From: a virus
Lineage: Duplodnaviria > Heunggongvirae > Uroviricota > Caudoviricetes
DNA: 64,000 nt
Virus record (IMG/VR): IMGVR_UViG_2778261161_000002
Strand: one strand, 5' to 3'
The notes below the pieces were generated by a model that was not told where the DNA came from, made no database searches, and saw only the letters and a list, made by a program, of their open reading frames with translations. How positions within the stretch are numbered: position 1 is the first letter of the stretch; each line of letters opens with the position of its first letter. The position numbers and the translations under genes are program-made. Positions 1 through 64,000 of the stretch are shown here, piece by piece.

Positions 1-451
1 TTTGCTGCCATGTTTCTTCTTGGTATTTAGGCCGACGCCCACCTATACGACCTTCTGCGCGAGCTGCATCAAGTCCAGCGCGTGTACGTTCAACGATAAG
101 CTCACGTTCCATTTCTGCCAGCGCCCCCATTACGTGAAAGAAAAAGCGCCCCATTGGTGTACTGGTGTCGATGGAGTCAGTGAGACTCCGGAAGTTAATG
201 CCTCTGTCACGCAGCTCTTCCACCAGCACAACTAAGTGACGCATGCTGCGCCCAAGACGATCTAACTTCCATACGACTAGGGTGTCACCTCTGGAAAGCA
301 TACGGAGAACCTTTTTTAACCCTGGGCGTTCAGCCTTTTTGCCGCTCGCCTTATCCTCAAAAATTAGCTCACATCCTGCGCTTTCAAGGGCGTTTCGTTG
401 TAAAGCGGTGTTTTGGTCATTAGTTGATACGCGAATGTATCCAATAAGCAT
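1..451 (-). CDS. Serine DNA invertase (Cin/Gin/Pin/Hin family), 3' end beyond window
   Basis: Reverse-strand translation from ATG at 451..449 gives MLIGYIRVSTNDQNTALQRNALESAGCELIFEDKASGKKAERPGLKKVLRMLSRGDTLVVWKLDRLGRSMRHLVVLVEELRDRGINFRSLTDSIDTSTPMGRFFFHVMGALAEMERELIVERTRAG, near-identical in pattern to Pin/Gin. Confidence 0.9.
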   Translation of the reverse strand, partial: MLIGYIRVSTNDQNTALQRNALESAGCELIFEDKASGKKAERPGLKKVLRMLSRGDTLVVWKLDRLGRSMRHLVVLVEELRDRGINFRSLTDSIDTSTPMGRFFFHVMGALAEMERELIVERTRAGLDAARAEGRIGGRRPKYQEETWQQ

Positions 452-556
452 ATGTCCCCCCTTGTATGTTAAGGGGGGAGATTTTAGAAGATGTCCTGTA
501 AGGAAATAACAAACTGACTAAGTTAGTGGCGCATTAGATGTTATTTCTGGAGGGGT

Positions 557-883
557 ATGTTTGCAGATTATGAAAATCTGGCTGTAGTAGTCATAACATC
601 CCTACTAAGTGGAACCGGCGTATTCCTTCTCGGAGTTAGAGACGGGCGCATTTCTGCGTCCCTGCTCAATCTTGCGAGTGAATTGTTTACTGCGGTAACA
701 GCCGGGCTTGCGGGGTATGGGGTGGCGGTTAGCCAAGAATGGCCTGAAGGTATCATTTTCTGCGTTGTTCTGATTGCCAGTAACAACGGTAGTGAAATTT
801 TACAGGGCTTGAAGTCCAGAGCTAGTAACGTCTTGAATCTCTTAAGCGTAATAGCGAATGGGGGAAAAGGTGGAGAGAAATAA
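557..883 (+). CDS. Putative holin (LydA-like by size and position), 108 aa, three hydrophobic segments
   Basis: ORF track; hydrophobic segments VVVITSLLSGTGVFLLGV, LFTAVTAGLAGYGVAV, IIFCVVLIASN; first gene of operon divergent from invertase. Confidence 0.4.
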   Translation: MFADYENLAVVVITSLLSGTGVFLLGVRDGRISASLLNLASELFTAVTAGLAGYGVAVSQEWPEGIIFCVVLIASNNGSEILQGLKSRASNVLNLLSVIANGGKGGEK

Positions 884-1329
884 TGGGTAACTTTGGAAAT
901 TATTTCATTTTTATCATGGCATTTGTTGCCATCATTGACCGTTTCATTTTTCGTCGCAAGAGTGTTGAGATTTTGAGTATTGGTGACGCTGTAGTGAAAG
1001 AATCCGCTATAGCATTTCCTGTTTCGCTACGTGTTAAGCGAAGCTGGGTCAGCAATGCTCAAATCGAATATTGGTTGCAAGACCTGAAAAATCCATCTGT
1101 GGTTATTTCAGGGAAAACGCGACCAGTTGACGCCTCAAAACGCGGTGAGAGAGAAGAGTATTTGCTCATCGATACGAAATATCTTGAGCCAACGAAGTGG
1201 GATCTGAAAGTCACATTGACTAACGGTAACTGCCGACTGAATCCGCTTTATCGCATTTTCCCTATCAATGACTGCATAGAGCGCCAGTTTACGATCGAAA
1301 AGCGTGAAGGAGACTGGGATGTCAAATAA
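883..1329 (+). CDS. Hypothetical protein (LydB-like position), 148 aa
   Basis: ORF track; start overlaps stop of upstream ORF (ATGA coupling). Confidence 0.35.
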   Translation: MGNFGNYFIFIMAFVAIIDRFIFRRKSVEILSIGDAVVKESAIAFPVSLRVKRSWVSNAQIEYWLQDLKNPSVVISGKTRPVDASKRGEREEYLLIDTKYLEPTKWDLKVTLTNGNCRLNPLYRIFPINDCIERQFTIEKREGDWDVK

Positions 1330-1939
1330 GAATAATTATGTTCTTCTTAATTATGCTGAATTAAACGAAAAGGGGCTGGCAAAACTCGTCAAAGAAATCA
1401 GCAAAGGTGGTTACAAGATAGCGAGGGTGATCCCTGCAAGTAATGGCAGGAAGAAAGATGGGATCATGACGCGCACGTTTACCCTTATTGGTATTGATGA
1501 ACAGACAATGGAAGTTCAGGTTAACGATACCGGCGATATATCTGGGATCAAACTGAATGGTAAAACAGTACCGTTCAAGCCAGTAAAAACAATGTCGGCT
1601 TTGGGGCAATCTCTTGCGGCTTTATTTAATCGCGGAGCAACTTCTTTCCAGAAGTCATTAGCTCGAAAACTTGCTCGTGCAGCAAAAAATATTGATGACG
1701 GAAATAAGAAGCGGCAGGGAGTTAAATCTAACGCTCAGAAATTAGCTGAAGCGAAAGAATCACGTGATGCACTCCGTGAAGATATCGCTAATGCTAACGA
1801 CAAACTGTCTAAACTCCAGAGCAAGTCAGACAAAGTAATGCAAGATACGGGTAACGTTAAAGCTGCCTTGTCTCAGGAAGTAGCTAAGACACGTGCTCTT
1901 AAAGAAGAAATCGCGCGTCTGGAGGATGAGCATGATTAA
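1319..1939 (+). CDS. Hypothetical coiled-coil protein of dar-like operon
   Basis: ORF track; start moved to ATG at 1319 preceded by AAGGAG; K/A/E-rich coiled-coil C-terminus. Confidence 0.5.
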   Translation: MSNKNNYVLLNYAELNEKGLAKLVKEISKGGYKIARVIPASNGRKKDGIMTRTFTLIGIDEQTMEVQVNDTGDISGIKLNGKTVPFKPVKTMSALGQSLAALFNRGATSFQKSLARKLARAAKNIDDGNKKRQGVKSNAQKLAEAKESRDALREDIANANDKLSKLQSKSDKVMQDTGNVKAALSQEVAKTRALKEEIARLEDEHD

Positions 1940-3875
1940 CAATCCTTTACGAATTAATATTCAGTCTACTTTTGCTGATACGATCCCCGGCTATATGCCA
2001 AGTCGCTGGTCTTCAGAAGAATTAAGCGAAGATGACCTGATTTTTGAGGCGGCGACCTTAGAAGATATTGAGCTTGCCTATATGGGCAATGAAATTCTGG
2101 TTGTGTCTGACGAAGCTATGTTTGAGTCCATAACTACAACCAGAATTCGGTTAGCTCAAACAATGCGAGCTTTCGTCCGTGCGCTGAATCGTGGCCTGAA
2201 TGGTACGAATATTATGGCAGGGACTGATGAAGCTGGGACCGATGAAAATGGACGTAATTGTATTGGTGGTGCGATTATCGGTCGTGTACGTCGGGTAGCT
2301 AATATCCCTGTTTTGACCGCGCAGATACCGCTTACTGACGGGCAGAGTACAAGCATAATTTTCCACTCTCCAACAGCTGACGGGGCAAAAATAAAGAGTA
2401 ACGACGAGCTTGTTGCATTTCAGTTTTTACTTAATAAGCGTAACGTAACTCACGTTGTCGCCCCGATTGGTGGGAGAGATGTTTCTTTAAGCCAGGTATG
2501 CCAGGCGCTATCTAATTTGATTGAGCGTAACAGCGAAAAATTTAAGAAAGCAAAAGAGCGCCAGGACAAAATGAAGGCAGATATTGAGAGTTATCTCAAT
2601 GAAGCAGATAAACTGGCAGAAGAACGGTCAATAATGATTGATCAGGTGGACGTTGCGCAACGTGGGCTGACTGAAAAGCGTGCTGCTCTTACGGAGATGC
2701 AAAAAAAACTTGATGCCCAGAAAGCTATCAATGAGGAATTACAAGCAAAACGCGATAAATTGTTGTCTGCTAAAGGTGAAAAAACGAAAGAACGAGCGTT
2801 TAGTGACCAGCTGCGACATGTAAAACATAATCTTGCCATTGACGGAAAAACAGTGCTTGATAATGGCGCTGAAGTTAATTATGTCACGTCCGGCAGTGAC
2901 AATTTCGTTACGATAGTAGCACCTGAAGGTAAATTCAGTATTGATGCCAGTGCTGTCAAAGGAGGCAGTTTGGCAGATGCTGCAACCAAATTACTTAAAG
3001 CCTACCGAGAGCATAACGCAGATAAATATAAAGTTGATGTGTTACCAGGCCAGTTGGAAGACTCCGAACCACCACAGACAGACCCCGAAACGAACCCAGT
3101 ATTACAACCAGAGAGCCAAGATGTAGGTGAATACCACTATGCACTTCAATCTCGCCCGGCTGGTGTTGGTGCTGTTCCGGATGGAAATAAAGCCGTGCTT
3201 GATCGTCCTGACCAGGCTGATCAGTATTACGAATATGCTCGTCACGGTATCATTACGTATGACCGTAAACTGACAGATGAAGAAGTCAGCCAGTACGAGT
3301 TGCTTTATCTTCCTGATGAAGATGAGCTGAAAGATTTTGCAGGCCAATTGGTTGCGTCCAGCATGTCGAAACATATTGATGGCTATGTGGACCTGTTTGG
3401 CAGTGACCTGAAAACATTCAAGGCGCAAGTGAAAATTCTTTTCCGCAAAGCGTTTCCAAACGTGGCGTATCCACTTAGTGATGGGGAGAACCTTTTCATT
3501 ATGGACGTGTATAACGCCCTTCAAAATCATTCAAGCGAAGTAAAAACAGAGCATGTGGTTGAGCCAGAATCACAACCACAACCACAACCACAACCACAAC
3601 CAGCACCAGAACAGGAGTCGGAGCCAGAAGAAGCGGGTGAATCAGCAAGTGAAGCTGATCAGGAAGCAGATAAAGCGCTGGAGTACCTGAAATCCGTGCC
3701 GGAGCAGTTTACATCCCGCGATCTGACGGTCATCAGTGCTGAACTTGATCATGTGCAGGAAGCAGCAAACGCTCTAATCAGTGCAGGTCGATACGACGAG
3801 AACGAAGCCACTGTGGGTGCAGCAGTTGACTACCTGATCAATATTCTGGCTGAAATTCAGCAGGGAGGTGTTTAA
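1932..3875 (+). CDS. Large acidic protein with (QP)n linker, DarA-like by size and synteny
   Basis: ORF track; GGAGG upstream of ATG 1932; internal ESQPQPQPQPQPAPEQESEPEE linker; about 650 aa. Confidence 0.4.
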   Translation: MINNPLRINIQSTFADTIPGYMPSRWSSEELSEDDLIFEAATLEDIELAYMGNEILVVSDEAMFESITTTRIRLAQTMRAFVRALNRGLNGTNIMAGTDEAGTDENGRNCIGGAIIGRVRRVANIPVLTAQIPLTDGQSTSIIFHSPTADGAKIKSNDELVAFQFLLNKRNVTHVVAPIGGRDVSLSQVCQALSNLIERNSEKFKKAKERQDKMKADIESYLNEADKLAEERSIMIDQVDVAQRGLTEKRAALTEMQKKLDAQKAINEELQAKRDKLLSAKGEKTKERAFSDQLRHVKHNLAIDGKTVLDNGAEVNYVTSGSDNFVTIVAPEGKFSIDASAVKGGSLADAATKLLKAYREHNADKYKVDVLPGQLEDSEPPQTDPETNPVLQPESQDVGEYHYALQSRPAGVGAVPDGNKAVLDRPDQADQYYEYARHGIITYDRKLTDEEVSQYELLYLPDEDELKDFAGQLVASSMSKHIDGYVDLFGSDLKTFKAQVKILFRKAFPNVAYPLSDGENLFIMDVYNALQNHSSEVKTEHVVEPESQPQPQPQPQPAPEQESEPEEAGESASEADQEADKALEYLKSVPEQFTSRDLTVISAELDHVQEAANALISAGRYDENEATVGAAVDYLINILAEIQQGGV

Positions 3876-4243
3876 TGACCATCTCTGTTTTAGACCGCCT
3901 GAAATTAGGTAAAGAGCTATCAGATCTAATGCAGGCGCAGAAAACTGCGCCAGTATTGCAACGCGTCACCATTGGTAAGCAGATTGTTGATGTGATGCTG
4001 AAATTGGGCCTGGGGACTGCCGCGCAACCGGCAGCGGAACCGCAACAACAGGCTGATCCTGTTGTAGATGAAGTCCCTAAGATAGTGACTGACTTCCTGG
4101 GCGGTGTGTTCACAAAGTCCACACAAATGGAATTTATTGATGCGCTGCGTGGGATCTCAAACTATGTTGGCGAGTTCCTTACGTTGGAGCAGGCTAAAGA
4201 GCAGACCATAAGCTGGGTGAAAGCTAACGGTTATGCCGGGTAA
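3875..4243 (+). CDS. Hypothetical protein, 122 aa (DdrA-like position)
   Basis: ORF track; ATGA overlap with upstream gene. Confidence 0.4.
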   Translation: MTISVLDRLKLGKELSDLMQAQKTAPVLQRVTIGKQIVDVMLKLGLGTAAQPAAEPQQQADPVVDEVPKIVTDFLGGVFTKSTQMEFIDALRGISNYVGEFLTLEQAKEQTISWVKANGYAG

Positions 4244-4249
4244 TCAAAA

Positions 4250-4268
4250 GGGGCTGAAATGCCCCTTT
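4250..4268 (+). terminator. Hairpin AGGGGC-tgaaat-GCCCCT after operon segment
   Basis: Inverted repeat read directly; weak T-run. Confidence 0.4.
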
Positions 4269-4325
4269 CACTTATCTGTTCTCACATAAATCACACACTT
4301 TTTACACTCACAGCTTTCTCTATAG

Positions 4326-5723
4326 TTGGAGTGTATTTTGAACAAATCAGTTACTTCTGCGCTTTCCGAGGCCGCAGATATTAACAGCGTCATTGCTCTG
4401 GTTTCTTCATTAGAGAGGAAAGAAACACACCTGGGGCGAAGTAGCTACGTAGTCACCAGCAAAGGTGCAGAGGTAAAGACGGCTTTTAAGGTCGTTGATG
4501 CCAGCAGTCTGATCATTTCGAACAACCTTGACGGTACGATTAACCCGGCCTTCCCGGAAGAACTCCAACCACGAGATCGTACCCGGCTATCCAGCAAACT
4601 CCAGGTTAACCGTATTGCCTCCAATTTACGCCCGGCACAATTAACGGATTCCGGTATGAGCAGCCACGGAGCGCCTATAGTTGGTCCGGACAACGTTGTT
4701 GAATCCGGCAACGGAAGGAGTATGGGTATCTGGCGTGCCTATGAGCAAGGACAGGCGGATGAGTATCGCCAGTACCTGATCGACCATGCGAAAGAGTTTG
4801 GTCTGAATCCTGACGAAATTTCGCAAATGTCTATGCCCGTACTGGTGCGAGAAAGACTCACAGATGTAGACCGCGCTCAATTTGCCCGCGATTCAAACAT
4901 TAGCGATCTGCAAGAGATGGCAGCAAGTGAAAAAGCGTATGCGGATGCGCAATTTCTCACTGAGAGCGTCATGGCGCTATTTAATCCTTCAGATGATGGA
5001 AATCTGCTGGCGCGGTCCAATGATGCGTTTATTCGTGCGTTTTTGCGCGAAATTGGCGATACAGCGACGGCAGGCTTGCTTACTGCCGATGGGCGTCCCA
5101 CGAAACAGCTTATCGATCGCATCCAGAATGCAATTTTTGCCAAAGCGTACAAGGATGAAAGGCTTGTTCGGCTGGTGTCGGAAGAGCCAGATCCGGAAAT
5201 GCGTAATATCCTGACCGCATTAAATACGGCAGCCAGCGATTTTGCGCAAATGCAGTCGCTGTCTGGCGACGCTCACCATGACGCAGTAACAGGCTTAGTG
5301 GACGGTATAGAGCAGGTTAATGGCCTGGATACACAGGCGATAGCAGCACTCCAGGAAGCAATTAATCTTGTACGTGAAGCCAAAGACAACGGTCAGGCCG
5401 TTGAAGAAGTGATCGCCCAAAGGGGGTTATTCGGCGACAGTACACCGGAAGCTGAGGCATTGGCGCTATTCATCGTAGCAAATAATCGCAGTGCGAAGCG
5501 TATGGGGGCAGCATTCAAAAAAATGGCGCAAAAAATCAACGACGAGCTGACTCATAAACAACAGGCATTGGGCGATATGTTCGGCGGTGGCGATGTTGAT
5601 CTGCGTCGTATTTTGTCTGCTGTATCTGATGAAATTGAGGGTGAATTTGGCGAAGGGAAAGGTCTGAACTTTGCTATGTTTGAAAATTCTACGGATCTAA
5701 ATAATTGCCGTACGGAAAACTAA
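4326..5723 (+). CDS. ParB/sulfiredoxin-like nuclease-domain protein, 465 aa
   Basis: N-terminal region ELQPRDRTRLSSKLQVNRIASNLRPAQL ... VVESGNGRSMGIWRAY resembles ParB N-terminal domain; non-ATG (TTG) start implied by ORF track. Confidence 0.45.
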   Translation: MECILNKSVTSALSEAADINSVIALVSSLERKETHLGRSSYVVTSKGAEVKTAFKVVDASSLIISNNLDGTINPAFPEELQPRDRTRLSSKLQVNRIASNLRPAQLTDSGMSSHGAPIVGPDNVVESGNGRSMGIWRAYEQGQADEYRQYLIDHAKEFGLNPDEISQMSMPVLVRERLTDVDRAQFARDSNISDLQEMAASEKAYADAQFLTESVMALFNPSDDGNLLARSNDAFIRAFLREIGDTATAGLLTADGRPTKQLIDRIQNAIFAKAYKDERLVRLVSEEPDPEMRNILTALNTAASDFAQMQSLSGDAHHDAVTGLVDGIEQVNGLDTQAIAALQEAINLVREAKDNGQAVEEVIAQRGLFGDSTPEAEALALFIVANNRSAKRMGAAFKKMAQKINDELTHKQQALGDMFGGGDVDLRRILSAVSDEIEGEFGEGKGLNFAMFENSTDLNNCRTEN

Positions 5724-5787
5724 ACCAACCGCTGAAATCACATACTGATTATGCTGCCGCAAAACTGGAAACGATTTGCGGTGATTC

Positions 5788-7470
5788 ATGGCAACGAAAG
5801 ACAAAAACAAAGGCTTTCTGTCAGCATTGAAGAAAGCCTTCAACGGTGGTGATGTTACGCCCGCCGATCCGGTCGTTTTTACGAGCGGACATAGTGTCGT
5901 TGCTCGTTCCGGCCTGTCTGCTTTACGTCCAGGCATCCTGGGGAGCAATAGCGATGGCATGACGAGTGAGGCAGATTCAATTTCTTTATCCGCTGAACTG
6001 CCCGGCGAGCGCCTGCAAAAGTACAACATCCTGGAAACGATGGCTAAAAGCCCGACTATCTCGACGGCTTTAAACATTCACATTGCACATGCGCTTGCGC
6101 CTTCAAAAAAAACCGGACAGGCATTCATCCTTTCGCCAAAGGATGGTTCCGATGCCGAGGCAGTAAGTAGATGTGAAGAGTTAACCGCTGATTTGGGGGC
6201 GATGATTAATGACGGACTTCCTTCATGGGCCATGATCATGGCGATCTTTGGGGTGTCTTATGTCCGACCTTATGCTGAACAGGGCAGGGGGATAACAGGC
6301 ATTGAGTCCAGTTATTACACTCTGCCACATTTCGTCCAGGAATTTTATCGCGGTAGCCAGCTGGTTGGATTCAGTGGTGATTACATCCTGGATACGCATA
6401 GTTTGCGCAGAGTAATAACCGAACCGTGGAATCTGGTTTCCATGAAAAATCCCTATTGGACGCCACAGCATAAAGTTATTCCGGTTAGCTACGGCACAAA
6501 AGGGTACTCACTGTTAAGTGAGCAGGCTGATAAGCCGTTAATGGAGACGCAGAATTACGGAACTTCATTCCTGGAATACAGCTATGAACCTTACCTTAAT
6601 TTATGTGCTTCGCTCGCCGCGCTGAAATCAACGCGAAATAATGCAGCCAAAATTGACCGCCTGATTGCTCTTACGACGAACACACTGGACCCGGTTAATG
6701 CGGCGAACTATACGCGTGGCGTCAGCCAGGCATTGAAGCGTCATAGTGACCTGGTGGCGCAAAGGTCGATTAATGCCAACGCTATTCCGACTGTGCTTAA
6801 CCATCTGATACCTGTTATGGGAGACGGGAAGAACGGCATCACCATTGATACGCAATCCATACCCGCAGATATCAGTGGTATCGAAGACGTTATGTTTCAC
6901 CTCCGGCAGCTTGCTGCAAGCCTCGGCATTGACGCAACAATGCTTGGCTGGGCTGATCAGATGAGCGGAGGGCTTGGAGAAGGCGGCTGGCAGCAAACTG
7001 CTATCCAGGCTGCATTGCGTGCGAACTGGATCAGACAGGCCGCCCAGCGAACTATTTATCGGCTTCTGGACATTCACCTCGCTTATAAATACGGCAAGGT
7101 TTACACCGAAACAAACCGCCCTTATGACGTGCAATTCAACTCAATGAACACTGCTATCCAGGAAGAGGAAAACCGGGAACTGGATGCACGCGCCAACTTT
7201 GTTGCTGTCATCTCCCAAATTATGGACCAGATCCAGAACAACCCGAAACTGGCTGGTAGTGACGCGTTTATGCGTTATCTGTTCACTGAGCAGTTGCACA
7301 TCGACGATGACACTCTCAACACCATGATCAAAGAGTTTAAGGCGAATGAATCAGAGCAAAACAACGAGCATGGTATGTACGAATCCGCGCCGTTGTCGTC
7401 CGGTGACGATCCGGAAAACTGGACGCCAGAACAGTTAATAAACTTTGCAAAATTTGTGATGAGCAATTAA
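5788..7470 (+). CDS. Hypothetical large protein, 560 aa (possible virion/morphogenesis-associated)
   Basis: ORF track; no motif I can name with certainty. Confidence 0.45.
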   Translation: MATKDKNKGFLSALKKAFNGGDVTPADPVVFTSGHSVVARSGLSALRPGILGSNSDGMTSEADSISLSAELPGERLQKYNILETMAKSPTISTALNIHIAHALAPSKKTGQAFILSPKDGSDAEAVSRCEELTADLGAMINDGLPSWAMIMAIFGVSYVRPYAEQGRGITGIESSYYTLPHFVQEFYRGSQLVGFSGDYILDTHSLRRVITEPWNLVSMKNPYWTPQHKVIPVSYGTKGYSLLSEQADKPLMETQNYGTSFLEYSYEPYLNLCASLAALKSTRNNAAKIDRLIALTTNTLDPVNAANYTRGVSQALKRHSDLVAQRSINANAIPTVLNHLIPVMGDGKNGITIDTQSIPADISGIEDVMFHLRQLAASLGIDATMLGWADQMSGGLGEGGWQQTAIQAALRANWIRQAAQRTIYRLLDIHLAYKYGKVYTETNRPYDVQFNSMNTAIQEEENRELDARANFVAVISQIMDQIQNNPKLAGSDAFMRYLFTEQLHIDDDTLNTMIKEFKANESEQNNEHGMYESAPLSSGDDPENWTPEQLINFAKFVMSN

Positions 7471-7483
7471 CCGGAGGGAAATA

Positions 7484-8482
7484 ATGCAATCACTGAATAC
7501 TGTTACGGATCGCTTCTCCCTGGTAGAGAAAATCCGCAAACACACACCGCAGAACAACCGAAATTATGTCATTCAGTCGGTACGAGACACATTCAACTCG
7601 CCAGAAACAAAAGAGCGTATCGCGCTGGGTGAGATGTATGGTTATTACGGTCATGGTCGCCGGGCGATGCACTATAACAAAACGAAAAGCCTGAACTTGC
7701 CGGAAGTCTCTGTTGTGATGGTAGATGGGAAGCCTGTTGTATTGGAGAACGTGCCGTCAAACAGGACTATCGACATTTCGATTGACGACAACGGCATTGT
7801 TACGCATACGCAGGAAATACTGGATACAGACACCGGGCGTATTGTTCAGGGCATGATTAATTCTGGTGCTGGTGGTTGGTCGTGGGCTACATCTGGTCCA
7901 GATTCATCGGTATCCCTGGTAAAGTCTTTCCACGGCTTTGATTACGTAACTGTGCCTAACTATATCAGCCTCGACAAGAAAAGCCTGATGCTTGAATCAG
8001 CAGAAGAGCGCGATGCGGCTATTCATGCAGCACTTATCGAACAAGGTTTTACCGATAACGCTGCTACGGATCTGGTTCACCACTTTTCAGCAATGAAAAA
8101 TCAGCAAGCCATGCTCGAATCTGCACATCGTGAAGCCCTGGAATCAGAATTGATGCTCCTTGAAGTGGAAAACATACAGCTTCGAGATAAGCTGCGCGCT
8201 CAAACAGCGATGATGGAAAGCCAGGGGGAAAATGCAAAGCAATGCCGCCGGATTTTGCGTGACGCTATCCAGGAAATGCCTGTTTTTATCAGCGCAGAAC
8301 AGCGCCGGGCGCTCTGCCGTATGCAGTCTGAAGATGATGCCCGCATAGTGGCTGCGATGCTTGAATCTCTTGGGGCAAATGCTACTTATGGCTTACCGGT
8401 ATCAGGCAAGAAAGAACCAGAGTTATCACCGAAGGAGAACAAAAACACCACCCCGTTACTCTTCGTTTCTAGAAGGGGGTAA
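7484..8482 (+). CDS. Hypothetical protein, 332 aa
   Basis: ORF track; RBS GGAGGG upstream; coiled-coil C-terminal half. Confidence 0.45.
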   Translation: MQSLNTVTDRFSLVEKIRKHTPQNNRNYVIQSVRDTFNSPETKERIALGEMYGYYGHGRRAMHYNKTKSLNLPEVSVVMVDGKPVVLENVPSNRTIDISIDDNGIVTHTQEILDTDTGRIVQGMINSGAGGWSWATSGPDSSVSLVKSFHGFDYVTVPNYISLDKKSLMLESAEERDAAIHAALIEQGFTDNAATDLVHHFSAMKNQQAMLESAHREALESELMLLEVENIQLRDKLRAQTAMMESQGENAKQCRRILRDAIQEMPVFISAEQRRALCRMQSEDDARIVAAMLESLGANATYGLPVSGKKEPELSPKENKNTTPLLFVSRRG

Positions 8483-8500
8483 TCGCCTTGTTAAGTTAAA

Positions 8501-8509
8501 TTTCTAACA
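8501..8509 (+). promoter_or_regulatory. Operator-like motif TTTCTAACA (copy 1)
   Basis: aaaTTTCTAACAtagtg upstream of ORF 8683. Confidence 0.5.
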
Positions 8510-8599
8510 TAGTGTATTTATATACACTGTTGATCCTGGTGGATGGGATCGAGTAGGATCGCGGTCACTGCTCCGGTAGCGACTGCCAAAAAAGCAAAA

Positions 8600-8620
8600 G
8601 CCGCTGAGAAGCGGCTTTTT
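8600..8620 (+). terminator. Rho-independent terminator GCCGC-tgagaa-GCGGC + T5
   Basis: Hairpin plus T-run read directly. Confidence 0.7.
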
Positions 8621-8682
8621 GGGTGTATAAATCCACTGCCATAGATTTATACGGTAGATAGATTTTTTCACGGAACTATCTG

Positions 8683-9645
8683 GTGAGTATTTTAAATTCA
8701 GTTTCAGTAACTTTCAACACTTCTGAGTATAAAAACAACACTGAATACCACAAAAAAATCAAAGGTCATCAGTTGAGTTTTTTTGCTCGTCATAGCGGTC
8801 TTCTTTCCCCTTCACATAGCGCCATTATTGCCGAGTTCGCCAACCTGGCAGGGTCTACCGATGAATACATGATCCGTCGCTCATATGCTGATATGTCCGA
8901 GATTACAGGACGCAGCATTTCTACTGTGCGCCGGGCATTTGCTGAAGCGACGAAGTGCGGAATGCTTGTTAAGCAACATCAGGTAGCGAATAACAATGCC
9001 CAGGTGTGTAACGTATATCGGTTTACGACACAATTTCTCCACTTCATTCATGTAGCAATGGAGATAGGGGGTAAGCAGGGCATCAAATTTGCCAACGCCA
9101 CAAAGCTGGTTAAGCAATTGATTTCAAAGGTACGTTATTTTTTTGAAACTGGGAACCCCCTGTTCAAATTGAACAAGTCCCCCCATGTTCAAAATGAACA
9201 GCCAATAGAAAATAAGAGTCACTCTATAGCCAAAAGAAGAGAAAGATCATGCGCGGTTCAGCCAAAGGCTTCACCAGCAGATAGTACTCAAGCGGATAAT
9301 GGGGGACTGGATAAAAAAACAGTAATCAGGGAAGAACATACCAACCACTGCCTGGCGGCGGCAAAAGCGAGAGCTGCAAAGCGTCGTTCAGACGAGGGGC
9401 ACGCAAAACGGCAGGCTCTGTATCGTACCGCTGAAAAGCTGGCAAAAAAATTTGCATGGATACGTAGTGCCGCTACCGCAGTGAATAAGCCTAAACAATC
9501 CAGTGCCCTGGATTTCTCAATGGATTATTCTGGCTCCCAGGGGTGTGTAACCATTGGTGAAGCCTTTGACCTGATGAAACAACGTGGCTATCGGTCTGAA
9601 TTTGACCGGGAGGATTGGTCAATCCCTGCGGGATTTAGGGGATGA
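8683..9645 (+). CDS. HTH DNA-binding protein, possible replication initiator (RepL-like position)
   Basis: HTH-like segment MSEITGRSISTVRRAFAEATKCGMLVKQ; operator-like motif upstream; palindromic repeats inside ORF. Confidence 0.35.
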   Translation: MSILNSVSVTFNTSEYKNNTEYHKKIKGHQLSFFARHSGLLSPSHSAIIAEFANLAGSTDEYMIRRSYADMSEITGRSISTVRRAFAEATKCGMLVKQHQVANNNAQVCNVYRFTTQFLHFIHVAMEIGGKQGIKFANATKLVKQLISKVRYFFETGNPLFKLNKSPHVQNEQPIENKSHSIAKRRERSCAVQPKASPADSTQADNGGLDKKTVIREEHTNHCLAAAKARAAKRRSDEGHAKRQALYRTAEKLAKKFAWIRSAATAVNKPKQSSALDFSMDYSGSQGCVTIGEAFDLMKQRGYRSEFDREDWSIPAGFRG

Positions 9646-9699
9646 CCTGTGTGTCTACAAAGCATCCCAATGATCGGAAAATGCTCGCTCGATGATTTG

Positions 9700-9708
9700 T
9701 GTTAGAAA
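9700..9708 (-). promoter_or_regulatory. Operator-like motif (copy 2, reverse orientation)
   Basis: ttgTGTTAGAAAAtt upstream of first immI-like module. Confidence 0.5.
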
Positions 9709-9929
9709 ATTAATTTGCTGTTTCTAAATCGGAATGTATGATCTGCATCATCGACTGAAGTCATCCATTGCTGAAATTTTTAGTTGATCTTCCATGTTTT
9801 CAGGCTTATATTCATGCCGTCGTAGCAAATTCTGCGACCAGGTTTGACAGCCTGAATGTTAGTGCGGACAACCGCAGATTTCCGATATTGCGGTATTTTT
9901 GTGTCCGTAAACCGCGTTACGCCCGAATT

Positions 9930-10030
9930 ATGGTGGGGCGTGATGGGGAGGCTTCGGCCTGCTGGTCTCACTAACGCCAGTCTGTCAACCCTGTCACGTC
10001 CTGCCACCTGTTTGACAGCGGGTAGCAGGT
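9930..10030 (+). ncRNA. Candidate c4-like antisense RNA region of immI module 1
   Basis: Direct repeats GTTTGACAGC at 9842 and 10010 flank a complementary CTGTCAAC at 9982, upstream of icd-like ORF; architecture as in P1 c4. Confidence 0.3.
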
Positions 10031-10058
10031 TGTTAAACCTGTTAGTGAGGCCGTAACT

Positions 10059-10283
10059 ATGGTTAATGCCAATCCTTGCTCACGTCCAGAATTCATCTGG
10101 CGTTTCCACTCCCTGCAAAAACACTGCGATCACTTCGCAATTGCCGCAACCGAAAAAGAAGCCCGTTCTCTGATCCCTGATCAGCATGGTGTTCTTACTG
10201 GTCGTTTCTCTACTTCCCCACAACCAAACACTAATCCCTGGTATCGCAATATTACCAATCCCGGCATTGCGGAGGCACACTGA
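10059..10283 (+). CDS. icd: Icd-like cell-division inhibitor, 74 aa
   Basis: Small ORF with EFIWRFHSLQKHCDHFAIAATEKEARS immediately upstream of and overlapping ant-like gene; paralog at 50053. Confidence 0.55.
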   Translation: MVNANPCSRPEFIWRFHSLQKHCDHFAIAATEKEARSLIPDQHGVLTGRFSTSPQPNTNPWYRNITNPGIAEAH

Positions 10284-10990
10284 TGGATATCTGCATTCTT
10301 GAAAAGCCATCAATGACCAGCATTGAGATCGCGGAGCTGGTGGGAAAACGTCATGACAATGTGAAGCGTACCATTGAAACATTAGCCGAATCCGGCGTTA
10401 TTGTTCGTCCTCAAATTGAGGATGAACCAAAAATAGATGTAATGGGGCGTTCTCGATTAATTCAGGTGTTCCGATTTAGCGACGAGCAAGGCAAACGAGA
10501 CAGTATCATTGTAGTCGCACAGCTTTGTCCTGAGTTTACTGCCCGGCTGGTGGACCGCTGGCGCGAACTGGAAGAACAAGTACGCCAGCCGTTGACCGAA
10601 ATAGAGATGATCGCCGCAATGGCTGCAAATGCAGTTCAGCAGCAAAAGCGGCTTCATGCTGTTGAGTCAAAGGTTAGCCAGGTCGCTGAAACCGTCGAGC
10701 AAATCAAGAAGGGCAATATGCCAGATGGTTACATTGGCTACCGCCAGCTGGCGGCGAAATGCGGCCTGACTGAAGCCAAATGTCGCAACCTTGTCAACGC
10801 TTACCGGATTCCCACCGATACACATGAGTTTTTAACTCCAGAGGGGGTATTGTCGCGTCGTTCCATCGTGGCCTTATCTCCCTTCATGAATGCTTTTAAC
10901 CGGATGATGTCGGAGGCTGAACACCGAGGAAAACGCTGGTATCACCCCAAAATGGGGCAATTCCAGGTGATCGGTTGGGGAGGTGAGTGA
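10283..10990 (+). CDS. ant: Antirepressor-like protein (Ant-like), 235 aa
   Basis: ATGA-coupled to icd-like ORF; shares conserved blocks GKRDSIIVVAQL.PEFTARLVDRWRELE and MP.GYIGYRQLAAKCGLTEAKCRNLVNAYRIPTDTHEFLTP with ORF 50268. Confidence 0.55.
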   Translation: MDICILEKPSMTSIEIAELVGKRHDNVKRTIETLAESGVIVRPQIEDEPKIDVMGRSRLIQVFRFSDEQGKRDSIIVVAQLCPEFTARLVDRWRELEEQVRQPLTEIEMIAAMAANAVQQQKRLHAVESKVSQVAETVEQIKKGNMPDGYIGYRQLAAKCGLTEAKCRNLVNAYRIPTDTHEFLTPEGVLSRRSIVALSPFMNAFNRMMSEAEHRGKRWYHPKMGQFQVIGWGGE

Positions 10991-11187
10991 TGGACATCAT
11001 GCAGGCGGTAAAAAAAATCAGGGAAGGACAGGCTGAAGTGTGCCGCCGTAAAGCATGGAGTGTTGGTGTATGGGCCTGGCCTGATAATTACTCTACTACC
11101 GGATGGTTTTGTATTAATGGACTCCAGATCCGGGAAGTTGATTTATCGACGGCTGATATAGTCGGTAATGATTGGATCGTGACTTGA
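10987..11187 (+). CDS. Small hypothetical protein, 66 aa
   Basis: ORF track; ATGA overlap with ant-like. Confidence 0.3.
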   Translation: MMDIMQAVKKIREGQAEVCRRKAWSVGVWAWPDNYSTTGWFCINGLQIREVDLSTADIVGNDWIVT

Positions 11188-11196
11188 AGCGTGATG

Positions 11197-11220
11197 CCCC
11201 GGCCTGGCCGGGGCTTTTTT
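11197..11220. terminator. Bidirectional terminator CCCCGGCC-tg-GCCGGGG + T6
   Basis: Hairpin and T-run between convergent genes. Confidence 0.75.
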
Positions 11221-11705
11221 CATGCCTCATTAGTTGAGGTTGCTGCGTCTCCGACTGGTAACAGAGCGGTATTGTGTGGTTCGCCAGCAGGCCAGCGATA
11301 GCCAGACACTCTTGATGTTGGGAATGCGCGAATATTAACCGCATCCCCCTGGTTCCCACCCAAGACAAGCAGATCGCCATTGGCGCGGCGTCCGACAACG
11401 AAGCCTACGTGCCCACCGCCTACGCGGGTAAATACAACGATACATCCGTATGCCGGTGTATCTAATTTCTCGCCCCAATCCAGATAGGATTTTGCCGACT
11501 CAAATCTTGTTGAGCGGATGCCTACACGTTCCAGCATTGCACCGACAAATGCTGCGCACCACGGCGTTTCATCGTCTTTAATTCCGCCGCGCTTGATGTC
11601 GCGCCAGAACTGAACGATTTCAGGGTTGTGTTTAGCGCCTTTTATTTCAGTCAGGCCAATGTGCTTACGGGCTTCAATTAGCCAGCGAGGTTCAATGTTT
11701 GCCAT
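11220..11705 (-). CDS. CHAP/NlpC-P60-like peptidase (TIGR02594-type phage protein), 161 aa
   Basis: Motif PWCAAFVGAML and downstream HVGFVVG typical of Cys-His amidase. Confidence 0.55.
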   Translation of the reverse strand: MANIEPRWLIEARKHIGLTEIKGAKHNPEIVQFWRDIKRGGIKDDETPWCAAFVGAMLERVGIRSTRFESAKSYLDWGEKLDTPAYGCIVVFTRVGGGHVGFVVGRRANGDLLVLGGNQGDAVNIRAFPTSRVSGYRWPAGEPHNTALLPVGDAATSTNEA

Positions 11706-11856
11706 ATTTTTCTCCCGGTCATGGGTTAATAAGTAGGCAAACTATGGGGAGTATGTGATTTTGACGGTAGTATCGTCCCCCTGAAAATAACATTCTCCAT
11801 ACCCTCTCAACCGTACCGCATAGCGGAATTTTTTACGGTTTAGAGGGGGAAATCCT

Positions 11857-14800
11857 TTGGACAAACTACTTCATTCAATCAGTGAAGCCTCCAGCTTAGG
11901 CGAACTGATTGAAATTGTTAGTCGGTTGCATAAATTACGTGCTGTTGCGACCTTTGGCGTCAGGAAAGCCGATGGCGTCAGTATTCAGAAAACACGCCGG
12001 GCAGCAAACAATGCCGCAGTAAATCTTCTTAATTCCCTTCCGCCCGGCTTCGATGGGGCGAAATTAACTGACGAACAACGTCAGATTCTTGCTGGGTATA
12101 CCGGTGAAGGCGGCCTGACAGATGGTGAGGGCAGCCAATACGAATACTACACGCCACAGTTTATGGCTGAAGGTATATGGGATCTGTTTGCTGACTACGG
12201 TATTGATGGCGGGCACGTACTGGAACCATCAGCGGGCACAGGTATTTTCCAGGAGACAAAACGGCAGGGCATGATAATGACCAGCGCCGAACTGTCTCCG
12301 ATTTCTGGTCGAATAAACCAGCTTTTGCACCCGGAAGACGATGTGAATATCGGGGCGTTTGAGGCGCTGGCGGCGAAAGATGCAATGTATGACCACGCTG
12401 TTGGTAACGTACCGTTTGGTGAAGGGCGTTCCGGCGTTGCCGGGCTTGATCCGGCATATGCAAACGAGAAGAACGTTGGCAATTACTTTGTGCTGCGCAC
12501 GATCGACAAGGTTAAGCCTGGTGGGCTTATCGTATTGGTGGTGCCAAATGGCATGACCGATGGTACGAAATATAAAAAATTGCGCGATAAAGTCAGCCGT
12601 AAAGCGGAATTTTTGGGCGCGCATCGTATGCCTTCCGGTACGTTCAGTGAATCAGGTACAGATACCGTGGTGGACGTATGGGTATTGCGTAAACACCCGG
12701 AAGCCTTCCTGGAGATGATCCCCGATACGGATGATTCGACGCTCAAATCGGCAAACGTCCTTTGGGATACCTTCCTCAAAGGAAAATGGTTTACAACCGA
12801 AGGGAAGCGATTTGTTTACGGCGACATGGAACGTACCAGCTTCCGCAATACCCTGGTGGTGAAAAAAGACGGTCGTGTATCCAATGAGTCGATGAAAACC
12901 GCGCTATCTCGTCGCTTTGATAGTCGCATCAATTGGGATTTGCTCGGCGTAACTACTCAGGCATGGCAGGGCGCGAAAGTGGGCGATAAACGCCTTGTAG
13001 GCGGTATCTGGCATGAGTTTGATGGTCTGAAATGGGTTAAGGACACGACAACCAAATCCTCCGCGCTTGATGTAAGTCGATATGGTGTTTCGACGTTTGG
13101 CGATCTGCAGATCGCGTTCCAGTCAACAAACGGGATTCTGGCTTTGTCATGGGACCAGATATCGGCGATCGCGTCCGACTATCCATCGGTTGTCAGTGAT
13201 GAAGTGGCAGCAATGATTCGCTTTGCTGGCAAGCAGCGAGAAAAAGACAGGGAGCGCGTTATGCGCGGTGCACTGATAGGTCAGTTGATCAACAAGGCAC
13301 TTGATTTGCGTAACCTGGGGGTGAACGTTGATGACAAACTGGCAGATGCATCCCGCCTGGCGGCAGCAGAAGTTGCGAAGTATGGACCACCGCACGCGAT
13401 TAAGCTGAATGGGCTTGCTGAAGCTGGCGCTAAAAACTGGATGACGTTCACTGGCAATGTGAAACAGGATGGTTCCACTTCTGACCTTCTGGCAGGGCGA
13501 CTTGATGTAACGGATGGTGCTGCCGGTATTGACTTTACGCGTCCTGAACAAGTGATAGCACATCTTTTTAGTGATGTAGCCCTTAATCCTATAACGCTGG
13601 GCGACTTTCGTGAGGCGTTTGCTGGTGAACTGCCAGAGGACGACGACGCGGCCCTTGAATACCTGGCGAAATTTGATGATATCGCTATTGATGGGTATGG
13701 CTGTCTGCTGCCGATGGACCGCGCCACCAGCGGCGATGTTGCAACCAAAACAGCACTGCTGGTGGGTTGGCGTGATGCGTCAACAGGTGAGCAGAAAGCG
13801 AACTTTGAGCGTCAGTTGGCGAAAATCGAAGAGAAACGCATTTTCACGCCACTAAATAAAGTCACCGTTAATCTGAACGCCCGCTGGCTGGATCGCCGCT
13901 TGATAAAAGAGTTCCTGGCAGAGCAGGGCTATGACGAGTTTAAGTACACTGAACCTGATCTGAAGGTCGTCGATGGCATTCTGGTATCTCCGGACGATTA
14001 CGAAGGTAAGGACGGGGTATTTACCGGCTATCAGCTACGAACCGTAAACGGCAAAAACGGGAATGAGTTCAAGAAGGCCAACAATAAAGACGGCTTCCTG
14101 AACCAGTTAGAAAACTACCTGAACGGTGTTAAACCGCGTGGGCAGAACGCTAACGAGTACCTGGATAAAATTGCTCAACTGGAAGTTAGCTTTAACGACT
14201 GGTTACGCACTCACCCGCAGGCTGATCAGATAGCCCGCGAGTATAACGACGCATTCAATGGTTTCATTCCGTTCACGCATTCTGACGCACCGCTTGGCCT
14301 GGAAGGGATTAGTGGAAAGCGCATTCCTCTGACTTATCAGAATGAAGAAGTTCGGCGCTTGTCAGAAGATGGGCGCGGCATCATGGGATTTGGTACCGGG
14401 CTGGGTAAAACCACGACCGCGCTTGCGCTTGAGGCGTATAACTTCGAAACAGGTCGCACTAAACGCACGTGTATTGTTGTTCCGAAGGCGGTTTATCAGA
14501 ACTGGTATCACGAGGCACAGAGTTTCTACAGTGCTGATGCCTTCGCCAATATGATGTTTATCGGTTTGGATGAAGTTCGTGATGACAGCGGAAATATTCT
14601 GACCGCGCCGGTGCTTGATGAAAATGGCGAACCACGCCTCGACAGTAACGGGCAGCCTCTTACCAGAAATGTTGTGAAAGAGTCCGCCAGCGCCGTTATC
14701 GTTCAGCGCATGAACATGATCCCGTCGTCAAATTGGCGAACGGTCATCATGACAAAAGAACAATTCGCGTCTATCCCGCTACGAGAAAAAACCATCGAGG

Positions 14801-17800
14801 AGAACTCACAGCAAGCTGTCTTTAATGCTGTGGAAATGGGGCGTCTTGACCTGGCGTCTGGCAAACACCGTGATGCACAGAAGAAGAACAAGATTAAGGA
14901 TCAGGCCGCGAATACCGGTACAACGAAGAAGCAGAATATCCCGTACTTTGAGGATATGAACTTCGATAGCGTGATTGCCGACGAGGGGCATAACTACCGC
15001 AACTCCTTTAATGCCGGGCGTGAAGCGGGACAACTGGCATATTTGCCTAACCCGGCAGTATCCAAGATGGCCCGCGACATGGCTGTAAAAGCTGCGTACA
15101 TGATGAAACGCAACAACGGACGTGGTGTAGTCATGCTGACGGCAACTCCGCTGGTGAACAGTCCGATTGATGCCTTCAACATGCTGTCTACTGTCATTCC
15201 GCAGGAAGAGTGGATGCGCATGGGCATCATTACGCCTGATGATTTCGTTCGTGTGTTTGGCAAAACAGCCACAGTTCAGGTCCAGAAAATTTCCGGGGAA
15301 GTGGAAGAGAAGCAGGGGCTGGTGGGCTTCCAGAACCTTGATGGCCTGCGTGGTATTTTCCATCGTTGGACCACTCTGAAGACTGCCGCAGATGTCGGAG
15401 CGACGGTTAAAATTCCCGACATCATCGAGAACACCTTGCAGATCCCGATGACAGGGGAGCAGGAGTCTGCTTATGAAGAACTTCGTAAGCGTGCTCAGGA
15501 GTTAAGTCGCAATGATGAGCTGACAGTCGATGAAAACGGGCATATCACTAACGACAAACCGGATGATTTCATCTTCTCCATCATCCGTGACATGGACAAG
15601 GTTGCTATAGACCCGGATCTGTATGCCAGTGCGATTACATTCCAGTTCCCCGTTGAGCTTGCAGACCAGGTAAAAGCTATTGCTGATGCCTTGCCAAAAG
15701 TAGCTGGTGGTAAAGTGGCAGATGATGTTGATGAGGCCGAGGAAGACGGCGCTGGCGGGCTGGTCAGTACGCGTACCAGCAAGGTAGTGAAGACCGCTTT
15801 TAGTGAACATCCGACGCATGTTGAAATACGTGCCAGCATTGAACTGGAAGCTGAAATACTGAAGGCCATTGCGGCTGCCGGTATTGATATGCAGCAGGTA
15901 TCGCACCCCATCCCGCCGAAGTATGCCGCGCTGATCGAAAATCTTCGTGAAGGTCTGAAGAACGGTAAGCAGATCGTCTTTATTGATGAAAAAGCCCAGC
16001 ACCAGAAGCTGCGCCGTATTATCGCCAGTGCACTGCAAATGCCGGAGCAGGAGATTGGCATTATCAATGCGACGACAGTTAGCCAGGCTGGCGGCATCAA
16101 GCTGAAGAAGGTGAATAAGCCGACCGAACCTACTCCAAACAAAAACGGTGAATACAAAGAAGGGGCATGGGAAACCTACTACAGCAAACTTGCCCAATAT
16201 GAGGATTATCTCTCAGCTAAAAATGATGCTGGCCTTGAGGGCATGGAAGGTATTGCCGCCGACTATAACGAAGGTCGCACGCGCATCATAATCTGTAACA
16301 AGAAGGCTGAAGTAGGTATTAACCTGCACATCGGGACAACCGATATCCACCACCTGACACTACCCTGGACACCAGCCAGTATCGACCAACGAAATGGGCG
16401 CGGTGCGCGCATAGGTTCACCGCAAGAGAAGGTCAATGTTCACTACTATTGTGGCAAAGGCACATTCGACGACTTCCGTCTGGATACGCTGAAACGTAAG
16501 AAAGACTGGATCAAGATGGTGATGACCTCCGACATGTCAGAGATCGCCAATGGTGATGTGGATGATGCTGATGAACGCGCCATTATGCTGGCGGCAAACC
16601 CGGAAGAACGCCGCGCAATCATGGCTCGCCAGGCGCAAGAGCGTGAAGAACGTCTGAAACTGAAAGCACAGCGCGAGGCCAACAATGCTCTCGATATCTA
16701 CCTGAAAGCGGCAAACGCCGCCGGAAAAGATATCGGCATGATGGAGACAGAACTGAAAAGCGCGATGGAACAGATAGAGTATTACCAGCGCAATCTTGAC
16801 GACCTGATAAAAGCGGGTACGAACAGGAATGGGCAAAAATACGCGCTTGAGCAGTTGAGTAGCTACAGAAAACGTGCGCGGGTGCTGCGGTTTGCGATCA
16901 CCAGGGCAAAAGACGCGGATACCATAATGAAACGCTCTCGTGGTGATGTGGAGCGCGCTATTAAGTCTGGTGTGCTGGATATCAGTATCGATGTTATTCA
17001 GAACCCACAGGAATATATGCGCACTGACAAGAATATCCTGTTGCATAAAGGTAGTTATTACCGTGCAGTCATTGATGATCGCGAAACAACAGCGATTGTC
17101 CGGGTGGAAAAAATTGACGGTGAAAAAGCACAATACATCTGTCGTATCGCCTGGCTGGATAGAGCAAGTCGTTACGCTCGATCACCGGGGTCAATCGTTA
17201 CATTGCCGTTTGACTCTGTGATTGAAGCGGTAACTTTTGAAGAGGGGGTTGCTGAATCGCGCGCAACGGCTGCGCGTGGTGTTCAGTGCCACCAGCTATC
17301 AACAATACTTACTCGCGATCAGTTCTATGATGCTATTCGCAATGGGGTAATGAATGTTATTGCTGGTAAACCTGGTAATGCATGGGGCGGTGGATCAGCT
17401 ATTAAATACTGGGCATATCGCACAGAAGATGGTCAGATCGCGCTGTCATCGGCCTATGATGGCGTGATAGGCCAAAAAATCGGGCGAGCATCGGATATAG
17501 CACCTGAACGATGGATATATCCTGATGGCAACGACGAGGCGCTGAAGCGTGAAGTGGCAAAAATACAAGCCAGTGATAACCCGCTGAATATCGTGGACGG
17601 AGAGGGATTCCTCCAGGCATTGTATGGGTATGATTACATCCAGGGAATGCAGGCATGGGGCGCACAGGCAACGATGGATGATGTTGCCAAGGAGTTCGAA
17701 AACTGGATGGCTGGGCGTGGTCTGTCAGGTCGTTCGCTTAATAAAGTCACTTCTGAAGATATTCTTAGCTTGTTCCGTAAACCGTCCGGAGAAGGTCTGG

Positions 17801-18693
17801 AATCATTCTGGAGGACCGTGCTGGCATACCGTTTATTCCAGGGCAGGATGAAAGCCTTTAGCAATATCGATGATATTGAACGGATGTTTAATCAGGTCAA
17901 GATCGCGAAAATTAAGGCGAAGATCGAAAAAACACGTTCTGCGCTGGTGGCCTGGCGCGATGCATTGTTTGAGCAATATAAATCACTCAGTGATGCAGAT
18001 GGATGGGCGGCGCTGGAACAGTTGGCGAATAATGGGGTAGATGGGGCGAAACTCGCCATTGTCCAGGCTGATAACCCCCTGGAATCACCGGCAGCACAGT
18101 GGATTAAGGTGGGGGCTGTCATCAATGCATTTGATGAAAAACACATTAGTAAGGACGATTTTGCTGATGCTGTTTCTGTTAATCGCCTGGTAGAAATGGC
18201 TACCCGCCGCGCCCGTGAGTTGAAAGATGGCGACTATGTGAATGAGTTGCCGGATACGCTCAAATCGGCAACGTGGCAGGACTATGTATCGCTGAAAAAC
18301 GGCGGGGCCACTGAATCAGAGATCGCGGAAAGGCTTGAGCAGGCTGAAAGCAAAAGAGAAGAGCAGGCGGCAGTGGCTGAAGCCAGAGCTGATGAAGCGG
18401 CAAATGATGACTATATCATTGTGGTTAATGATAAGCCTATTCGCGCTAAGGCGCGTGTTCGCGGGCGCTGGTGGAGCGTCAGCGAGGACGTTGGCGCGGT
18501 TTATCTCATTGCCGACCAACCAGGTTCCTCGACAATACGGAACGCCAAAGACGCGATTAAGAAGATTGGCGGGCGTTTCTGGAATTTTGAAGTGAATCCG
18601 GTCGCGGATGTGGACTTTGACCGTCCGGCGTGGATGGTATCTACGCGTTACTCGGTAGATGAACTGCGTAAAATAATCGCCGATGCGGCTTAA
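11857..18693 (+). CDS. darB: Giant 2278-aa DarB-like protein: N-terminal N6-adenine MTase domain + SNF2/DExH helicase domain
   Basis: LEPSAGTGIF (motif I) and GNVPFGEG (motif IV-like); GFGTGLGKTTT Walker A; VIADEGHNYRN box II; DQRNGRGARIG motif VI; size matches P1 DarB. Confidence 0.7.
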   Translation: MDKLLHSISEASSLGELIEIVSRLHKLRAVATFGVRKADGVSIQKTRRAANNAAVNLLNSLPPGFDGAKLTDEQRQILAGYTGEGGLTDGEGSQYEYYTPQFMAEGIWDLFADYGIDGGHVLEPSAGTGIFQETKRQGMIMTSAELSPISGRINQLLHPEDDVNIGAFEALAAKDAMYDHAVGNVPFGEGRSGVAGLDPAYANEKNVGNYFVLRTIDKVKPGGLIVLVVPNGMTDGTKYKKLRDKVSRKAEFLGAHRMPSGTFSESGTDTVVDVWVLRKHPEAFLEMIPDTDDSTLKSANVLWDTFLKGKWFTTEGKRFVYGDMERTSFRNTLVVKKDGRVSNESMKTALSRRFDSRINWDLLGVTTQAWQGAKVGDKRLVGGIWHEFDGLKWVKDTTTKSSALDVSRYGVSTFGDLQIAFQSTNGILALSWDQISAIASDYPSVVSDEVAAMIRFAGKQREKDRERVMRGALIGQLINKALDLRNLGVNVDDKLADASRLAAAEVAKYGPPHAIKLNGLAEAGAKNWMTFTGNVKQDGSTSDLLAGRLDVTDGAAGIDFTRPEQVIAHLFSDVALNPITLGDFREAFAGELPEDDDAALEYLAKFDDIAIDGYGCLLPMDRATSGDVATKTALLVGWRDASTGEQKANFERQLAKIEEKRIFTPLNKVTVNLNARWLDRRLIKEFLAEQGYDEFKYTEPDLKVVDGILVSPDDYEGKDGVFTGYQLRTVNGKNGNEFKKANNKDGFLNQLENYLNGVKPRGQNANEYLDKIAQLEVSFNDWLRTHPQADQIAREYNDAFNGFIPFTHSDAPLGLEGISGKRIPLTYQNEEVRRLSEDGRGIMGFGTGLGKTTTALALEAYNFETGRTKRTCIVVPKAVYQNWYHEAQSFYSADAFANMMFIGLDEVRDDSGNILTAPVLDENGEPRLDSNGQPLTRNVVKESASAVIVQRMNMIPSSNWRTVIMTKEQFASIPLREKTIEENSQQAVFNAVEMGRLDLASGKHRDAQKKNKIKDQAANTGTTKKQNIPYFEDMNFDSVIADEGHNYRNSFNAGREAGQLAYLPNPAVSKMARDMAVKAAYMMKRNNGRGVVMLTATPLVNSPIDAFNMLSTVIPQEEWMRMGIITPDDFVRVFGKTATVQVQKISGEVEEKQGLVGFQNLDGLRGIFHRWTTLKTAADVGATVKIPDIIENTLQIPMTGEQESAYEELRKRAQELSRNDELTVDENGHITNDKPDDFIFSIIRDMDKVAIDPDLYASAITFQFPVELADQVKAIADALPKVAGGKVADDVDEAEEDGAGGLVSTRTSKVVKTAFSEHPTHVEIRASIELEAEILKAIAAAGIDMQQVSHPIPPKYAALIENLREGLKNGKQIVFIDEKAQHQKLRRIIASALQMPEQEIGIINATTVSQAGGIKLKKVNKPTEPTPNKNGEYKEGAWETYYSKLAQYEDYLSAKNDAGLEGMEGIAADYNEGRTRIIICNKKAEVGINLHIGTTDIHHLTLPWTPASIDQRNGRGARIGSPQEKVNVHYYCGKGTFDDFRLDTLKRKKDWIKMVMTSDMSEIANGDVDDADERAIMLAANPEERRAIMARQAQEREERLKLKAQREANNALDIYLKAANAAGKDIGMMETELKSAMEQIEYYQRNLDDLIKAGTNRNGQKYALEQLSSYRKRARVLRFAITRAKDADTIMKRSRGDVERAIKSGVLDISIDVIQNPQEYMRTDKNILLHKGSYYRAVIDDRETTAIVRVEKIDGEKAQYICRIAWLDRASRYARSPGSIVTLPFDSVIEAVTFEEGVAESRATAARGVQCHQLSTILTRDQFYDAIRNGVMNVIAGKPGNAWGGGSAIKYWAYRTEDGQIALSSAYDGVIGQKIGRASDIAPERWIYPDGNDEALKREVAKIQASDNPLNIVDGEGFLQALYGYDYIQGMQAWGAQATMDDVAKEFENWMAGRGLSGRSLNKVTSEDILSLFRKPSGEGLESFWRTVLAYRLFQGRMKAFSNIDDIERMFNQVKIAKIKAKIEKTRSALVAWRDALFEQYKSLSDADGWAALEQLANNGVDGAKLAIVQADNPLESPAAQWIKVGAVINAFDEKHISKDDFADAVSVNRLVEMATRRARELKDGDYVNELPDTLKSATWQDYVSLKNGGATESEIAERLEQAESKREEQAAVAEARADEAANDDYIIVVNDKPIRAKARVRGRWWSVSEDVGAVYLIADQPGSSTIRNAKDAIKKIGGRFWNFEVNPVADVDFDRPAWMVSTRYSVDELRKIIADAA

Positions 18694-18729
18694 CAGATAA
18701 GGAGCGGCCCCAACCGGGGCCGAATTTGA

Positions 18730-19164
18730 ATGACGACACTAATTGACACTGTAAAACCGACGGAATCCTACCTTGAGGACATTTTGCCGCAGGCGCTCAA
18801 TGGCAGGAGTGAAGAGGCGTTTCTGGATGCATATCTGAATGGCATGGTGGAAAGGCTGAAACGAGATCCACAGCTTTATCACCTTTATGGGCCGTGGTGG
18901 CCTGCGCTTAAAACGTTATTGCTGGAGCGCGGCGACATATCATTTGGACAAGTTGTAGATAGTGATGTGGCAGAGATCTACAAAATGAGTCGCCCGGCGC
19001 TTACGGTTTTGGCTGGGCATCTGTATTCGAGCGATCGCCTGGAAAATGACGCGGTATACAATCCTGTTCATGCTCTGGAAGTCGCACCTTATGCCGATGA
19101 TACAGAGCCATACGTGTACACAAGTTACGACGAGTCTATAGAGAAATATCGAATCATGGGGTAG
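18730..19164 (+). CDS. Hypothetical protein, 144 aa
   Basis: ORF track. Confidence 0.45.
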   Translation: MTTLIDTVKPTESYLEDILPQALNGRSEEAFLDAYLNGMVERLKRDPQLYHLYGPWWPALKTLLLERGDISFGQVVDSDVAEIYKMSRPALTVLAGHLYSSDRLENDAVYNPVHALEVAPYADDTEPYVYTSYDESIEKYRIMG

Positions 19165-19166
19165 CC

Positions 19167-19427
19167 ATGCGAAAGAATCGTAGGTTTACGGTCGAAGACC
19201 TAAAGGAATATTCCATATCGAAGGGGTATGTCCTTGAGTTCCACCGATACAAGAAGGTTTTTACGCTGCGAAAAGCAGAAAACCCCGCGAACTGGAGCTG
19301 GGTATACTTTCCTCACACCGATGATAAGTTGGTAGAACTTGTTGATGATTTAACCTATGAAGGTTGGTTGATCGCAATCGACAAGACAATCAAAGAATTA
19401 TCCGAACAGGATAAAATAACCCTTTAA
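19167..19427 (+). CDS. Hypothetical protein, 86 aa
   Basis: ORF track. Confidence 0.4.
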   Translation: MRKNRRFTVEDLKEYSISKGYVLEFHRYKKVFTLRKAENPANWSWVYFPHTDDKLVELVDDLTYEGWLIAIDKTIKELSEQDKITL

Positions 19428-19563
19428 AAATAACAGGTTGGGTAAATGCCATGCGATTTACCCTCCTTGTTGATTAAGGTCACTCTTTACTCTAAAAGCA
19501 AATCCGACCTGTTGCATATAGACCATCCTTGAGTAGTATCTCTCTTGTTTTATAAATCTAACG

Positions 19564-20058
19564 TTGTTGTTATTATTTCGCATATTTACTATCAATAGGT
19601 GTGTTAGAAAAATAGCGCGAAAGAGAAGGCGTCGCAGTGAATATTCTGAAACATCCCCACATGCCGCAGCTCTTAGAGAACTGGAGAAAAACCCAGATCT
19701 AATCAAAAGGAACCATGAGCATTACGAGCAGGTTCGCGTCCTGGACTGGTTGTATCGCAATATGCGTTATGTGTATGAGCATACTCACGCCACTCCAAAC
19801 GGTGGCCTGCGAGGCATAAGGACGGCAATAAAAATGGTGGCAGAGGGCCAAAAGAAGGGATATCCCGATCTTTCTATAGACCTTGCTTGTGGGGGATACC
19901 ACGGAATGCGCATTGAGATGAAACATGGGAGAAATCGCCTGACTCCCGAACAACTCGTCTGGATGACCCGCCTCACTGAAGCCGGTTACTACTGCTTTGA
20001 GGCGCGCAGTGCCGCTGAAGCCATAAAAGCTATCACGGAGTATGTTTGTCTTGATTAA
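19564..20058 (+). CDS. VRR-NUC domain nuclease-like protein (5' end uncertain)
   Basis: HATPNGG ... KGYPDLSIDL ... RIEMKHGRNRLTPEQ pattern of VRR-NUC. Confidence 0.55.
   Translation: MLLLFRIFTINRCVRKIARKRRRRSEYSETSPHAAALRELEKNPDLIKRNHEHYEQVRVLDWLYRNMRYVYEHTHATPNGGLRGIRTAIKMVAEGQKKGYPDLSIDLACGGYHGMRIEMKHGRNRLTPEQLVWMTRLTEAGYYCFEARSAAEAIKAITEYVCLD
19602..19610 (-). promoter_or_regulatory. Operator-like motif (copy 3)
   Basis: ggtgTGTTAGAAAAatag; lies inside 5' part of annotated ORF 19564, suggesting the true start is downstream. Confidence 0.5.
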
Positions 20059-20072
20059 ACGGAGAAATCGTT

Positions 20073-20273
20073 TTGCGTTTACTTAACGTGGCAGAACTTA
20101 TCCCTGCAGGAACTAATGCTATCGCTCGTCGTCGCTCATGGCAGCAGGCTCTATGTATTGAGATCTCGAAACGTATCAATGGAAGTTTTGAAGCTCGCAA
20201 TATTGTTACTGGCGATAAGGTTCACATAACCCCGGAAAGTGCAAGCGCTGATGATTGGGAGTTTGTGCATTGA
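20073..20273 (+). CDS. Small hypothetical protein
   Basis: ORF track. Confidence 0.35.
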   Translation: MRLLNVAELIPAGTNAIARRRSWQQALCIEISKRINGSFEARNIVTGDKVHITPESASADDWEFVH

Positions 20274-20569
20274 GCAAAAAATATCATGTGAGTCTGGCGT
20301 TCGCTGACGATGCGGGGAGGACGCGGAGTATCACGTTGAGCACGCCGGTTAAGGCTGTGACAGCGCCGTTAATCCGTGAAGCTCTCAGAGAGCTGGAATT
20401 GGGGGAAAACTCGGCACTGTTGTCGGTTAGTTGGTTAGGGAAAATGTCAGAGAAACAATACGTGGATGGAGTTACCCCAATAACAGTAATGAGGCTACTT
20501 TCATTGCTGCAATGGGCCATCGTACCTGTATTTATCGCGTATCTTATTTATCAGGCTGCAACACAGTAA
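20255..20569 (+). CDS. Small hypothetical protein with C-terminal TM helix
   Basis: ORF track; LLSLLQWAIVPVFIAYLIYQ. Confidence 0.4.
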   Translation: MGVCALSKKYHVSLAFADDAGRTRSITLSTPVKAVTAPLIREALRELELGENSALLSVSWLGKMSEKQYVDGVTPITVMRLLSLLQWAIVPVFIAYLIYQAATQ

Positions 20570-20575
20570 TTGCAT

Positions 20576-20603
20576 AAAAACCCGCCAATTAGCGGGTTTT
20601 TTG
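20576..20603 (+). terminator. Rho-independent terminator CCCGC-caatta-GCGGG + T6
   Basis: Read directly. Confidence 0.75.
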
Positions 20604-20644
20604 TTTATTGCATCTTCCGATACCGTCATCAAACTAATAAAATA

Positions 20645-20653
20645 TGTTAGAAA
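20645..20653 (-). promoter_or_regulatory. Operator-like motif (copy 4)
   Basis: atatGTTAGAAAAct upstream of ORF 20668. Confidence 0.5.
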
Positions 20654-20667
20654 ACTAATTTAACAAA

Positions 20668-21795
20668 GTGACGGGAACAGCAATGAGTCAACACACTGAT
20701 ACTTCTAATCTGGAAATTATCTCGACAGCAATTGAAACGCTGCGCACACAAATCGCTCTTATACAGAAACGGAATCCGGGTGATGACCTGTCAAAGCGAC
20801 TGCACGAGAGTGTCATTGCCACTACAGATAACCTGGTGGCGGAAATCAACAAGCTGCTTGATGATGGGGCAGTTGATTACAATAAGCTGGTGGATCAGTT
20901 TGAGGAATACCAACAAGCTGTTAATGATGGCTTGATCCGTTTTTCACAAGTCACAGGCGTATCAGCGACAGTTGAAAGCCTGGGTGATGCAGTTAATCAA
21001 TTTGCCGCGAATATGCGTAATGAGATCGGCAATCTGGAAGCGCGTCTTGAACAGGCAAATACACTGCGTAAATCTGCCGAAGCCGATTTGAACCGTTACA
21101 AAAAAGACTATCCGCCCAGCCTGACAAAGCGGCTGGATGTTGCGGAGAAGGATAACCGCGCGCTGAAAAGAGAGCGCCGGGAACTAAAAGAGCGTTTAAC
21201 CAAGCTCAATCAGCAATGCATTGATTATCAAGGCGAAGGCGTCACACTGCGTAAAAAGTTAGCTACAGCGCAGAGCATTATCGAAACATTAAAGCGAGAG
21301 TGCTCACAGCTTGGTCACGATCTGAACCGTGCTTGTGGCATGGGACAAAGACCAGAGACATTTCCACTCATGTATGATGGGCGGGATGCCATTGCCTACA
21401 TCCATGAGTATCCGCACGGCCTGGTTGCGGAAACTGGGCAGCGTGGCGAAGCACTGCTGACGGCTAATTACCATCAACAAATCAGAACCAATCGCCTGTT
21501 AACGATGGATGTGATCCCATCGGTATGGGGAACGCCGCTTTACTATCGCCTGCCGGGCTTCGAAAAGGACTGGAATACCGACATAGACGAATGTCTCGCA
21601 GATAAAATTATGGCGTACCTGGAGACGGATTTTCCGCGCTTATATCGCCGGATTATGGACTCTAAGGATGCGCCAATCGATGAATTAAAAATGCGTCCGG
21701 AGACGCTGGAGGCAATCAAGCAGACGGAGTTTGATACTGTATTCAGTGTGGCCTGCATTCCAAGCTGTTTCCATGAAAGCATCCCGTTCATGTAA
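20668..21795 (+). CDS. Hypothetical coiled-coil protein, 375 aa
   Basis: ORF track. Confidence 0.5.
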   Translation: MTGTAMSQHTDTSNLEIISTAIETLRTQIALIQKRNPGDDLSKRLHESVIATTDNLVAEINKLLDDGAVDYNKLVDQFEEYQQAVNDGLIRFSQVTGVSATVESLGDAVNQFAANMRNEIGNLEARLEQANTLRKSAEADLNRYKKDYPPSLTKRLDVAEKDNRALKRERRELKERLTKLNQQCIDYQGEGVTLRKKLATAQSIIETLKRECSQLGHDLNRACGMGQRPETFPLMYDGRDAIAYIHEYPHGLVAETGQRGEALLTANYHQQIRTNRLLTMDVIPSVWGTPLYYRLPGFEKDWNTDIDECLADKIMAYLETDFPRLYRRIMDSKDAPIDELKMRPETLEAIKQTEFDTVFSVACIPSCFHESIPFM

Positions 21796-21893
21796 GGAGA
21801 TCGTCGTCAGGAAATCATTGACGCTTGCCGGGTATGGGCGAACGAATGGGATAAGAAGAATGGGGGGGTAGAAGATCTTTATGGGAAATAATG

Positions 21894-21902
21894 TGTTAGA
21901 AA
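21894..21902 (-). promoter_or_regulatory. Operator-like motif (copy 5)
   Basis: aatgTGTTAGAAAtcta. Confidence 0.45.
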
Positions 21903-22049
21903 TCTAAAATCACAATTCGAATGTATTGATTGTGAAGATAACTTAACATAGAATTTTCCTTGCTGGTGGGCGGTACCCACGTTTCGCTTGCTGGGCTTGA
22001 TAGTCACTTATTGGTTATTGTTCTCCCACCAGCATTTAACAAATTAAAG

Positions 22050-22058
22050 TGTTAGAAA
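22050..22058 (-). promoter_or_regulatory. Operator-like motif (copy 6)
   Basis: aagTGTTAGAAAAata. Confidence 0.45.
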
Positions 22059-23125
22059 AATATGGTAATACAAGAGCACGCTTTGGCACCGTGCAGGCCA
22101 AAGTTCAGCAGGTTTAGTGCGGAAAGTGGTTTCAGAGAGAGCACTTTGCGGAGTAAACGACAATACATGTTGAGCCACGGAAGGTCTTTTTAAGGTGTTC
22201 ATTGATGATGGTCCGGCAGAGAGTAACGGTACATGCTGTATCTAATCATCAATGCACATCTTCAACATTAAGGAGGCATAGGGATTTTTGTGGCGGTTAC
22301 CTTTTGCCCTGAGTCTCCTTAATGTTGCGGTAATGCACCTATGCGGATGTGGCCTTGCATTGTGTCTTGAAAGAATGGGGTAAGGCCGGGGATATCCCCA
22401 GGGGGAGGCACCCCCGCTGCAACGAACAGCCACAGACGGCAGTCGAGTGATGGAAACGTGTAAAGACTTTAAACCTCGTTACGGCTGGCGTGGCAAACGC
22501 GACAACCGAGACAGAGCGGTGACGGGCGGAGAGAGTGCCGCATCAAGAAAGAAGCCGACTTGTGATCCCTTTCTGCGGGCATTTGAAAGTGAATCCAGCT
22601 CAGGCAGTCGGCTTCTTTCTTGTGTGAGATGTAGCGTATTTGCCCATCTTCGGGTGGGCTTTTTTAGGGTTTTCGTCATGGTTAGCGACTTTGCGGCGGT
22701 TTAGAAACCGACCATTAAAGTAAATGCAAACGATGATCTGATGATGGTAGCGGCCTAAGAAGCCTGACGCCACGGGGTATGAGTCGTCCCCCGTCAAAAA
22801 ATCGACCGCAGAGTGTCCCCGTCTGTGTATTAGGGAACGGGGAGGCATAACAGGCAAGGGCGCTGGTGTGATTAACCAGATGAATGAGAAGGGTCAGGTC
22901 TTTCTGGTCAGCGCCCTTACCTGTTACGTCCCTCCAGCGTAACAGCCATTGCTTGATGGCACCCTGGGAGAATTTCTTGTAACGGGTAAATCCCGTCATG
23001 CTGAAGGCGCTAATCACGCTGGAAGCCAGGGTTATGCATCCCCTGTTACCGAATTGCAGCCAGGGCGCGATGCGCCGAAAAGCATACGGAGGTGGAAGCC
23101 CTCGCCGGAGACGTACCCGGCAAGT

Positions 23126-23202
23126 GATGGTGTAGCTCAGTAGGATAGAGCAGCAGCCTTCTAAGCTGTCGGTCGGTGGTTCGAATCCATCCACCATCGC
23201 CA
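23126..23202 (+). tRNA. tRNA-Arg (anticodon TCT, reads AGA)
   Basis: Manual fold: acceptor GATGGTG/CACCATC, D-arm GCTC..GAGC, anticodon loop CTTCTAA, T-arm GGTGG-TTCGAAT-CCATC, CCA encoded. Confidence 0.8.
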
Positions 23203-23204
23203 AT

Positions 23205-23279
23205 GCCGGTTTAGCTCAGTTGGTAGAGCGCCTGCCTTGTAAGCAGGATGTCAGCGGTTCGAGTCCGTTAACCGGCACC
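23205..23279 (+). tRNA. tRNA-Thr (anticodon TGT)
   Basis: Acceptor GCCGGTT/AACCGGC, anticodon loop CTTGTAA, T-loop TTCGAGT. Confidence 0.8.
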
Positions 23280-23734
23280 GACACAACAGGTAAGGGTATT
23301 TTGCGACGTCGGAGATCGCCGTGCTTGGCAGAGGGTTCGAATCCCTACGAAGTACCCTTACCGTTGTGATGAAGTGCAGCTCTTTGAAGCAACCAGAAGA
23401 TAAGCATCTGGCTTCACAACATAAACCGCATGAACGACCAATAAACGGTAGTCCGTATGGAGAACACCCCGTTGAGGAAGAGGCCTGGCCGGAACCGTAA
23501 CCGGCACTACAACGTTGAGAACACTGGCGTAACGGGGTCATATCCCAATCTATGAATAAATGTTGCGTTGCAGCGTGACAACCAGTGTTCTCAACATTGT
23601 GGTGAATGCGCAGGCTGATGCGCGAAAGACATTGCAGCTATTGCGGAAAAGAGCTGTTCGGCGGGGCAATTAAACGCCCGTGAGAGTCTGAAATAACCGC
23701 AAGCCGGAGATCAGCACCGGTCGCCACAATCAGC

Positions 23735-23821
23735 GGAGAGTAGGGGGCATGGTGCTCAAGCGGTCTTGAAAACCGTCCCATTGCGCAAGCGATGATGGTT
23801 CGATTCCATTACTCTCCGCCA
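23735..23821 (+). tRNA. Probable class II tRNA, anticodon TGA (Ser-like), long variable arm
   Basis: Acceptor GGAGAGT/ACTCTCC, anticodon arm GCGGT-CTTGAAA-ACCGT identical in loop to E. coli tRNA-Ser(UGA), T-arm GATGG-TTCGATT-CCATT, CCA; D-arm atypical. Confidence 0.55.
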
Positions 23822-24442
23822 TCGCAACGTTAAGAGTATTTGGCTAATTAAGCGAATGCCGGAAGCAGAACCGGATCATCAAATGCGTACAGGCGTCATC
23901 GCCGCCCAGCCAGCCAAGTGCTCTTACCATTGCGGTGAATGCGGCTAAGCGCACGCGGAACAGTTAAAACAATCCTCCTTAGTGGTTAAGTCAAACATCC
24001 CGGCGTTAATTGTTAACTGGTTAACGTCACCTGGAGGCACCAGGCACCGCAATCTAATAAAGTTTCAAGCAATGGGGTTTTTGTTGTCAGACTTCAGATA
24101 TAGATGGTTGTGGAAGGAGAGCCTGTACATAGTGCAGTTATTTCTTCCGCTATTTGTCTGCTTTGTCATGCTTCCTGAGCTGAAATACGCAATTTCAGAC
24201 ACTTTAAGCACTATCGTTACTTTTGTGTTTTATCTTTACTTTGATTACTTATTGAGCACTAAAATCAATGAATTATCCGAGGAAATGCAAGGTGGCTGTA
24301 AGTGATGGATTTTTGGGCGTTTGCCGATAAGAACCCTGGTTGGACATTTTTATTTTTGCTGGTGGTTGCATATGGGGTCGAGCAAGCGGCTAAAGCCTTA
24401 CGCGGTTCTGGCAAAAAGCGTAAGCGGAATTAACAGTAATCT

Positions 24443-24518
24443 GGCCCTTTAGCTCAGTGGTTAGAGCAGGCGACTCATAATCGCACGGTCACCGGTTCAA
24501 ATCCGGTAGGGGCCACCA
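24443..24518 (+). tRNA. tRNA-Ile2-like (anticodon CAT, AUA decoder) or tRNA-Met
   Basis: GGCCCTTTAGCTCAGTGGTTAGAGCAGGCGACTCATAATCGC... near-identical to E. coli ileX from memory; T-arm ACCGG-TTCAAAT-CCGGT; CCA. Confidence 0.8.
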
Positions 24519-24972
24519 TATTTGGTTGTAACACGGCGTATGGCACATGCGTCGTTAGCGGTCTGGTGTAGCTGTTAGGTACCTTACTAACACTGCATGG
24601 GCACATCAGGTAGCCGGAATGTGCAAGTCACCGCTGGAGGGATAGCGGACTCAGGGACTCACCATCCTGGCGATTCGGTGTGACAGCCGGAATAGCACGG
24701 CGCACAACAGGAAAAGGCGTTTAATTAACGCGAGCGCCGTTTCCGTTGTGGTAATTGCGGCTATGCGCTCGTGACGAAGCCATTTTCATTCACTACGTTC
24801 TGATAAGTGACGTCGCCGGGAGTGGCTAACCTGGCAGGTGGAGGCACCACCGCCACAACTCCTCTCAATTCATCATATAGCCGCTCAGGCTGTACCTCTT
24901 AATTAATACGAAGTTACGACATCACTACCGGTACTTCCGGGGGATAGTCGCGCGTGTAAAAAAGGAGACGTT

Positions 24973-25548
24973 ATGTTAATGGCGAACGATAACGCATATG
25001 CAGAAGAAGATCTCATTTTGAGTGACTTCATAGGGAAGCGGGAACGCTGGACCCAAAAGCGAGAGGAACTTTACGCCTCATTAGTTCGCAAAGGCGTCAA
25101 TATCGAAACCGCACAGAGCGGCGATATGACAGTGGTAAGCGTTGGATTGCACGGTGTAAGCGTGTCAGCAATCAATCATGAGCCATACGTTGCGTTATCC
25201 GAGTCAATGGTAAGGTTAGTTAAGTTCCTGAAGTACACAGAAGCGAATAATGTAATCATTGGCAAAAAGAATATCCCTTTTTCCTCGGCTTTTTACTGGA
25301 TGATGAAAGGGCTTGATGCCCGGCGGACATCATGGCCTAAAGGGAGCTATATATCGATGTTCCGTGGCAGCATTGGCAGCAAAGAAAAGCTCTTCGAATT
25401 CTTGCCGGAAGAGGCATTCGATATTGTGGAAGGGTGCGATGTGATGGTGATGCCTCGCCTGGTAATGATGAATGGGGATTTACAGGCGCAGACAGACTGG
25501 TTTGCAACTGGTGTGGATATTATCGCGACTGACTGGGAGGCTTTCTGA
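24973..25548 (+). CDS. DUF2829 (Tad2-like) domain protein with N-terminal extension, 191 aa
   Basis: C-terminal half FYWMMKGLDARRTSWPKGSYIS ... WFATGVDIIATDWEAF matches DUF2829 pattern. Confidence 0.5.
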   Translation: MLMANDNAYAEEDLILSDFIGKRERWTQKREELYASLVRKGVNIETAQSGDMTVVSVGLHGVSVSAINHEPYVALSESMVRLVKFLKYTEANNVIIGKKNIPFSSAFYWMMKGLDARRTSWPKGSYISMFRGSIGSKEKLFEFLPEEAFDIVEGCDVMVMPRLVMMNGDLQAQTDWFATGVDIIATDWEAF

Positions 25549-25940
25549 TGTACGGGACTACCAAATTAAGCACTCAACAGGCCACCAATATGGAGTGGTC
25601 TATCGCTAACTGTAAGATCGTGTCATGCAATGTCACGCGTACTGATGTGGGCCATAAAAGCACTATAACAGGCTATCTAGTAATGACCACCAGGGGGATG
25701 AGGGTTAGATTTCGCTGGAAAGCAGAGCAAGTAACGCCATTCAGAGAGCCATCAATGCCGCTGCAGGTTGAGCAGGATTATCTATGTTTACCAGAAATAG
25801 ATGGAGGAATGCTGGTGGAGTCTGATGGTAGTAAGGCTGATTTTGAAGCCAATTTGAAGCTGGCACAGGCCGTAATCAATAGTTATCGCGGAAAGTGGAT
25901 CGCAAAAGTGAAACATGTTGTTCGTTTGTCTCGCTGGTAG
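25548..25940 (+). CDS. Hypothetical protein, 130 aa
   Basis: ORF track; ATGA coupling. Confidence 0.45.
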   Translation: MYGTTKLSTQQATNMEWSIANCKIVSCNVTRTDVGHKSTITGYLVMTTRGMRVRFRWKAEQVTPFREPSMPLQVEQDYLCLPEIDGGMLVESDGSKADFEANLKLAQAVINSYRGKWIAKVKHVVRLSRW

Positions 25941-25961
25941 CGTTAGATATTTAATATTAAT

Positions 25962-25970
25962 TTTCTAATA
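25962..25970 (+). promoter_or_regulatory. Operator-like motif variant TTTCTAATA (copy 7)
   Basis: aatTTTCTAATAtaatc with partial inverted partner cGTTAGATA at 25941. Confidence 0.4.
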
Positions 25971-26048
25971 TAATCATCTTTTTACCAGTCTATACAGTTT
26001 TAACATTCTCATTATCATCCCCTCGGTCATTTCCTGCCCGGGGGATTA

Positions 26049-26441
26049 ATGGAACAAATCAGCAGCGCAGAAATTGCGGATATCATGATCAGGGCTGACT
26101 GCTATCTGACAGTCACTGAAATTACCACTCTCGCCAAAGAAAAATACCCTCATCTCCATGTTTCACGAGTAAGTGTAACTAACATCATTCGTCATTTTGT
26201 TCGTTCAAGCAGGGCAATCTGTGAGCTGGATGATCGTGTGTATCCACGAAAATACTGGCTACATGGTCTGAACGGATATCAGTTCAAGGTGCGCGGGCGC
26301 ACGCCTGAATACGGTAGCTTACTGGTTAAAAACTGTAGCAGGAAATCAGTCGAACAGGCGCGAAAAGAGCAACGAGAGCTGGTGGACATGGCGAATAAGC
26401 TGTGGAATGCCGCCGTTAAAAAGCGTGGTGTTGCTTTATGA
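26049..26441 (+). CDS. Hypothetical protein upstream of pacA (Lpa-like position), 130 aa
   Basis: ORF track; position immediately upstream of terminase genes. Confidence 0.4.
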   Translation: MEQISSAEIADIMIRADCYLTVTEITTLAKEKYPHLHVSRVSVTNIIRHFVRSSRAICELDDRVYPRKYWLHGLNGYQFKVRGRTPEYGSLLVKNCSRKSVEQARKEQRELVDMANKLWNAAVKKRGVAL

Positions 26442-27802
26442 GTCTGGTTAATTGGGAGGAGCACCGCGCCCGCTTTATAGCGTTGCGTGAAGAAAAAGGG
26501 ATCACTGTAAAGGAATACTGTGAGGAGCATGGCCTTAGCTTCAATACAGCCAGAAAGCATCTCAATATGAAAAAAAATGAGGTGCGGTCGCAGGTAAAGA
26601 CAACAAAAAAAAGCACCAAATCACCTGAAAAAAAACGGGCGGGAAGAGCAACAAAAAAGCTGGAAGAGGGCGCAGAAAAAACAAAATTTACAGAAATTGA
26701 CAATTCGCAGGGTGCAGGTTCTTTCCGAAGTATGCCAAGAAAGAAAACTCCGGATCATGAAAGTAATACCAATAATAACAATGAGATAAAAGAATCTGTC
26801 AGGAGATCATTGCGCGAAAAAATGGCGAAAATGATCCCCGAAGAAGATAAAAGCGCCCCAAAAATTGAGGGATCTTCAGCAATGATCCCTGGCGGTGCTG
26901 TGCAACGTGCCACATTGCCCACTACGAATGTGGCTCGCGACATGATGAAGAACGGCGCAGAAGAACACCTGCGGTTAGCAATTCAAATGGCGCAAGAGCG
27001 CGCACTTCAGTATCAAAGCATTGTTGATCAGGAGGCCGAACGTCTACAGGCGGAAATAGACGCCTTGGGCGATAAAGAGCCAGAAGGAATGCACCCTGGG
27101 CAGCGCCTTCTCGGTCTAATCAGTGACGCGGCCTACTACATGAATGATTTTATCAGTAGGTTGGCAGCTATATATCAGTCCGAACAAAAGCTGCGACAGG
27201 GGGATGAAAAGCTTCGTCAGAGCGCTCGCCAGCAAGCATTCAAAGAGGCTGAGGCCAGAGAAAAACTCGAATTAGCACGCCTACAGGCCGAACAGCGTGG
27301 CAAAGAGATTGAATATCGCATTGGCGCTGACGCACGCGCAGCCAGAGTTATCGCCGCCGCTATACGTATGCGTGAGCGCGAGGAACTGGATGATATCGGT
27401 GTTGCTGAATACATCGAGCGCCAGGGGGTCAGCGTCCCGGCTATCCTCGCGGCGCGCGCGGCGAAAGCTATCACTCTTCTCGAACCACCTGTTTCTGACG
27501 TCAATGATGTTGATGATGAACAGCTGGACAAAGAGGCAAGGGAGTTTGCGACGCTTCAGGCTAACCATCCGCAATGGCTGGCAGAGCGCCGGGCGGATGT
27601 GGCAACCATTGTTGAAGAATTGGGGTGCGGAGATTACGACCGCAATGGCGAGCGTAAAGCTGGAGAATTCGAGGCCAACGACGAAGAGCTGGATATTGAC
27701 CCTTCGGCAACGGCTGAAATTTACGGTGATTATGATGCATCTGATGCAGGGTATGACGCCGGAGATGATGATATCGCGATAGAACCGCCGGAGGATGATT
27801 AA
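26438..27802 (+). CDS. pacA: Terminase small subunit PacA-like, 454 aa, acidic C-terminus
   Basis: Position upstream of and coupled to PacB-like ATPase; basic N-terminus, acidic tail DASDAGYDAGDDDIAIEPPEDD; contains GATC cluster. Confidence 0.55.
   Translation: MSLVNWEEHRARFIALREEKGITVKEYCEEHGLSFNTARKHLNMKKNEVRSQVKTTKKSTKSPEKKRAGRATKKLEEGAEKTKFTEIDNSQGAGSFRSMPRKKTPDHESNTNNNNEIKESVRRSLREKMAKMIPEEDKSAPKIEGSSAMIPGGAVQRATLPTTNVARDMMKNGAEEHLRLAIQMAQERALQYQSIVDQEAERLQAEIDALGDKEPEGMHPGQRLLGLISDAAYYMNDFISRLAAIYQSEQKLRQGDEKLRQSARQQAFKEAEAREKLELARLQAEQRGKEIEYRIGADARAARVIAAAIRMREREELDDIGVAEYIERQGVSVPAILAARAAKAITLLEPPVSDVNDVDDEQLDKEAREFATLQANHPQWLAERRADVATIVEELGCGDYDRNGERKAGEFEANDEELDIDPSATAEIYGDYDASDAGYDAGDDDIAIEPPEDD
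26750..26890. other. Candidate pac (packaging cleavage) site: 5 GATC sites in about 135 bp
   Basis: GATC at 26753, 26805, 26833, 26871, 26884 in contexts GGATCA, AGATCA, TGATCC, GGATCT, TGATCC. Confidence 0.45.
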
Positions 27803-29310
27803 TGGCTGGAGGGCGCAAGATTAAATGCGTCACCAGCGATCCACGCTGGCGCGATATGGTAATCAAATACCGCTACAACTTTACCCAGGCTGTTGTCGAT
27901 ATTTTTGGGATGTTCCCCTCCCACCAGCAGCAGCAGATCATTCAGTCCGTGCAGGAAACGGGGAGTAGGACGACCGTCACGTCCGGACACGGAACGGGGA
28001 AGTCGTCCCTTACCGCGATGTTGCTGTTGATTTTCATGATCCTGTTCCCCGATGCCCGTGTCATCATTGTTGCTAACAAGATAGGCCAGGTAAAAACAGG
28101 CGTATTCAAATACGTTAAACAGTATTGGGCGAATGCAGTTAAGCGTCATGGGTGGTTGCAGACCTATTTTGTCCTCTCTGACACCATGTTTTATGAGCGC
28201 TCCCGTAAGGGGATTTGGGAAGTTCTCTGCAAAGGTTATCGACTCGGCAACGAAGAAGCGCTGGCGGGGGAACACGCGGCACATTTGCTTCTAATTCTGG
28301 ATGAAGCATCTGGTATATCTGATAAGGCGATCGGCGTAATGACCGGTGCTCTTACTGAAGAAGATAACCGGATGTTGATGCTATCCCAGCCAACAAGGCC
28401 AAGTGGTTATTTTTACGATTCGCACCATTCTCAAGCAAAAACCCCAGACAACCCGAAAGGGATCTGGACAGCAATTGTTCTTAACTCGGAAGAATCACCG
28501 TTCGTCACACCACAATTCATCAAGCAGAAGCTTCTGGAATATGGGGGGCGCGATTCTATTGAGTACATGGTCAAGGTGCTTGGTCAGTTCCCACGAGAAA
28601 TTAACGGCTATTTGCTTGGTCGTGATGAATGCGATCGCGCTGCTCGCCGCAAGGTGCTGTTGGAGAAAAACTGGGGATGGGTGGCAACGGCTGACGTTGG
28701 TAATGGGCGAGATAAGTCGGTCCTCAACATCTGCAAGGTATCTGGTCACAGGGATAAGCGGCGCGTTGTTAACTTTAAGGTAATGGAGATGCCTGGCACT
28801 ATGGACCCATTGGCCTTTGCTGACTTCATATATAACGAATGTACGCCGGAAAAATACCCGAATATAACAATCGCGGTTGATGCTGATGGTTTTGGTTCTG
28901 ATACGTGTGCGCAGTTGGTGCGTCGTGGTGCGAACCCGGTACGTATTCGGTGGGGAAAACCCATGTTTGCGAACAAAGACAGGGAGCGATTTGTTAATCA
29001 GCGTGCCTACGCAAATATTATGGCGCGAGATGCCATAAAGTCAGGGCGTATGCGGATAGACAGTGACCCTAAAACGGCAGAGCAAGCGTCAAAAATCCCC
29101 TTTTTACTGAATGAAGAAGGGAAAATGGCGATGATGCGCAAAGAGCACATGCGGCAAAAGCTAAACATCAAATCGCCTGACCGATGGGATACCTACTGCT
29201 TCACTATGCTGGTGGACTATGTGCCTGCTAATGAAGATATTGGTGCCGAAATGGCAACTTTCCGAGATCAGGTTCTGGCGGATATCGAAATGCCGGATCT
29301 GGATATATAA
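27802..29310 (+). CDS. pacB: Terminase large subunit PacB-like, 502 aa
   Basis: Walker A TSGHGTGKSS, Walker B LLLILDEASGI, C-terminal acidic nuclease-like region. Confidence 0.75.
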   Translation: MAGGRKIKCVTSDPRWRDMVIKYRYNFTQAVVDIFGMFPSHQQQQIIQSVQETGSRTTVTSGHGTGKSSLTAMLLLIFMILFPDARVIIVANKIGQVKTGVFKYVKQYWANAVKRHGWLQTYFVLSDTMFYERSRKGIWEVLCKGYRLGNEEALAGEHAAHLLLILDEASGISDKAIGVMTGALTEEDNRMLMLSQPTRPSGYFYDSHHSQAKTPDNPKGIWTAIVLNSEESPFVTPQFIKQKLLEYGGRDSIEYMVKVLGQFPREINGYLLGRDECDRAARRKVLLEKNWGWVATADVGNGRDKSVLNICKVSGHRDKRRVVNFKVMEMPGTMDPLAFADFIYNECTPEKYPNITIAVDADGFGSDTCAQLVRRGANPVRIRWGKPMFANKDRERFVNQRAYANIMARDAIKSGRMRIDSDPKTAEQASKIPFLLNEEGKMAMMRKEHMRQKLNIKSPDRWDTYCFTMLVDYVPANEDIGAEMATFRDQVLADIEMPDLDI

Positions 29311-29311
29311 A

Positions 29312-29328
29312 GCCCCGCGATGCGGGGC
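29312..29328. terminator. Hairpin GCCCCGC-ga-TGCGGGGC between convergent pacB and repressor-like gene
   Basis: Read directly; weak U-run. Confidence 0.45.
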
Positions 29329-29337
29329 CGGTTGTGA

Positions 29338-30375
29338 TTACCAGAGCTTCGCGGCGTACTGCGTTTGGGGGAATGTGTATCCGTAACGTTCTTCGATTGC
29401 TTTGCCGTATTTTTTACGAGCTTCATTCAGTTTAATGCCGGTCAGGTCGTCTCCAGAGGCCATCATTACGTCTAACAATTCCAGATCCATTTTATCCAGC
29501 CTTGCCATTGCTTCACGTGATGTACGTATCTTACGTTCAATGATATGGCGAATAGCCGGATCGGCATCCTCCAGCATCTTAGCGGATTTCTGCTTAAGGC
29601 TTTCATTGCGAATATCGATGTTCCTTAAGATGTACGACTTCGCAACGTAGCTTGGCTGGTGTTTTTCCAGGTCACGAACACGATATAAGTTAAAATCGCC
29701 GAGAAGGCTGCAAGGTACCGATTCGACGCCAGAATAAATTGTAATGCTCCGGCGTTCACCAACATTATTGACAACGGGGATCGTTGTCTTCGGTAGTCTT
29801 GCGAAAACCAATGCGCCATGTGCGCCAACTCTAAAGCGAGAAAGGGCATTGCTGCCTTCGATGTTTGTTGTCAGCACAACATCTGTATATGCCTCTTTAC
29901 GCGCCCGGTAGATCTCGCCTTCAGGCTCAGCTTCAAAGAAGCGCTGTTCTTCTTCAAGAGCACCTACGATTTGAGAAAAAACCCTATTTTTCAGGCTTTT
30001 CTTTATGATTTTGTCGTATTTTTTTAGCAATTGTTCACGTGTAAATGTACGTGTTGTTGTAGCGCTTTGCACAACGACATGCGTGCTTTGATTGGTGTCC
30101 TCAATGATGAATGGGATCGGAGAATATACAGACTCAACAATGTTCGACGCTTTGCCGTCGGCATCGCGGCACATGTCAACGAAGGCTTTCCATTCAGCAA
30201 GACATTTTTCAGCTTCTTCTAATATGTTTTGGTCATGCGTTAATGCAACATGGCGGAATTCCTCGCCAGCATAACTGGTATCATGGAAAACAGAGTTTGC
30301 GACCACCAGCTCTTTCCACCGTTCAGCGGTTTGCAGGAACCGTTTGTACTCTTTCTCGATCGACTTCTTACTCAT
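29338..30375 (-). CDS. Putative C1-like immunity repressor, 345 aa
   Basis: Position between pacB and lox/cre as in P1; operator-like motif 20 bp upstream of its start; no family motif verified. Confidence 0.4.
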   Translation of the reverse strand: MSKKSIEKEYKRFLQTAERWKELVVANSVFHDTSYAGEEFRHVALTHDQNILEEAEKCLAEWKAFVDMCRDADGKASNIVESVYSPIPFIIEDTNQSTHVVVQSATTTRTFTREQLLKKYDKIIKKSLKNRVFSQIVGALEEEQRFFEAEPEGEIYRARKEAYTDVVLTTNIEGSNALSRFRVGAHGALVFARLPKTTIPVVNNVGERRSITIYSGVESVPCSLLGDFNLYRVRDLEKHQPSYVAKSYILRNIDIRNESLKQKSAKMLEDADPAIRHIIERKIRTSREAMARLDKMDLELLDVMMASGDDLTGIKLNEARKKYGKAIEERYGYTFPQTQYAAKLW

Positions 30376-30394
30376 TATTCCTACTCGATTTAGT

Positions 30395-30403
30395 TTTCTA
30401 ACA
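30395..30403 (+). promoter_or_regulatory. Operator-like motif (copy 8) at promoter of repressor-like gene
   Basis: agtTTTCTAACAtaaaatt; partial second copy TTTTAGAAAA at 30477..30488. Confidence 0.5.
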
Positions 30404-30584
30404 TAAAATTACTATGACAAATTTATGTCGAATAACAGAGTGAGTAAAGGATCGAACTGTGATTTTTTGTCATCAATTTTAGAAAACCAACCGTAGAAAC
30501 CACACTTCGCAAATTAAAGACCATGAAGGCAACGTGTTACTGGTCATCATCAATCTATGATGGATTTAAAAAAATCGGCATTTT

Positions 30585-30618
30585 ATAACTTTAAATAATT
30601 GGCATTATTTAAAGTTAG
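30585..30618 (+). other. lox-like recombination site: ATAACTTTAAATA-ATTGGCAT-TATTTAAAGTTAG
   Basis: 13-bp inverted arms (12 of 13 complementary) around an 8-bp asymmetric spacer; outer arm ATAACTT identical to loxP; about 150 bp upstream of Cre homolog. Confidence 0.7.
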
Positions 30619-30626
30619 GCTATAAT
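30599..30626 (+). promoter_or_regulatory. Sigma70-like promoter TTGGCA-N16-TATAAT overlapping the lox-like site
   Basis: -35 TTGGCA 30599..30604 lies in the lox spacer; -10 TATAAT 30621..30626; reads toward cre homolog. Confidence 0.45.
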
Positions 30627-30769
30627 CATGTGTAGATGAACAGTGTTGACATCACTGAAAATACGTGCCTCGAATCAAAGGCTTGTATTTTGAAAATTAA
30701 CTTATAGCTACCCTGTCATTTTTATATTTTTCGCGTAGCGTCATCTGTATATAGAGGTGTAATAGTTTC

Positions 30770-31798
30770 ATGAGTGAATTAATTATCTCTGGCAGTTCCG
30801 GTGGTTTTCTGCGCAACATTGGCAAAGAGTACCAGGAAGCCGCAGAAAACTTTATGCGGTTCATGAATGACCAGGGGGCTTATGCGCCGAATACTCTGCG
30901 CGACCTCCGGTTGGTGTTTCATTCCTGGGCGCGCTGGTGTCACGCTCGCCAGCTTGCCTGGTTTCCGATCTCACCAGAAATGGCCCGCGAGTATTTTCTT
31001 CAGCTGCATGATGCCGATCTGGCTTCGACCACCATTGATAAGCACTACGCCATGCTGAACATGCTGCTTTCGCATTGTGGCCTTCCGCCACTTTCGGATG
31101 ATAAAAGTGTTTCTCTGGCTATGCGGCGCATCCGGCGCGAAGCGGCAACTGAAAAAGGCGAACGAACAGGCCAGGCTATACCGCTTCGGTGGGACGATCT
31201 GAAACTGCTCGACGTCCTGTTGTCCAGGTCAGAACGGCTGGTGGACCTGCGCAACCTGGCTTTTCTCTTTGTTGCATACAATACGCTGATGCGTATGTCG
31301 GAAATATCGCGTATTCGTGTAGGTGATCTGGACCAAACAGGTGACACTGTCACGCTACATATTTCACACACGAAGACAATAACGACCGCCGCCGGGCTTG
31401 ATAAGGTGCTTTCCCGTCGCACTACCGCTGTGCTGAATGACTGGCTGGATGTTTCCGGGCTTCGCGAGCATCCTGACGCTGTGCTGTTCCCGCCGATACA
31501 CCGTAGCAATAAGGCCAGGATCACGATAACGCCCCTTACTGCACCTGCAATGGAGAAAATATTCAGCGACGCCTGGGTGTTGCTGAATAAAAGAGATGCT
31601 ACGCCAAACAAAGGAAGATACCGGACGTGGACCGGGCATAGTGCACGCGTCGGGGCCGCTATTGATATGGCTGAAAAGCAGGTGTCTATGGTGGAGATCA
31701 TGCAGGAAGGAACCTGGAAGAAACCGGAAACACTTATGCGGTATCTTCGCCGTGGCGGCGTGTCTGTGGGGGCTAATAGCCGCCTGATGGATTTGTAA
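30770..31798 (+). CDS. cre: Cre-like tyrosine recombinase, 342 aa
   Basis: Blocks WFPISPEMAREYFLQL, NMLLSHCGLPPLSDDKSVSLAMRRIRRE, IRNLAFLFVAYNTLMRMSEISRIRVGDL, WTGHSARVGAAIDMA, LMRYLRR align with P1 Cre including catalytic R, H, R, W, Y. Confidence 0.85.
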   Translation: MSELIISGSSGGFLRNIGKEYQEAAENFMRFMNDQGAYAPNTLRDLRLVFHSWARWCHARQLAWFPISPEMAREYFLQLHDADLASTTIDKHYAMLNMLLSHCGLPPLSDDKSVSLAMRRIRREAATEKGERTGQAIPLRWDDLKLLDVLLSRSERLVDLRNLAFLFVAYNTLMRMSEISRIRVGDLDQTGDTVTLHISHTKTITTAAGLDKVLSRRTTAVLNDWLDVSGLREHPDAVLFPPIHRSNKARITITPLTAPAMEKIFSDAWVLLNKRDATPNKGRYRTWTGHSARVGAAIDMAEKQVSMVEIMQEGTWKKPETLMRYLRRGGVSVGANSRLMDL

Positions 31799-31804
31799 AT
31801 TAAA

Positions 31805-31813
31805 TTTCTAACA
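31805..31813 (+). promoter_or_regulatory. Operator-like motif (copy 9)
   Basis: aaaTTTCTAACAcatct just after cre stop. Confidence 0.45.
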
Positions 31814-31871
31814 CATCTTTTTAGATTAACATCTTTGCTGTAAAGTACCCTCGCCTATTTAGGAGGGTGCT

Positions 31872-32216
31872 TTGCAGAGTCAAATCACGGAATCAAGACG
31901 CTTCAAGGTGGATGGTTACACCGTAACCTTCGCCGCTGGTGTTAAGAACAGTCATGCTGTCGTTGTGTTCGGCATCATGACCGGGCTTGAGGCCGTCCCT
32001 GTGTTTACCCTCGAAAAAAACTGGCGAAATCTGGAGGAAGCAGAAAGCTACGTCCGGAAAGTAACCATCATTGCCGCCGAAAAACTCCTGGCCCACTATC
32101 AGGAAAATTATCGCACTATGGTCGAGAAGATTAATCTCGCTTTCACTCGCCCCACTACCGGCTTTATTGCACCGGATACTAATGCAGGTCGATATCCTGC
32201 AAGGGGGCGTCGGTGA
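31872..32216 (+). CDS. Hypothetical protein, 114 aa (cra-like position)
   Basis: ORF track; RBS GGAGGG. Confidence 0.45.
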   Translation: MQSQITESRRFKVDGYTVTFAAGVKNSHAVVVFGIMTGLEAVPVFTLEKNWRNLEEAESYVRKVTIIAAEKLLAHYQENYRTMVEKINLAFTRPTTGFIAPDTNAGRYPARGRR

Positions 32217-32689
32217 AAACTTATTACCCATCTCTGAATTGTTACCCGTCTTCCTATCCAGAATTATCCGGGAAGCTGTTAGCTCTATTAGCTAAAGCAC
32301 CTACGGAATGGTTTAAGCCAGTCGTTATCAATCCACACTTCCTGGATTACGGAACTGTTCGCACTCGTAACGAACTCAAAAACCTACTGGCGCATGGATT
32401 CATTCGACACCGTGCCGGGAAAGGCTATCAGTTAGCGATTGCGCCAGAAGAGGCCGTGCGGCTATTCGCATATCGTGACAGCCAGACAAAAGCTCGGGTA
32501 ATAGCTCAAATACTTCATAACGGCAGCACCTATGCCCGCCAGTTTGGCGGCGACACGTCGCAGTTCTTGCGGGCGGTGCGATCGCTGGAGGAGCAAGGAG
32601 TTATTGAAAGTTCCTGTCTTCCTGTTCCTACCGTTCCACATATCAAACGTCGGGTTTACACCTTCACGCAGAGAGCTAAAAAACAATGA
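32213..32689 (+). CDS. Hypothetical protein, 158 aa
   Basis: ORF track. Confidence 0.45.
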   Translation: MKTYYPSLNCYPSSYPELSGKLLALLAKAPTEWFKPVVINPHFLDYGTVRTRNELKNLLAHGFIRHRAGKGYQLAIAPEEAVRLFAYRDSQTKARVIAQILHNGSTYARQFGGDTSQFLRAVRSLEEQGVIESSCLPVPTVPHIKRRVYTFTQRAKKQ

Positions 32690-33180
32690 TTTACGTAAAA
32701 GTGAAACGCCTACATCCGGCAGCAAAACTTCCAGCTTATGCCACCTCCGGATCGGCGGCGATGGATTTTGAGGCTGTTGAAATAAAACCATGCGTCGATA
32801 GCAATGGTGCAATTTCCTCAAGCTGGTGGGTGTACACCGGACTGGCTATGGAGATCCCGCCCGGCTGGTGTCTGAAACTCTATCCGCGCTCCGGATTGGG
32901 CTGCAAAAAACATACTCGCCTGGCTAACTGCGTAGGAATTATCGACTCCGATTATCGCGGTGAAATCATGGCAAAACTGATTACTGATCCCGGCGGGGAA
33001 GGCGTTTGTCTCAAGCCTGGAATGGCTGTCATGCAAGGCATTTTTGAGCGTGTTGAACAAGTCTCACTAGTCGAGGTTGAGGAACTCAACGAAACGGAAC
33101 GTGGTGCTGGTGGCTTTGGTAGCACATCGGAAGACCACTTTGAAATCAAGCGCACACCGCTTCAGTACGCAAAGTTTTAA
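32686..33180 (+). CDS. dut: dUTP diphosphatase (dUTPase)
   Basis: Motifs SGSAAMDF, PRSGLG, GIIDSDYRGEI, ERGAGGFGSTSE. Confidence 0.85.
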   Translation: MIYVKVKRLHPAAKLPAYATSGSAAMDFEAVEIKPCVDSNGAISSSWWVYTGLAMEIPPGWCLKLYPRSGLGCKKHTRLANCVGIIDSDYRGEIMAKLITDPGGEGVCLKPGMAVMQGIFERVEQVSLVEVEELNETERGAGGFGSTSEDHFEIKRTPLQYAKF

Positions 33181-33194
33181 GCAGAGGAAAGGCT

Positions 33195-33896
33195 ATGAAT
33201 TACATGACAACGAAAGAGCTTTTTAAGTTCCTTCCCAAATACAAAGCTCACAAAAACGTTAGTGCATCGAAAATCAAAAATGTTGTTATTTTCGGAGTAA
33301 CTGCTTCCCCACTTTGGGGCTGCATCGAACTCGTTGAACCAAAAGGGGCAACAGTTTGTGTTGACGCAATTTTTTTACAAAAACACCGACCAAAAACTGG
33401 CGGGTATCTGATCGTTTATGAAAACGGTTATCTGTTCTATGCCCCGGAGAAACCATTTGAGCAATGCTATGGCCTGGTTAACGACGCCTCCGAAAATGGG
33501 GTATCGCTCAGCATTGAAGGTCACAATGGGGTGACATTCATTACAGCCAGGGACGTAACTATTTCTGCTGGCGGTATCGCTACTCTACAAGAAGAAATCG
33601 ACCTTGAAGCAGCCGACTTTTCTGACGCGCTGATGTGGCTGAAGGATGGCAAGAAAGTTGCTCGACGCGGGTGGAACGGCGAAAACCAATTCTGCTGGCT
33701 GGTTCCTGACAAACAGGGTGCTTCAAGACTAACCCCTATAAAACATGCCGCAAACGGAGAGCTTGAAATCAATTTCGACTCTCCTCTTGCTCCTTATGGT
33801 GCGCATTTCGTTTTGAAAAATGCACAAGGTGTAGTTGTTCCATGGATGCCTTCTGTAGGTGACCTGCTGGCATGTGACTGGTTTGTAGTGGAGTGA
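33195..33896 (+). CDS. DUF2829 (Tad2-like) domain protein with N-terminal extension, 233 aa
   Basis: C-terminal LMWLKDGKKVARRGWNGENQFCWL ... VVVPWMPSVGDLLACDWFVVE matches DUF2829. Confidence 0.6.
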   Translation: MNYMTTKELFKFLPKYKAHKNVSASKIKNVVIFGVTASPLWGCIELVEPKGATVCVDAIFLQKHRPKTGGYLIVYENGYLFYAPEKPFEQCYGLVNDASENGVSLSIEGHNGVTFITARDVTISAGGIATLQEEIDLEAADFSDALMWLKDGKKVARRGWNGENQFCWLVPDKQGASRLTPIKHAANGELEINFDSPLAPYGAHFVLKNAQGVVVPWMPSVGDLLACDWFVVE

Positions 33897-33902
33897 TTTA
33901 AC

Positions 33903-34709
33903 GTGGAAAATACTAAAGCAATTCAATACCGCTTGCGTAATGGCCTGCTGGTGGCTGTTAACGCCGACATGTCACTGCCGTTTGACACGATTGAACGCAC
34001 CATAATGACGTATCTCGGCTTTAATGAAGAACTGAATGAAGAGCATGGCGTAGCTATATGGAGTGATGCAGACAGCGGCGTTCGTCGTTACATCACCGCC
34101 AGGGGCAAAGACTACTCTCTGGAAGAACTGTTTGCCCTTGCGCAGTCTTTCGAATGTGTAGCATTAGACCTGTTTAATGATCCTGCTATAGCGCAACGAC
34201 TTATACGCGAGCTTGGGCTATCCGTTACACCAATTATCTTTAAAAATGGCAGCCTGACTGGCACATGGCGCGTAGAACGCATATCAAACTACCTTCCATA
34301 TAACCGACAGTTAAATGGAGTAATCTCCGGCGTTAATCAGCCCGTAGCATGTGAAAATGTAAACCTGGTTGTCGCTGTTTTGGCAACCGCATGTCGTGTT
34401 ATCGGTTTGGCTAAACAGGCATTTATTCATTTCCCAAATGGTGCAGAAGGTAGCGCAGAGATTATCGCGTGTGATTTCGAATTTACCTGGATGCTACGCG
34501 AATATCTGGACCAAACAGTATTCCGTGCCGAAGAACTGGATATGTATATCACGTCAACGATTCCAGACGATGTGCGAGCTGAAGCAATCGCTACAGCCAG
34601 GGCGAAATGCCGTGCGGCGATTGCAGAACAGGCCAAAGAAGAACAGTCCGATGAAGTCGCGGCAGATGTGGAGGCAGAGGTAGCGGAGGATGCTGATGCT
34701 GACGCCTAA
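33903..34709 (+). CDS. Hypothetical protein with acidic C-terminal tail (PacA-like position in paralogous module)
   Basis: Ends EEQSDEVAADVEAEVAEDADADA; overlaps downstream ATPase-like ORF. Confidence 0.45.
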   Translation: MENTKAIQYRLRNGLLVAVNADMSLPFDTIERTIMTYLGFNEELNEEHGVAIWSDADSGVRRYITARGKDYSLEELFALAQSFECVALDLFNDPAIAQRLIRELGLSVTPIIFKNGSLTGTWRVERISNYLPYNRQLNGVISGVNQPVACENVNLVVAVLATACRVIGLAKQAFIHFPNGAEGSAEIIACDFEFTWMLREYLDQTVFRAEELDMYITSTIPDDVRAEAIATARAKCRAAIAEQAKEEQSDEVAADVEAEVAEDADADA

Positions 34710-35796
34710 AAACATCACCGAATTACCAGAGTGGAGAGAGCTGGTAAGCAAATATAGCCATGACTGGGCATTAGCAGCAGAAGAGTTGATGGGTGTTAAG
34801 TTAACCCACCAGCAAAAGCTAATTGTTGAGGCGATTCAACAAAAAGGTTCAGCAGTCAGCGTCACCACTCCTGAAGGGATAGGCCAAAAGACGGTTATCG
34901 CTATAATTAGTATTCTTTATACAATCCTGATGCCTGAGTCTAAAACGGTTATTGTTTCCCCAAAGTTCTATAATTGTCGCAGGCAAGTTATCCAATACAT
35001 AAGTACGTATTGGGATAGAGTCAGTAACAGAATCCCATTGCTGGGAGAATATTTTAAAGTCGATGGAAACGGCATCAATCATCGTTACCGGGAATATTGG
35101 GGCTGCGAAATTAAGCCATATCACCGAAATTATGAGGAAGGTTTCGGTGGATATTATGCTGAACATCTTTTAATCATTGTTACGGAGGCGGCTCTTGCTG
35201 GCGATCGGCTATTCAGCATGTTAAGAGCATCGTTAGTAAGTGACGATTCACGTATACTTTTAATGTCCGCTCCTTCAGAGGAGGAGCATGGACACTTTTA
35301 CGATTCCCATCATGGTCGTGCTAAATCAGAAGAAAATCCATGTGGTATTTATACAGCCATCAAGCTGAACGCAGAAGATACCCCCATTATTTCTCAAGGT
35401 TATCTTGATAACATTGCAGAAATATATGGTGGTAAAAACAGCGATTACTACCGTCGTATGATTCTTGGTGAGTTTCCTGGTATTAGGGAGGCTGTTCTTG
35501 AATCAGATATGCCGAAGACAATGCGCTTTTCGATGCCTGATGGTAGTGAATGGATAATGCCATTACGAGTGATAGCCCGGCATCATGCACAGCACCACGC
35601 CAAAAAACATGGCGTTACAACATTGGAGTGGTTGAAATCGCACACCATTCCACTCTTCACTGCAGATCACAATGCTATCGTTGAGTGGGCAAAAACAATT
35701 CCGTGGGAGAATGTTGCTGAATACGCCCACATGCTAAAACCGCCGAAAGACAGGCAAGAAATTAGCTGGCTGACAGCAGAAAAAATCATTGAGTGA
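34690..35796 (+). CDS. Terminase-ATPase-like paralog of PacB N-terminal domain, 368 aa, degenerate Walker A
   Basis: HQQKLIVEAIQQKGSAVSVTTPEGIGQKT vs PacB HQQQQIIQSVQETGSRTTVTSGHGTGKSS; GHFYDSHHGRAKS vs GYFYDSHHSQAKT; no C-terminal nuclease region. Confidence 0.55.
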   Translation: MLMLTPKNITELPEWRELVSKYSHDWALAAEELMGVKLTHQQKLIVEAIQQKGSAVSVTTPEGIGQKTVIAIISILYTILMPESKTVIVSPKFYNCRRQVIQYISTYWDRVSNRIPLLGEYFKVDGNGINHRYREYWGCEIKPYHRNYEEGFGGYYAEHLLIIVTEAALAGDRLFSMLRASLVSDDSRILLMSAPSEEEHGHFYDSHHGRAKSEENPCGIYTAIKLNAEDTPIISQGYLDNIAEIYGGKNSDYYRRMILGEFPGIREAVLESDMPKTMRFSMPDGSEWIMPLRVIARHHAQHHAKKHGVTTLEWLKSHTIPLFTADHNAIVEWAKTIPWENVAEYAHMLKPPKDRQEISWLTAEKIIE

Positions 35797-35803
35797 TAGT
35801 AGG

Positions 35804-35829
35804 AAGCCCGCCTGGTTGAGCGGGCTTCT
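35804..35829. terminator. Bidirectional terminator GAAGCCCGC-ctggttga-GCGGGCTTC
   Basis: Hairpin with T-run; between convergent genes. Confidence 0.7.
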
Positions 35830-35831
35830 TT

Positions 35832-36212
35832 TCAAATATTGGAACCATATAGTTCACGTAGTTTTTCCGCTACTGAAGATACGGGGATTTCACCAGTTGC
35901 AGCCCCCACCGCAAGTTCCACCAGCACGGGAGAATCATATACCTGTATACCGTTACGGCGTAGAAATAGCAGCGCACTGTTTAGCGCGGTACGCTTATTG
36001 GCATCATTGAATATATGCCCTCTCGCAGTAGCCACCAGGTAGGTTGCGGAGACTTCGAAAAGGTCGGTGATCTCTTCGTAGGCAACTCTGGCCTGAACTC
36101 TCCCGATAATGGCCTCTGCCCTACCCGGATCTGACATTCCCGGCAGGCCGCCGTAGCGGCTTATATTCGCATCATGAAGCGCAATAAGTTCTTCCGGTGA
36201 TATATGCCTCAT
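35832..36212 (-). CDS. doc: Doc toxin (death on curing, Fic/Doc family)
   Basis: [88 protein letters not shown], near-identical to P1 Doc from memory. Confidence 0.9.
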
Positions 36213-36433
36213 TATCGGTTAACCAGTTCCTTGTTGGTGGAGTCCAGGGTGTCAAACAGGGATGCAAATTCAGCATCCAGCGCCGCCTTTTTGTAGGCTT
36301 CGAAAGTAGCCTTGCTGACAATTACTGCTGGTTCACGGCCTCTGCGGGTGATTTCAACCTCTTCCCCGGCTTCAACATTGTTGAGCAATTCAGAAAGGTT
36401 GCCGCGCGCGGTACGGAAGTTAATGGACTGCAT
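36212..36433 (-). CDS. phd: Phd antitoxin (prevents host death)
   Basis: [73 protein letters not shown]; start taken at second Met; overlaps doc start. Confidence 0.9.
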
Positions 36434-36505
36434 AAACACCTCGTGTACTCGTTATGTGTACACAATCATAAACTTCACAGGCATAAAGCACCAGCACTTT
36501 GCAGC

Positions 36506-36895
36506 TTAAATGACCGGACAATCATCAAACTCCCCACTTCGGGCATCATTGATGACATGAGTGATCACACCAAAAACAGCATTACTACCCGTGTAACCAT
36601 CGTCATCTACTGGTAACGCCTCTTTCTTCCCGGTGCTTAAATCCTCCAGGTGCTGGCGCGGATACTTTCGGTATCTCTTTATGCGATATTCACCCTCCAT
36701 AGCGCACACAAGCAGCGAACCATCAACTGGAGTAAGCGAAGAATCAACCACCAGCAAAGCACCCTGCAATATTCCCTCACGGTGATGGCTGTCTGCCGCC
36801 CGCATGAAGTATGTCGCTGATGGATGCCTGATTAGTTGCTGATCAAGAGAAATTCTGCTTTCAACATAGTCCGCCGCAGGAGAAGGGAAGCCCAT
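36506..36895 (-). CDS. humD: UmuD'-like S24 peptidase (HumD)
   Basis: [29 protein letters not shown] aligns with UmuD [30 protein letters not shown]; lacks UmuD N-terminal arm. Confidence 0.85.
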   Translation of the reverse strand: [129 protein letters not shown]

Positions 36896-37250
36896 AGCGT
36901 TTTCACCTCAATAATACTGTTCATTTATACAGTATACATTAAAGAGACACCTTTGGTGCAAACGCGTTATCGCCGGTCATCATTAACTCCTACATTCAGG
37001 GCAAGAGTTCCCTTCCGCAAAATAGGGGAAACTGCTATCAAGCTCATCACACCATCTGCGATGGTCGTAGCACCAAAACGCCTCCCACGGTGCACGGAAA
37101 TACTTCATCCACCAGGACACTCGATCAGGTATATCTGCTGGTGGCAGCTCTTCTGGCAATAATTTGCCTGATAATTCCCTTTCCGCCCGCGCCAGCATTC
37201 CTTTTAGACTCGCATTCTCTTTTTCAAGAATCTCTATGCGCGCCTGTAAC

Positions 37251-38000
37251 TCAGCTTTCGTTGGCATGGTCCGCCTCATGTTTATCAGCCACCAGCGGCA
37301 ATAAAGCCTTCGCCATTTCATGAACCAACATGGCATCAATGACGCCTAGCGTATGGCCCGGCTTAATCTTTAATGCGGCCTCAAGATAGCCTCTTTCCAG
37401 AGTGGTTTTTACGCTTTTCCTGGGCGCTTGTTGGGAACTATCCGGAAAATCCGGATGGTTCCCAGCCTCATAAGCTACCCGCAACCAGTGCATGAATGTT
37501 TCCGCAGACACACAACCGCAGTCCACATCGATTTTCCCGCGTTGCTGTTCCAGCCATTGCTCAAAATCTAACTTGTAAGCCTTACTTTCAGACTTAACTT
37601 TCTGAGACGCTATGCGAGCTGCTTCATACTGTTCACGAGTGACAACCGATGTAAACGCACTGCGATCAAGGTCACTGATATCGCAAATAATGCCATCAAT
37701 GGAATAATTCTTTGATGATTGGTAATTTTTATGGCGCGTACCAAAAAGAACCGTAGCGCGACTACTACCTGGCATCGTAATGGATAGATGGCAAAAATCT
37801 TTTCCATCAGGCCATCCACGCCCCTTAGATAATTCCTTCACTAACAAGTCAATCAGTGTCATAGCTTTACCATCCTTGCAAGGCGCTAAAGCTATTTTGG
37901 CAAGCTCCAATACTTCATCTGCTGTGTATCCAGCACCGTGACCATACATTTCGATACGGGAAATAATATCTGAAATACGCTCTTTAGTGATTCTTGTCAT
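37251..38000 (-). CDS. Hypothetical protein; N-terminus paralogous to ORF 39067..39987
   Basis: MTRITKERISDIISRIEMYGHGAGYTADEVLELAKIALA vs MTTITKERLLTIKQWRETYGPGSNVVLPAEEAEELARIALA. Confidence 0.5.
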   Translation of the reverse strand: MTRITKERISDIISRIEMYGHGAGYTADEVLELAKIALAPCKDGKAMTLIDLLVKELSKGRGWPDGKDFCHLSITMPGSSRATVLFGTRHKNYQSSKNYSIDGIICDISDLDRSAFTSVVTREQYEAARIASQKVKSESKAYKLDFEQWLEQQRGKIDVDCGCVSAETFMHWLRVAYEAGNHPDFPDSSQQAPRKSVKTTLERGYLEAALKIKPGHTLGVIDAMLVHEMAKALLPLVADKHEADHANES

Positions 38001-38206
38001 AGTTTTATTTCCTTGCATGGTTCGCCTTTACGGCAAACAGCTACACGGTCATTTCTTACATTAACCACAGTCACCGTTCCGTCATCGCATTGAATAACGA
38101 TGAAAGGGTGTTCATTCTCTTTTGTGCAATGTTGCTGTTCCCCTGCTGTAACAGTGAGGGGAATTAATAAAATAATAATTACTGCGAATTTACTAAATGT
38201 TGCCAT
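37997..38206 (-). CDS. Small secreted protein with signal peptide, 69 aa
   Basis: MATFSKFAVIIILLIPLTVTAGEQ; four Cys in mature part. Confidence 0.45.
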   Translation of the reverse strand: MATFSKFAVIIILLIPLTVTAGEQQHCTKENEHPFIVIQCDDGTVTVVNVRNDRVAVCRKGEPCKEIKL

Positions 38207-38230
38207 AGCAATCTTTCTTTCTGTTTTTCA

Positions 38231-38524
38231 TTATGGTTGAATCCAGTTATCTTCAATAGCAATGCTCAATCTTTGTAACCATTCTGCTAATTTCAGCATT
38301 GCTTCTCTTTCGCTTAAACCACGAGGAAAATCATCAAGCGATATTGTTGGCTTGAAGTTTCCCAAATTATCCATTTCAACGGTCAGATTTTGCTCCAGCA
38401 CGGTATTCCTTACGCGGCTATTGTGCCGAAGCAAATATACTGAACGTGATTTATTGGTTTTGTGGTCGAACGTATATTCGGTAAGTATCATCTGGCTTCC
38501 GCCATGATTATTACCGCGCCACAT
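38231..38524 (-). CDS. Hypothetical protein, 97 aa
   Basis: ORF track. Confidence 0.4.
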   Translation of the reverse strand: MWRGNNHGGSQMILTEYTFDHKTNKSRSVYLLRHNSRVRNTVLEQNLTVEMDNLGNFKPTISLDDFPRGLSEREAMLKLAEWLQRLSIAIEDNWIQP

Positions 38525-38831
38525 AATTACTCCGTGTTAATTTTACCTTTATCGCGAACACCTTTACCGGTTTATCGCCGAAGTGCGGGTGTGTGATTAT
38601 CTTGATTTCATAGCCGTCATACGGAACATCAATTCTGCGGCTGGAATCGTCGCGCTTCGGATATCCCTTTGTGATAATCAGGCGGTCATACTTACGGTTA
38701 ACGAGGCGCTTATTCCAGTAGTCATTACACAGGCGATACTCTTCCGTTTTCTCCCCGCGAATCATGGCATCGAAGTATTCACCTTTAACGGCAAGTTGCA
38801 GGTTAGCCATTACCTCACCTCCAGTCTCCAT
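38511..38831 (-). CDS. ASCH/PUA-like domain protein
   Basis: ANLQLAVKGEYFDAMIRGEKTEEYR pattern. Confidence 0.4.
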   Translation of the reverse strand: METGGEVMANLQLAVKGEYFDAMIRGEKTEEYRLCNDYWNKRLVNRKYDRLIITKGYPKRDDSSRRIDVPYDGYEIKIITHPHFGDKPVKVFAIKVKLTRSNYVAR

Positions 38832-39070
38832 ACCGCCTGACCAATCCGGCTGGCATGGGTATCTTTGGATACTGTTCCGTCTTTAGCCAGCTCCATAAGA
38901 ATTTTGCGCAAATCTGCCGAACGCCATTCTTCATCAGGAAATTCCTTCTCCATTGCCAACCGCAGATTCCAGGTTGCCATCCTGAATGGATATTCCCCGC
39001 CGAGAGCTTTATCTTGCAGGGCAGCCCGGGAACGCATCACCTGCAAAACCTTCTCTTTTACATCCATCAT
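38810..39070 (-). CDS. Hypothetical protein, 86 aa
   Basis: ORF track. Confidence 0.4.
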   Translation of the reverse strand: MMDVKEKVLQVMRSRAALQDKALGGEYPFRMATWNLRLAMEKEFPDEEWRSADLRKILMELAKDGTVSKDTHASRIGQAVWRLEVR

Positions 39071-39987
39071 TCCGCCTCCTGCGGCGGTTCTGGTAGCGGC
39101 ATCCAGTGAGTTACTTTCGATGCCGGTTCTTCCCCATCGTCAGTAACTGCCCACCATTTGTTTCTCGACCAATCGTAATACCCTTCGAAGGTATTGCACT
39201 CAGTCCAGCCGTAAGACTTACCCCAACACCAAACATACTGTTTATCGTTCGGCATTCGCTCACTACAGCTTATCCAACTATCCGGAGTTCCCGGAGAGTT
39301 GCCATTTACATCGAAGTTTGGCTCTGCGTCCTGAACCAGGAGGATGTAACCATTCTTGGCCGTATCAAGTTCTAACGCCTCGGTGACGGTGCCGAAATAG
39401 CGATTACCTAAATCAGCATCACAAGTGCTTACATCAATGGAAACTTCCATGCCTTCGATTAATTCTGGCAAGTTGTAAGTTTGGCTTACAGGTTGGCTAC
39501 CCTGAAGCATGGCAGCGTGGCAGGCTTCATCAACCATAGCTTCTACGTTTTCGAGAAGTACGTAACTGTACTGCTGCCCACTAACCCATTCTTTTCTGCG
39601 AGGTAATGCGCGTGGGTCCGCTACAATGGTTCGCAAACGTTCCAGAACAGCAGGCACTACCGGCTCTACTGCCAACTGACTGGCATATTTGTTAATGGTA
39701 ACGATAAGCTCTTGCTCGGCCTCATCCAGACAATCACCGATACCTCGCCTGTCACCGTCAAAATCATCGAAATCGGCACGAATCCTGGCAACCTCCCGGA
39801 TTGCGGACAACACTTCACCAGGAATAAGCGGAGAGTTGCCCGATAGTACATTCTGCTCCAGTGATGCCAGAGCAATTCGTGCCAGTTCTTCCGCTTCTTC
39901 TGCTGGCAGTACAACGTTGCTACCAGGTCCGTATGTTTCGCGCCACTGCTTGATTGTCAGCAGTCGCTCTTTGGTAATAGTGGTCAT
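39067..39987 (-). CDS. Hypothetical protein, 306 aa
   Basis: ORF track; N-terminal paralogy with 37251..38000. Confidence 0.5.
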   Translation of the reverse strand: MTTITKERLLTIKQWRETYGPGSNVVLPAEEAEELARIALASLEQNVLSGNSPLIPGEVLSAIREVARIRADFDDFDGDRRGIGDCLDEAEQELIVTINKYASQLAVEPVVPAVLERLRTIVADPRALPRRKEWVSGQQYSYVLLENVEAMVDEACHAAMLQGSQPVSQTYNLPELIEGMEVSIDVSTCDADLGNRYFGTVTEALELDTAKNGYILLVQDAEPNFDVNGNSPGTPDSWISCSERMPNDKQYVWCWGKSYGWTECNTFEGYYDWSRNKWWAVTDDGEEPASKVTHWMPLPEPPQEAE

Positions 39988-40428
39988 AGTTAGTTACTCT
40001 CCATAGTCTAATTTAACAAGTCGGCATTTGAGATATCCAAAATTCTCTGGCTTGGCATCTCTTAAATAAAATTCTTCAGGGAGTTTCCCCCTTATTTTTA
40101 ATCTGCATAATTCTGTAAAAAACAACCCCCTATGATTTACAGGCTCACAACGCGGCATTATCACAAACAACCCAATCCTGCTACCTGATATCACAGGACA
40201 TAACGCGGCATCGTTAATTGTCGACATTTGGCGCTCCTGCAAGTTAGCCAGCAAACCATGTAAAAATAGTTTCCATGATTTAAATGTTGGAATTTTTATC
40301 ACGTAATGTCGCAAAACTATTACTACACGCGTTGCACCACGCCGGTTAATATAAGCTCGCCTGAAGTTTGTCACGGTCTAATCTCCACCCTCTGAATCTG
40401 ACAGAGTTCGCGGTGTGTTAACGCCATA

Positions 40429-40926
40429 TCACTCTCCTTTGATGCGAATGCCAGTGGTACTCATTCTCCTGATTTCCCAGAGCACACGAGGAACACCACC
40501 GTTTCCGACCGGATCGCGTTTACTCCGCAGGGCGACGCTTGATTCCGCCCAGCTTTTTCTTGGAGGAAGCTCTTTCACACGAACAAAACCAGCTGCGCGA
40601 AGAGATGCTCCTGATTCATCTGCCTGGGTGTACGTAATACAACGTTGATAACCCATAGCTTTTGCTGCCCGCCAGATAGCACCATAAAGCGCGCTGTTAG
40701 CGTTGCGTTCTCCTGTGGTACATGTGCGATTTACTTCAAGCGTTAATCCATCGTCCAAATGTCGTGCAACAGGTCTACCGGCTGTCGCCACACCTATCAA
40801 TTCTCCGGCATCATTTCTCAGACCAATGCTGAATTTATGCCCCACCGGGGGTTTATTGTGTCGGTGATGTCTGGATATAAACGCCTTCGCAACACGAAGA
40901 GTAACCGGTGAAATCTGCACTCTCAC
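40429..40926 (-). CDS. Hypothetical protein, 165 aa, ends GIRIKGE
   Basis: ORF track; 3' end shares 25-bp direct repeat with next gene. Confidence 0.45.
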   Translation of the reverse strand: MRVQISPVTLRVAKAFISRHHRHNKPPVGHKFSIGLRNDAGELIGVATAGRPVARHLDDGLTLEVNRTCTTGERNANSALYGAIWRAAKAMGYQRCITYTQADESGASLRAAGFVRVKELPPRKSWAESSVALRSKRDPVGNGGVPRVLWEIRRMSTTGIRIKGE

Positions 40927-41399
40927 TCTCCTTTGATGCGAATGCCAGCGGCGCGTGGCACATTAACTTCCACGATGCGCACTGTTGGTTTGTACATCTC
41001 AATTGCTGTCAGCCAGTCAGTTCCTGTCATGCGCTTTTCTGCATCGCCATTAGTCCACTGAACTGGTACACCAATAGCCTTCATCGCGATTTCTATTTCC
41101 CCGGCAATGGCGCTTTTTCCGCAACCAGTAAAACCAGATACAACGACAAGAACTTCGCCTTTTGCTGGTTTTATTTCCCGCGCCTCCACCTCTGCAATTC
41201 GGCACATAGCATCGATATTTGTGTCTTCCTGGCGTTTAACTTCATCCAATAATGCCAACGCGATATCTGGCGAAAAGTGCTTCATAAAATCGTTAAGCGC
41301 ATTAATTCGCTGATCGAAAGGCATTACAGGCGCTTCACCAGCAATTTTTGTTTTTTCAGCAATTTCACGAAGCTTTTGATAGTCAATTTTGTTTGTCAT
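40923..41399 (-). CDS. Hypothetical P-loop-like protein, 158 aa, ends GIRIKGE
   Basis: GFTGCGKS; ORF track. Confidence 0.45.
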   Translation of the reverse strand: MTNKIDYQKLREIAEKTKIAGEAPVMPFDQRINALNDFMKHFSPDIALALLDEVKRQEDTNIDAMCRIAEVEAREIKPAKGEVLVVVSGFTGCGKSAIAGEIEIAMKAIGVPVQWTNGDAEKRMTGTDWLTAIEMYKPTVRIVEVNVPRAAGIRIKGE

Positions 41400-42274
41400 G
41401 CCACTACCTCTTCGAATTTCAACTCCAATTGGTCACCCCAGATTTCACATGATTCGGAACACGAACCAGTATCAAACCGCTTGGCCTGCACCATCGCCTG
41501 ATACAAATTTCTGTAGTCGCTGTCGGCATACATTCTGGCAATCCCGTCAAGCGTCAGGTGACCACGGTACATAACGTCTTTACCTGTTCTGCGATGACCA
41601 TCCCTGACGTGTTTGCCTGTAACCAGTTCATTAAAAACCCGCATCAGACCTGGTTCGTCTTTACATGCAAGCCCCAGCTTTTGCGTTGACTTTTTGATGC
41701 AAAAAACACAGTTCCCGAGGTGCTCCGGGATTTGCAAATCAAAAGGTTGTTTTCGCCACCACCGGATAACATCCGACTTATCAAAATCTGACAGCTCGGC
41801 AAGATACCGGACGCCCGGTTTCGGTTTCAGCCTACGGGGTTCGTCCGCACGAATACCCAGCCATGTGATGTAATTCCCTCGCCCAAAATGGTCATCGCAA
41901 TATTTCGTGAAAGGGGTGAGTTTTAGCCTGTCAGTACAGAACGCGCCGCCGATGTATGGCGTACCGTACTTTTTAACCATGTCCATAAACGGTTTAAGCA
42001 CCGGCATTCGCGTCTGAATATCCTTTGGTTCCCATTCCGTATAACCATTTGGCTGCCCAAGTTCTGGATTTATATCGACCTGCAACACCGTTAGCGGTAC
42101 ATTCCAGAACTTCACAACCTCACGAATAAAGCGATACGTCAGAGGATGTTCACAGCCGGTATCCATAAAAATGAAATGGACGCTAGCGCCAGCTTTTCGC
42201 TGTGCTTCCATCAGATGAACGAGATAAGCCGATGTTCGTCCACCTGAAAAGCTGACGACTTGATGCATACTCAC
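41396..42274 (-). CDS. PAPS reductase-like (PP-loop ATP pyrophosphatase family) protein
   Basis: PP-loop SFSGGRTS near N-terminus; Cys-rich C-terminus. Confidence 0.6.
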   Translation of the reverse strand: MSMHQVVSFSGGRTSAYLVHLMEAQRKAGASVHFIFMDTGCEHPLTYRFIREVVKFWNVPLTVLQVDINPELGQPNGYTEWEPKDIQTRMPVLKPFMDMVKKYGTPYIGGAFCTDRLKLTPFTKYCDDHFGRGNYITWLGIRADEPRRLKPKPGVRYLAELSDFDKSDVIRWWRKQPFDLQIPEHLGNCVFCIKKSTQKLGLACKDEPGLMRVFNELVTGKHVRDGHRRTGKDVMYRGHLTLDGIARMYADSDYRNLYQAMVQAKRFDTGSCSESCEIWGDQLELKFEEVVA

Positions 42275-42277
42275 GGT

Positions 42278-42970
42278 TTATTCCTGAACGCGCTTAAACT
42301 CGATTACCCATACCCACGGGTTAGATAGCCAGTTATCCTGCCCGTAAATACTGCGCCAGATATCACCAAAACCAACGCGATAAACAGCTTCCGGCGGCGT
42401 AATTTTGTACATCGCCGGAGATGCGCCTTCTGCTTTAGCATCTGCCTCGCTCATATCACGCAGCCGTTCCACACGCACGTCGGTAATTTCCAGCAAAATG
42501 CGCGATGCCCAGCGCGGCATGTGAATTGATGGACGCCACCCGCCATCAAATTTTTCATTCACAGTGTGAGGTTTCCAGTCGGCATCATCGGGTATCGACC
42601 ACAAGCCGTAATCACCCGGCTTTTGCTCACAACTGGCCCGATAAATCCTTGCTGCGTTCTTCTCATCGCCACGACAAAGGTTGTCGTTCCAGTCCACACT
42701 GCAACCATCCTCATTGCCTAATATCGCCCACGCCTCACGGACCCATATGCGATCACCAACGTTACCGAACGGGCATAAACCATGTTCAGGTGCATCCATA
42801 ACGTGGGTATAGACACCATTGCGTTTCTTGGTCGGTTTACGGATAACCAGGCAGTTATCGGCCCTGACATTTTTTACAGGTCGGCGAGTCTGCGTCTTCC
42901 TTCCTTCGAGGATGGCCCTGACCATCTCATCGTTAAAAATCATCCCGCGTTCTTTCATTTTTTGATCCAC
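42278..42970 (-). CDS. ASCH-like domain protein, 230 aa
   Basis: MIFNDEMVRAILEGRKTQTRRP. Confidence 0.4.
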   Translation of the reverse strand: MDQKMKERGMIFNDEMVRAILEGRKTQTRRPVKNVRADNCLVIRKPTKKRNGVYTHVMDAPEHGLCPFGNVGDRIWVREAWAILGNEDGCSVDWNDNLCRGDEKNAARIYRASCEQKPGDYGLWSIPDDADWKPHTVNEKFDGGWRPSIHMPRWASRILLEITDVRVERLRDMSEADAKAEGASPAMYKITPPEAVYRVGFGDIWRSIYGQDNWLSNPWVWVIEFKRVQE

Positions 42971-42974
42971 CTCA

Positions 42975-43970
42975 TCAGTTATTGAACGTGATCACTCCGC
43001 GCTCGATGGCGAAGTCGAAAAGCTGGTTAGCTGCTACGTAAAGGCGTATGCCATGTGCTTTTTCCCATGCCCGGACATCGTTTTCTGCGCTTCTGGCGCA
43101 GTCATCGCAAAGAGGAACAGCCCAGCGGTCGTGTTCGTTTAACGAGCGGGCGCGGTACATGAATGGGTGATTAACCTTGCCGCCGCAGCCTACACACGGG
43201 CGAGACACCACAAACCGGAGATAAGCCGGGCTTTTTCCGAGTAAGGTTTTTGGACGGCGCATATATAGGAGGCCAGAATCTTCATCGACGGACAGATTGA
43301 CGATCTGCTCTGCGGAAATATCCACCAGCTCGCGGGTACTATGCTCCCAGGTAATATCCGACTCTTTCAGAGTGCCGGTAGGGATTTCAGTTTTTGGCTG
43401 ACAAAATGCAATGCGACCAGCTTCATCAGGCAGTTCGTCTTTAAGATTCCGGCGAATGGCCCAAAAGGTGAGTTCAACCATGCTCAGATCGCGATCTGGC
43501 GGAAGTTTTAACTCGCTGGCAGCCCAGTTCATAATCCAGTTGGCGCGATTCAGTGACAGTTGGTCTTCCAGCTTGCCGTATCCCTTCATCATGTATTCCG
43601 CATCATGCTTCCAGCACAGGCGAACGGCAGAACCGTTATAGAAATGGGTGGTTAACTGGTGGCTGCAATCGCGCTTATCATGCGCCTGGCAATCGTGAAT
43701 GTTGGTGCTAACCCAGTGAACGAGAGAATCCTCACCACCTAACGCGTTAAATACGCGCTCACTTTGAAAAAAGGGTGCCAGTGACTGGTTGGTAACCAGT
43801 GAATAATTCAGGTCAACGACACCATCAGGGGTGTTTTCAGCCTGTTCACGCGGCAATGGGGATATAAGAAAACGACGTCCTGCGCCGATGTAATTGCTGG
43901 TGGGCTTATCTACAGGAAAGACAGCCACACCAGTTTCATTTACGACATATGGGGTGATTATTGCACTCAT
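42975..43970 (-). CDS. Hypothetical protein with C-terminal Cys cluster, 331 aa
   Basis: CVGCGGKVNHP ... CDDCARS. Confidence 0.45.
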   Translation of the reverse strand: MSAIITPYVVNETGVAVFPVDKPTSNYIGAGRRFLISPLPREQAENTPDGVVDLNYSLVTNQSLAPFFQSERVFNALGGEDSLVHWVSTNIHDCQAHDKRDCSHQLTTHFYNGSAVRLCWKHDAEYMMKGYGKLEDQLSLNRANWIMNWAASELKLPPDRDLSMVELTFWAIRRNLKDELPDEAGRIAFCQPKTEIPTGTLKESDITWEHSTRELVDISAEQIVNLSVDEDSGLLYMRRPKTLLGKSPAYLRFVVSRPCVGCGGKVNHPFMYRARSLNEHDRWAVPLCDDCARSAENDVRAWEKAHGIRLYVAANQLFDFAIERGVITFNN

Positions 43971-44012
43971 AATGCATACCGACTCTGTTTTGTTCCGAGC
44001 GGTAAAATAATA

Positions 44013-44021
44013 TGTTAGAAA
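44013..44021 (-). promoter_or_regulatory. Operator-like motif (copy 10) with inverted partner TTCTAAC at 44034..44041
   Basis: atatGTTAGAAAActaaaatcaatGTTCTAACg. Confidence 0.5.
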
Positions 44022-44068
44022 ACTAAAATCAATGTTCTAACGCATTTTTGAGTGCGTAAGTGATTTGA

Positions 44069-44761
44069 TCAGACTTTAAGCTGCCCTCCCTTCACCTGCA
44101 TTAGCGTCAGATTTCCGCAAAAAACCGCGCCCGTGTCTATGTAGTGCTGATTCCAGTATGCTTTTGGTCTTCGTACCGGTGTGTGCCCAAAGATAAAGCG
44201 ATCTGCGCCTGTAATTTCTCCACCAATGCCATCTATCGAATCACCGACGCGACTGCGCGACCAGACAACATCAAAAAGCGACACATCCTTACCGAACTGG
44301 TACTCTCCACCTGGATAGTCGGCATGGGCTATAACGATAGTTTCATGCCCGGTGTTCAACTCAATGATATATGGCAGACGCTTTACCAGCTCCACCAGCG
44401 CCCTGGCTAATATTTCCTGATCAGCGTCCAGCATGAAGAACCATTGTCCGCCATTCATTAGCCAGTTATTCACGTTGCCATCAGGACTTAACGCATCGAT
44501 CATTAATCGCTCGTGGTTTCCCATAACCGACCGAAACCAGGGCATCTGCAATAGCTCCAGGCATTCAACATTTTCGGTGCCGCGATCGATAAGGTCGCCA
44601 ACCGATATCAGTAAATCCTGCGCCGGGTCAAAATCCACACGATGGAGTTCGGACATCAGTCTGGTGTAGCAACCATGCAGATCACCAACAACCCATATGT
44701 TTCTGTAGCCAGAACCATCAATACGGCTATATAAATTCACTTCATGCATAGCCTGTGTCAT
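44069..44761 (-). CDS. Ser/Thr protein phosphatase (lambda PPase-like metallophosphatase)
   Basis: GDLHGC, GDLIDRG, GNHE motifs. Confidence 0.8.
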
Positions 44762-45069
44762 GCGGCAACCTTCTCACGCAGCCAGATACAAACCGGACCA
44801 TCTTCAGTGTCATGAATAGAGCCAACAAACCAGCCTTCACCCTCTGGTCGCTCCGGTTCCCAGGCGGCAATATCGGGACCAGCTGCGTCCAGATCAAAAT
44901 CATCTTCATCCATACTGCGAATAGTCCACTGAAGATTATTTCCCTTCATCCAGGCGTCAAATTCCTCAGTGGAAATATATTCACGGCCTGCGCAAAACTT
45001 TTCATACTCCGGATGTGTCCAGCAGCCATATTCATCACGTTCTACCGGCATTTCTTTAATTGTGCTCAC
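44758..45069 (-). CDS. Hypothetical protein, 103 aa
   Basis: ORF track; overlapping stops and starts in operon. Confidence 0.4.
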
Positions 45070-45290
45070 TCTTCATCCTCCAAATCGGCAACGGCCTCCA
45101 TCACATCAGAACCGCGAATAAACTCAAAAGCACGGCAAGCCATTTCAAACACCTGTTGTTCTTGCGGATGCGGTGACTCCCAATACTTAAAACCAGGTCG
45201 ATGCTCGTAACCCATCATGGAATAAAAATCGCCAGCAAGTTCAATCGCGGCATCAACAAGTTCGCGATTTGTCATCGTCTGTTCTGTCAT
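45066..45290 (-). CDS. Hypothetical protein, 74 aa
   Basis: ORF track. Confidence 0.4.
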   Translation of the reverse strand: MTEQTMTNRELVDAAIELAGDFYSMMGYEHRPGFKYWESPHPQEQQVFEMACRAFEFIRGSDVMEAVADLEDEE

Positions 45291-45562
45291 TTTGTTTTCT
45301 CCTGTCTGAACATCACTATCATCAGGTCGCCTTTTGTCGCTATCCTGGCTGTTGTGCCTGGTTCTATGCGGCTAAGTTCAAATGCGTCATAGAACGCTTC
45401 TAATGCCTTCTGGCGTAGTTCCTGTTTGCGCCGTTTTTTCCACTGTTTTAGGAAAATGGAACCCAGCCATCGCCATGTACTGGACATGATGTAAAGCCAA
45501 CCGAGAAGTGCCAGTCCGGTATTTAGGGCCGTATCGATCGTTATCGTGGTGTCGATATTCAC
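45287..45562 (-). CDS. Small membrane protein, 91 aa
   Basis: LALLGWLYIMSSTWRWLGSIF. Confidence 0.4.
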   Translation of the reverse strand: MNIDTTITIDTALNTGLALLGWLYIMSSTWRWLGSIFLKQWKKRRKQELRQKALEAFYDAFELSRIEPGTTARIATKGDLMIVMFRQEKTK

Positions 45563-45807
45563 TGTGGAGGCTCCTGCTTTTCTGCCTTCAATACCATGCG
45601 AGAACCATCATCCAGCTCCCAATTAATTTCACCGCCTTCAGCCATGACTAGATGCCAAACGAGTTGTGCGGCCTCGTTGGTTACATCGCGACCGCGATCA
45701 TTGCCGACACGACGTTTTGTTCCATCCCCTAAGTCACGCATTTTTGCCAACACGATTGTTTTTGATAGCGGTGAAAAACCAAGCTGTAGTCGTGCTGAAT
45801 TGCTCAC
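45559..45807 (-). CDS. Hypothetical protein, 82 aa
   Basis: ORF track. Confidence 0.4.
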   Translation of the reverse strand: MSNSARLQLGFSPLSKTIVLAKMRDLGDGTKRRVGNDRGRDVTNEAAQLVWHLVMAEGGEINWELDDGSRMVLKAEKQEPPQ

Positions 45808-46568
45808 TGTTTGCCTCCTTTTCCAAGCTGGGCGGCGATATCTTCGAGAACGCCATCAGAGAATGAGCGGTCAAAATCACCTTCCGGCGCATTAGCCATA
45901 AACTCAGTAGAGGTAAGAATCATCCGGGCAATATCCGCGGCGTTCTTCGCAGTATCATCAATAAAACCAGCTTCCCAGGCAGCCAGCATTCTGTTCGCCA
46001 CAAAGTAAGCGCCCTCCTTGCGTGCTTCAGTCTTCACTTCAGCCAGAAAAGCATCGGTGGCTGGTGTTTGCGGCATCCCTCCATCTGTTGCGCAGATATA
46101 CGCATCAGATATTTCATCCTGCTCGCCATCAAACACGTAGCAACTCTGTGCGATAAATTTATTCAGCCCTGCATTCTCCGCCGCCAGCGCCGCGCGATTA
46201 CCCTCCAGCTCTGCAATGCGCTGTTTTGCGGCATCAAGTTCAATCGATAATTTTTCCAACTGCTCTTTATGCTTCTTGTATTCCTGATATGCGTGCCAGG
46301 ACTGACCTTTGCGCACACTATCAGTAATATCAGTAATCTGTTCTGGTGTTAGCGTGGTCAGTGGCTGTGCTGGGAAAATCAGCACTTTCCCGGAATCCCA
46401 ATCAAAACCAGCGTGAATTGACTGAACCTCAACTGAGGGTGTTGAACCAATGCTGCCAGGCGAATGAACAACGATCGTTACATCCATATCGCGACGATGG
46501 CTGTGGTTATTGGACAAAATACGATTCACCAACTCAGAAAATTTGGAGAATTTCATGCGGAGCCTCAA
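45804..46568 (-). CDS. Ead/Ea22-like protein, 254 aa
   Basis: C-terminal TDAFLAEVKTEARKEGAYFVANRMLAAWEAGFID paralogous to ORF 46972. Confidence 0.5.
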   Translation of the reverse strand: MRLRMKFSKFSELVNRILSNNHSHRRDMDVTIVVHSPGSIGSTPSVEVQSIHAGFDWDSGKVLIFPAQPLTTLTPEQITDITDSVRKGQSWHAYQEYKKHKEQLEKLSIELDAAKQRIAELEGNRAALAAENAGLNKFIAQSCYVFDGEQDEISDAYICATDGGMPQTPATDAFLAEVKTEARKEGAYFVANRMLAAWEAGFIDDTAKNAADIARMILTSTEFMANAPEGDFDRSFSDGVLEDIAAQLGKGGKQ

Positions 46569-46975
46569 TATGCAAAATAGACAGTTGCCACACCGTTATA
46601 GTGATCAAACGATACGGCGTTTACTTCATAGCTGGCAGGAAGCTTCGAGCCGAGAACGTATCCGGGCCACGTTTTCCATGGAATTTCTCTACTCTCACTA
46701 TCCCCATATACCGTACATCCAAGTGAACCTACAGCCTCGTCATAACGTTTGCCGCATGTTATGAAACCTATATTTTTCTTGCCGGTCTTAATGGCGATTG
46801 GGTGAACACTAGCTGATGCATTGGCAGCACGCTGTGACTGTTGGTTTGCGATATTCGCAGAGTTCGCAGCAGCTACAGCAGCCGTGGTCGCGGCGGTAGA
46901 TGCCACAATAACTGCTGAAGCCTGCGCCTGTTGGGTAATGGTCAGCAATGCCGCCACAAAAATCATCCTCTTCAC
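46565..46975 (-). CDS. Secreted protein with signal peptide, 136 aa
   Basis: MKRMIFVAALLTITQQAQA. Confidence 0.45.
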   Translation of the reverse strand: MKRMIFVAALLTITQQAQASAVIVASTAATTAAVAAANSANIANQQSQRAANASASVHPIAIKTGKKNIGFITCGKRYDEAVGSLGCTVYGDSESREIPWKTWPGYVLGSKLPASYEVNAVSFDHYNGVATVYFAY

Positions 46976-47475
46976 TTGTCAGCTCCTTTGCGAATCTGTT
47001 CCGCCCATTCTTCAAGGGATTTCTCCGCATATTCACCGGACAGGCCATCAATCGGGTGCGGTTCATTAGCCAACTCTTCTTTCGCTGACAGAATCATGCG
47101 CGTAACGTCGAAAACTTCACGTAAAGACTTATTGATAAATCCGTGGTTGAAAGCAGCAGCAAGACGGCTTGCGGTATAGTTAATCCCCTCGTTGCGAGCC
47201 TCCGCACGAATTTCAGCCAGGAAAGCATCGGTGACTGGCATATTTCCTGTTGCCTTCATGGCCTCCAAAATAACCAGAACGCCATCTCTCCCTGCCACCT
47301 CGCAGATAACCTCGGTGTTGTCGCCAACAACATCGCAGAATGCCTGAACTGCTTTACGAGCAAGTGCATTCTCCGCCGCCAGCGCAGCACACGCTTTCTC
47401 AAGTCGGGAAATTTCCGTTACATACTCAGCGTTACGCTCTGCCAGTTGTGCGGGCGTTAAACCTTCAGACTTCAT
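46972..47475 (-). CDS. Ead/Ea22-like protein, 167 aa
   Basis: TDAFLAEIRAEARNEGINYTASRLAAAFNHGFIN. Confidence 0.5.
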   Translation of the reverse strand: MKSEGLTPAQLAERNAEYVTEISRLEKACAALAAENALARKAVQAFCDVVGDNTEVICEVAGRDGVLVILEAMKATGNMPVTDAFLAEIRAEARNEGINYTASRLAAAFNHGFINKSLREVFDVTRMILSAKEELANEPHPIDGLSGEYAEKSLEEWAEQIRKGADK

Positions 47476-47782
47476 ACACTCTCCTTTCGAAATAAACGTA
47501 CTGATTAATCATGCCCAGGGGCATTTCGAGTTTTTCCGCGATCTCACGGCGGGGAACACCACACTGATGAAGCTGCCGTGCCAGTTCTATATCGCTCTGC
47601 CGGTATTTGGCTGACGGATGAAAGTCTCCTTTCAGAATCATGCTGATCCCCAACTCCCGCGCTTTAGTCCTGACGGCATCACCGGTACGACCGATCAGCT
47701 TCCCAATACTCTCGACCGTCATAGTTCCGGCGCACTGGCGGAGTATCATGATTTCTGCCCTTCCCCATCCCCGCCAGCTCAC
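47465..47782 (-). CDS. Putative HTH DNA-binding protein, 105 aa
   Basis: ORF track; two helix-rich basic segments. Confidence 0.4.
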   Translation of the reverse strand: MSWRGWGRAEIMILRQCAGTMTVESIGKLIGRTGDAVRTKARELGISMILKGDFHPSAKYRQSDIELARQLHQCGVPRREIAEKLEMPLGMINQYVYFERRVYEV

Positions 47783-48417
47783 GCAGAACTCCTTCTAACC
47801 AAAAGAACGCCATCTTCAGAAACAACGTTGCAGGACTTCAGGTAATTCATTGCCTCTTTCGGTAATGGATTCTTTGGATCGGCGTTTGCCAGGGATTTCG
47901 ATAACCTCATGATAAATTTGATCATTACCTTCTGGCGGAGCTTGTGCTCATGAGATAAAGAAAGGTAATAGGAAATGGTATGGGCTAAACGCTCACGAAG
48001 CTGTTCTGTGCCGTGATATACAGCAGCGATATCACGCAGTGCATTGACCAGTTCCCGGTAAATATGCGGAGCAACCTGGCATTCAATGTTGGTTGGTGAC
48101 TCATAAATTACAGTCAGCCCCAGCTTTTCAGCCAGCGCGTGCTCTGCACGAGCACCAACCGATTCTTCCCATCGATTGAGCAAATAAATCGCATCAGCAG
48201 AACGCACCATTGCCAGGCAAATATCCATGTATTCACTCTGGCAAAGGCCACCAGGTAACACCGCTGGATTCAGAACGATATGCCCTTCAGCCATCAGCTC
48301 GCTCGCTTTCGCATTAAACGCCGCACGGTTGTAATCTGGATAACCAGTCATCGGCCCCGCGATGTAAATTTTCAAAACACGTTTCACCATCAAAATTTCC
48401 CCAAAATCGTGACGCAA
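47779..48417 (-). CDS. DUF4406-like (nucleoside 2-deoxyribosyltransferase-like) domain protein
   Basis: KIYIAGPMTGYPDYN ... HIVLNP. Confidence 0.45.
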   Translation of the reverse strand: MRHDFGEILMVKRVLKIYIAGPMTGYPDYNRAAFNAKASELMAEGHIVLNPAVLPGGLCQSEYMDICLAMVRSADAIYLLNRWEESVGARAEHALAEKLGLTVIYESPTNIECQVAPHIYRELVNALRDIAAVYHGTEQLRERLAHTISYYLSLSHEHKLRQKVMIKFIMRLSKSLANADPKNPLPKEAMNYLKSCNVVSEDGVLLVRRSSA

Positions 48418-48584
48418 AACATAAGCACTGCGAAAAGCTCAATACCAAGTTCAAGTAGCGCCAACGCCCCGAAAAACAACACATAGAACAGGCCAATCTC
48501 ATTCACAGATGGCTGGTGGATCGCACTTAAAGCTATAAGCATCATGTCCTCCAAACAGTTATCAGGAATGATATTAATGTTTTG

Positions 48585-48593
48585 TGTTAGAAA
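48585..48593 (-). promoter_or_regulatory. Operator-like motif (copy 11), promoter region of leftward operon
   Basis: tttgTGTTAGAAAAtcaa. Confidence 0.5.
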
Positions 48594-48662
48594 ATCAATT
48601 TTGAATATCTAACTGTTTTGATCAATCATAGAAAAATAGCTGAAAAGTAAGAGGCAGCCATC

Positions 48663-49241
48663 ATGCAGAAACAGAGCTATTGGGAGAAACAGAGACAAAA
48701 AGCCATGCAAAAATTGGCTGACCCAGCCTGGCGAGAGGAACAAAGGGCAAAGCGCCTTCAACAAGCTCAACGCCAGCAGCAGCGAGCGAGAGAAAAAGCC
48801 GCATCGCCTGAATATCGGCAAAAGAAAATTGAAAAAGCAAAGCAATATGAACAGCGGAGAAAAGATAAAGCTGTATCCGCTCCGCCCAAAAAAACACGCA
48901 CGTCACGCGGCCTGAAGGGCAGATCACTCACAGCCGATGAACGCCGGATACAGACCGCTATCGGTACTCTCCCCTGCATTGCCTGCCATATTCACGGGCA
49001 ACATAGCCCAGTGGTATCCCTGCACCATATCTTCGGGAGAACGGCAGAGAACGCACATAAATATGTCCTCCCTTTGTGTAAATGGCACCACCAGTACGCA
49101 GCGCCAGCCGAGGTCCGAGAACAATATCCCTGGCTGGTCCCTGTTCATGCTGATGGAAAAATAGGCGGAAAAGCAGATTTCATACGGCACAATGCCGATG
49201 AAATGGCGTTGTATCAGATGGCGATTGAATTAATAAATTAG
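48663..49241 (+). CDS. Ref-like HNH endonuclease with basic disordered N-terminus
   Basis: K/R/Q-rich N-terminal 90 aa then CIACHIHG ... HHIFG ... CKWHH metal-binding pattern. Confidence 0.5.
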   Translation: MQKQSYWEKQRQKAMQKLADPAWREEQRAKRLQQAQRQQQRAREKAASPEYRQKKIEKAKQYEQRRKDKAVSAPPKKTRTSRGLKGRSLTADERRIQTAIGTLPCIACHIHGQHSPVVSLHHIFGRTAENAHKYVLPLCKWHHQYAAPAEVREQYPWLVPVHADGKIGGKADFIRHNADEMALYQMAIELIN

Positions 49242-49242
49242 T

Positions 49243-49251
49243 TTTCTAACA
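49243..49251 (+). promoter_or_regulatory. Operator-like motif (copy 12)
   Basis: agtTTTCTAACAtttta. Confidence 0.45.
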
Positions 49252-49879
49252 TTTTAAGTTGAATTGTAAATTTCTCCGATGTACATTCACTACCGATTGG
49301 CACACCGGTCAACTTTTTGAGACAAACTGTTTAGTTTTTCGTATTATTGCCCCCGCCATACCTATGGCGGTGCAATATAGGTGGCTGAAAAGCCCCCGTT
49401 GACTCACGGTGTTCCAGCCTTTATTGCGCCGCCACCAGACCGTGGAACAGTCGATGGCGGCTCCGAAAGCAAGGAGTCACTACACTATGAACAACTACAG
49501 TCTTTTCCCATCACTCGTCGTCCACCACTCACGCGATAATCTGCATTCTTTATTCGCGCTGGGGGAGTCAAAATGACTGTTCGCTACCTCAACTTTCAAA
49601 TCAAGAACATTACTGGCGGTTGCTATGACTGGTTTGTCACTCTCGGAAAAGAAGTGATTACCGGGAAGCTGGATGAAGTGAAAGCTAAAGCAATGGCCTA
49701 CGCCTGCAAGCAAGCCCGGAAGAAATCCGCCAAAGCATAAAATACTGACTGTTGCGCCCTGGCATTATCGTGGGGTATATTTCTACGGCACCTTAGAAAA
49801 ACGGGTGCCGGGATTGGAACCCCGGATAATGCAAAAGGCGACACAGACGCCGAAAGCGTCTTTTCTTGTGTCATGCCAT

Positions 49880-50030
49880 CGCACAGCCATACGTAGCGTT
49901 TAGCTCAGAGATCAATGGTAGTGCTGGCTGGGCTGCCGAAAGGCAGGCCGGTTCCCTTTTGCGCCGGTAGTTCCAACCCAGTCAGTGCTACCGCCATTGA
50001 GATTGGAACCTCACGCGGTAGCTCCTTAAA
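49880..50030 (+). ncRNA. Candidate c4-like antisense RNA region of immI module 2
   Basis: GATTGGAACC at 49812 and 50001 with partially complementary GTTCCAACC at 49970; tRNA-like TAGCTCAG segment. Confidence 0.3.
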
Positions 50031-50052
50031 TTAGCAAAAGGAGGCTGCCAAT

Positions 50053-50268
50053 ATGGCTACTATCCCTACCCCAACTCATTCTGAATTTATCTGGCGTTTC
50101 TATTCCTGCCAAAAACACCTGTATATCTGCGTCATGGCTGCAACCGAAGCAGAAGCTCGTTCATACCTTCCTGAAGAACCCTGCATTTTTGCCGCACGCT
50201 TCACTCTTGATGCGATGGAGATCCTCAATTACTGGAATCTGCCAATGAACTGCGTGGAGGTGCACTGA
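50053..50268 (+). CDS. icd: Icd-like protein, 71 aa (second copy)
   Basis: EFIWRFYSCQKHLYICVMAATEAEARS; paralog of 10059. Confidence 0.55.
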   Translation: MATIPTPTHSEFIWRFYSCQKHLYICVMAATEAEARSYLPEEPCIFAARFTLDAMEILNYWNLPMNCVEVH

Positions 50269-51209
50269 TGAATCTGTCCATCTCTCAAAAAGCGACAATG
50301 ACCAGCATTGAGATCGCGGAACTGGTAGGAAGTCGCCAAGATAGTGTGAAGAGAACTATCGAAACACTGGCTAAAAAGAGTGTGATCCAATTTCCACAAT
50401 CTGTGGAAATTGAAAATAAACAATCAGTTGGCCCTCGTCGATTTTCCAAGGCTTACATCTTTGAAGGCGAACAAGGCAAGCGCGATAGTATCATTGTCGT
50501 CGCACAGCTCTCTCCGGAATTCACCGCCCGGCTGGTGGACCGCTGGCGCGAACTGGAGAATGCCAGGGGACCGTTAAAATCAAAAGCCGAAATCCTGGCT
50601 GAAATGGCGCAAATGCATCTTGAGCATGAACGCCGGATCAACGCCGTAAATGCCCAGGTAGCCGAGGTATCAGCACAAGTATCGATGGTCGCTGAAACAC
50701 TCGAGCAAATAAAGAAAGGCAATATGCCGGAAGGCTACATTGGCTACCGCCAGCTGGCGGCGAAATGCGGCCTGACTGAAGCCAAATGTCGCAACCTGGT
50801 TAACGCTTACCGGATACCCACTGATACGCATGAGTTTTTGACTCCCGACGGTTTGCTTGCGCGACGCTCAATTGTGGCCCTGGCCCCCTTCCGGAAAGCC
50901 TTTAAGCAGGTTATGTCGGAGGCAGAACCACGCAACAAACGCTGGTATCATCCAAAGATGGGGATGTTTCAGGCAATCCACCATCCTGTGCCTGAAAGTC
51001 CAAAGGCAAACCTGTCGTTGCATACCGCCAGAGAGAGGATTAAAACAGGGTATGCAATCGTATGCCGTCGAGCATCTTGGCCTGAAGGTGTATGGGTATG
51101 GCCCGAAGGTGGATCACGAAAGCACTGGCGCACTATCCGGGATGGGAAAATCCATGCGATTGATTTAGCTCCAGAGGATGTTGTTGCTACGGACTGGATT
51201 GTTAGTTAA
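50268..51209 (+). CDS. ant: Antirepressor-like protein (second copy), 313 aa
   Basis: Shares conserved blocks with ORF 10283 including a 56-bp identical DNA stretch. Confidence 0.55.
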   Translation: MNLSISQKATMTSIEIAELVGSRQDSVKRTIETLAKKSVIQFPQSVEIENKQSVGPRRFSKAYIFEGEQGKRDSIIVVAQLSPEFTARLVDRWRELENARGPLKSKAEILAEMAQMHLEHERRINAVNAQVAEVSAQVSMVAETLEQIKKGNMPEGYIGYRQLAAKCGLTEAKCRNLVNAYRIPTDTHEFLTPDGLLARRSIVALAPFRKAFKQVMSEAEPRNKRWYHPKMGMFQAIHHPVPESPKANLSLHTARERIKTGYAIVCRRASWPEGVWVWPEGGSRKHWRTIRDGKIHAIDLAPEDVVATDWIVS

Positions 51210-51217
51210 TTACTGTT

Positions 51218-51236
51218 GCCCCGGCCTGTCCGGGGC
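51218..51236 (+). terminator. Hairpin GCCCCGG-cctgt-CCGGGGC
   Basis: Read directly; short T-run. Confidence 0.5.
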
Positions 51237-51268
51237 TTTAACTACTAAATAACCGGATTCTCCGCACG

Positions 51269-51553
51269 ATGAAGAAAATAGATTTCACTTACTCTGCTGC
51301 CACAATCCAGCGACGTTTCAGTCTCATAAGGGAAGTGGAACTATCAAAAAACTGGTATCAAATTCTACTGGATGAAGAGTTTTCACTGATGGTTATAGCA
51401 GAAAAATTGGCTATGCCGAATGACCGGCACAAGGTCATAGCCAGCCTGGATCTGGTGACAAACAGATACTGGGAATCCGAGGAACTACTTGAAGTTGGCT
51501 TGATACGCGAGATGATAGAACAGGCTGTTCCCCTCCACTTACAGCAACCATAA
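51269..51553 (+). CDS. Hypothetical protein, 94 aa
   Basis: ORF track. Confidence 0.4.
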   Translation: MKKIDFTYSAATIQRRFSLIREVELSKNWYQILLDEEFSLMVIAEKLAMPNDRHKVIASLDLVTNRYWESEELLEVGLIREMIEQAVPLHLQQP

Positions 51554-51689
51554 TTGAAAGGTCTTAACGATAGTCTGCCACGAATAGTTACTTTCACTGC
51601 CTAAAGTTATTTAATTGCATTACAAAGTGTAAATTAGTAACATTAGAATCTCACACAGCACTATAACTATATGTTTTTTATGTAAAAGG

Positions 51690-52049
51690 ATGATAATCGT
51701 GGCTACTAAAATTAAACTTGAAAACCCTCAAACTGGCGAATCAATCACCGGTTTTTATGGTTTTTCCTGGACTACATTCTTGTTTGGTGCTTTTCCAGCT
51801 TTGTTCAGGAAAGACTTTATAACTTTTATTGGGGTATTCGTAGTGATGCTGATACTGGCATTCCTCACAGCCGGAATTGGCCCGTGGATTGCCTCATTTA
51901 TCTGGGCGTTCATGTATAATAAATATTTCACCGTAAATAAGATAAAACAAGGCTTCATTTTTGCTGGTTCTCACACAGAAAATGAGTTGGCTGCTAGCAA
52001 GCTAGGATTGTCATTAAATCAAAACAACTGCAAAACTATTACCGAGTAA
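51690..52049 (+). CDS. Small membrane protein, 119 aa
   Basis: Two TM segments WTTFLFGAFPALF and FIGVFVVMLILAFLTAGIGPWIASFIWAF; AT-rich. Confidence 0.5.
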   Translation: MIIVATKIKLENPQTGESITGFYGFSWTTFLFGAFPALFRKDFITFIGVFVVMLILAFLTAGIGPWIASFIWAFMYNKYFTVNKIKQGFIFAGSHTENELAASKLGLSLNQNNCKTITE

Positions 52050-52089
52050 TAGCCAAAAAGCAGGCTTAATAGTAAGCCTGCTATGTCAA

Positions 52090-52974
52090 TCACGAATCTC
52101 TCTGACAATTCAGAAACATAAACGCCCGCTTGTCTGTTAAATCCGTAACATAATACTCTCTCATGCCTGTAGGTTTTATTCTACGAGCATATACAAACTT
52201 ATGAACTGGTTGTTTTTCCCCATAACTTACATCAGTCCTAAATTCATCAACCACGCTACCATCTTTTTCGACTTCCTTCCTCACCAGCTTATTTTCTAAT
52301 GCTGGCTTTAATTCGTCCATGCCACTAAAAGCATCCTGGCCTGTACTATTGCCTCGATTTCCGCGCGGCAAATCCCAGGAGAAATAAGTGCCATAGTCAG
52401 TAATCACACGATCCCAGACTCCGGTATCCCCCATATAGTTAGAGCGCTTTCCATTGTAGGTTACAGCCACTTTACAGGAGTACGTTTCTTCATTCCCTCC
52501 AGCCTTACTCGCTGTGGTTGCAGGGATATTTTGGATAGATGCGCTTACGTCATCTTGCGTTAATTCCTCAACTGGAGCAAATTCATATATGGGTGTGCCG
52601 AGGCTATTTAAATATAACTTATATCTAACCCTAAGCGCACTTCCATCTGAGAATTCATACGTTCCCAGGCATTGGAGCTTATTTTTTTCTCTTATCTCAT
52701 TGATCTGATTATAAGCATCAATTACAGAGATTGCTTCCTGATCGTCCTTCAGCAGTTCATTATAATCATCAATTAACATCTGTCTGGTTTTAGGGGCATT
52801 GCAGTCAATTTTGCTAAAATCATAAGCAAAGGCAAATGTGGGAACAGAGAGAGCAACAACAGTAGCAAGTATTGTTGAGGAACATCTTTTTCCATTTTTT
52901 ATAAAAAACATTTCATTAACTCCATACTTTACCATCTTAGCCGCGAGCGCGGTCCCTAAAACCATTAACTTCAC
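52090..52974 (-). CDS. Secreted protein of unknown function
   Basis: Signal peptide ILATVVALSVPTFAFA after internal Met; AT-rich. Confidence 0.5.
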   Translation of the reverse strand: MKLMVLGTALAAKMVKYGVNEMFFIKNGKRCSSTILATVVALSVPTFAFAYDFSKIDCNAPKTRQMLIDDYNELLKDDQEAISVIDAYNQINEIREKNKLQCLGTYEFSDGSALRVRYKLYLNSLGTPIYEFAPVEELTQDDVSASIQNIPATTASKAGGNEETYSCKVAVTYNGKRSNYMGDTGVWDRVITDYGTYFSWDLPRGNRGNSTGQDAFSGMDELKPALENKLVRKEVEKDGSVVDEFRTDVSYGEKQPVHKFVYARRIKPTGMREYYVTDLTDKRAFMFLNCQRDS

Positions 52975-53206
52975 TGCACCGTTCCTTCATGCAATCAAAA
53001 TGACTTTTATGTTATAAAAATAATCAGCCAAATCAACATGATTTAGGCCAAATTTCTGTCAAAAAATAAAATCCACAAAAAGTGGTTGACACTATTTTGG
53101 AAATCACAAACTGCACATAATCCATCGCGCTAACGGCTCCCGTTGAAGGTTCTTTTGACGATTAACTTTCAGCCGAAGCGCGGTAGGGAGTCATAACGCC
53201 AAAGCA

Positions 53207-53230
53207 GGCCGCCATGTGCGGCCTTTTTTT
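53207..53230 (+). terminator. Rho-independent terminator GGCCGC-catgt-GCGGCC + T7
   Basis: Read directly; no obvious + strand gene upstream. Confidence 0.6.
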
Positions 53231-53257
53231 GTATCCGTCATCCGTGGAGGAAGGACA

Positions 53258-53911
53258 ATGGAAAAGATCGCAATATTCAGCCTGACCACCAGCAAGCCTC
53301 AAATGCTCACTGCAATACTGAAAGACGGTGCTCTCATTATTAACGAAGTAAAACCCCTTCCCGCGTCAGCATTGGAGCAAAAGCAAAAAATTCCTCCAGC
53401 TATAGCAGCCCTGCGGAAAAGCAAATTTAAGGTACTGGTAGACGAAATTACGCCAACGATCTCCGCTGGCACCGGAGCAAGCCAGGTGACTCTCAAGACC
53501 CGTCATGCCGATGGCAGAGCAGCAATCATCGTCGGGATGGAGAGATACAGAGAGTTAAAACTCCAGAAGCTATTATCCCTGCCGCAAAATAACAAAGGTG
53601 CTTTCGAAATCCCCGACTCCATCGTTGACACCGAATACAACGGTAACGGAGAAGAAGTCTACCGGGTGAACTGGCAGGATATCAGGCCGGAACATATTCT
53701 GATGATCCTGTGTTGCTACGCGACCGTATACCACAACGTTGCCAGTGCAGATTACGTAGAGCAGATGACCGGTACAGTCGAGAAAGAGCAAAAAACAGGC
53801 ATACTCGCTTCGTTCCTTTCCATTATTGGGCATGAAAAAGTTAAAGCAGGCACCTCCCAGCCAAAGTCACTGGCCGGGAAAGAAGTTGATGAAGATACCG
53901 TGATACTTTGA
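53258..53911 (+). CDS. Hypothetical protein, 217 aa
   Basis: Start at MEKIAIF preceded by GGAGGAAGG. Confidence 0.5.
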   Translation: MEKIAIFSLTTSKPQMLTAILKDGALIINEVKPLPASALEQKQKIPPAIAALRKSKFKVLVDEITPTISAGTGASQVTLKTRHADGRAAIIVGMERYRELKLQKLLSLPQNNKGAFEIPDSIVDTEYNGNGEEVYRVNWQDIRPEHILMILCCYATVYHNVASADYVEQMTGTVEKEQKTGILASFLSIIGHEKVKAGTSQPKSLAGKEVDEDTVIL

Positions 53912-54224
53912 TCACATTAGTAGCTTTGTTAACTCCCTCAATACCAGGTAGAAGAGTAACAAAAATATTGACGCAAGTATTTGCGTGGTCAATGAGGCGT
54001 TCATAAACAGATCAATAAGCTTTAACAATTCTAGAATAACATCCATGTCATTCACTCCGTTTAATTTTTAATCTAATGCCAGCAAATGAAGCTGGCCCCC
54101 GCATAAAGATTAATGAAAGTCACTTGTCACCAGTGAGGGGATCCCTGAACTGGTGGCCTGTCTGTTTCTCGCATTTCACACCCTGCATACAGTTTCCCCC
54201 AGGTTATGACTGAGAGGCTTTGTT

Positions 54225-54554
54225 ATGGGCTATAGCAGACTCGACGATAGGTACATTGAAGACGATATTTTTCGTGCGCTGTTTCACCAGGAAATGATTA
54301 AGCGGGTATCGGAGTATCACTCTGATAATTTCCAGTACACGATAAAGATTGATGAAGTATATCGTTCAGACCTTGCAGCCTACAGGGCGTATGGCAATGC
54401 AGATTTGCGCTGGGTATTCCGGGTGCTGGTGGGCCATGAGTCAGAAATGGAAGAAATGCCCGCAGGGACCACGTTAACTCTTCCTGATGTGGCATGGCTG
54501 AGGAACAAGATCCGTGATTACGCAAGCGCGGAACCGGAGATAGAAAATGCCTGA
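54225..54554 (+). CDS. Tail protein X-like (LysM-like) protein
   Basis: YTIKIDEVYRSDLAAYRAYGN ... MPAGTTLTLPDV resembles P2 gpX. Confidence 0.4.
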   Translation: MGYSRLDDRYIEDDIFRALFHQEMIKRVSEYHSDNFQYTIKIDEVYRSDLAAYRAYGNADLRWVFRVLVGHESEMEEMPAGTTLTLPDVAWLRNKIRDYASAEPEIENA

Positions 54555-55740
54555 TTTCCTGAAAAACCAGGACGGGCGCTATATCACTGACGGCCTGTCC
54601 TCTAAGGACTTCACGCGTTTATTCGACCTTATCAGGAAAGAACAAACCCGTAAGCGCCGACAAGCTCACCGGACGCTGACGCCAGGTAGACTGAGGAACA
54701 AATCCGCCGAAGATATTCTCAAGTTAGGGAAGAAAAAAGGCGGCACGTTCTTCACGCGAGACGACCTGAAAGGTTTCGAAAAGCTACGGAGTAAAACGCG
54801 CGAAAAATATGACAGCAAGACGGCTGGCATCACATACGCCCAGCTGGTGGCATCCAGCCAGGCAATCGATATTAAGCGTGCAAATAACGCCGTGGATGAC
54901 GGATCTGGTATCAAAAGAGCTACACCCGTATCTCTTCGCCACAATGTGATTAATATCCGCGTAGAAGCATCGGATATATCCGTCCACCAGCACCATATCG
55001 TCCGGATACGCTTTGAAGAATGGGAGCAGATGGTTGATGACATCGCAGAAGACGATAAATCAGCTCTCAAAATCACTAAATCACTGTGCGCCGGGCGAGT
55101 GTCTTTCGATTGTGACTGTGGTCGTCATCAATACTGGTATCGTTACATCGCCACTGCGGGTAACTTTGCCCTGGCACCGCCAAAAGAATACGCCTATCCA
55201 AAAGTTCGCAACCCGAAGCTGCAAGGCGTCGCCTGTAAACACGTGATCCACTCAATGACGCGGTTACAGTCCGCCAGTTGGCAAATGAGTATTGCTCGTG
55301 CGCTACAAAAGGCTGCAACGCAAATTGCATTTGGTGACGATCGCCGCCGTACAACCAAACACTTCTCAAAAGAAGACGAGAAGGAGTTTAATCGCAATCG
55401 TAGCAGTAAAACGAACGTTGAAGCCGCCAAACGCGAATGGAGGCTCTATCAGAAGCGCCAGGCAGCTTTAAGTACAAAACTGGCAAAGGACAACGGCAAG
55501 ATCGACAAACTACGTGACCAATTGACCAAGGCCAGAAAGTTGTCAGATGCACAGAAAAAACGGGCGGCAGCAAAAGAAGCGGCCTTGCAACGTGAGAAAC
55601 AGAAAAACAAGGAGCTTCAGCAACGCCTTGCCGATCAGTTCGCACTGAAGAAGCAGGCGTTCATTGATGCGCTTGTCATGGCTGGAACACCACCAGCACA
55701 AGCTGAAAAAATGTTCATGGAGTATGTAAAAAAAGCATAA
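54547..55740 (+). CDS. Hypothetical protein with SWIM-type zinc-finger-like motif and K-rich coiled-coil tail
   Basis: FDCDCGRHQYWYRYIATAGNFALAPPKEYAYPKVRNPKLQGVACKHVIH. Confidence 0.45.
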   Translation: MPDFLKNQDGRYITDGLSSKDFTRLFDLIRKEQTRKRRQAHRTLTPGRLRNKSAEDILKLGKKKGGTFFTRDDLKGFEKLRSKTREKYDSKTAGITYAQLVASSQAIDIKRANNAVDDGSGIKRATPVSLRHNVINIRVEASDISVHQHHIVRIRFEEWEQMVDDIAEDDKSALKITKSLCAGRVSFDCDCGRHQYWYRYIATAGNFALAPPKEYAYPKVRNPKLQGVACKHVIHSMTRLQSASWQMSIARALQKAATQIAFGDDRRRTTKHFSKEDEKEFNRNRSSKTNVEAAKREWRLYQKRQAALSTKLAKDNGKIDKLRDQLTKARKLSDAQKKRAAAKEAALQREKQKNKELQQRLADQFALKKQAFIDALVMAGTPPAQAEKMFMEYVKKA

Positions 55741-55773
55741 ACCACACATAGCCTAGCTGCCTAGGCTAGGCTT

Positions 55774-56502
55774 TCATCTTTTTGAAAAATCAATTTCCGT
55801 TTTATCAAATAAATTTGAAATATCAGCAACCAATTTATTAAAATCATGATCGCCATTATAAAGCGAAGTCTTCTTTATTGCCATTACAAAATCATATAAC
55901 TTTTCTGGGGAGTCAATACCAACCCCTCTACTTTTAAAAAGCTCAATGATAACTCCAACATCATCATATAATAACTTTATTGCCGCCATAATCTCTTTTT
56001 GCTGCCTAAGCAATCTCTCAAGTTCATTTTTATTTTCATCCATAATTCTTTTGTTGAATTGTGTATCATTAATACTTTTTATTATTTCAGTCTCTTTTAT
56101 TTGCAACGCCTTTCTTTTATTTTGATCCATGTCGGCATCCAAATACCTTATCTCTGTATATATTTTACTTGTTAGCTTTGATACGCAAAGAGTGACAATC
56201 GGAGCTGCAATTGATGCAATAATTCCAAAAATAAATGGCAAGCAAAAATGATAAAGCCAAGGAGACAAAACGCCTTCATAAACTAGAGGAATCTTACCTC
56301 CAACAAATGTTACAGATAAAGTATATAGGATATCATCCTTTGACTTCATCAATATTAGTATATCTTTCCAATTAATAATTAGAAAAGAAATTAATATATA
56401 TGCAAACACTTTATTAAAAAGCTTGTCTTTTATGGCATCTCCAAAAGATACTTTTATTAGATCATTTTCAGTCAATTTTTCTGTTGATGAATCTGTATTC
56501 AT
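55774..56502 (-). CDS. AT-rich membrane protein (candidate abortive-infection/exclusion effector), 242 aa
   Basis: TM segments then coiled-coil; low GC relative to flanks. Confidence 0.5.
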   Translation of the reverse strand: MNTDSSTEKLTENDLIKVSFGDAIKDKLFNKVFAYILISFLIINWKDILILMKSKDDILYTLSVTFVGGKIPLVYEGVLSPWLYHFCLPFIFGIIASIAAPIVTLCVSKLTSKIYTEIRYLDADMDQNKRKALQIKETEIIKSINDTQFNKRIMDENKNELERLLRQQKEIMAAIKLLYDDVGVIIELFKSRGVGIDSPEKLYDFVMAIKKTSLYNGDHDFNKLVADISNLFDKTEIDFSKR

Positions 56503-56564
56503 ATAAACTACCGTGATTTCTAATATCTATTTTATGAAAATAGCGGTCATCCAGACCGCCAAAC

Positions 56565-56924
56565 TCAAATACCAACCAAGCTTTCAAGAGGAATGCCAAA
56601 CTGGGAATGTAAACGGCGAATCATAGGTAACGTCAAATTTCGTGTCCCATTTAGCACTTCGTAAACACGATTTGACTTACCAATCGCCGGTTCCAGATCC
56701 TTCACGGTCAGCCCTTGCTGTTCCATACGGAATTTAATGGCCTCAATAGGTGATGGTGGCTCAATTGGGTAATGTTTTTTCTCGTACTCCTCAATGAGAA
56801 GACTCATAACCTCAAAGAAATCACCTTCCGGAGTATTCATTTCCGGTTCGTTATCGAACATCGGTTCGACCGCACGCAGTGCGGCCTCATAATCTTGTTC
56901 TGTACGGATAGGTTTAATGTTCAT
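56565..56924 (-). CDS. HigA-like HTH antitoxin/regulator (E. coli YgjM type)
   Basis: C-terminal GLTVKDLEPAIGKSNRVYEVLNGTRNLTLPMIRRLHSQFGIP resembles HigA HTH. Confidence 0.6.
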   Translation of the reverse strand: MNIKPIRTEQDYEAALRAVEPMFDNEPEMNTPEGDFFEVMSLLIEEYEKKHYPIEPPSPIEAIKFRMEQQGLTVKDLEPAIGKSNRVYEVLNGTRNLTLPMIRRLHSQFGIPLESLVGI

Positions 56925-56936
56925 TAATTACAAAGG

Positions 56937-56962
56937 AAAGCCCACTTGCTAAGTGGGCTTTT
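56937..56962. terminator. Hairpin AAGCCCAC-ttgctaa-GTGGGCTT + T-run
   Basis: Between higA and HigA-like gene. Confidence 0.55.
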
Positions 56963-56980
56963 TGTATGTGTTTTACTATA

Positions 56981-57319
56981 TCAGGCTGCTTTTTTATTCA
57001 GGTTCCGCTGAGAAATAAATTTTTCAGCAGTATTGATACGACTTAACTCTTCCTGAACGCGCATATCATTTTCGACTTCCCACAGATCTACTGCGGTCTG
57101 AAGATTAATCCAAAAATCTACAGAAGTATCGAATGCTTTTGCCAGGCGATATGCCATATCCATCGTTAGCTTACGATTATTATTAACAAGAGCACTTACG
57201 GTGTTACGATGAACATGAAGTATTTCTGCTAACTCGTTGATCTTCAGCTCTAACGGCTCCAGGTATTCGTACAGCAGGATATCACCTACGGTCGTCGGTT
57301 TTCTGGTTGCCTGTTTCAT
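56981..57319 (-). CDS. higA: HigA antitoxin (XRE-type HTH)
   Basis: TVGDILLYEYLEPLELKINELAEILHVHRNTVSALVNNNRKLTMDMAYRLAKAFDTSVDFWINLQ. Confidence 0.8.
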   Translation of the reverse strand: MKQATRKPTTVGDILLYEYLEPLELKINELAEILHVHRNTVSALVNNNRKLTMDMAYRLAKAFDTSVDFWINLQTAVDLWEVENDMRVQEELSRINTAEKFISQRNLNKKAA

Positions 57320-57389
57320 TTTTTGCCCTTACTAGCGTGCGTATTAAGTGGACTCTGGTCAGAACCCGGTCCGTAACCGGGTATCTGTT

Positions 57390-57692
57390 TTAGTATTTGT
57401 GAGGGTCGAGATACAAGTCCTCGGCCTTTCCGTTAACCCACTTAAAAATTAACCTATATTGCTTATTCACCCTTACTGATGAATAGCCATTTAGCTTCCC
57501 TGACAGTTCCTCATACCGATTACCTGGTGGTGATCTTAAATCCTTACAGGTAGTTGCGGCATTGATAATGTCCAACTTCCGTGACAATGTCATATGAATA
57601 TCAGGAGGTATCTTTCTATGTGGTGTTGAAAATTCAAAAAAATCATCAAGCCACGCATCCCTGAAATCCTTTATGTTAATTTTTTTGGTCAT
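57390..57692 (-). CDS. higB: HigB toxin (RelE/ParE superfamily)
   Basis: YRLIFKWVNGKAEDLYLDPHKY C-terminus; upstream of higA. Confidence 0.75.
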   Translation of the reverse strand: MTKKINIKDFRDAWLDDFFEFSTPHRKIPPDIHMTLSRKLDIINAATTCKDLRSPPGNRYEELSGKLNGYSSVRVNKQYRLIFKWVNGKAEDLYLDPHKY

Positions 57693-57842
57693 TAGTCATT
57701 TGATCCTCCGTGATGATTACCGAATGCCATAACTATAGCGCACCGTTGCACTGTGCGCAAGTGCATTTTATGAATTCCCCCTCCTTCATCCAAAATCACA
57801 ATCTCCCGAAAATCTTCCTTTCGATACCTGACAGATCGACCT

Positions 57843-58646
57843 TTGAGGATGCTTATGGGCCGTTTTGACGAATGGTTTGCTGACGATGTAAACCTGGCAA
57901 GTAAGGAGTCAGAACATGACTGCACGCAGAGAGAAACGCCAGCGCCGATTGAAGCGAATGCAGGAGGCGCGCCGGAACATGGCAATACCAGTTCGGATTC
58001 ATTCAGCATTCTGGAAGAGCAACCCGCCGCCAAAGCTGATAGCCATGATAATTTTGCTGATAGCAACGGTGGCCTTACTCCGGACGCTGGCGAATCAAAT
58101 ATAGCCACACTTCCACCTTCCCTGGCTGGCAGAGAACCGACTCCACAGCTAAAAGCACGCTATAACGGGCATAAAGCCTTTAACGACCAAATCCGCGCAG
58201 ACTGGATGCTGATTATTGAATCCAGCCCAGACGCGTTTCAGGCTCTCTTATATCGACCAGATGTTGGCACATATGGGGTAGTCAGCGACGAAACAGGAGA
58301 AGAGTCATTCACTGAACTGGATAACAACCAGCGCGAACTGACTTACCAGGAACCTGAAATCGTTTATGTGCTGGATAACCCGGACGGGCGTGACTCTCTC
58401 CATGCGATTGACGCAGACGGTGAGCAGGATGGCTTAACCGATGATGTTCTGATTCTGCGTATTGCAGCAAATAACGTCCCCGTCGGATCAATTCTTGAAT
58501 GGAATGAAGAGATGGTAAACGGCGTAGCCCGCCGCTGGTGGTACGTGCACCGTATTTTTAGCTACGGCACACAGCATGTTGGTTCGCTTTACTACTGCAT
58601 ACCGGCCAGGAATTTTGATACGACTCAAAACGGAGTGATCGAATGA
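57843..58646 (+). CDS. Hypothetical acidic protein (start uncertain)
   Basis: ORF track; N-terminal low-complexity region. Confidence 0.35.
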   Translation: MRMLMGRFDEWFADDVNLASKESEHDCTQRETPAPIEANAGGAPEHGNTSSDSFSILEEQPAAKADSHDNFADSNGGLTPDAGESNIATLPPSLAGREPTPQLKARYNGHKAFNDQIRADWMLIIESSPDAFQALLYRPDVGTYGVVSDETGEESFTELDNNQRELTYQEPEIVYVLDNPDGRDSLHAIDADGEQDGLTDDVLILRIAANNVPVGSILEWNEEMVNGVARRWWYVHRIFSYGTQHVGSLYYCIPARNFDTTQNGVIE

Positions 58647-59410
58647 CTTCAAATAAAACCCTCCTGGCGCGAACAGGTGAATGGCAAACCTCACGCACAG
58701 GAAAATTCCAGACCACGGGCTTTGAAAGCGTGGATAACGCGTTTGCTACGCTAATCAGCAATATCTTTTCTGATATCTTACTGGTGGCCCCCGCGCCGGA
58801 AGAAAAACGCTTTGCGTCATTCCTGAATCGTCCACCAGCAGAGCGTGTCTATGTGGCCCGTTTCGACAATGCGATCGAGTTTCTTAAAGCAGTTCGTCGC
58901 GCAAATGCCGGGCAAGGGAGAAAACCTGAAAACCAGAACATTAACCGGGATGCTCTCCCCCTGGTCAATATCTCACGCACTATGGATATCAATTATATCA
59001 ACGATGATCAGCAGATTGACCGCAAAAAAGTAGCCAGTTTTTGCGAACCGGATACCGGAATGCCTTTAGCAGAACTGGAATACACCCAGGCCATTCTGAC
59101 GTATGACGTTACGTTAATGGCAACTGATAAAGCGACCATGAGTCTGATGTGTAATTCGCTGGGCGCACGGCTTCGCCTGATGACAGGTACACAATTTGAA
59201 GCAACCACTCACCTTGTTCGTGTCCCGGTCCCGCTGATTTGCTCGATACAGGATGCCAAAGAAGTCGGATTTACGGATGTTTCGGCACCAATTGGAGAAG
59301 AGCGTATTTATGCCACACAAGCGCCGATAAGTGTGATTGCAGACGTGATCACAGCATGGGAGTTGGACGCAAAACGTATTATTACCGAAACCTCGATATC
59401 TATGGGGTGA
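58643..59410 (+). CDS. Hypothetical protein (possible virion structural), 255 aa
   Basis: ORF track; ATGA coupling. Confidence 0.45.
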   Translation: MTSNKTLLARTGEWQTSRTGKFQTTGFESVDNAFATLISNIFSDILLVAPAPEEKRFASFLNRPPAERVYVARFDNAIEFLKAVRRANAGQGRKPENQNINRDALPLVNISRTMDINYINDDQQIDRKKVASFCEPDTGMPLAELEYTQAILTYDVTLMATDKATMSLMCNSLGARLRLMTGTQFEATTHLVRVPVPLICSIQDAKEVGFTDVSAPIGEERIYATQAPISVIADVITAWELDAKRIITETSISMG

Positions 59411-59413
59411 TAA

Positions 59414-60394
59414 GTGGCCCAGGAGTTACAACAATATTTTCTACAGTCAGTGCTCATTAACGATAACAAAGTGCCACGAGACTGGATTTTTACCGCAGTA
59501 TATGTAGAAAAAACCAGCCTCAAAGCCCCTTTGCTAAAACTGGAAATTCATGACGCTACCGGCACCGTAATTGATGACTGGAAAGCCAAATACGGTGCAT
59601 CGCTGGTGGCTGAAATGGGCGATCCAAACGGTAATGTAGGCACTTTTAAAACAGATTTCTTTGTTACGTCTGCAATGCTGGCTGGTGATGTTGTTACCGT
59701 TATTGCTGTCAGTGAAGACGTGCGCAGGTTTAAGATCCCCTCCCCGCGCACAAATTTACATACCAACAAAACACCAGACGCTATATTCAAGGCATATTCC
59801 GGCAAGCTTAAAATTACCAGCAGCGTGCTAAAACGCGCAGTTACATATCATCTGAATGCTGGTGACAAACCGTCAAAAATGCTTTCGGAGATAGCGCGAG
59901 ACAAAGGTGCATTGTGTTGGGTATGTCGGGGGGAATTTAACTTTTACACCCTGGCTGATCTGATGAAGCAAACGCCATCATTTACCTACGAGGGGAATAA
60001 CCCTAAAGCAGAATACACTTTGTCAAAAATGCGCCTACTCCAACAGGAACATGCGTCAACAGCAAAGAATCAATATCGTTTTGTTGGGTATTCCATGACC
60101 GATGGCTACGTCGAATATGGCGATAGCTCACTCCCAGTGCGTTATATATCCGACTCTGATATGGAAACTCTTCGCAATATGCAGCTGTCTCTCGTCCCCA
60201 AAATGGATATAGAAGTCGCAGGCAATCCTGATATAAAACCGGGGATGGTAATAGAGATTATCGTATACCGCTATGACCAGGAAAACCGCATTGATGAATC
60301 AATGCCCCGTAAGCTGATAGTAAAAAATGTTGCGCACTTTGAGGACCGCGTAGGCTACACAACACGAATGATATTGGGAGTGCCGAACAAATGA
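59414..60394 (+). CDS. Hypothetical protein (possible baseplate component), 326 aa
   Basis: ORF track; coupled to spike-like gene. Confidence 0.45.
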   Translation: MAQELQQYFLQSVLINDNKVPRDWIFTAVYVEKTSLKAPLLKLEIHDATGTVIDDWKAKYGASLVAEMGDPNGNVGTFKTDFFVTSAMLAGDVVTVIAVSEDVRRFKIPSPRTNLHTNKTPDAIFKAYSGKLKITSSVLKRAVTYHLNAGDKPSKMLSEIARDKGALCWVCRGEFNFYTLADLMKQTPSFTYEGNNPKAEYTLSKMRLLQQEHASTAKNQYRFVGYSMTDGYVEYGDSSLPVRYISDSDMETLRNMQLSLVPKMDIEVAGNPDIKPGMVIEIIVYRYDQENRIDESMPRKLIVKNVAHFEDRVGYTTRMILGVPNK

Positions 60395-61044
60395 AGCGTA
60401 GAGCGCAAATTGTTGGAACTGTGCACCCGGCAGGGCTTATGCGTGCTCAAGTCCGTGTTTTACCTGACTGGAATGGCGTTCCTGATGACGATCTACCCTG
60501 GGCGGAATACCAGTTACCCATCGGGAACGCTTTTGTACCTACAGTCAAAGGTGACCTGGTCTGGGTAGAGTTTCCTTATTTAGATGTTAACGGTCGAATA
60601 GACACCAGACGCCCAATGATAGTTGGTGCCGCTCAGGATGCACCGGGAGGAATTCCAAACGTTGCACCAGAAGCATCTGGCAAAGGCAACGGCTGGACGC
60701 CGCCGGAAGTAGATGGAGCACCTCCCCGCCCCCAAATCTCAGCAACGAAAGACTTCGTTATTCACCGCAACAATATTCTTGAAGTACGAACTGCTGGTGG
60801 CGGCTATGAAATTGCCAATACGGCAGCTGGCTCAAGGATTGGCATGAATGAGTCCGGGCAGATATATATCATTGGTCCGGCTGATGTAATCGTGAATGCA
60901 GGAGGGAGTGTTAACGTCAAATCAGCCAACAACATCAATGTTAATGGGGAAAATATAGCTGTCACCGCTAACGGGGACATAGCTTTCAAGGCAGGAGGAA
61001 CCTTTCAGGCCACTGCTGGCAACTTCGATTTCAAGAAAGGATAG
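60391..61044 (+). CDS. Baseplate spike/gpV-like protein
   Basis: N-terminal OB-like GDLVWVEFPYLDVNGRIDTRRPMIVG and C-terminal beta-helix-like repeats VNAGGSVNVKSANNINVNGENIAVTANG. Confidence 0.55.
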   Translation: MKRRAQIVGTVHPAGLMRAQVRVLPDWNGVPDDDLPWAEYQLPIGNAFVPTVKGDLVWVEFPYLDVNGRIDTRRPMIVGAAQDAPGGIPNVAPEASGKGNGWTPPEVDGAPPRPQISATKDFVIHRNNILEVRTAGGGYEIANTAAGSRIGMNESGQIYIIGPADVIVNAGGSVNVKSANNINVNGENIAVTANGDIAFKAGGTFQATAGNFDFKKG

Positions 61045-61081
61045 AAAATGCACCCATTTATGTTAGATAATTAACATGCAT

Positions 61082-61090
61082 TTTCTAACA
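61082..61090 (+). promoter_or_regulatory. Operator-like motif (copy 13) with inverted partner TGTTAGATA at 61061..61069
   Basis: tttaTGTTAGATAattaacatgcaTTTTCTAACAtaaat immediately upstream of rdgC. Confidence 0.5.
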
Positions 61091-61103
61091 TAAATGGTGA
61101 GAC

Positions 61104-62009
61104 ATGAGATCAGTCGCTTTCAAAAATATCTTCATCTATCGTCTTTCACGCGAAGTTAACTGGGATACCGCAGAAGTAAATGCTGCCCTTAGCAAGTTTG
61201 TGTTTACCCCATGCGGTTCTCAGGATATTGCTAAAGCTGGTTGGACCCCCGTCCTTGGCGACAACCTCACCCATGAATACAAGGGTTTTCTTCTGATACA
61301 GCATAAACGAGAGGAAAAAATCCTACCTTCTCAAGTGCTCAAAGAAGAGCTACAGAAAAAAATCCTGAAACTTGAAGAAGAACAAGACAGAAAGCTGAAG
61401 AAGACCGAAAAAGATTCGCTGAAGGATGAAGTGCTTCACTCTCTTCTTCCTCGTGCTTTCACGAGAAAATCAGTCGCTAAAATCCTGATAGACCGAAGCA
61501 ATCATCTGGTTTTTGTCGAGGCGAGCAGTGCTAAAAAAGCAGAGGATCAGCTGGCTTTGTTACGGAAATCTCTTGGCAGCTTGCCCGTTGTCCCCTTCTC
61601 TCCGAAAGACCCATTAGAACTGACCATCACTGGCTGGATTAAAAATGGCTTCCCGAACGGTTTCCGTGCCGGTGAGGAAGCGACCTTAAAAGCATTGCTT
61701 GATGATGGCGGCGCGGTCCGCTGCAAAAAAGTGGACCTGCTATCCGACGAGATCATGAGTCATATAGAAGCTGGTAAGGTTGCAACCACAGTTGCGGTTA
61801 ACTGGCAAGACCGTGCATTTTTCAGACTGAATGACGATATGAGTATCAAGGCTTTGTCGTTCAGCGACGAATTGTACGACCAGAACGACGATATTGATCG
61901 AGGGGATGTTGCTCAACGATTTGACGCTGACTTTATCCTGTTTACTGCTGAATTATCAGCGATGTTCACTTCGCTGGTGGAGGCCGTTGGTGGTGAAGCA
62001 GAACGTTAA
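61104..62009 (+). CDS. rdgC: Recombination-associated protein RdgC
   Basis: [69 protein letters not shown] blocks match E. coli RdgC. Confidence 0.9.
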
Positions 62010-62022
62010 CAATAGACCTCTT

Positions 62023-62673
62023 ATGGTGAGTCTTTGTGATTTCACGGGGAAAATGGTCGCCCCCTGGCTGGAGCATGGTATAGATGCTGTTATCGTCGAT
62101 CCACAACACGCAAAGACCACAGATGAGCTGATGCAATCAGGCGCAGTTCTGACACGTATCAGTGCGATTATCGATAGTGATGAAGTTTATGCTTTTCTCC
62201 GAAATAATTTACAACGTATTGTGTTTTTAGCTGGTTTTCCGCCGTGCACGGACCTTGCTGTTTCCGGTGCGCGCTGGTTTGCACATAAGGCTGACAAAGA
62301 TCCGGTTTTCCAGTTCAAAGCGATGCAAGTCGTCTGGCAGTGTTACGACATTGCAAAGATGATTGGTTTCCCGTACATGATTGAAAACCCGGTCAGCCAA
62401 ATATCGACATTCTGGCGTAAACCTGATCACATCTTCCATCCTTACCACTTCACTGCATATTGCAAGGAAGACAATTACACCAAAAAAACATGCCTCTGGA
62501 GCGGGCAGGGCTTTGTCATGCCTGATGCCCTAATGGACGAATCATTAGGCAAGCCAGATAACAGAATCCATACCGCGCCACCTGGGCCTGAAAGGGCTAA
62601 TTTTCGAAGTGCTACTCCGAATGGATTCGCAAAAGCAGTTTTCGAAGCAAATAAGGGGGTGCTCTATGAGTAA
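62023..62673 (+). CDS. Short C5-cytosine-methyltransferase-like protein (atypical, about 216 aa)
   Basis: GFPPCTDLAVSG (PC motif IV-like) and MIENPV (ENV-like) in correct order and spacing; no TRD; stop overlaps dam start. Confidence 0.4.
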   Translation: MVSLCDFTGKMVAPWLEHGIDAVIVDPQHAKTTDELMQSGAVLTRISAIIDSDEVYAFLRNNLQRIVFLAGFPPCTDLAVSGARWFAHKADKDPVFQFKAMQVVWQCYDIAKMIGFPYMIENPVSQISTFWRKPDHIFHPYHFTAYCKEDNYTKKTCLWSGQGFVMPDALMDESLGKPDNRIHTAPPGPERANFRSATPNGFAKAVFEANKGVLYE

Positions 62674-63571
62674 ATCTCTAGTAAGCACAGCCATAGAAAG
62701 ACATGATTCGATGGCGGAAATTAGCTATATGCGCACCATTCGGACTCCGGATGAATACGAGCGTCCGATCTTCAAATGGGTAGGCGGTAAATTTTCAGAG
62801 TTGCCTATAGTGCTTGAGCATCTACCACACGGTAAGCGGTTAATAGAACCATTCGTTGGTGGCGGTTCCGTATTTACGAATGCAGGATTTCGCCACAACC
62901 TGCTTAATGATATTAACGGTGACTTGATTAACTTCTATCAGACATTGCAGCGAGAAAGACATTCTCTAGTCACGCTGTCATATAGTTTTTTCCAAAATTA
63001 CAACAACGCTGACGCTTACCTCGAAGTGCGTGAGGCATTTAACAGAGGAAAGTATGACCAACTACATCATGCTGCTGCCTTTTTGTACCTTAATCGGCAC
63101 TGTTTTAATGGCGTAACACGGTACAACCAAAATGGCGAGTTCAACGTAGGGTATGGTAAATACAAAGCGCCCTACTTCCCACATGCAGAGATGGAGGCAT
63201 TTTTGGCTGATGACGTACTCAAAAACACTTCCTTTGTATCAGGTGACTTTGCTGGCGTCATCGAGGCGGCTGGTGAAGGCGATGTGATTTTTTGCGATCC
63301 GCCGTATGAACCGCTGCCGGATACAGAAGGGTTTACCAGTTATTCAGGAAATAGCTTCCGTTTCGACGAACAGAAACGGCTGGTATCTCTATTGGTGGAA
63401 GCCCACCAGCGCGGCGCTAAGGTAGTGATTACAAATAGTGGTGCGCCAAACATCCGTGAACTATATGAAGGAAACGGGTTTAAAGTACATCATATGGCAG
63501 CCAGACGGTCGGTTTCCTGCAAGGCGTCAACACGTGTAGTTGCTAACGATATAATTGCAATAATGAAGTAA
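62666..63571 (+). CDS. dam: Dam-family N6-adenine DNA methyltransferase (GATC)
   Basis: FKWVGGK, EPFVGGGSVF, FLYLNRHCFNGVTRYN, GEFNV, CDPPY align with E. coli Dam. Confidence 0.85.
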   Translation: MSKSLVSTAIERHDSMAEISYMRTIRTPDEYERPIFKWVGGKFSELPIVLEHLPHGKRLIEPFVGGGSVFTNAGFRHNLLNDINGDLINFYQTLQRERHSLVTLSYSFFQNYNNADAYLEVREAFNRGKYDQLHHAAAFLYLNRHCFNGVTRYNQNGEFNVGYGKYKAPYFPHAEMEAFLADDVLKNTSFVSGDFAGVIEAAGEGDVIFCDPPYEPLPDTEGFTSYSGNSFRFDEQKRLVSLLVEAHQRGAKVVITNSGAPNIRELYEGNGFKVHHMAARRSVSCKASTRVVANDIIAIMK

Positions 63572-63573
63572 AA

Positions 63574-63600
63574 AACGCCGCAGTAGCGGCGTTTACTTTT
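63574..63600. terminator. Bidirectional terminator AACGCCGC-agta-GCGGCGTT; strong T-run on minus strand (glnS terminator)
   Basis: Read directly. Confidence 0.7.
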
Positions 63601-63619
63601 TCATGTGGCGAAATACCTA

Positions 63620-64000
63620 TTAACCTAACTTCGCCCAGGTATCACGCAGCCCAACGGTGCGGTTAAATACCGGTTTTTCCGCCGTAGAATGGCGGCTGTC
63701 GAGGCAGAAATAACCTTCACGCTCAAACTGGAATGCTTTACCCGCTACCGCTTCTTTCAGCGACGGTTCAGCAAAGCCTTGTTTGATCACCAGCGATTCC
63801 GGGTTAATCACCGACAGGAAATCATCCGCAGCACCTGGGTTCGGCACGTTGAACAGACGATCGTACAGGCGGATTTCAACCGGCAGCGCATGTTCCGCGC
63901 TCACCCAGTGAATAACGCCTTTCACTTTACGACCATCTGCCGGATCTTTGCTTAAGGTGTCGGCGTCATAAGTACAGAAGATGGTGGTGATATTGCCTTC
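63620..64000 (-). CDS. glnS: Glutaminyl-tRNA synthetase, 3' end (host gene, 5' part beyond window)
   Basis: [100 protein letters not shown] matches E. coli GlnRS C-terminus. Confidence 0.9.

Follow-up and report, generated by a model that had tools for sequence, protein, structure and literature searches.

A single open reading frame of 2278 codons plus stop, read from a TTG start with a GAGGGGG ribosome-binding site 7 nt upstream, occupies 6837 nt (10.7%) of the 64,000-nt stretch of viral DNA analyzed here (the window), in agreement with a sequence-only reading that had assigned more than one-tenth of the window to one ORF. Judging by its sequence, the gene is almost certainly an orthologue of phage P1 darB. 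Its DNA is 98.7% identical over the full length to D6_15 of Escherichia phage D6 (ASR76325.1), which GenBank annotates as 'defense against restriction; similar to P1 gene darB', while its product matches phrog_1685 over aa 1–2278 and P1 DarB (YP_006479.1, 2255 aa) end to end (BLASTP, 1516 bits, 946/2370 identical). The D6 protein has the same length and the same neighbors and shares 2258 of 2278 residues; only 20 amino acid changes among 91 nucleotide differences indicate that darB is under purifying selection. P1 DarB is collinear with the present protein and shares its arrangement of domains and the motifs GNVPFG, GLGKTTT, DEGH and QRNGRG; in both elements ulx lies next to the gene and the dar operon is present. 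It differs in its overall identity of 40–43%, in a fast-evolving C-terminus (~20% identity over the last ~700 aa) and in a poorly conserved targeting region.

The gene is already known: it is the annotated darB of a common, well-sampled phage-plasmid lineage, and it or its region occurs in 93 of 5426 complete E. coli genomes and in 97 PLSDB plasmids. Could so long a frame be a sequencing artifact, or a methylase gene and a helicase gene fused by a frameshift, as the sequence-only reading had allowed? Databases contain many partial or split entries, and in one plasmid two 'SNF2-related protein' genes lie under the match. However, D6 carries an ORF of identical length, at least 80% of darB is covered at a locus in the 93 complete E. 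coli genomes, P1 DarB is collinear and the long members of the family have a median length of 2172 aa. On these grounds the fusion artifact was rejected as scarcely credible, and the frame is taken as intact; the chance of 2278 codons free of stops is about (61/64)^2278, roughly e^-109.

Table 1. Features of the darB region, with positions in the 64,000-nt window and residues of the darB product
Feature	Coordinates	Strand	Residues	Evidence
hdf homologue	1304..1939	+		phrog_1620 'Hdf-like antirestriction'; Pfam DarA_N 63 bits; 39% identity to P1 Hdf
darA homologue	1893..3875	+		Pfam DarA_N 136 bits, DarA_C 67 bits; 39% identity to P1 DarA
ddrA homologue	3875..4243	+		phrog_1855 'DdrA-like anti-restriction protein'; 33% identity to P1 DdrA
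ddrB homologue, ParB-like domain	4326..5723	+		Pfam ddrB-ParB 144 bits; 96% identity to D6 orf25
darB, near-certain orthologue, whole ORF	11857..18693	+	1–2278	ORF calling; D6_15 DNA match; P1 DarB alignment; end-to-end phrog_1685 match
N-terminal helices: P1 capsid-targeting counterpart and LPD36 module with GYTGEGG (GxGU motif, 80–86)	11857..12141	+	1–95	AF2, conservation
Predicted gamma-class N6-adenine DNA methyltransferase domain (YYTP 97–100; LEPSAGTGIF, with EPSAGTG 123–129; FE 168–169; NVPF 184–187)	12142..12846	+	96–330	Pfam, profile, Foldseek
Middle region: small beta modules and helical bundle, family-conserved, without named domain	12847..14316	+	331–820	
SNF2-type SF2 ATPase core with large inserts (GLGKTTT 848–854; DEGH 1042–1045; TATP 1095–1098; QRNGRGARIG 1511–1520)	14317..16536	+	821–1560	Pfam
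C-terminal tail: long helical hairpins, small beta-barrel, helical region, terminal alpha/beta domain of ~90 aa	16537..18690	+	1561–2278	
ulx homologue, 144 aa	18730..19164	+		46% identity to P1 Ulx; phrog_1629 'Ulx-like anti-restriction', E 2e-59

Gene neighborhood and transcription signals

Homologues of the other P1 defense genes accompany darB. The hdf-darA-ddrA-ddrB group lies upstream, beside the portal and protease genes, and the downstream ulx homologue corresponds to the P1 gene whose product is the packaging partner of DarB. The ddrB gene is a short form, encoding 465 aa as against 995 aa in P1, with 64% identity to aa 2–442 of P1 DdrB. The arrangement departs from that of P1, where darB is divergent from prt-pro; here the divergent neighbor is a peptidoglycan-hydrolase gene, and prt-pro lies 3–6 kb upstream of darB on the same strand. 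Relative to D6, the element is without orf24 and orf23 between ddrB and prt. The prt/pro, darB, ddrB and darA synteny recurs in a distant 86-kb contig of Thaumasiovibrio.

Six annotated P1 late promoters yielded the consensus AAGTKACTW-N4-TANNAT, which has no match upstream of darB; its four matches in the window do not exceed chance expectation. A scan for sigma-70 promoters and terminators around darB likewise gave nothing above shuffled expectation.

Domain architecture of the protein

The gene encodes one intact polypeptide made up of a helical module, an HsdM/TaqI-like methyltransferase, a middle region, an SNF2 ATPase and a variable tail (Table 1). The motifs quoted in the sequence-only reading (GLGKTTT, DEGH, QRNGRGARIG and NVPF) were all located in the translation, and its proposal of a methyltransferase and an SNF2 helicase in one chain was borne out by a fold search of the AlphaFold model and by Pfam SNF2 matches. 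The DarB architecture that it had named is upheld by full-length collinearity with P1 DarB, the neighboring dar genes and the detection of both domains. The diversity of homologues was recovered only through exhaustive HMMER and profile searches; single-segment word-indexed searches returned mostly fragments of P1 and D6 DarB. Residue conservation was assessed in 144 cluster representatives (clustering at 50% identity) and motif content in 157 homologues 1900 aa or longer, among which 141 have the same motif order. RefSeq names the product only 'SNF2-related protein'; the Pfam families PF28555 and PF28554 are listed for homologues.

AF2 places N-terminal helices at aa 2–10, 14–25, 43–60 and 72–79, followed by the GxGU motif of the LPD36 module (described in PMC5512222), in which G83, G85 and G86 are conserved in at least 98% of the 144 representatives. 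The adjoining domain was scored marginally by Pfam N6_Mtase (20.2 bits on the whole protein against a cut-off of 20.4; 21.4 bits for aa 101–400 alone), with scores of 28.8 and 37.8 in homologues at 63% and 39% identity. Among the matches of a family profile are StySJI and EcoKI M, both of them HsdM proteins. The AlphaFold model of aa 1–830 has a mean pLDDT of 86.8, mostly above 90 over aa 100–320, and displays motifs X (TP), I (xPxxGxG) and IV (NxPF) in that order on a Rossmann methyltransferase fold. Its best Foldseek matches are 7eew, 8w0p, 2okc, 2y7c and 2adm (E 1e-8 to 1e-6), with probability 1.00 to HsdM, BsaXI, PacII, M.BseCI, M.TaqI and CamA. The fold search thus confirms aa 96–330, as modeled, as a gamma-class N6-adenine DNA methyltransferase fold of the HsdM, BsaXI and M.TaqI kind, located in the N-terminal region where the sequence-only reading had placed it.

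The closest structures for aa ~96–330 are type I HsdM and type IIB/IIL/ISP modules (7eew, 2okc, 2y7c, BsaXI 8w0p, DrdV 7lo5, LlaBIII 4xqk), which share the gamma-class motif order with DarB at 12–21% sequence identity. Unlike these modules, DarB is without an HsdS partner, a recognizable TRD or a nuclease. They also carry NPPF or NPPY at motif IV (StySJI 'NPPFG'), whereas the canonical (D/N)PP(Y/F/W) is absent from the present protein, which reads NVPF, the first proline being replaced by valine. The sequence-only reading had noted NVPF in place of NPPF/DPPY, but the motif is not peculiar to the present gene: P1 DarB reads GNVPFG, and about 135 of the 144 representatives (~94%) have N-[V/I]-P-F, with NPPF or NPPY in six. 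The comparison of sequences shows NVPF/NIPF, rather than NPPF, as a signature of the DarB clade. Across the 144 representatives, little or no variation is seen in the TP motif, in the G-x-G that binds SAM or at N184, P186 and F187. An (A/S/N)(L/I/V)P(Y/F) class of motif IV has been described for KsgA/Erm, in which a small hydrophobic residue in place of the first proline opens the pocket and N6-methylated adenine can re-bind (PMC3814359). By its sequence NVPF fits this class, non-canonical and compatible with catalysis, and it is conceivable that its near-universal presence in the DarB clade, on a fold of the HsdM/TaqI type that has NPPF/NPPY in related enzymes, matters for function.

The middle region is modeled confidently by AF2 and found in 109 of 162 long family members; a Pfam scan of aa 331–820 gave no match. 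In the motor, the domain search proposed from the sequence placed both SNF2-rel_dom (47.3 bits, cut-off 24.9) and Helicase_C (24.9, cut-off 23.5) above their cut-offs, together with ResIII (24.4, cut-off 22.5), and the DarB family profile matches SMARCAD1 and SNF2L2 chains. The core blocks are 60–68% identical to P1 DarB, and Walker A, DExH, TATP and Q..GR..R are each present in 150–155 of the 157 long homologues. The tail contains a lineage-specific insert in its helical part (about aa 2040–2150) and 12 of the 20 substitutions relative to D6 DarB (last 718 residues); a search for structural matches to the last ~700 aa gave none that was informative.

The order of domains recalls the methylase-SNF2 dyad that Iyer et al. 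(2017, PMC5512222) described among polyvalent proteins, which combines an LPD36-like module with GxGU, an EcoKI/TaqI-like methyltransferase with TP and an SWI2/SNF2 ATPase interrupted by helical insertions, as in the present DarB. Motif IV of the dyad is NPP(Y/F), whereas the sampled DarB clade proper has the N-[V/I]-P-F form. A methyltransferase and an SF2 motor in one chain also resemble type ISP enzymes (LlaBIII is among the fold matches), and partial NCBIfam matches were obtained to the helicase regions of DrmD, DpdE and ZorD, so that darB might be read as a plasmid-borne defense or restriction-modification-like enzyme (type ISP-like or DISARM-like) guarding the lysogen rather than as an antirestriction gene. 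This is very improbable: Pfam searches of the whole protein and of segments detected no nuclease domain, the methyltransferase precedes the motor whereas the type ISP order is nuclease, motor, methyltransferase and TRD, and darB sits within a block of head-morphogenesis and dar genes whose synteny is kept in distant relatives. LlaBIII matches through the methyltransferase module only, and membership in type ISP or another single-chain restriction-modification class was rejected. Membership in the DrmD, DpdE or ZorD families was also rejected, the NCBIfam matches being partial, confined to the helicase and far under the cut-offs (46 vs 610 bits).

Proposed role in antirestriction

The P1 head contains about 40 copies of DarB, and aa 1–30 of the protein suffice for capsid targeting (PMC9024508). 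The Dar proteins are packaged in a defined order (PMC12810830) and protect co-packaged DNA from type I restriction of the EcoK/EcoB type (PMC9024508, PMC12707154), in cis only (PMC12707154). Among other anti-restriction proteins delivered by the capsid, the T4 internal protein IPI* offers a parallel, as an N-terminally targeted head protein ejected with the DNA against host restriction (PMC9024508); it is, however, a small inhibitor related neither in sequence nor in fold to the 250-kDa, two-enzyme DarB. When darB is carried on a plasmid, the relief of EcoKI restriction comes from the DNA of the gene (Chi and EcoKI sites) and not from the encoded protein (PMC11109961). Virion packaging and antirestriction activity of the present protein are predicted from the P1 experiments (PMC9024508). 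That the locus is the darB of a P1-like plasmid prophage belonging to the D6 type, from E. coli/Salmonella, with packaging carried over from P1, is very probable, an estimate in which the identity of the gene carries weight. Against it stand the EcoKI relief traced to darB DNA, the poor conservation of the N-terminus, where no more than about 9 of aa 1–30 match P1 (the stretch is predicted to be helical), and the absence of a P1-type late promoter upstream.

By analogy with P1, we propose a model whereby DarB, made late, would enter the procapsid by its N-terminus and load with Ulx, after Hdf/DarA, DdrA and DdrB, to tens of copies per head, and would later exit the head alongside the DNA. The SNF2 motor, once on the DNA entering the cell, would spend ATP to translocate along the duplex while the attached methyltransferase would modify adenines with SAM, or the motor would clear or block type I enzymes; protection would cover only DNA from the same head, against restriction of the EcoK/EcoB type. 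The coupling of methylase and SNF2 translocation was suggested in PMC5512222. A capsid-delivered, ATP-driven, translocating adenine methyltransferase acting in cis against type I restriction is offered as a plausible reading somewhat short of probable, since it is drawn from P1, where it is itself a hypothesis, and one methyltransferase would have to cover the differing EcoK and EcoB sites quickly.

That difficulty is eased if the injected ATPase strips or stalls type I complexes, or outruns them, and the methyltransferase serves as a DNA- or adenine-binding anchor whose methylation is not protective. If methylation at specific sites is not required, protection in cis against two specificities (EcoK and EcoB) is easier to account for (PMC12707154, PMC9024508). 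DarB is best conserved in its SNF2 core, and partial matches extend to relatives within SNF2, RapA and DISARM DrmD for instance. We regard protection by the motor without methylation as possible but doubtful, since the SAM-binding and catalytic residues of the methyltransferase are conserved as strictly as the ATPase motifs (144 to 157 homologues), which would be unexpected for an anchor.

A role without turnover, in which DarB coats the DNA or titrates HsdR by means of its HsdM-like domain, acting as an HsdM mimic, would suit the HsdM subunits of type I enzymes as the closest solved folds, the tens of DarB copies per P1 virion (PMC9024508) and the occlusion hypothesis reviewed in PMC12707154. 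The strict conservation of both catalytic centers argues instead that DarB works as an enzyme and not passively. Pseudoenzymes usually lose their catalytic motifs. A soluble decoy, moreover, would work in trans, whereas Dar works in cis only (PMC12707154), and ~40 copies are too few to coat 90 kb of DNA; a passive shield or decoy is therefore unlikely.

Returning to the translocating methyltransferase, a more speculative and quite unlikely form of it, suggested by the N-[V/I]-P-F motif, would have DarB, driven by its motor, methylate DNA adenines with little sequence specificity and either accept m6A or produce N6,N6-dimethyladenine, with the fast-evolving tail setting the match to host systems or capsid partners. 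If this were true, N6,N6-dimethyladenine would be a DNA mark unreadable to type I enzymes. The finding of darB itself adds little, the lineage being well sampled and the gene annotated; under its RefSeq name, the Dar context is easily overlooked. Giant proteins targeted to capsids are of interest for protein delivery (PMC9024508).

The darB ORF and its phage relatives

The giant gene proposed by the sequence-only reading proved to be a single ORF of 2278 codons that begins with TTG, has GAGGGGG 7 nt 5' of this start and occupies 10.7% of the window; it cannot be a chance open frame. Megablast against phage genomes matched it to Escherichia phage D6 with 98.7% identity over 100% of the gene, the counterpart being D6_15, annotated as 'defense against restriction; similar to P1 gene darB'. 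The 91 nucleotide differences between the two genes change only 20 of 2278 residues, so that most are synonymous. P1 DarB (2255 aa) is 40% identical and collinear from residue 1 to the C-terminus, which bears out the proposed P1-like architecture of methyltransferase plus SNF2 helicase. The gene is already known: it is nearly identical to the annotated D6 gene and clearly orthologous to P1 DarB, the prototype of the 'polyvalent protein' dyad of methylase and SNF2. The possibility that the fusion arose as a frameshift artefact is essentially excluded by the presence of the same ORF in D6, by the collinear P1 protein and by 157 long family members (median 2172 aa), 141 of which keep the same motif order. 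All motifs originally quoted were located in the protein, and YYTP, EPSAGTG and TATP fit the same picture.

Features of darB and of the window (window nucleotides unless marked aa, which are DarB residues)
Feature	Position	Setting	Evidence or remark
lydB	883..1329	upstream of darB	P1 LydB, 34% identity; PHROG 'lysis determining protein'
hdf	1304..1939	upstream of darB	Pfam DarA_N
darA	1893..3875	upstream of darB	Pfam DarA_N + DarA_C
ddrA	3875..4243	upstream of darB	PHROG DdrA-like
ddrB	4326..5723	upstream of darB	Pfam ddrB-ParB
portal (prt)	5788..7470	upstream of darB	P1 Prt, 50% identity
head protease (pro)	7484..8482	upstream of darB	P1 Pro, 44% identity
a1/b1 target element	9806-9858	upstream of icd/ant	target of first C4 RNA
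first C4 antisense RNA	9926-10011	upstream of icd/ant	Rfam
peptidoglycan hydrolase	11220-11705 (-)	divergent from darB	161 aa
darB	11857..18693 (+)		2278 aa
YYTP	aa 97-100	darB	additional motif
EPSAGTG	aa 123-129	darB	additional motif
NVPF	aa 184-187	darB	motif search
GLGKTTT	aa 848-854	darB	motif search
DEGH	aa 1042-1045	darB	motif search
TATP	aa 1095-1098	darB	additional motif
QRNGRGARIG	aa 1511-1520	darB	motif search
Chi sites in darB	13724(-), 13758, 15318, 15703, 17289(-), 17943, 18467	darB	seven sites
lineage-specific insert	aa ~2040-2150 (17974-18306)	darB tail
ulx homologue	18730..19164	next ORF after darB	46% identity to P1 Ulx; PHROG 'Ulx-like anti-restriction'
tRNA cluster	23126-24518 (+)		Arg(TCT), Thr(TGT), Ser(TGA), Met(CAT)
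isrK-like sRNA match	49788-49866	adjoins second C4 RNA
second C4 antisense RNA	49911-49998		Rfam
P1 late-promoter consensus match	54107-54125 (-)		sole exact match in window

Methyltransferase, ATPase and tail

The Pfam N6_Mtase score was borderline for whole DarB (20.2 bits against a cut-off of 20.4), rose above the cut-off when the segment was scanned in isolation (21.4 bits) and passed clearly in DarB homologues (28.8 and 37.8 bits). Among PDB entries, a 24-sequence DarB family profile matched HsdM proteins of type I systems (StySJI, EcoKI M and 7eew). Residues 1-830 were modelled with AlphaFold2 from 59 homologues (mean pLDDT 86.8), and in a Foldseek comparison of this model every one of the best matches was a gamma-class N6-adenine DNA methyltransferase, with E values of 1e-8 to 1e-5 and a probability of 1.00: HsdM 7eew, BsaXI, 2okc, 3ufb, PacII, EcoKI M and M.BseCI, along with M.TaqI, CamA, DrdV and LlaBIII. 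The predicted structure, together with the Pfam segment scan and the PDB profile matches, places a methyltransferase fold in the N-terminal region, where it had been proposed to lie.

The sequence-only reading also singled out motif IV, NVPF rather than NPPF/DPPY. This departure is real but is not peculiar to the window gene, as P1 DarB likewise has GNVPFG. An exhaustive HMMER search with aa 1-420 returned 295 cluster representatives at E<1e-30, mostly giants of 2000-2600 aa; in an alignment of 144 of these, about 135 carry N-V-P-F or N-I-P-F as motif IV and just 6 carry NPPF or NPPY. N184, P186 and F187 are invariant or near-invariant in this alignment, and the TP motif, the SAM-binding G127 and G129 and F168/E169 are essentially invariant. 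A clade motif IV of N-[V/I]-P-F, where the wider group is described with NPP(Y/F), is a minor addition to the published descriptions consulted. The KsgA/Erm rRNA dimethyltransferases are catalytically competent with an (A/S/N)(L/I/V)P(Y/F) motif (PMC3814359), so the DarB NVPF, a variant of the same class, is compatible with activity. The hydrophobic residue of motif IV permits KsgA/Erm to re-bind already methylated adenine (PMC3814359); that the dimethylase-type motif might confer an unusual DNA modification chemistry on DarB, such as m6A acceptance or m6,6A formation, is speculative and very improbable.

The ATPase motifs, present in 150-155 of the 157 long homologues, are as conserved as the methyltransferase residues. 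Compared with P1 DarB, the methyltransferase is 50-55% identical, the middle region (aa 331-820) 29-46% and the ATPase core 60-68%; from aa 1600 onward identity is about 20%. Relative to D6, too, the tail has changed fastest, with 12 of the 20 substitutions in 718 residues. Single-pass searches detected the last 380 residues only in the closest relatives while iterative jackhmmer found the entire tail to be homologous across 124 family members, P1 included, indicating a family-wide, rapidly diverging module. An AlphaFold2 model of aa 1440-2278 (mean pLDDT 71.4) predicts long helical hairpins, a small beta-barrel and a helical region, with an alpha/beta domain of about 90 aa at the C-terminus. 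The insert in the tail is found in P1/D6-type proteins, whereas about 92% of the other family members have a gap at this position; its structure is predicted at low confidence (pLDDT 35-45). The C-terminal third is a fast-evolving module of no assigned fold class, again a minor addition to the published descriptions consulted.

The Dar module and its surroundings

The ulx and upstream gene assignments place all six Dar components known from P1 in the window. As prt, pro, darB, ddrB and darA are kept together even on a distantly related 86-kb Thaumasiovibrio contig, the module is ancient in P1-like phage-plasmids. DdrB is the best-conserved Dar protein (64% identity to P1 against 33-46% for the others); at 465 aa, compared with 995 aa in P1, it comprises only the N-terminal ParB-like half and lacks the C-terminal one, for which the P1 annotation gives 'possible metallopeptidase'. 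In the window the portal gene follows ddrB almost immediately, whereas D6 carries orf24 and orf23, two additional hypothetical genes, at this point (about 1 kb; D6 record 4787-5932); the difference is an indel polymorphism among D6-like elements. The hydrolase encoded divergently from darB matches a baseplate-hub/tail-lysozyme PHROG through the latter's C-terminal lysozyme portion; in P1 this divergent position is taken by prt-pro.

No match to the P1 late-promoter consensus was found 5' of darB or of the lyd-dar operon, and a sigma-70 promoter scan stayed at chance level. The sole exact window match to the consensus, AAGTGACTT-N4-TAATCT, may be a genuine Lpa-dependent promoter. The two C4 loci suggest two immunity-type antisense control regions. 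The first tRNA of the cluster is Asn in the D6 record and in a paper on Salmonella D6-like elements (PMC6799933), whereas ARAGORN and the anticodon loop CTTCTAA indicate Arg(UCU).

Proposed mode of action and spread

P1 DarB is a 250-kDa internal head protein present at about 40 copies per virion, whose first 30 residues suffice for capsid targeting of a reporter; it is incorporated with the aid of Ulx and DdrB and acts against EcoK and EcoB (PMC9024508). Loading begins with Hdf and DarA and continues with DdrA, DdrB, DarB and Ulx (PMC12810830), and protection acts in cis only, covering DNA that shared the head with the protein (PMC12707154). PMC11109961 describes the biochemical mechanism as undefined and shows that darB on a plasmid relieves restriction by EcoKI by way of Chi and EcoKI sites in its DNA rather than through the protein. 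Chi sites (GCTGGTGG) are reported to be abundant in P1, whose darB has 11 (PMC11109961). The 64-kb window is strongly enriched for Chi as well (45 sites, 28 on + and 17 on -, against about 2 expected); the window darB contains zero EcoKI, EcoBI or EcoAI sites.

In the proposal of Iyer et al. (PMC5512222), the methylase is moved along injected DNA by the SNF2 motor. Both catalytic centres are strictly conserved across a very diverged family, which favours enzymatic action rather than passive shielding or mimicry. Taking the gene to be DarB, a methylase translocating on injected DNA is a reasonable, if tentative, candidate mechanism. Action by the motor alone, stripping or blocking type I complexes, would be rather unlikely on the same premise, and a passive shield or decoy, against which the conservation of both centres counts, quite improbable. 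NCBIfam gave only sub-threshold helicase matches to defence proteins on DarB, and a reading of DarB as a defence enzyme is essentially excluded.

The D6-type element carrying darB is common. At least 80% of window 1-25000 is present in 97 PLSDB plasmids (top match E. coli CP057047, 99.3%), and 93 of 5426 complete E. coli genomes hold a full-length darB, nearly always on plasmids of about 90-95 kb; Salmonella also hosts D6-like plasmid prophages (PMC6799933). PGAP labels the gene only as 'SNF2-related protein' or 'DEAD/DEAH box helicase family protein' (RefSeq/PLSDB, e.g. NZ_AP018804.1 82118-88954). The standard annotation of about 100 complete genomes thus hides both the methyltransferase half of DarB and its Dar function.

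Follow-up and report, generated by a model that had tools for sequence, protein, structure and literature searches.

A tmRNA-related RNA module with a predicted anti-tmRNA arm in the tRNA-operon leader of a D6/P1-type phage-plasmid

Background

Among the described RNAs closest to the locus considered here is tmRNA (ssrA, RF00023), by which bacteria rescue ribosomes. Like it, the conserved module at this locus has a GCA resume codon behind an A-rich linker whose positions -5 and -4 are U and A, and a tag of 10 codons that resembles gammaproteobacterial tags (beginning AND and ending in AA or VA) and is colinear with E. coli ssrA nt 80-122 in a gap-free alignment. In both, the stop codon lies in a hairpin loop, and a helix and an H-type pseudoknot follow. 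The module differs in having neither the tRNA-like domain (acceptor stem, G3:U70, T-arm, CCA) nor pseudoknot 1, in possessing a single pseudoknot within about 177 nt as against about 363 nt in tmRNA, in having as its 5' third a reverse complement of host tmRNA, and in being phage-borne and essentially missing from bacterial chromosomes. In the two-piece, circularly permuted tmRNAs of alpha- and betaproteobacteria and cyanobacteria (RF04321, RF01849-51), message and tRNA-like domain are joined by pairing, as is proposed here, and theirs are the only Rfam models with a signal on the module (24 bits, far under the gathering threshold of 47). However, their pieces come from one gene, pair via the acceptor stem and P2 and are cut by tRNA-processing enzymes, whereas the proposed partner of the module is a complete host tmRNA and the joint a duplex of about 40 bp over pseudoknot 1 (PK1) and the resume region.

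Phages too encode tmRNA-derived or tmRNA-related RNAs, namely the TLD-only RNA of mycobacteriophage DS6A and the complete tmRNAs of cluster C mycobacteriophages and Bacillus phage G. RNA of the DS6A type has been reported to inhibit host tmRNA (PMC4131195, PMC11915505); it keeps the tRNA-like domain, has no message and is thought to titrate SmpB, whereas the present module has the message but no tRNA-like domain, and RNA-RNA pairing would be its mode of action. A laboratory parallel is provided by the anti-ssrA oligonucleotides of ribosome display and cell-free translation. These have their complementary site in the same part of E. coli tmRNA, at the start of the tag template, but are synthetic DNA, purely inhibitory and devoid of a replacement template or a structured 3' domain. 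The classic oligonucleotide contains GTTTTCGTCGTTTGCGAC, which is nearly the GTTTTCGTC..GTTAGCGAC of the module arm. Oligonucleotides against tmRNA block its action on stalled ribosomes and suppress release from them (PMC3384345).

In genomic role the locus resembles the ban operon leader of phage P1, where, in the P1 annotation, the Pban/Op72 promoter under C1 control is followed by a 'dicF-like region' and the genes of tRNA-Asn and tRNA-Thr. Both leaders have repressor operators, putative ones in the case of the window, and they are about 91% identical in sequence from the terminator up to the tRNAs. They differ in the gene upstream (pmgS in the window, dmt in P1), in a D6-specific block of about 600 nt that replaces the dicF-like body, and in the first tRNA, which is Arg(TCT) in the window and Asn(GTT) in P1.

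Setting and coding potential of the region

The window, by which is meant the whole 64,000-nt stretch of viral DNA that was analysed, is 98.4% identical to phage D6 by sequence comparison, and the region of interest is the 1.3 kb that precede its tRNA cluster (Table 1). The last 487 nt of this region share about 91% identity with P1 68855-69347, a stretch that follows Pban/Op72. The region is best explained as the tRNA-operon leader of a phage-plasmid of the D6/P1 type, controlled by the immunity repressor and built of separate structured-RNA cassettes. A tRNA-operon leader under operator control had been put forward in the original prediction, and both the synteny with P1 and the repeated operator-like motif fit it. 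The same account treated the 465 nt after the terminator as featureless leader, and there it fails, as this stretch holds the only part of the region that is conserved across phage families, a module related to tmRNA. Because the module includes an anti-tmRNA arm, the region appears to be an array of RNA cassettes rather than a single small RNA or a passive leader. Our main reading, to which we give a probability of roughly 0.5, is that the module in this array would anneal to host tmRNA and block its tag template, and that it may substitute a template of its own.

The region is a mosaic, its cassettes having been shuffled among P1, D6 and variant plasmids. In a blastn search of phage records the spacer at its 3' end had no homologue beyond P1-like elements, and a search against the E. 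coli chromosome gave matches at 10 chromosomal places; together with the hairpin that precedes it, the spacer is present in 561 of 5426 E. coli genomes and annotated in none. Spacer hairpins of this type flank modules and tRNAs in many phages, and the one in the window is separated from that of P1 by a C:G to T:A change.

No convincing protein-coding ORF had been seen in the region, and later scans agree. The longest ORFs measure 85 aa on the plus strand and 162 aa on the minus strand, the latter extending into the tRNA; none of the seven ORFs matched Pfam, and the sole match in PHROGs was that of the minus-strand ORF to phrog_27020 (function unknown). As this one ORF overlaps a tRNA gene and is broken by indels (2, 3, 1 and 4 nt between P1 and the window) that shift its frame, a protein-coding reading was rejected, and phrog_27020 most likely owes its existence to ORFs over-called on conserved DNA that codes for RNA. 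Nothing is annotated at this place in D6, P1 or the RefSeq E. coli plasmid records. The module is missed by annotation pipelines whatever its mechanism.

Table 1. Features of the 1.3-kb region and the tRNA gene that bounds it (positions in the window)
Feature	Position	Strand	Remarks
Operator-like motif O1, AATGTGTTAGAAA	21890..21902	+	D6-type counterpart of P1 C1 operator
Candidate sigma-70 promoter, TTGATT - 17 nt - TAGAAT	21926..21954	+	Only promoter-like site in 21500-24700
5' stem, TGCTGGTGGG / CCCACCAGCA	21961..22034	+	10-bp perfect inverted repeat enclosing 54 nt, between promoter and O2
Operator-like motif O2, AAAGTGTTAGAAA	22046..22058	+	Same 12-copy motif as O1
Two adjacent hairpins	22189-22209/22245-22265 and 22263-22283/22307-22327	+	Inverted-repeat search
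Long hairpin	22544-22560/22606-22622	+	Perfect 17-bp inverted repeat, 45-nt loop
Intrinsic-terminator-like hairpin, GCCCATC-TTCG-GGTGGGC + T6	22642..22665	+	Shared with P1; directly 5' of module
Antisense arm, 47 nt	22667..22713	+	Complementary to host tmRNA nt 56-106
Closing helix Pc	22692-22695/22807-22810	+	RNAalifold; present in MFE fold
A-rich 12-nt linker, ATTAAAGTAAAT	22714..22725	+	U at -5, A at -4 from resume codon
Tag frame, GCA AAC GAT GAT CTG ATG ATG GTA GCG GCC TAA	22726..22758	+	ANDDLMMVAA and stop
Tag hairpin, stop codon in loop	22745-22748/22769-22772, inner pairs 22752-22754/22762-22764	+	Two-sided changes in 4/5 pairs
Helix H5	22773-22777/22789-22793	+	Compensatory changes in 3/5 pairs
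H-type pseudoknot	H5 loop 22783-22786 with 22803-22806	+	Compensatory changes in 4/4 pairs
Terminal hairpin H6	22816-22822/22837-22843	+	Loop CTGTGTATTAGGGA in window, GGTGTGATTAATAA in most phages
Spacer hairpin, ..ACAACAGGTAAGRGC..X..GCYCTTACCTGTT..	22839..22935	+	27-nt arms, 81% complementary; fold z = -3.3
P1/D6-specific structured spacer	22936..23125	+	About 90% identical to P1; ends at tRNA
tRNA-Arg(TCT)	23126..23202	+	First tRNA-cluster gene; downstream boundary of region

Putative operators and a candidate promoter

Two operator-like motifs had been noted in the region (21894 and 22050), and both turn out to belong to a motif of 12 copies that stands at the positions of P1 C1 operators. 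With at most one mismatch allowed, the window has 12 copies of the pattern AWWRTGTTAGAAA where 0.86 would be expected, and 0 of 100 shuffles reach 12. O1 is kept in the diverged relative L038 although its flanks diverge, several copies form bivalent inverted pairs (9696, 25962, 44009, 48581, 61082), and the motif also lies upstream of the c4 RNA, the Lpa gene (PF25716) and the RdgC/hrdC gene (PF04381). These last three sites parallel P1 Op51, Op88 and Op68, and those of the tRNA leader parallel Op72. As with C1 operators, the motif is asymmetric, about 17 bp long and repeated genome-wide as single and inverted double sites before immunity and early functions. It does not match the P1 C1 consensus ATTGCTCTAATAAATTT: compared by eye, the window motif (A/T)(A/T)TRTGTTAGAAAAYTAA shares about 10 of 17 positions with it, so that the TGTTAGAAA type of candidate operator in the window is regarded as a D6-type variant.

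The hexamers of the candidate promoter are kept in L038 (TTGATT / TAAAAT) amid surroundings that are about 65-70% identical, and the site is, as judged from its sequence, probably a sigma-70 promoter. The leading cassettes of the region would then be a promoter flanked by two D6-type C1 operators, followed by the D6-specific block.

Hairpins upstream of the module

Both arms of the 5' stem are invariant in five diverged sequences, and its interior varies. In the second of the two adjacent hairpins (22263-22327), compensatory changes are seen in the diverged plasmids L137 and L138 (CAACATT..AATGTTG to CAACGTT..AACGTTG, and GGG/CCC to GAG/CTC). The same hairpin resembles the 'spacer hairpins' of phage tRNA arrays. 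Further downstream, a hairpin with a 12-bp stem had been described; it is real and forms the core of a longer, perfect stem of 17 bp. For 22530-22668 the predicted folding energy is -52.2 kcal/mol (z = -3.3; none of 200 shuffles was as good), and in L137 and L138 the stem of the long hairpin shows two two-sided changes (A:T to T:A and G:C to A:T) with one pair lost. The terminator-like hairpin with a T-run that had been placed at 22634..22664 has its canonical form at 22642-22665, where a 7-bp stem (22642-22659) with five G-C pairs and a UUCG loop is followed by T6 (22660-22665), as expected of an intrinsic terminator. It is kept in P1, D6 and variant plasmids, and in P1 it closes the annotated 'dicF-like region'; other phages have a different strong hairpin in its place, directly before (A)GTTTTCG. 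The D6-specific block (22245-22622), which ends with the long hairpin, occurs in 99 of 5426 complete E. coli genomes, plasmid-borne every time and annotated in none, and some plasmids carry it together with the dicF-like block of P1.

It is possible that the hairpin and terminator make up a regulated small RNA, and this may hold alongside the main explanation, not in its place. That the region should amount to this alone, with an operator-controlled promoter giving a small RNA (22530-22665) that is the D6 counterpart of the P1 'dicF-like' RNA and with the rest a passive leader, seems improbable. The annotated dicF-like RNA of P1 does stop at the same terminator, and both hairpin and terminator are genuine and of high thermodynamic stability, with partial backing from compensatory changes. 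Yet no Rfam family, DicF included, was matched in the region or in P1, the DicF covariance model finding nothing in the window (E <= 10) or in P1 3780-4230 (E <= 5), and alignment with P1 shows the window to be without the dicF-like body altogether. The D6-specific hairpin block likewise matches no Rfam family and has neither a homologue outside D6-like plasmids nor similarity to the E. coli chromosome. Moreover, such a reading leaves unexplained the cross-family conserved element that lies downstream of the terminator.

Distribution and class of the module

The conserved module spans 177 nt (22667-22843). It begins 2 nt past a canonical terminator, and thus the P1/D6 type of module would need read-through or processing. 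It is conserved in P1, D6, Ackermannviridae, N4-like Schitoviridae and Drexlerviridae, and a blastn search turns up 200 phage records that carry it, from unrelated groups (Punavirus, D6, Ackermannviridae, Schitoviridae, Drexlerviridae), where it always lies in unannotated DNA and is co-oriented with the adjacent genes and tRNAs. A scan of IMG/VR gave at least 120 matches to a search pattern that fixed part of the arm, positions -4 to -1 and the first 8 nt of the tag. By a search with such a pattern the module is nearly missing from bacterial genomes (7 matches in 185,579 species genomes). A literature search found no published description of it, and the RNA-seq papers on P1 report annotated genes only.

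In the window, P1, D6 and 99 extended loci no tmRNA is called by ARAGORN (-m, permuted forms included), and RF00023 has no match in the region even at E <= 10. Rfam, applied to the whole window at the gathering threshold and to sub-regions at E <= 10, returns nothing in the region except sub-threshold tmRNA models that cover the tag region only (tmRNA_permuted 24.1 bits with gathering at 47, beta_tmRNA 13-14 with gathering at 84, alpha_tmRNA 12 with gathering at 50). Of 100 loci searched from -500 to +800 nt, 30 have no T-arm-like motif and the others have such motifs in no fixed position, and an acceptor stem could not be constructed by hand from GUUUUCG, from the sequences after H6 or from those before the tRNA. 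The 47 nt 5' of the linker do not form a pseudoknot 1 but are the reverse complement of the PK1-3'/resume region of the host, a small hairpin and a closing helix being all that is predicted there, and upstream of the module a terminator or other hairpin is found instead of the acceptor piece of a permuted tmRNA. With ARAGORN negative and no T-arm partner in a fixed place, a complete or permuted tmRNA was rejected; being without a tRNA-like domain, the module is not a tmRNA.

One could still envisage a self-sufficient two-piece phage tmRNA, in which the module provides the coding part and the aminoacylated domain comes from a tRNA-like acceptor piece that the phage encodes, such as the degenerate T-arm elements in spacer hairpins (e.g. 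23285-23368) or a neighbouring tRNA. Natural permuted tmRNAs act as two base-paired pieces (PMC11915505), the Rfam signals go to tmRNA models of the permuted and beta kinds only, and T-arm-like sequences and tRNAs are often near, Bp4 having a tRNA-Ala-like gene 120 nt upstream. We nevertheless hold this to be highly improbable, given the ARAGORN and T-arm results above, a 5' end (GUUUUCG) without a G3:U70 acceptor strand and with no complementary CCA-bearing partner in sight, and an arm whose pairing is with host tmRNA instead of a phage segment.

Structure of the module

In the helices of the module 94.9% of cells are paired, against 31-52% with slid partners, and compensatory changes occur in 11 of 18 pairs, all four pseudoknot pairs included, which is matched by 0 of 500 shuffles. 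As in tmRNA, the stop codon lies in the loop of a helix and a pseudoknot follows, here with covariation support. The stem of the tag hairpin varies (CTGG/CCAG, CTGA/TCAG, TGAT/ATCA), and H6, left out of the formal count on account of shifts in alignment register, forms from differing stems (GCCC/GGGC, GCCCTGA/TCAGGGC, GACGGGAG/CTCCCGTC, TCCCCGT/ACGGGGA). In the closing helix Pc, 97.5% of cells are paired and the changes are U-A to U-G and G-C to G-U only; Pc is extendable in the window to 22689-22691/22811-22813, and in the predicted fold of the free RNA it sequesters part of the arm. The G-U pairs in the module helices indicate that the plus strand is transcribed. Covariation with homologues had been named as a check on the original prediction, and it yields compensatory changes in the module (tag hairpin, H5 and pseudoknot), in hairpin 22263-22327 and in part in the long hairpin.

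The tag frame

Position -5 of the linker is T in 46 of 48 distinct sequences, and U(-5)/A(-4) match the frame-setting U85/A86 of tmRNA, of which, in E. coli, A86 is essential and U85 conserved (PMC2481249). From the resume codon GCA at 22726 the frame runs for 10 codons and a stop in 127 of 127 instances among the matches listed, and variation by codon position falls in the coding-like order 3 > 1 > 2. Among the same listed matches 18 different peptides are encoded, following A-N-[DE]-x(4)-[MAVI]-[AV]-A, with one that ends in P. Where the host tag is ANDENYALAA, that of the window is ANDDLMMVAA, with the hydrophobic, Ala-rich C-terminus of tmRNA tags. Tags with hydrophobic-Ala-Ala or LVA ends are strong ClpXP degrons (bioRxiv 10.1101/2024.01.29.576913).

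The arm and host tmRNA

On tmRNA the target of the arm comprises the 3' strand of PK1, the A-rich linker, the -1 triplet, the resume codon and codons 1-5. Against E. coli ssrA, blastn aligns the arm plus/minus with 36/51 identities, and the predicted duplex spans the whole arm at -48 kcal/mol. Duplex energy alone is non-specific, since other 47-nt windows of the region pair with ssrA at -46 to -48 kcal/mol; the arm was therefore ranked by alignment score on an empirical background. By this measure the arm, with a score of 18, ranks highest of 31,978 windows of the 64-kb window (mean 8.5, sd 1.4), one alignment point above the runner-up random window at 17. The arms of other module types score up to 22 (= 40/51). 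The optimum duplex lies at tmRNA nt 56-106/107 in 39 of 41 module types, which, being homologous to each other, are not independent replicates, and its z runs from -3 to -8 for most types and is weaker for a few (mononucleotide shuffles). For 87 distinct arms the mean is 38 bp with tmRNA nt 57-106.

In all 41 module types pairing of the arm with host tmRNA is favoured over pairing with the module's own message (means of -42 and -19 kcal/mol), and the latter was rejected as the main role of the arm, although a closing helix of 4-8 bp exists within the module. The match seems directed at the host sequence, since the arm complements PK1, the -1 triplet GUC and the codons GAC GAA AAC, which the module's own message does not have. 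A sense tag frame on the opposite strand was likewise rejected, as the linker indels are not multiples of three, no frame is conserved and the G-U pairs point to the plus strand. Across 30 natural enterobacterial ssrA variants, taken from ssrA genes on IMG/VR prophage contigs, the arm-paired segments are nearly invariant and the length-variable A-run falls in an unpaired bulge; the conserved segments of the arm coincide with the paired, invariant segments of tmRNA. In two isolates that have both the element and ssrA the arm matches their own tmRNA, a comparison that is non-discriminating as both hosts are of the common ANDENYALAA type, and the arm of an Erwinia phage gives a weak match (z = -1.4) to the ssrA of E. 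coli. Hosts with divergent ssrA include those with the Yersinia-type ANDSQYESAALAA, Erwinia and Aeromonas. As in trans-acting antisense RNAs, the complementarity is extended, conserved and directed at a defined RNA encoded elsewhere.

These observations also bear on whether the module is a relic, that is, a captured and partly inverted piece of enterobacterial ssrA whose arm and frame are functionless today and which persists as a tRNA-operon spacer or processing signal, moved along with the spacer hairpins. The shuffling of cassettes between P1, D6 and variant plasmids, the conserved spacer hairpins and tRNAs that commonly flank the module, and the fact that much conservation within P1-like elements could stem from recent exchange are all in keeping with such a history. 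We consider it very improbable, however, as an intact frame, compensatory changes and a host-matching arm are kept across at least four phage families with unalignable surroundings, and the variable parts of the module are exactly those unpaired with tmRNA.

A proposed mechanism

From the anatomy, covariation, complementarity and distribution across phage families that are observed, the following course of events can be proposed. The 47-nt arm would anneal to tmRNA nt 56-106, opening pseudoknot 1 and covering the resume codon and the first five tag codons, and the host tag template would be shut off, much as by laboratory anti-ssrA oligonucleotides. About 12 nt past the arm the phage RNA would offer its own resume codon in a tmRNA-like context, with a 10-codon frame, hairpin and pseudoknot, and the arm-tmRNA duplex would take the place of pseudoknot 1. 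A ribosome might then accept the alanyl-tRNA-like domain of the host with SmpB and resume on the phage template, so that stalled proteins would receive a phage-specified tag. We infer that the module RNA is expressed and processed, anneals in vivo and blocks the host template; use of the phage template by the ribosome is the most speculative element.

The steps up to the block could also stand by themselves, the module being a pure antisense inhibitor that only sequesters tmRNA or has it cleaved, RNase III being able to cut a duplex of about 40 bp, and so shuts down tagging or rescue during phage growth, with a frame that is never translated and is kept at the RNA level, for example for mimicry of the message region that binds S1, SmpB or RNase R, or for structural spacing. 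This would agree with the finding that nearly all module types are complementary to tmRNA nt 56-106, with the absence of a tRNA-like domain, with the in vitro efficacy of anti-tmRNA oligonucleotides (PMC3384345) and with the precedent of phage DS6A, whose TLD-only RNA is reported as an inhibitor of tmRNA (PMC4131195). The reading is nonetheless unlikely, as it leaves unexplained the constant length of 10 codons with an in-frame stop (127/127 among the matches listed) despite indel-rich neighbours, the 18 peptides that, among the matches listed, all start A-N-[DE] and nearly all end [AV]-A, the way in which variation is spread over codon positions, and the linker, tmRNA-like in its length and in U(-5)/A(-4).

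The full sequence of events, including template use, would make the module a 'tag-swap' RNA of enterobacterial phages. Host tRNA-like domain, SmpB and phage message would together form a two-piece tmRNA, chimeric and intermolecular, and this would extend over P1/D6, Vi1-like, G7C/N4-like and Drexlerviridae phages, with proteins that stall during infection or lysogeny tagged, for example, ANDDLMMVAA and not ANDENYALAA. We put this forward tentatively, and with more doubt than belief. We know of no case in which a ribosome resumes on a template tied to tmRNA solely by an intermolecular duplex, and the phage tags still look like degrons, with no evident gain from swapping them. Annealing itself is counted against by the predicted ability of the free RNA to fold the arm into the closing helix.

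Implications

If the main reading is right, phages would disturb trans-translation, the main bacterial ribosome-rescue and protein-quality system, via RNA-RNA pairing, a route so far undescribed and a natural counterpart to the laboratory anti-ssrA oligonucleotides; were the stronger reading to hold, this would be the first parasite re-templating of host tmRNA. Beside the standard, permuted and intron forms of tmRNA-related RNA, the module would stand as a fourth, and it might serve as a compact natural tool to switch degradation tags. It is found as well in phages of the therapeutic type (Kuttervirus, Gamaleyavirus, Drexlerviridae), and the old question of why some phages depend on or are sensitive to ssrA would become testable. 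For P1 itself, a conserved and never-annotated stretch, plasmid-borne in about 10% of complete E. coli genomes, would acquire a function.

RNA cassettes between the pmgS-like gene and the tRNA genes

The region at 21796-23125 of this D6/P1-type phage-plasmid is an array of RNA cassettes, among them a conserved 177-nt RNA element, here called the module (22667-22843). The region is bounded on one side by a pmgS-like gene (20668-21795) and on the other by tRNA-Arg(TCT) at 23126, which is followed by tRNA-Thr, tRNA-Ser and a CAU tRNA. Escherichia phage D6 matches the region over its whole length at 98.4% identity; homologues of the first 843 nt are confined to D6-like plasmids, and the last 487 nt (22639-23125) share about 91% identity with P1, P7, SJ46, RCS47 and other P1-like phages. 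In P1 the counterpart stretch is bordered by the C1-controlled promoters P1ban/P2ban with the operator Op72, by an annotated 'dicF-like region', and by tRNA-Asn plus tRNA-Thr; the Rfam DicF model matched neither the window nor P1. Some plasmids carry the D6-specific block (22245-22622) with its long hairpin, then the dicF-like block of P1, and then the shared terminator, combinations that mark the blocks as exchangeable units.

The region carries no annotation in the D6, P1 or RefSeq plasmid records. The view in the original prediction that it has no convincing ORF is upheld by the absence of Pfam support for its ORFs. The sole PHROG match, phrog_27020 (a 68-aa profile of function unknown; E = 7e-48), falls on a minus-strand ORF (22796-22999) that overlies the 3' part of the module and a spacer hairpin; as frameshifting indels separate P1 from the window there, this family probably consists of over-called ORFs on RNA-coding DNA. 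The predicted long hairpin proved to be a perfect 17-bp inverted repeat (22544-22560 / 22606-22622), whose stem in two diverged plasmids has two positions changed on both sides and one pair lost, and the predicted terminator is canonical (22642-22659, then T6); hairpin and terminator fold at -52.2 kcal/mol (z = -3.3). A small RNA built of this hairpin and terminator is improbable as the sole function of the region, and is compatible, as an additional feature, with the action on host tmRNA that we favour below.

Both predicted operator-like motifs belong to a set of 12 copies of AWWRTGTTAGAAA in the window (0.86 expected), several of which form inverted double sites. The c4 antisense RNA and the genes for Lpa and RdgC/hrdC each have the motif upstream, at places where P1 has its C1 operators Op51, Op88 and Op68, and the pair in the region corresponds to Op72; since AWWRTGTTAGAAA differs from the P1 consensus, these appear to be D6-type operators. 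Another copy (20641-20653) is situated about 15 nt upstream of the start (20668) of the pmgS-like head-morphogenesis ORF, and we know of no C1 operator at the equivalent position in P1. A candidate sigma-70-like promoter (TTGATT-17-TAGAAT, 21926-21954), a 10-bp stem (21961-21970 / 22025-22034) and both operators are kept in one related locus (L038) where the surroundings are merely about 65-70% identical. The window also holds two separate C4 antisense RNA genes (9806-10011 and 49788-49998; 76.7 and 66.3 bits), one with a1/b1 targets and the other adjoining an isrK-like RNA (59.4 bits); as copies of the operator motif precede both genes, two immI-type immunity regions may be present on the element.

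Compensatory changes were found in two further long hairpins (22263-22283 / 22307-22327 and 22839-22865 / 22909-22935), both of the 'spacer hairpin' type, ..ACAACAGGTAAGRGC - X - GCYCTTACCTGTT.., which recurs in many phages beside tRNAs and other modules. Such stems (..ACAACAGGTAAGRGCATT / AGTGCYCTTACCGTTGT.., variable insert 40-90 nt) punctuate arrays of tRNAs and modules in unrelated enterobacterial phages, as at 22839-22935 and 23285-23368 of the window and in the phage loci L009, L011, L013, L015, L028 and L036; the family is absent from Rfam, and may represent processing signals, for instance for RNase III. The unit at 23285-23368, directly after tRNA-Thr (GGTAAGGGTATT ... AGTACCCTTACC), has inside it a degenerate tRNA-like core, which includes a T-arm (AGAGGGTTCGAATCCCTAC); it lacks CCA and is called by neither ARAGORN nor Rfam; units of this type adjoin the module in other phages (e.g. 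loci L012, L030, L067).

The first tRNA is Arg(TCT) in the window (23126-23202) and Asn(GTT) in P1 (L001, 4494-4569) and D6 (L002, 5331-5406); these tRNAs have the same acceptor stem and T-arm and differ in the D and anticodon arms alone, which makes this an anticodon-arm swap on one tRNA scaffold. Other relatives have the sets Arg+Tyr+Thr or Asn+Tyr+Thr. The D6 record NC_050154 (5331-6036) has three tRNAs annotated on the strand opposite to the ARAGORN call and the flanking genes, which looks like an annotation error. The tRNA-Ser(TGA) that ARAGORN places at 23734-23821 scored 45.2 bits against the tRNA-Sec model (threshold 47) and matched no ordinary tRNA model at the gathering threshold, and the D6 record remarks that tRNAscan-SE left its amino acid unassigned. 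Between this tRNA and the next ORF, 23931-24051 matched STnc100, an enterobacterial sRNA, below threshold (39.4 bits vs threshold 47; E = 2e-6).

A phage-borne module with a tmRNA-type tag frame

A distant blastn search of phage genomes with 22630-23125 returned 200 records, about 180 of which are not P1-like. Among the latter are Ackermannviridae (PhiSH19, Ag3, Menlow, phiEa2809), G7C-group Schitoviridae (Bp4, ECBP1), and Drexlerviridae together with related siphoviruses of about 47 kb (CS01, ESP2949-1, Klebsiella phages); in all non-P1-like records the match is limited to window 22668-22861 and lies in unannotated DNA, often near tRNA genes. In Bp4 (L004; 1310-1381 and 1673-1751) the module is flanked by a tRNA-Ala(CGC)-like gene and by an odd 'tRNA-Cys(ACA)' whose anticodon is displaced, the latter 12 nt downstream of the module.

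The module contains the frame GCA AAC GAT GAT CTG ATG ATG GTA GCG GCC TAA, encoding ANDDLMMVAA, which is of the type found in tmRNA (E. coli: ANDENYALAA), the ribosome-rescue RNA encoded by ssrA. A scan of IMG/VR gave at least 120 matches; the search patterns themselves fixed part of the 5' arm (TAGAAAC..ACCA) and the first 8 nt of the tag. The frame comprises exactly 10 codons plus stop in 127/127 instances, with 18 different peptides (e.g. ANDDVVLMAA, ANEEMYLAVA, ANDEQFLAVA, ANDNEFKVAA), variability by codon position in the order 3 > 1 > 2, and many indels in the segments flanking it. Among bacteria (one genome each of 185,579 species) the pattern occurs in 7 contigs, which look like phage, plasmid or contaminant sequences; this scarcity marks the module as phage-borne rather than as a bacterial ssrA.

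Structure of the module

Four helices were evaluated in an alignment of 40 diverse modules. They are 94.9% paired, versus 31-52% with the partners slid, and 0/500 shuffles were as good; changes on both sides occur in 11/18 pairs, including 4/4 pseudoknot pairs, and G-U pairs assign the RNA to the + strand. The terminal hairpin presents a conserved 14-nt loop on at least four different stems.

Anatomy of the module in window coordinates
Feature	Coordinates	Strand	Remark
Arm	22667-22713	+	
Linker	22714-22725	+	
Tag	22726-22758	+	
Tag hairpin, stop codon in loop	22745-22748 / 22769-22772	+	covariation
Helix H5	22773-22777 / 22789-22793	+	covariation
Pseudoknot, H5 loop with following strand	22783-22786 / 22803-22806	+	covariation
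Closing helix	22692-22695 / 22807-22810	+	among the four tested helices
Terminal hairpin	22816-22822 / 22837-22843	+	varied stems

In P1 and D6 the terminator ends 2 nt upstream of the module; other phages have in its place a strong hairpin without a long U-run, which may therefore double as a 5' structure or processing site. RNase E prefers RN|WUU, and the AG|UUUU at the start of the module fits.

Relation to tmRNA

ARAGORN called no tmRNA, either in the window, P1 and D6 or in 99 extended loci, Rfam RF00023 gave no match, and the permuted, alpha and beta tmRNA models aligned below threshold to the tag region only (24 bits vs threshold 47). Of two exhaustive surveys of viral tmRNAs, that of 2014 listed only mycobacteriophages, Bacillus phage G and DS6A, the last with just the tRNA-like domain (PMC4131195), and that of 2025 listed 79 phage sequences (PMC11915505); both demand a tRNA-like domain (PMC4131195, PMC11915505). 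Having neither this domain nor pseudoknot 1 (PK1), the module falls outside the tmRNA family. Its linker and tag are similar in sense to E. coli K-12 ssrA nt 80-122; the module is tmRNA-related and would work at least like an antisense RNA.

Complementarity of the arm to host tmRNA

In its 5' third the module is reverse-complementary to E. coli K-12 ssrA nt ~56-106, with 36/51 identities for the window and between 32/41 and 40/51 in the other types. Pairing joins (A)GUUUUCGU with ACGAAAACU (codons 3-5), CGUUAGCGAC with GUCGCAAACG (-1 triplet, resume codon and codon 2), UUUGCGG with CCGCAAA, and CUUUUUA with UAAAAAG (PK1 3' strand). The classic anti-ssrA oligonucleotide contains GTTTTCGTCGTTTGCGAC.

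The optimum duplex uses the entire arm on tmRNA nt 56-106/107 in 39/41 module types, which are homologous and whose agreement is thus no independent replication. The arm reaches -42 kcal/mol with host tmRNA versus -19 with the module's own message (host better in 41/41), although neighbouring windows attain similar energies, so that duplex energy alone is not specific; the arm matches host-specific nucleotides not present in the module's message. Duplexes average 38 bp over 87 distinct arms, and tmRNA nt 82-86 (AAAUA, including U85 and A86) are never paired. By alignment score the window's arm (18) ranks at the top of the 31,978 windows taken from both strands of the 64 kb (mean 8.5, sd 1.4; next 17), and scores of up to 22 are reached by other module types. 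Natural enterobacterial variants of ssrA, 30 in all and drawn from prophage-bearing contigs, are nearly invariant in the arm-paired blocks, and the A-run in the duplex bulge varies in length. In two isolates that have both the element and ssrA the arm fits the isolate's own tmRNA, the tags being ANDDLMLMAA or ANDDLMMVAA versus the host's ANDENYALAA. The arm of an Erwinia phage fits E. coli ssrA poorly; the Yersinia-type tmRNA tag is ANDSQYESAALAA.

Proposed action on host tmRNA

Beyond the observed anatomy, covariation, complementarity and distribution, we infer, with a probability of about one half, that the module acts on host tmRNA by pairing and so blocks or redirects tagging. By annealing to tmRNA where its message begins, in single-stranded RNA, and by invading PK1, the arm would block the host tag template. 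Anti-tmRNA oligonucleotides act in this way in suppressing the release of stalled ribosomes in vitro (PMC3384345). An RNA that did this and nothing else, a pure antisense inhibitor, seems rather unlikely; the linker and the tag frame speak for something further. The phage resume codon is preceded by U at -5 and A at -4, where tmRNA has U85 and the essential A86, and this context, together with the strictly conserved 10-codon frame, suggests resumption on the phage template. The frame also sits ill with an evolutionary relic or a processing scaffold, a reading that we hold to be quite improbable.

If the pairing indeed redirects tagging, the phage RNA would exit the duplex beside tmRNA nt 56 and present its own resume codon 12 nt on; the native tmRNA linker measures 11 nt and has an A-run tolerant of changes in sequence and length (PMC2481249). 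The duplex would stand in for PK1 and the ribosome would resume on the phage template, the outcome being an intermolecular two-piece tmRNA. Such a full tag swap, with the phage template used in place of the host's, is offered tentatively. Full continuity between message and tRNA-like domain is not required, as natural two-piece tmRNAs demonstrate (PMC11915505). That the phage RNA is itself a self-sufficient two-piece tmRNA is very doubtful: 30/100 loci lack T-arm-like motifs, and these bear no fixed relation to the module.

A message-only, tmRNA-antisense phage RNA is not described in the literature covered (full text and tmRNA database papers), the module goes unmentioned in P1 transcriptome papers, and Rfam 15 has no family for it. 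With hydrophobic-Ala-Ala or Ala-Val-Ala at their ends, the phage tags look like strong ClpXP degrons (bioRxiv 10.1101/2024.01.29.576913); the purpose of a tag swap might be an altered choice of adaptor or protease, or escape from a host response.

Follow-up and report, generated by a model that had tools for sequence, protein, structure and literature searches.

The locus examined here raises the question of what kind of feature a group of four tRNA genes in a phage genome represents, and of what use such genes could be to the element that carries them. The stretch of DNA analysed (hereafter the window; 64,000 nucleotides) was scanned as a whole with ARAGORN, which returned four tRNA genes and no others, all on the + strand and at exactly the limits claimed in a sequence-only reading of the same DNA. 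These are tRNA-Arg(UCU) at 23126..23202, tRNA-Thr(UGU) at 23205..23279, tRNA-Ser(UGA) at 23735..23821, and a gene at 24443..24518 that ARAGORN reports as 'Met'(cat) and that we assign to tRNA-Ile2(CAU). On the Rfam tRNA model RF00005, with a gathering score of 29 bits, the Arg, Thr and CAU genes score 70.6, 74.9 and 68.2 bits and each spans model positions 1-71 of 71. The Ser(UGA) gene does not reach the RF00005 threshold and scores 45.2 bits on the tRNA-Sec model, for which the gathering score is 47. All stems are intact, and the four are intact tRNA genes. Their anticodon loops (CUUCUAA, CUUGUAA, CUUGAAA and CUCAUAA) are identical at nt 32-38 to those of argU, thrU, serT and ileX.

The window is a D6/P1-like phage-plasmid whose sequence at the tRNA cluster matches the E. 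coli plasmid pE2863-2 at 99.8% identity. Clusters of this kind are ordinary and already known, and two of the members here are unusual; the cluster is probably the accessory tRNA module of D6/P1-like phage-plasmids, homologous to trnA(Asn)-trnT(Thr)...trnI(Ile2) of P1. Slot and flanks are the same, with an upstream leader and a downstream spacer that are 95-99% identical to those of P1 and D6, and the module occupies this position, in very few allelic forms, in P1, P7 and D6 as well as in more than 100 related contigs. Slot order was identical across the 117 related contigs that were surveyed. Slot 1 is occupied by Asn in about 100 of them and by Arg in 15, Thr and Ile2 are nearly constant, and Tyr and Ser are optional; nearly identical backbones have tRNA-Asn(GUU) in place of tRNA-Arg, and some have tRNA-Tyr. 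The combination found in the window, Arg(UCU), Thr(UGU), (8/4)-type Ser(UGA) and Ile2(CAU), is a less common variant of a phage tRNA module that has been known since the P1 genome.

The P1 tRNA genes were reportedly described along with that genome by Lobocka and co-workers in 2004. Our statements on P1 draw on its GenBank annotation. In the annotation of NC_005856, trnA is Asn-GUU, trnT is Thr-UGU and trnI is Ile2-CAU. The 460-nt leader and the terminator upstream of it are conserved between P1 and the window, and the 319 nt downstream of tRNA-Thr match at 99.1%. The two tRNA-Thr genes are alike save for one acceptor-stem base and the CCA lost in the window, and the tRNA-Ile2 genes are of the same type. 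The elements differ in slot 1, where P1 has Asn(GUU) and the window a chimeric tRNA-Arg(UCU), and in tciA, which is absent from the window. Downstream of the module, the window carries a Tad2-like gene, lpa and pacAB as in D6, not ban. The Ser(UGA) gene is also present in D6, whose annotators noted that tRNAscan-SE made no amino-acid call for it.

Judged by its segments, the tRNA-Arg is a chimera that joins the acceptor and T arms of the family tRNA-Asn to the D-loop and anticodon arm of a tRNA-Arg. The Asn(GUU)-derived parts are nt 1-15 and 48-77 (acceptor stem, 5' strand of the D-stem and T arm), and the tRNA-Arg(UCU)-type part is nt 16-47 (D-loop with A20 and anticodon arm), with breakpoints at nt 15/16 and 47/48 that are provisional. 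Taken in order, these three segments are identical to Asn allele 2 at 15/15, 18/32 and 29/30 positions, and to the tRNA-Arg of the crAss-like phage cr111_1 at 10/15, 30/32 and 17/30. Compared at full length with 50,697 phage records, it matches tRNA-Asn genes best, at no more than 83%. The D-loop, AGUAGGAUA, shares its format with that of argU, AGUUGGAUA. Identity elements for E. coli ArgRS are a D-loop A20, C35, U36 or G36, and A73 or G73; the gene has A20, C35, U36 and G73 together with the anticodon UCU, and its CCA is encoded. The D-loop and anticodon arm of the resident tRNA-Asn were replaced by those of a tRNA-Arg(UCU), most simply because a second phage tRNA gene served as partner in a gene conversion or recombination event. 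The gene would offer a clear natural example of a tRNA whose amino-acid identity changed when its D-loop and anticodon arm were exchanged on an unaltered frame of acceptor and T arms.

The tRNA-Thr ends in ACC-G, and CCA is not encoded in the window allele, which is found in 3 of the surveyed contigs. It is identical to K-12 thrU at 60/76 positions, with the same anticodon loop and a different anticodon stem. Downstream of it, a repeat search revealed a stable hairpin with a T-arm-like core, AGGGTTCGAATCCCT, at 23289..23362 on the + strand (MFE -33 kcal/mol, z = -3.9). The hairpin stands in tandem register with the Arg and Thr tRNAs, with T-loop spacings of 78 + 78 nt. As a fifth tRNA it was rejected by both ARAGORN and Rfam. 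Its probable nature is that of a decayed tRNA or of a hairpin acting as a spacer, and its slot holds three alternative inserts in the related contigs. A minus-strand ORF at 23251-23541, the counterpart of P1 'plp', is probably non-coding: it is without a Pfam or PHROG match, and its variable sites are spread over codon positions 1/2/3 as 25/24/24.

The class II tRNA had been described as having an atypical D-arm and as possibly suppressor-like or degenerate. The atypical arm is real, and it accompanies the shortfall on RF00005 and the score on the tRNA-Sec model noted above. In this gene the acceptor stem is 8 bp long and includes A8-U65, and the T stem is 4 bp long. The compact D-arm has a stem of 4-5 bp and a loop of 3-5 nt, the variable arm is a 5-bp stem capped by a GCAA loop, and the anticodon stem is the canonical 5 bp; G73 is present and CCA is encoded. 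The D-arm of the window allele can be drawn as GGGC-AUGGU-GCUC or, in a 5-bp version, as GGGCA-UGG-UGCUC, compared with GAGCA-UGG-UGCUC in the common allele and GAGCA-AUGG-UGCUC in an rV5-like homologue. The D stem holds a G.U in the window and an A-U in most alleles. PGAP labels the gene tRNA-OTHER in pE2863-2 and tRNA-Ser in relatives.

By its structural features, this gene belongs with the non-canonical (8/4) tRNA-Ser genes already known from phages. Bacteriophages are among the reported sources of the (8/4) tRNA-Ser, or allo-tRNA, class (Mukai et al. 2017; PMC5389517). The gene shares with that class the 8-bp acceptor and 4-bp T stems, in which position 8 pairs with 65, a tRNA-Sec-like D-arm with a long stem and a very short loop, and a long variable arm with G73 (the class also admits U73) and a serine anticodon; like that class, it was picked up just below the cut-off of the tRNA-Sec covariance model. 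The gene differs in its anticodon stem, which is a canonical 5 bp, and in the D-arm of the P1-like allele, which has a loop of 3-5 nt on a stem of 4-5 bp, the rV5-like homologue having 5 bp and a tetraloop. Covariation supports the eighth acceptor pair: 8:65 is paired in 38 of 43 aligned family members (AU 14, GC 11, GU 8, UG 4, CG 1), 16 of those having changed on both sides, whereas the 49:65 pair of a 7/5 alternative is present in 30 of 43 and has changed on both sides in only 2. Class II tRNAs with a canonical D-arm from the same scan follow the reverse pattern, with 49:65 in 41/46 and 8:65 in 22/46. All four D-stem pairs of the family have undergone compensatory change. Over the compact-D-arm family as a whole, 93.8% of cells are paired and 15 of 21 pairs include compensatory change, a pairing score that was reached by 0 of 500 shuffles; this pattern argues that the tRNA-Ser is under structural selection. 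The same compact D-arm is kept in P1/D6-like, SSU5-like, rV5-like, Sugarland-like and Streptomyces phages. The (8/4) tRNA-Ser is widespread in phage-plasmids of E. coli and Klebsiella and in rV5-like phages, where standard annotation mislabels or misses it.

These results leave very little room for a suppressor or recoding tRNA, a reading to which we give hardly any credence. It would draw on the best score being that on the selenocysteine tRNA model and on the tRNA-Sec-like D-arm, but that score lies under the tRNA-Sec gathering score, and the anticodon is UGA, which reads serine UCN codons, and not UCA, CUA or UUA. Serine anticodons are found in 45 of 52 compact-D-arm members (UGA 33, GCU 9, CGA 3), and G73 and the long variable arm are SerRS determinants (PMC5389517). 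The description of the gene as degenerate also fails, given its conservation in distant phages, stems that all covary and its fit to the (8/4) class. A further rival reading would treat the cluster as non-functional relics, the hitch-hiking remnants of recombination between phages or of integration sites, with the class II and CCA-less genes as pseudogenes. Relics could explain why the tRNA-Thr allele lacks an encoded CCA and is followed by a decayed tRNA-like hairpin, why the Ser allele has a D-stem G.U and a tRNA-OTHER label, and why relatives differ in cluster content. We nevertheless consider this reading very unlikely: the module keeps one conserved locus with few alleles in P1, P7, D6 and the related contigs, every stem is intact, and the Ser structure is held by compensatory changes across distant phages. 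A tRNA gene can do without an encoded CCA in E. coli, which has a CCA-adding enzyme.

The CAU tRNA had been called near-identical to E. coli ileX. This is essentially right as to type, if somewhat generous in degree: 68/76 positions are identical to K-12 ileX, including 41 of the first 42 nt (all but position 6) and with them the whole anticodon arm, compared with 47/78 for metY. TilS determinants are the acceptor pairs C4-G69 and C5-G68, and both are present. By these sequence criteria, the gene is an ileX-type tRNA-Ile2 and not a tRNA-Met, and both PGAP and the P1 annotation label it tRNA-Ile. Its anticodon CAU would be expected to become lysidine-AU through host TilS and then to read AUA.

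The sequence-only reading also described a short repeat following two of the tRNAs. The repeat, CATTG(T/C)GGTGAATGCG, is real and occurs in exactly two copies, at 23595-23610 and 23928-23943, against 0.11 expected by chance. Its placement is not strictly as described: copy 1 lies 315 nt downstream of tRNA-Thr and 125 nt upstream of tRNA-Ser, copy 2 lies 107 nt downstream of tRNA-Ser, and the repeat is the 5' end of a larger STnc100-like structured element of 105-140 nt. This element is present in four copies, interspersed with the tRNA genes, which were scored with covariance model R1 on the + strand. E0 stands at the start of the module (22323..22426; 83.7 bits), E1 begins with repeat copy 1 as its first 16 nt and ends 2 nt short of tRNA-Ser (23595..23733; 94.2 bits), E2 begins in the same way with copy 2 (23928..24056; 124.2 bits), and E3 lies 110 nt upstream of the Tad2-like gene (24744..24862; 106.4 bits). 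The closing helix is 8 bp long, with two compensatory pairs among the four copies. On the Rfam STnc100 model (RF02076; gathering score 47), E2 scores 39.4 bits over model positions 31-147 of 206; with E-value limits of 10 for 22900-24700 and 1 for 21900-25100, cmscan listed none of E0, E1 and E3. The E elements resemble STnc100 but fall short of membership in RF02076. They have in common with the STnc100/PasD prophage sRNAs (RF02076; bioRxiv 10.64898/2026.05.13.724894) the closing helix, a GGUGAAU box and a GGAGGCACC hairpin, but the match is limited to the core of the 206-nt model, and the E elements are not followed by a terminator. The possibility that the single E element of P1 is an E1/E2 recombinant, which would have accounted for gain or loss of the Ser cassette, was rejected: both of its ends are orthologous to E2, and it shows no sign of a hybrid.

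Upstream of the cluster, at 21892..21954 on the + strand, an operator-like 16-mer, TGTGTTAGAAATCTAA, is followed by TTGATT-17-TAGAAT, the sole sigma-70-like promoter match in the region; the promoter scan found no strong promoter within the cluster. The 16-mer occurs 11 times in the window, where 0.6 occurrences are expected, and this site is a candidate repressor-controlled start of the transcription unit. Control of the P1 C1 type, as at P1 Op72, found no support: the C1 operator consensus ATTGCTCTAATAAATTT has no match upstream of the cluster or anywhere in the window with up to 3 mismatches allowed, and the different, 11-copy 16-mer holds the analogous position. This arrangement would be consistent with a D6-type repressor. 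Further downstream, at 22544..22665 on the + strand, the repeat search and a terminator scan identified a perfect 17-bp inverted repeat followed by an intrinsic-terminator-like hairpin, GCCCATCTTCGGGTGGGC, and T6. This is the position of the annotated 'dicF-like region' of P1, and a three-way alignment of P1, D6 and the window showed conservation of the terminator and of the 460-nt leader that follows it. Between E2 and tRNA-Ile2, the ORF list holds two small overlapping + strand ORFs of 77 aa (24072-24305) and 43 aa (24302-24433), the former unannotated and the latter annotated as hypothetical by PGAP. They occupy the position of P1 tciB/tciC, and were rejected as TciB/TciC homologues in that they match no Pfam or PHROG family. 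A Tad2-like (Thoeris anti-defence 2) gene at 24973..25548 on the + strand begins 455 nt downstream of the tRNA cluster; it matches Pfam PF11195 at 39.1 bits (cutoff 25) and carries this product name from PGAP in pE2863-2.

What the tRNAs may do for the element was approached through codon usage, as AGA and AUA had been proposed to be rare codons enriched in its AT-rich morons. Per 1000 codons, the window has 6.56 AGA, 12.74 AUA, 14.43 ACA and 12.24 UCA, and a host sample of 44 ORFs from one 50-kb K-12 segment has 1.71, 3.35, 5.91 and 5.41; the resulting ratios of 3.8x, 3.8x, 2.4x and 2.3x are inflated because the segment is rich in highly expressed genes. Against genome-wide K-12 values of about 2 (AGA), 4.4 (AUA), 7 (ACA) and 7 (UCA) per 1000, the enrichment drops to roughly 1.7-3x. 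The most enriched codons relative to the sample are, in order, AGG, AUA, AGA, CGA, CGG, ACA and UCA, and AGG is also decoded by the UCU anticodon through wobble. All four Watson-Crick cognates, AGA, ACA, UCA and AUA, thus fall within the top 7 of 61 (hypergeometric 35/521,855, about 7e-5), a match that is partly a composition effect, because a lower G+C content (47.5% in this element vs 51.6%) is expected to favour A-ending codons whatever the element. The proposed enrichment stands, and extends to ACA and UCA, but it is element-wide and not restricted to AT-rich morons: 57 of the 59 ORFs that reach 100 aa contain AGA and AUA, and the combined density of the two codons shows only a weak, non-significant correlation with the G+C of the ORF (Spearman rho -0.22, p = 0.09). 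The products of argU, ileX/ileY, thrU and serT are reportedly scarce in E. coli, according to tRNA abundance measurements attributed to Dong and colleagues in 1996. With moderate confidence, we suggest that the tRNAs boost four decoders that are minor in E. coli and thereby speed the translation of phage-plasmid genes, which would add one more case of phage tRNAs tracking the codons overused by a temperate element.

Codon supply alone fails to explain the repertoire of the family and its Asn/Arg alternation, because Asn and Tyr tRNAs are not rare-codon decoders. Both are known tRNase targets (PMC11555353, PMC13096335, PMC10264068), which favours a second reading: that the module supplies replacement tRNAs able to survive tRNases, of the host or of a prophage, that are switched on by infection, such as P2 Old, PARIS, retron/Septu effectors and colicin-type anticodon nucleases. 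The cluster and the adjoining Tad2-like gene would then form an anti-defence island, and such a function may act alongside codon supply. P2 Old depletes E. coli tRNA-Thr(UGU), which is cut after nt 27-29; infection is restored by phage-encoded tRNA-Thr(UGU), including that of T4, Bas32 and the temperate phage HK446 (bioRxiv 10.64898/2026.07.10.737580); further defence-evading tRNAs are the T5 tRNA-Lys against PARIS and the T5 tRNA-Tyr against retron Eco7/Septu. HK446 has an Asn-Thr pair as P1 does, and its Thr anticodon arm (AGUCGC-CUUGUAA-GCGAAUGG) is, with one difference, that of the P1-like Thr 'allele 2'. The Thr alleles differ from one another, and Asn from Arg, mainly in the anticodon stem, and the anticodon stems of the window's Thr, Arg and Ser tRNAs are all unlike the host's, which may matter for an enzyme that cuts in the stem, as Old does. 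The published signature of nuclease evasion is, however, a mutation of the anticodon loop at or near the cleavage site (van den Berg et al. 2023; PMC10264068), and the four window tRNAs show no loop difference from their host cognates; the stems alone differ, and that of Ile2 is the same as in ileX. The window tRNA-Thr was also rejected as the Old-resistant HK446 tRNA, to which it is identical at 61/77 positions only, the HK446 anticodon arm being found in the other family allele. Moreover, no tRNase is known to us that acts on all three of Arg(UCU), Ser(UGA) and Ile2. On balance, we regard counter-defence as a plausible second function, though less likely than not. An extended version would be a modular island for both counter-defence and translation, in which anticodon arms are swapped between phage tRNA genes, one swap changing Asn-GUU to Arg-UCU and Thr stem swaps escaping stem-cutting tRNases, and in which the E elements process or insulate one transcript that also delivers Tad2; we consider this unlikely. 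If the varied anticodon stems do reflect evasion of P2 Old and similar tRNases, a simple genetic test system would be at hand in P1-like phage-plasmids, which are common carriers of resistance genes in Enterobacteriaceae.

Under the codon-supply reading, which we prefer, the tRNAs would be co-transcribed with the structured RNAs and small ORFs around them, starting at a repressor-controlled promoter upstream; in P1, the module lies downstream of the C1-controlled ban promoters. The transcripts would be processed by host RNases, and the tRNAs charged by host ArgRS, ThrRS, SerRS and IleRS, the last after lysidine formation by TilS, raising the supply of the four minor decoders. Three features sit less easily with a codon-supply module, namely the CCA-less tRNA-Thr allele, the lack of a strong promoter within the cluster in the promoter scan and the terminator-like hairpin 460 nt upstream. 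Known counterparts are the general codon-compensation model for phage tRNAs and an arrangement in lambdoid Stx prophages, where the tRNA genes ileZ-argN-argO lie upstream of stx. Set beside the Stx prophages, the window differs in the lineage of the genes, their position and their companions (Thr and (8/4) Ser in the window, with no toxin gene linked there). In each, a temperate coliphage element brings tRNAs of the Ile2(CAU) and Arg(UCU) types, which read AUA and AGA, codons that it overuses.

The four-gene tRNA cluster of the sequence-only reading was recovered by ARAGORN on the plus strand with exactly the same gene limits, and no other tRNA gene was called in the whole 64-kb window. The genes for tRNA-Arg(tct) (23126-23202, +; 70.6 bits), tRNA-Thr(tgt) (23205-23279, +; 74.9 bits), and the CAT-anticodon tRNA (24443-24518, +; 68.2 bits) also score above the gathering score of the Rfam general tRNA model (29 bits). 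The class II tRNA-Ser(tga) gene (23735-23821, +) is absent from the listing of that model; within Rfam it scores highest on the selenocysteine tRNA model, reaching 45.2 bits, slightly below the threshold of 47. Both copies of the 16-nt repeat reported after two of the tRNAs were found as well (23595-23610 and 23928-23943; 0.11 matches expected by chance), and the original observation is confirmed by these calls together with the two repeat copies. Relatives in RefSeq already have the cluster annotated. Of some interest are an (8/4) tRNA-Ser, an Asn-to-Arg chimeric tRNA, and the structured RNAs interspersed among the genes.

Over the 1.7 kb that surrounds the cluster, the window shares 99.8% identity with Escherichia coli plasmid pE2863-2; with phage D6 the identity is 93%, in pieces, and with P7 and P1 it is 91-93%. 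At the corresponding positions of pE2863-2, PGAP annotates tRNA-Arg, tRNA-Thr, "tRNA-OTHER", and tRNA-Ile; a Tad2-family gene, an lpa-like gene, and pacA/pacB come next. In P1, by comparison, the same slot holds the dicF-like region, trnA (Asn), trnT (Thr), plp/upl, tciABC, trnI (Ile2), and ban, and its genes all lie downstream of the C1-controlled ban promoters. The 460-nt leader running from a conserved terminator-like hairpin to the first tRNA is almost invariant across P1, D6, and the window, and the 319 nt 3' of tRNA-Thr are 99.1% identical between the window and P1. Therefore, the cluster is a real phage-plasmid tRNA cluster that belongs to the P1-family tRNA module. ARAGORN was also run on 117 related stretches, comprising 113 IMG/VR matches retrieved via the conserved left flank, reference loci, and the window. 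Among these, about 100 encode tRNA-Asn(GUU) at the first tRNA position (slot 1) and 15 encode tRNA-Arg(UCU) there, tRNA-Tyr(GUA) is inserted 5' of tRNA-Thr in some, tRNA-Thr(UGU) and tRNA-Ile2(CAU) are near-constant, and tRNA-Ser(UGA) is optional, making the Arg, Thr, Ser, and Ile2 set of the window a minority variant. At least 80% of the 1.7-kb query is held by only 61 of 5,426 complete E. coli genomes.

The class II tRNA had been described as suppressor-like or degenerate, and neither description survives. A suppressor is ruled out because the anticodon UGA reads UCN. This tRNA is a member of the (8/4) tRNA-Ser/allo-tRNA class of Mukai et al., which came to light through near-miss hits to the tRNA-Sec model, has been reported from bacteriophages, and combines a tRNA-Sec-like D-arm with a long V-arm, G73, and serine anticodons (PMC5389517). 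It carries A8 after A7, where U8 is usual, a D stem of 4-5 bp with a loop of 3-5 nt, a 5-bp anticodon stem, a 5-bp variable arm with a GCAA loop, and discriminator G73. One of its D-stem pairs is G.U in the window, A-U in most P1-like alleles, and G-C in a Klebsiella allele, and these alternatives indicate that the pair is maintained. The same D-arm recurs in homologues from 579 plasmid records, namely P1/D6-like and SSU5-like phage-plasmids of Escherichia, Klebsiella, and Salmonella, and in homologues from rV5-like, Sugarland-like, and Streptomyces phages. A T-loop and 3'-end search of viral contigs yielded 98 distinct class II tRNAs, 52 with the compact D-arm and 46 with a canonical one. Positions 8 and 65, which pair in the (8/4) fold, are paired in 38 of 43 aligned compact-D-arm sequences (AU 14, GC 11, GU 8, UG 4, CG 1), with both sides changed in 16, whereas 49:65, the pair of the canonical fold, forms in 30 of the 43, with both sides changed in 2. 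The preference is reversed in the 46 canonical-D-arm tRNAs (49:65 paired in 41, 8:65 in 22). Degeneracy is contradicted by the compact-D-arm alignment, in which 93.8% of cells are paired and the observed covariation was reached by none of 500 shuffles.

The CAU tRNA matches K-12 ileX at 68/76 positions and metY at 47/78; its 5' half and anticodon arm equal those of ileX save one acceptor base, and C4-G69 and C5-G68 are retained. We identify it as a tRNA-Ile2, expected to read AUA after lysidine formation. The tRNA-Arg gene is a chimera. Its nucleotides 1-15 (15/15) and 48-77 (29/30) match allele 2 of the family tRNA-Asn, and nucleotides 16-47, covering the D-loop and anticodon arm, match Asn at only 18/32 positions vs 30/32 for a crAss-like phage tRNA-Arg(UCU) and 29/32 for a Shewanella phage tRNA-Arg(UCU). 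Its best full-length relatives among 50,697 phage records are tRNA-Asn genes, at no more than 83% identity. A tRNA-Arg gene that recombined with this gene or converted part of it would most simply explain why 14 differences sit in one internal block. The segment swap brings A20 and the UCU anticodon while G73 is kept, and these three are ArgRS identity elements. The tRNA-Thr has the anticodon loop of the host and an anticodon stem that differs from the host's; a second allele class within the family has yet another stem. The window allele, of a form that 3 of the surveyed contigs have, does not encode CCA (ACC-G instead of ACCA, 23277-23281), which is unusual among E. coli-type tRNA genes, and the host CCA-adding enzyme could supply it.

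Codon supply is the best-supported role of this tRNA variant, and a fairly probable one. Open reading frames of at least 100 aa, taken longest first without overlap, gave 59 ORFs (16,008 codons) in the window and 44 in a 50-kb K-12 segment. Relative to this host sample, which is small and biased to highly expressed genes, and with the caveat that the element has 47.5% G+C vs 51.6%, the most enriched codons are, in order, AGG (4.7x), AUA (3.8x), AGA (3.8x), CGA, CGG, ACA (2.4x), and UCA (2.3x). The Watson-Crick cognates of the four tRNAs thus all rank among the first seven of the 61 codons (hypergeometric P ~ 7e-5), and the earlier rare-codon interpretation was broadly right, the cognates being enriched 2.3-3.8x. 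Its link to AT-rich morons was not borne out, as 57 of 59 ORFs contain AGA and AUA, whose correlation with G+C is weak (rho -0.22, p = 0.09). ORF 55774-56502 (-) is an outlier: its 241 codons have 29% G+C, and no other ORF in the window reaches its AGA+AUA density of 70 per 1000. It is likely a recently acquired moron and the sole gene that matches this picture.

Phage tRNAs can also substitute for host tRNAs cut by defence tRNases (PMC11555353, PMC10802454, PMC10264068), and such counter-defence is a plausible second or parallel role, although a doubtful one that we rank below codon supply. P2 Old depletes E. coli tRNA-Thr(UGU), cutting it after nt 27-29, and infection is rescued by tRNA-Thr(UGU) of phage origin, the one from the temperate phage HK446 among them (bioRxiv 10.64898/2026.07.10.737580). 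The Asn and Tyr members of the P1-family module are not rare-codon decoders, and a Tad2-like (Thoeris anti-defence 2) gene (24973-25548; Pfam PF11195, 39.1 bits) lies directly 3' of the cluster, which would fit a counter-defence role. However, none of the four window tRNAs differs from the host in its anticodon loop, and the HK446 Thr anticodon arm is unlike that of the window allele, equalling instead the second P1-family Thr allele with one difference. The lambdoid HK446 encodes its tRNA-Asn(GUU)-tRNA-Thr(UGU) pair, 5 nt apart, at 10098-10253, between the late promoter and the holin gene; the Asn-Thr pairing is common to P1, but the remaining gene sequence differs. That HK446 and one P1-family allele have this Thr anticodon arm in common, in otherwise different genes, indicates that unrelated temperate phages exchange tRNA segments. 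Two genes of unknown function lie between the Tad2-like gene and lpa.

Both 16-mers are the starts of two copies of one 105-140 nt element that occurs four times in the window: E0 (22323-22426) upstream of the dicF-like region, E1 (23595-23733) upstream of tRNA-Ser, E2 (23928-24056) upstream of small ORFs, and E3 (24744-24862) upstream of the Tad2-like gene. Each copy is closed by an 8-bp helix, in which two pairs show compensatory change, and contains a 5' hairpin as well as a GGAGGCACC hairpin. A covariance model derived from the four copies matched only E0-E3 in the 64-kb window (83.7-124.2 bits), confining the element to the tRNA region; it also detected orthologues in D6, in P1, and in an SSU5-like phage-plasmid, in the last of which a copy likewise adjoins tRNA-Ser. 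E2 has a sub-threshold likeness to the prophage sRNA STnc100 (39.4 bits; gathering score 47), which was recently linked to PasD sRNAs (bioRxiv 10.64898/2026.05.13.724894). The elements are possibly processing or insulating parts of a polycistronic tRNA/mRNA transcript, or sRNAs. Every copy sits immediately 5' of a cargo. A possible short fifth copy (23363-23420; GTTGTGA...TCACAAC) was seen by eye, where the covariance model gave no match.

A highly stable hairpin at 23289-23362 (-33 kcal/mol, z = -3.9) has a perfect T-arm motif exactly one tRNA length past tRNA-Thr and is probably an exchangeable spacer or what is left of a decayed tRNA. Between the same CACAAC...GTTGTG boundaries, at least three alternative inserts occur among related contigs, and a second of them also resembles a T-arm. 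ORF 23251-23541 (-), the counterpart of P1 plp, has no Pfam or PHROG match and no coding signature: in 45 distinct sequences, taken from 85 contigs, the variable sites are spread 25/24/24 over codon positions 1/2/3. The P1 plp lipoprotein annotation, and perhaps upl, may be spurious and overlie structured RNA. At 22544-22665, a perfect 17-bp inverted repeat (arms 45 nt apart), followed by a strong intrinsic-terminator-like hairpin, occupies the position of the P1 dicF-like region; the terminator is conserved, the stem-loop sequence is unlike that of P1, and Rfam gives no DicF match there.

A TGTGTTAGAAATCTAA-like 16-mer has 11 sites in the window vs 0.6 expected (21892-21907, 8496, 9698, 19546, 19600, 20643, 30390, 31800, 44011, 48583, and 49238), and the copy at 21892-21907 adjoins a promoter-like site, the sole one detected 5' of the tRNA module. 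No match to the P1 C1 operator consensus occurs in the window, and the motif is likely the operator of the element's C1-type repressor. Two C4 antisense RNA genes (9806-10011 and 49788-49998; 66.3 and 76.7 bits), with a c4 a1/b1 target site beside one and an isrK-like RNA beside the other, suggest two immunity (immI-like/antirepressor) control regions in one phage-plasmid. Finally, a single ORF of about 2,175 codons (12163-18693) encodes the giant DarB-like protein that P1-family elements typically have; its annotation in pE2863-2 reads SNF2-related protein.
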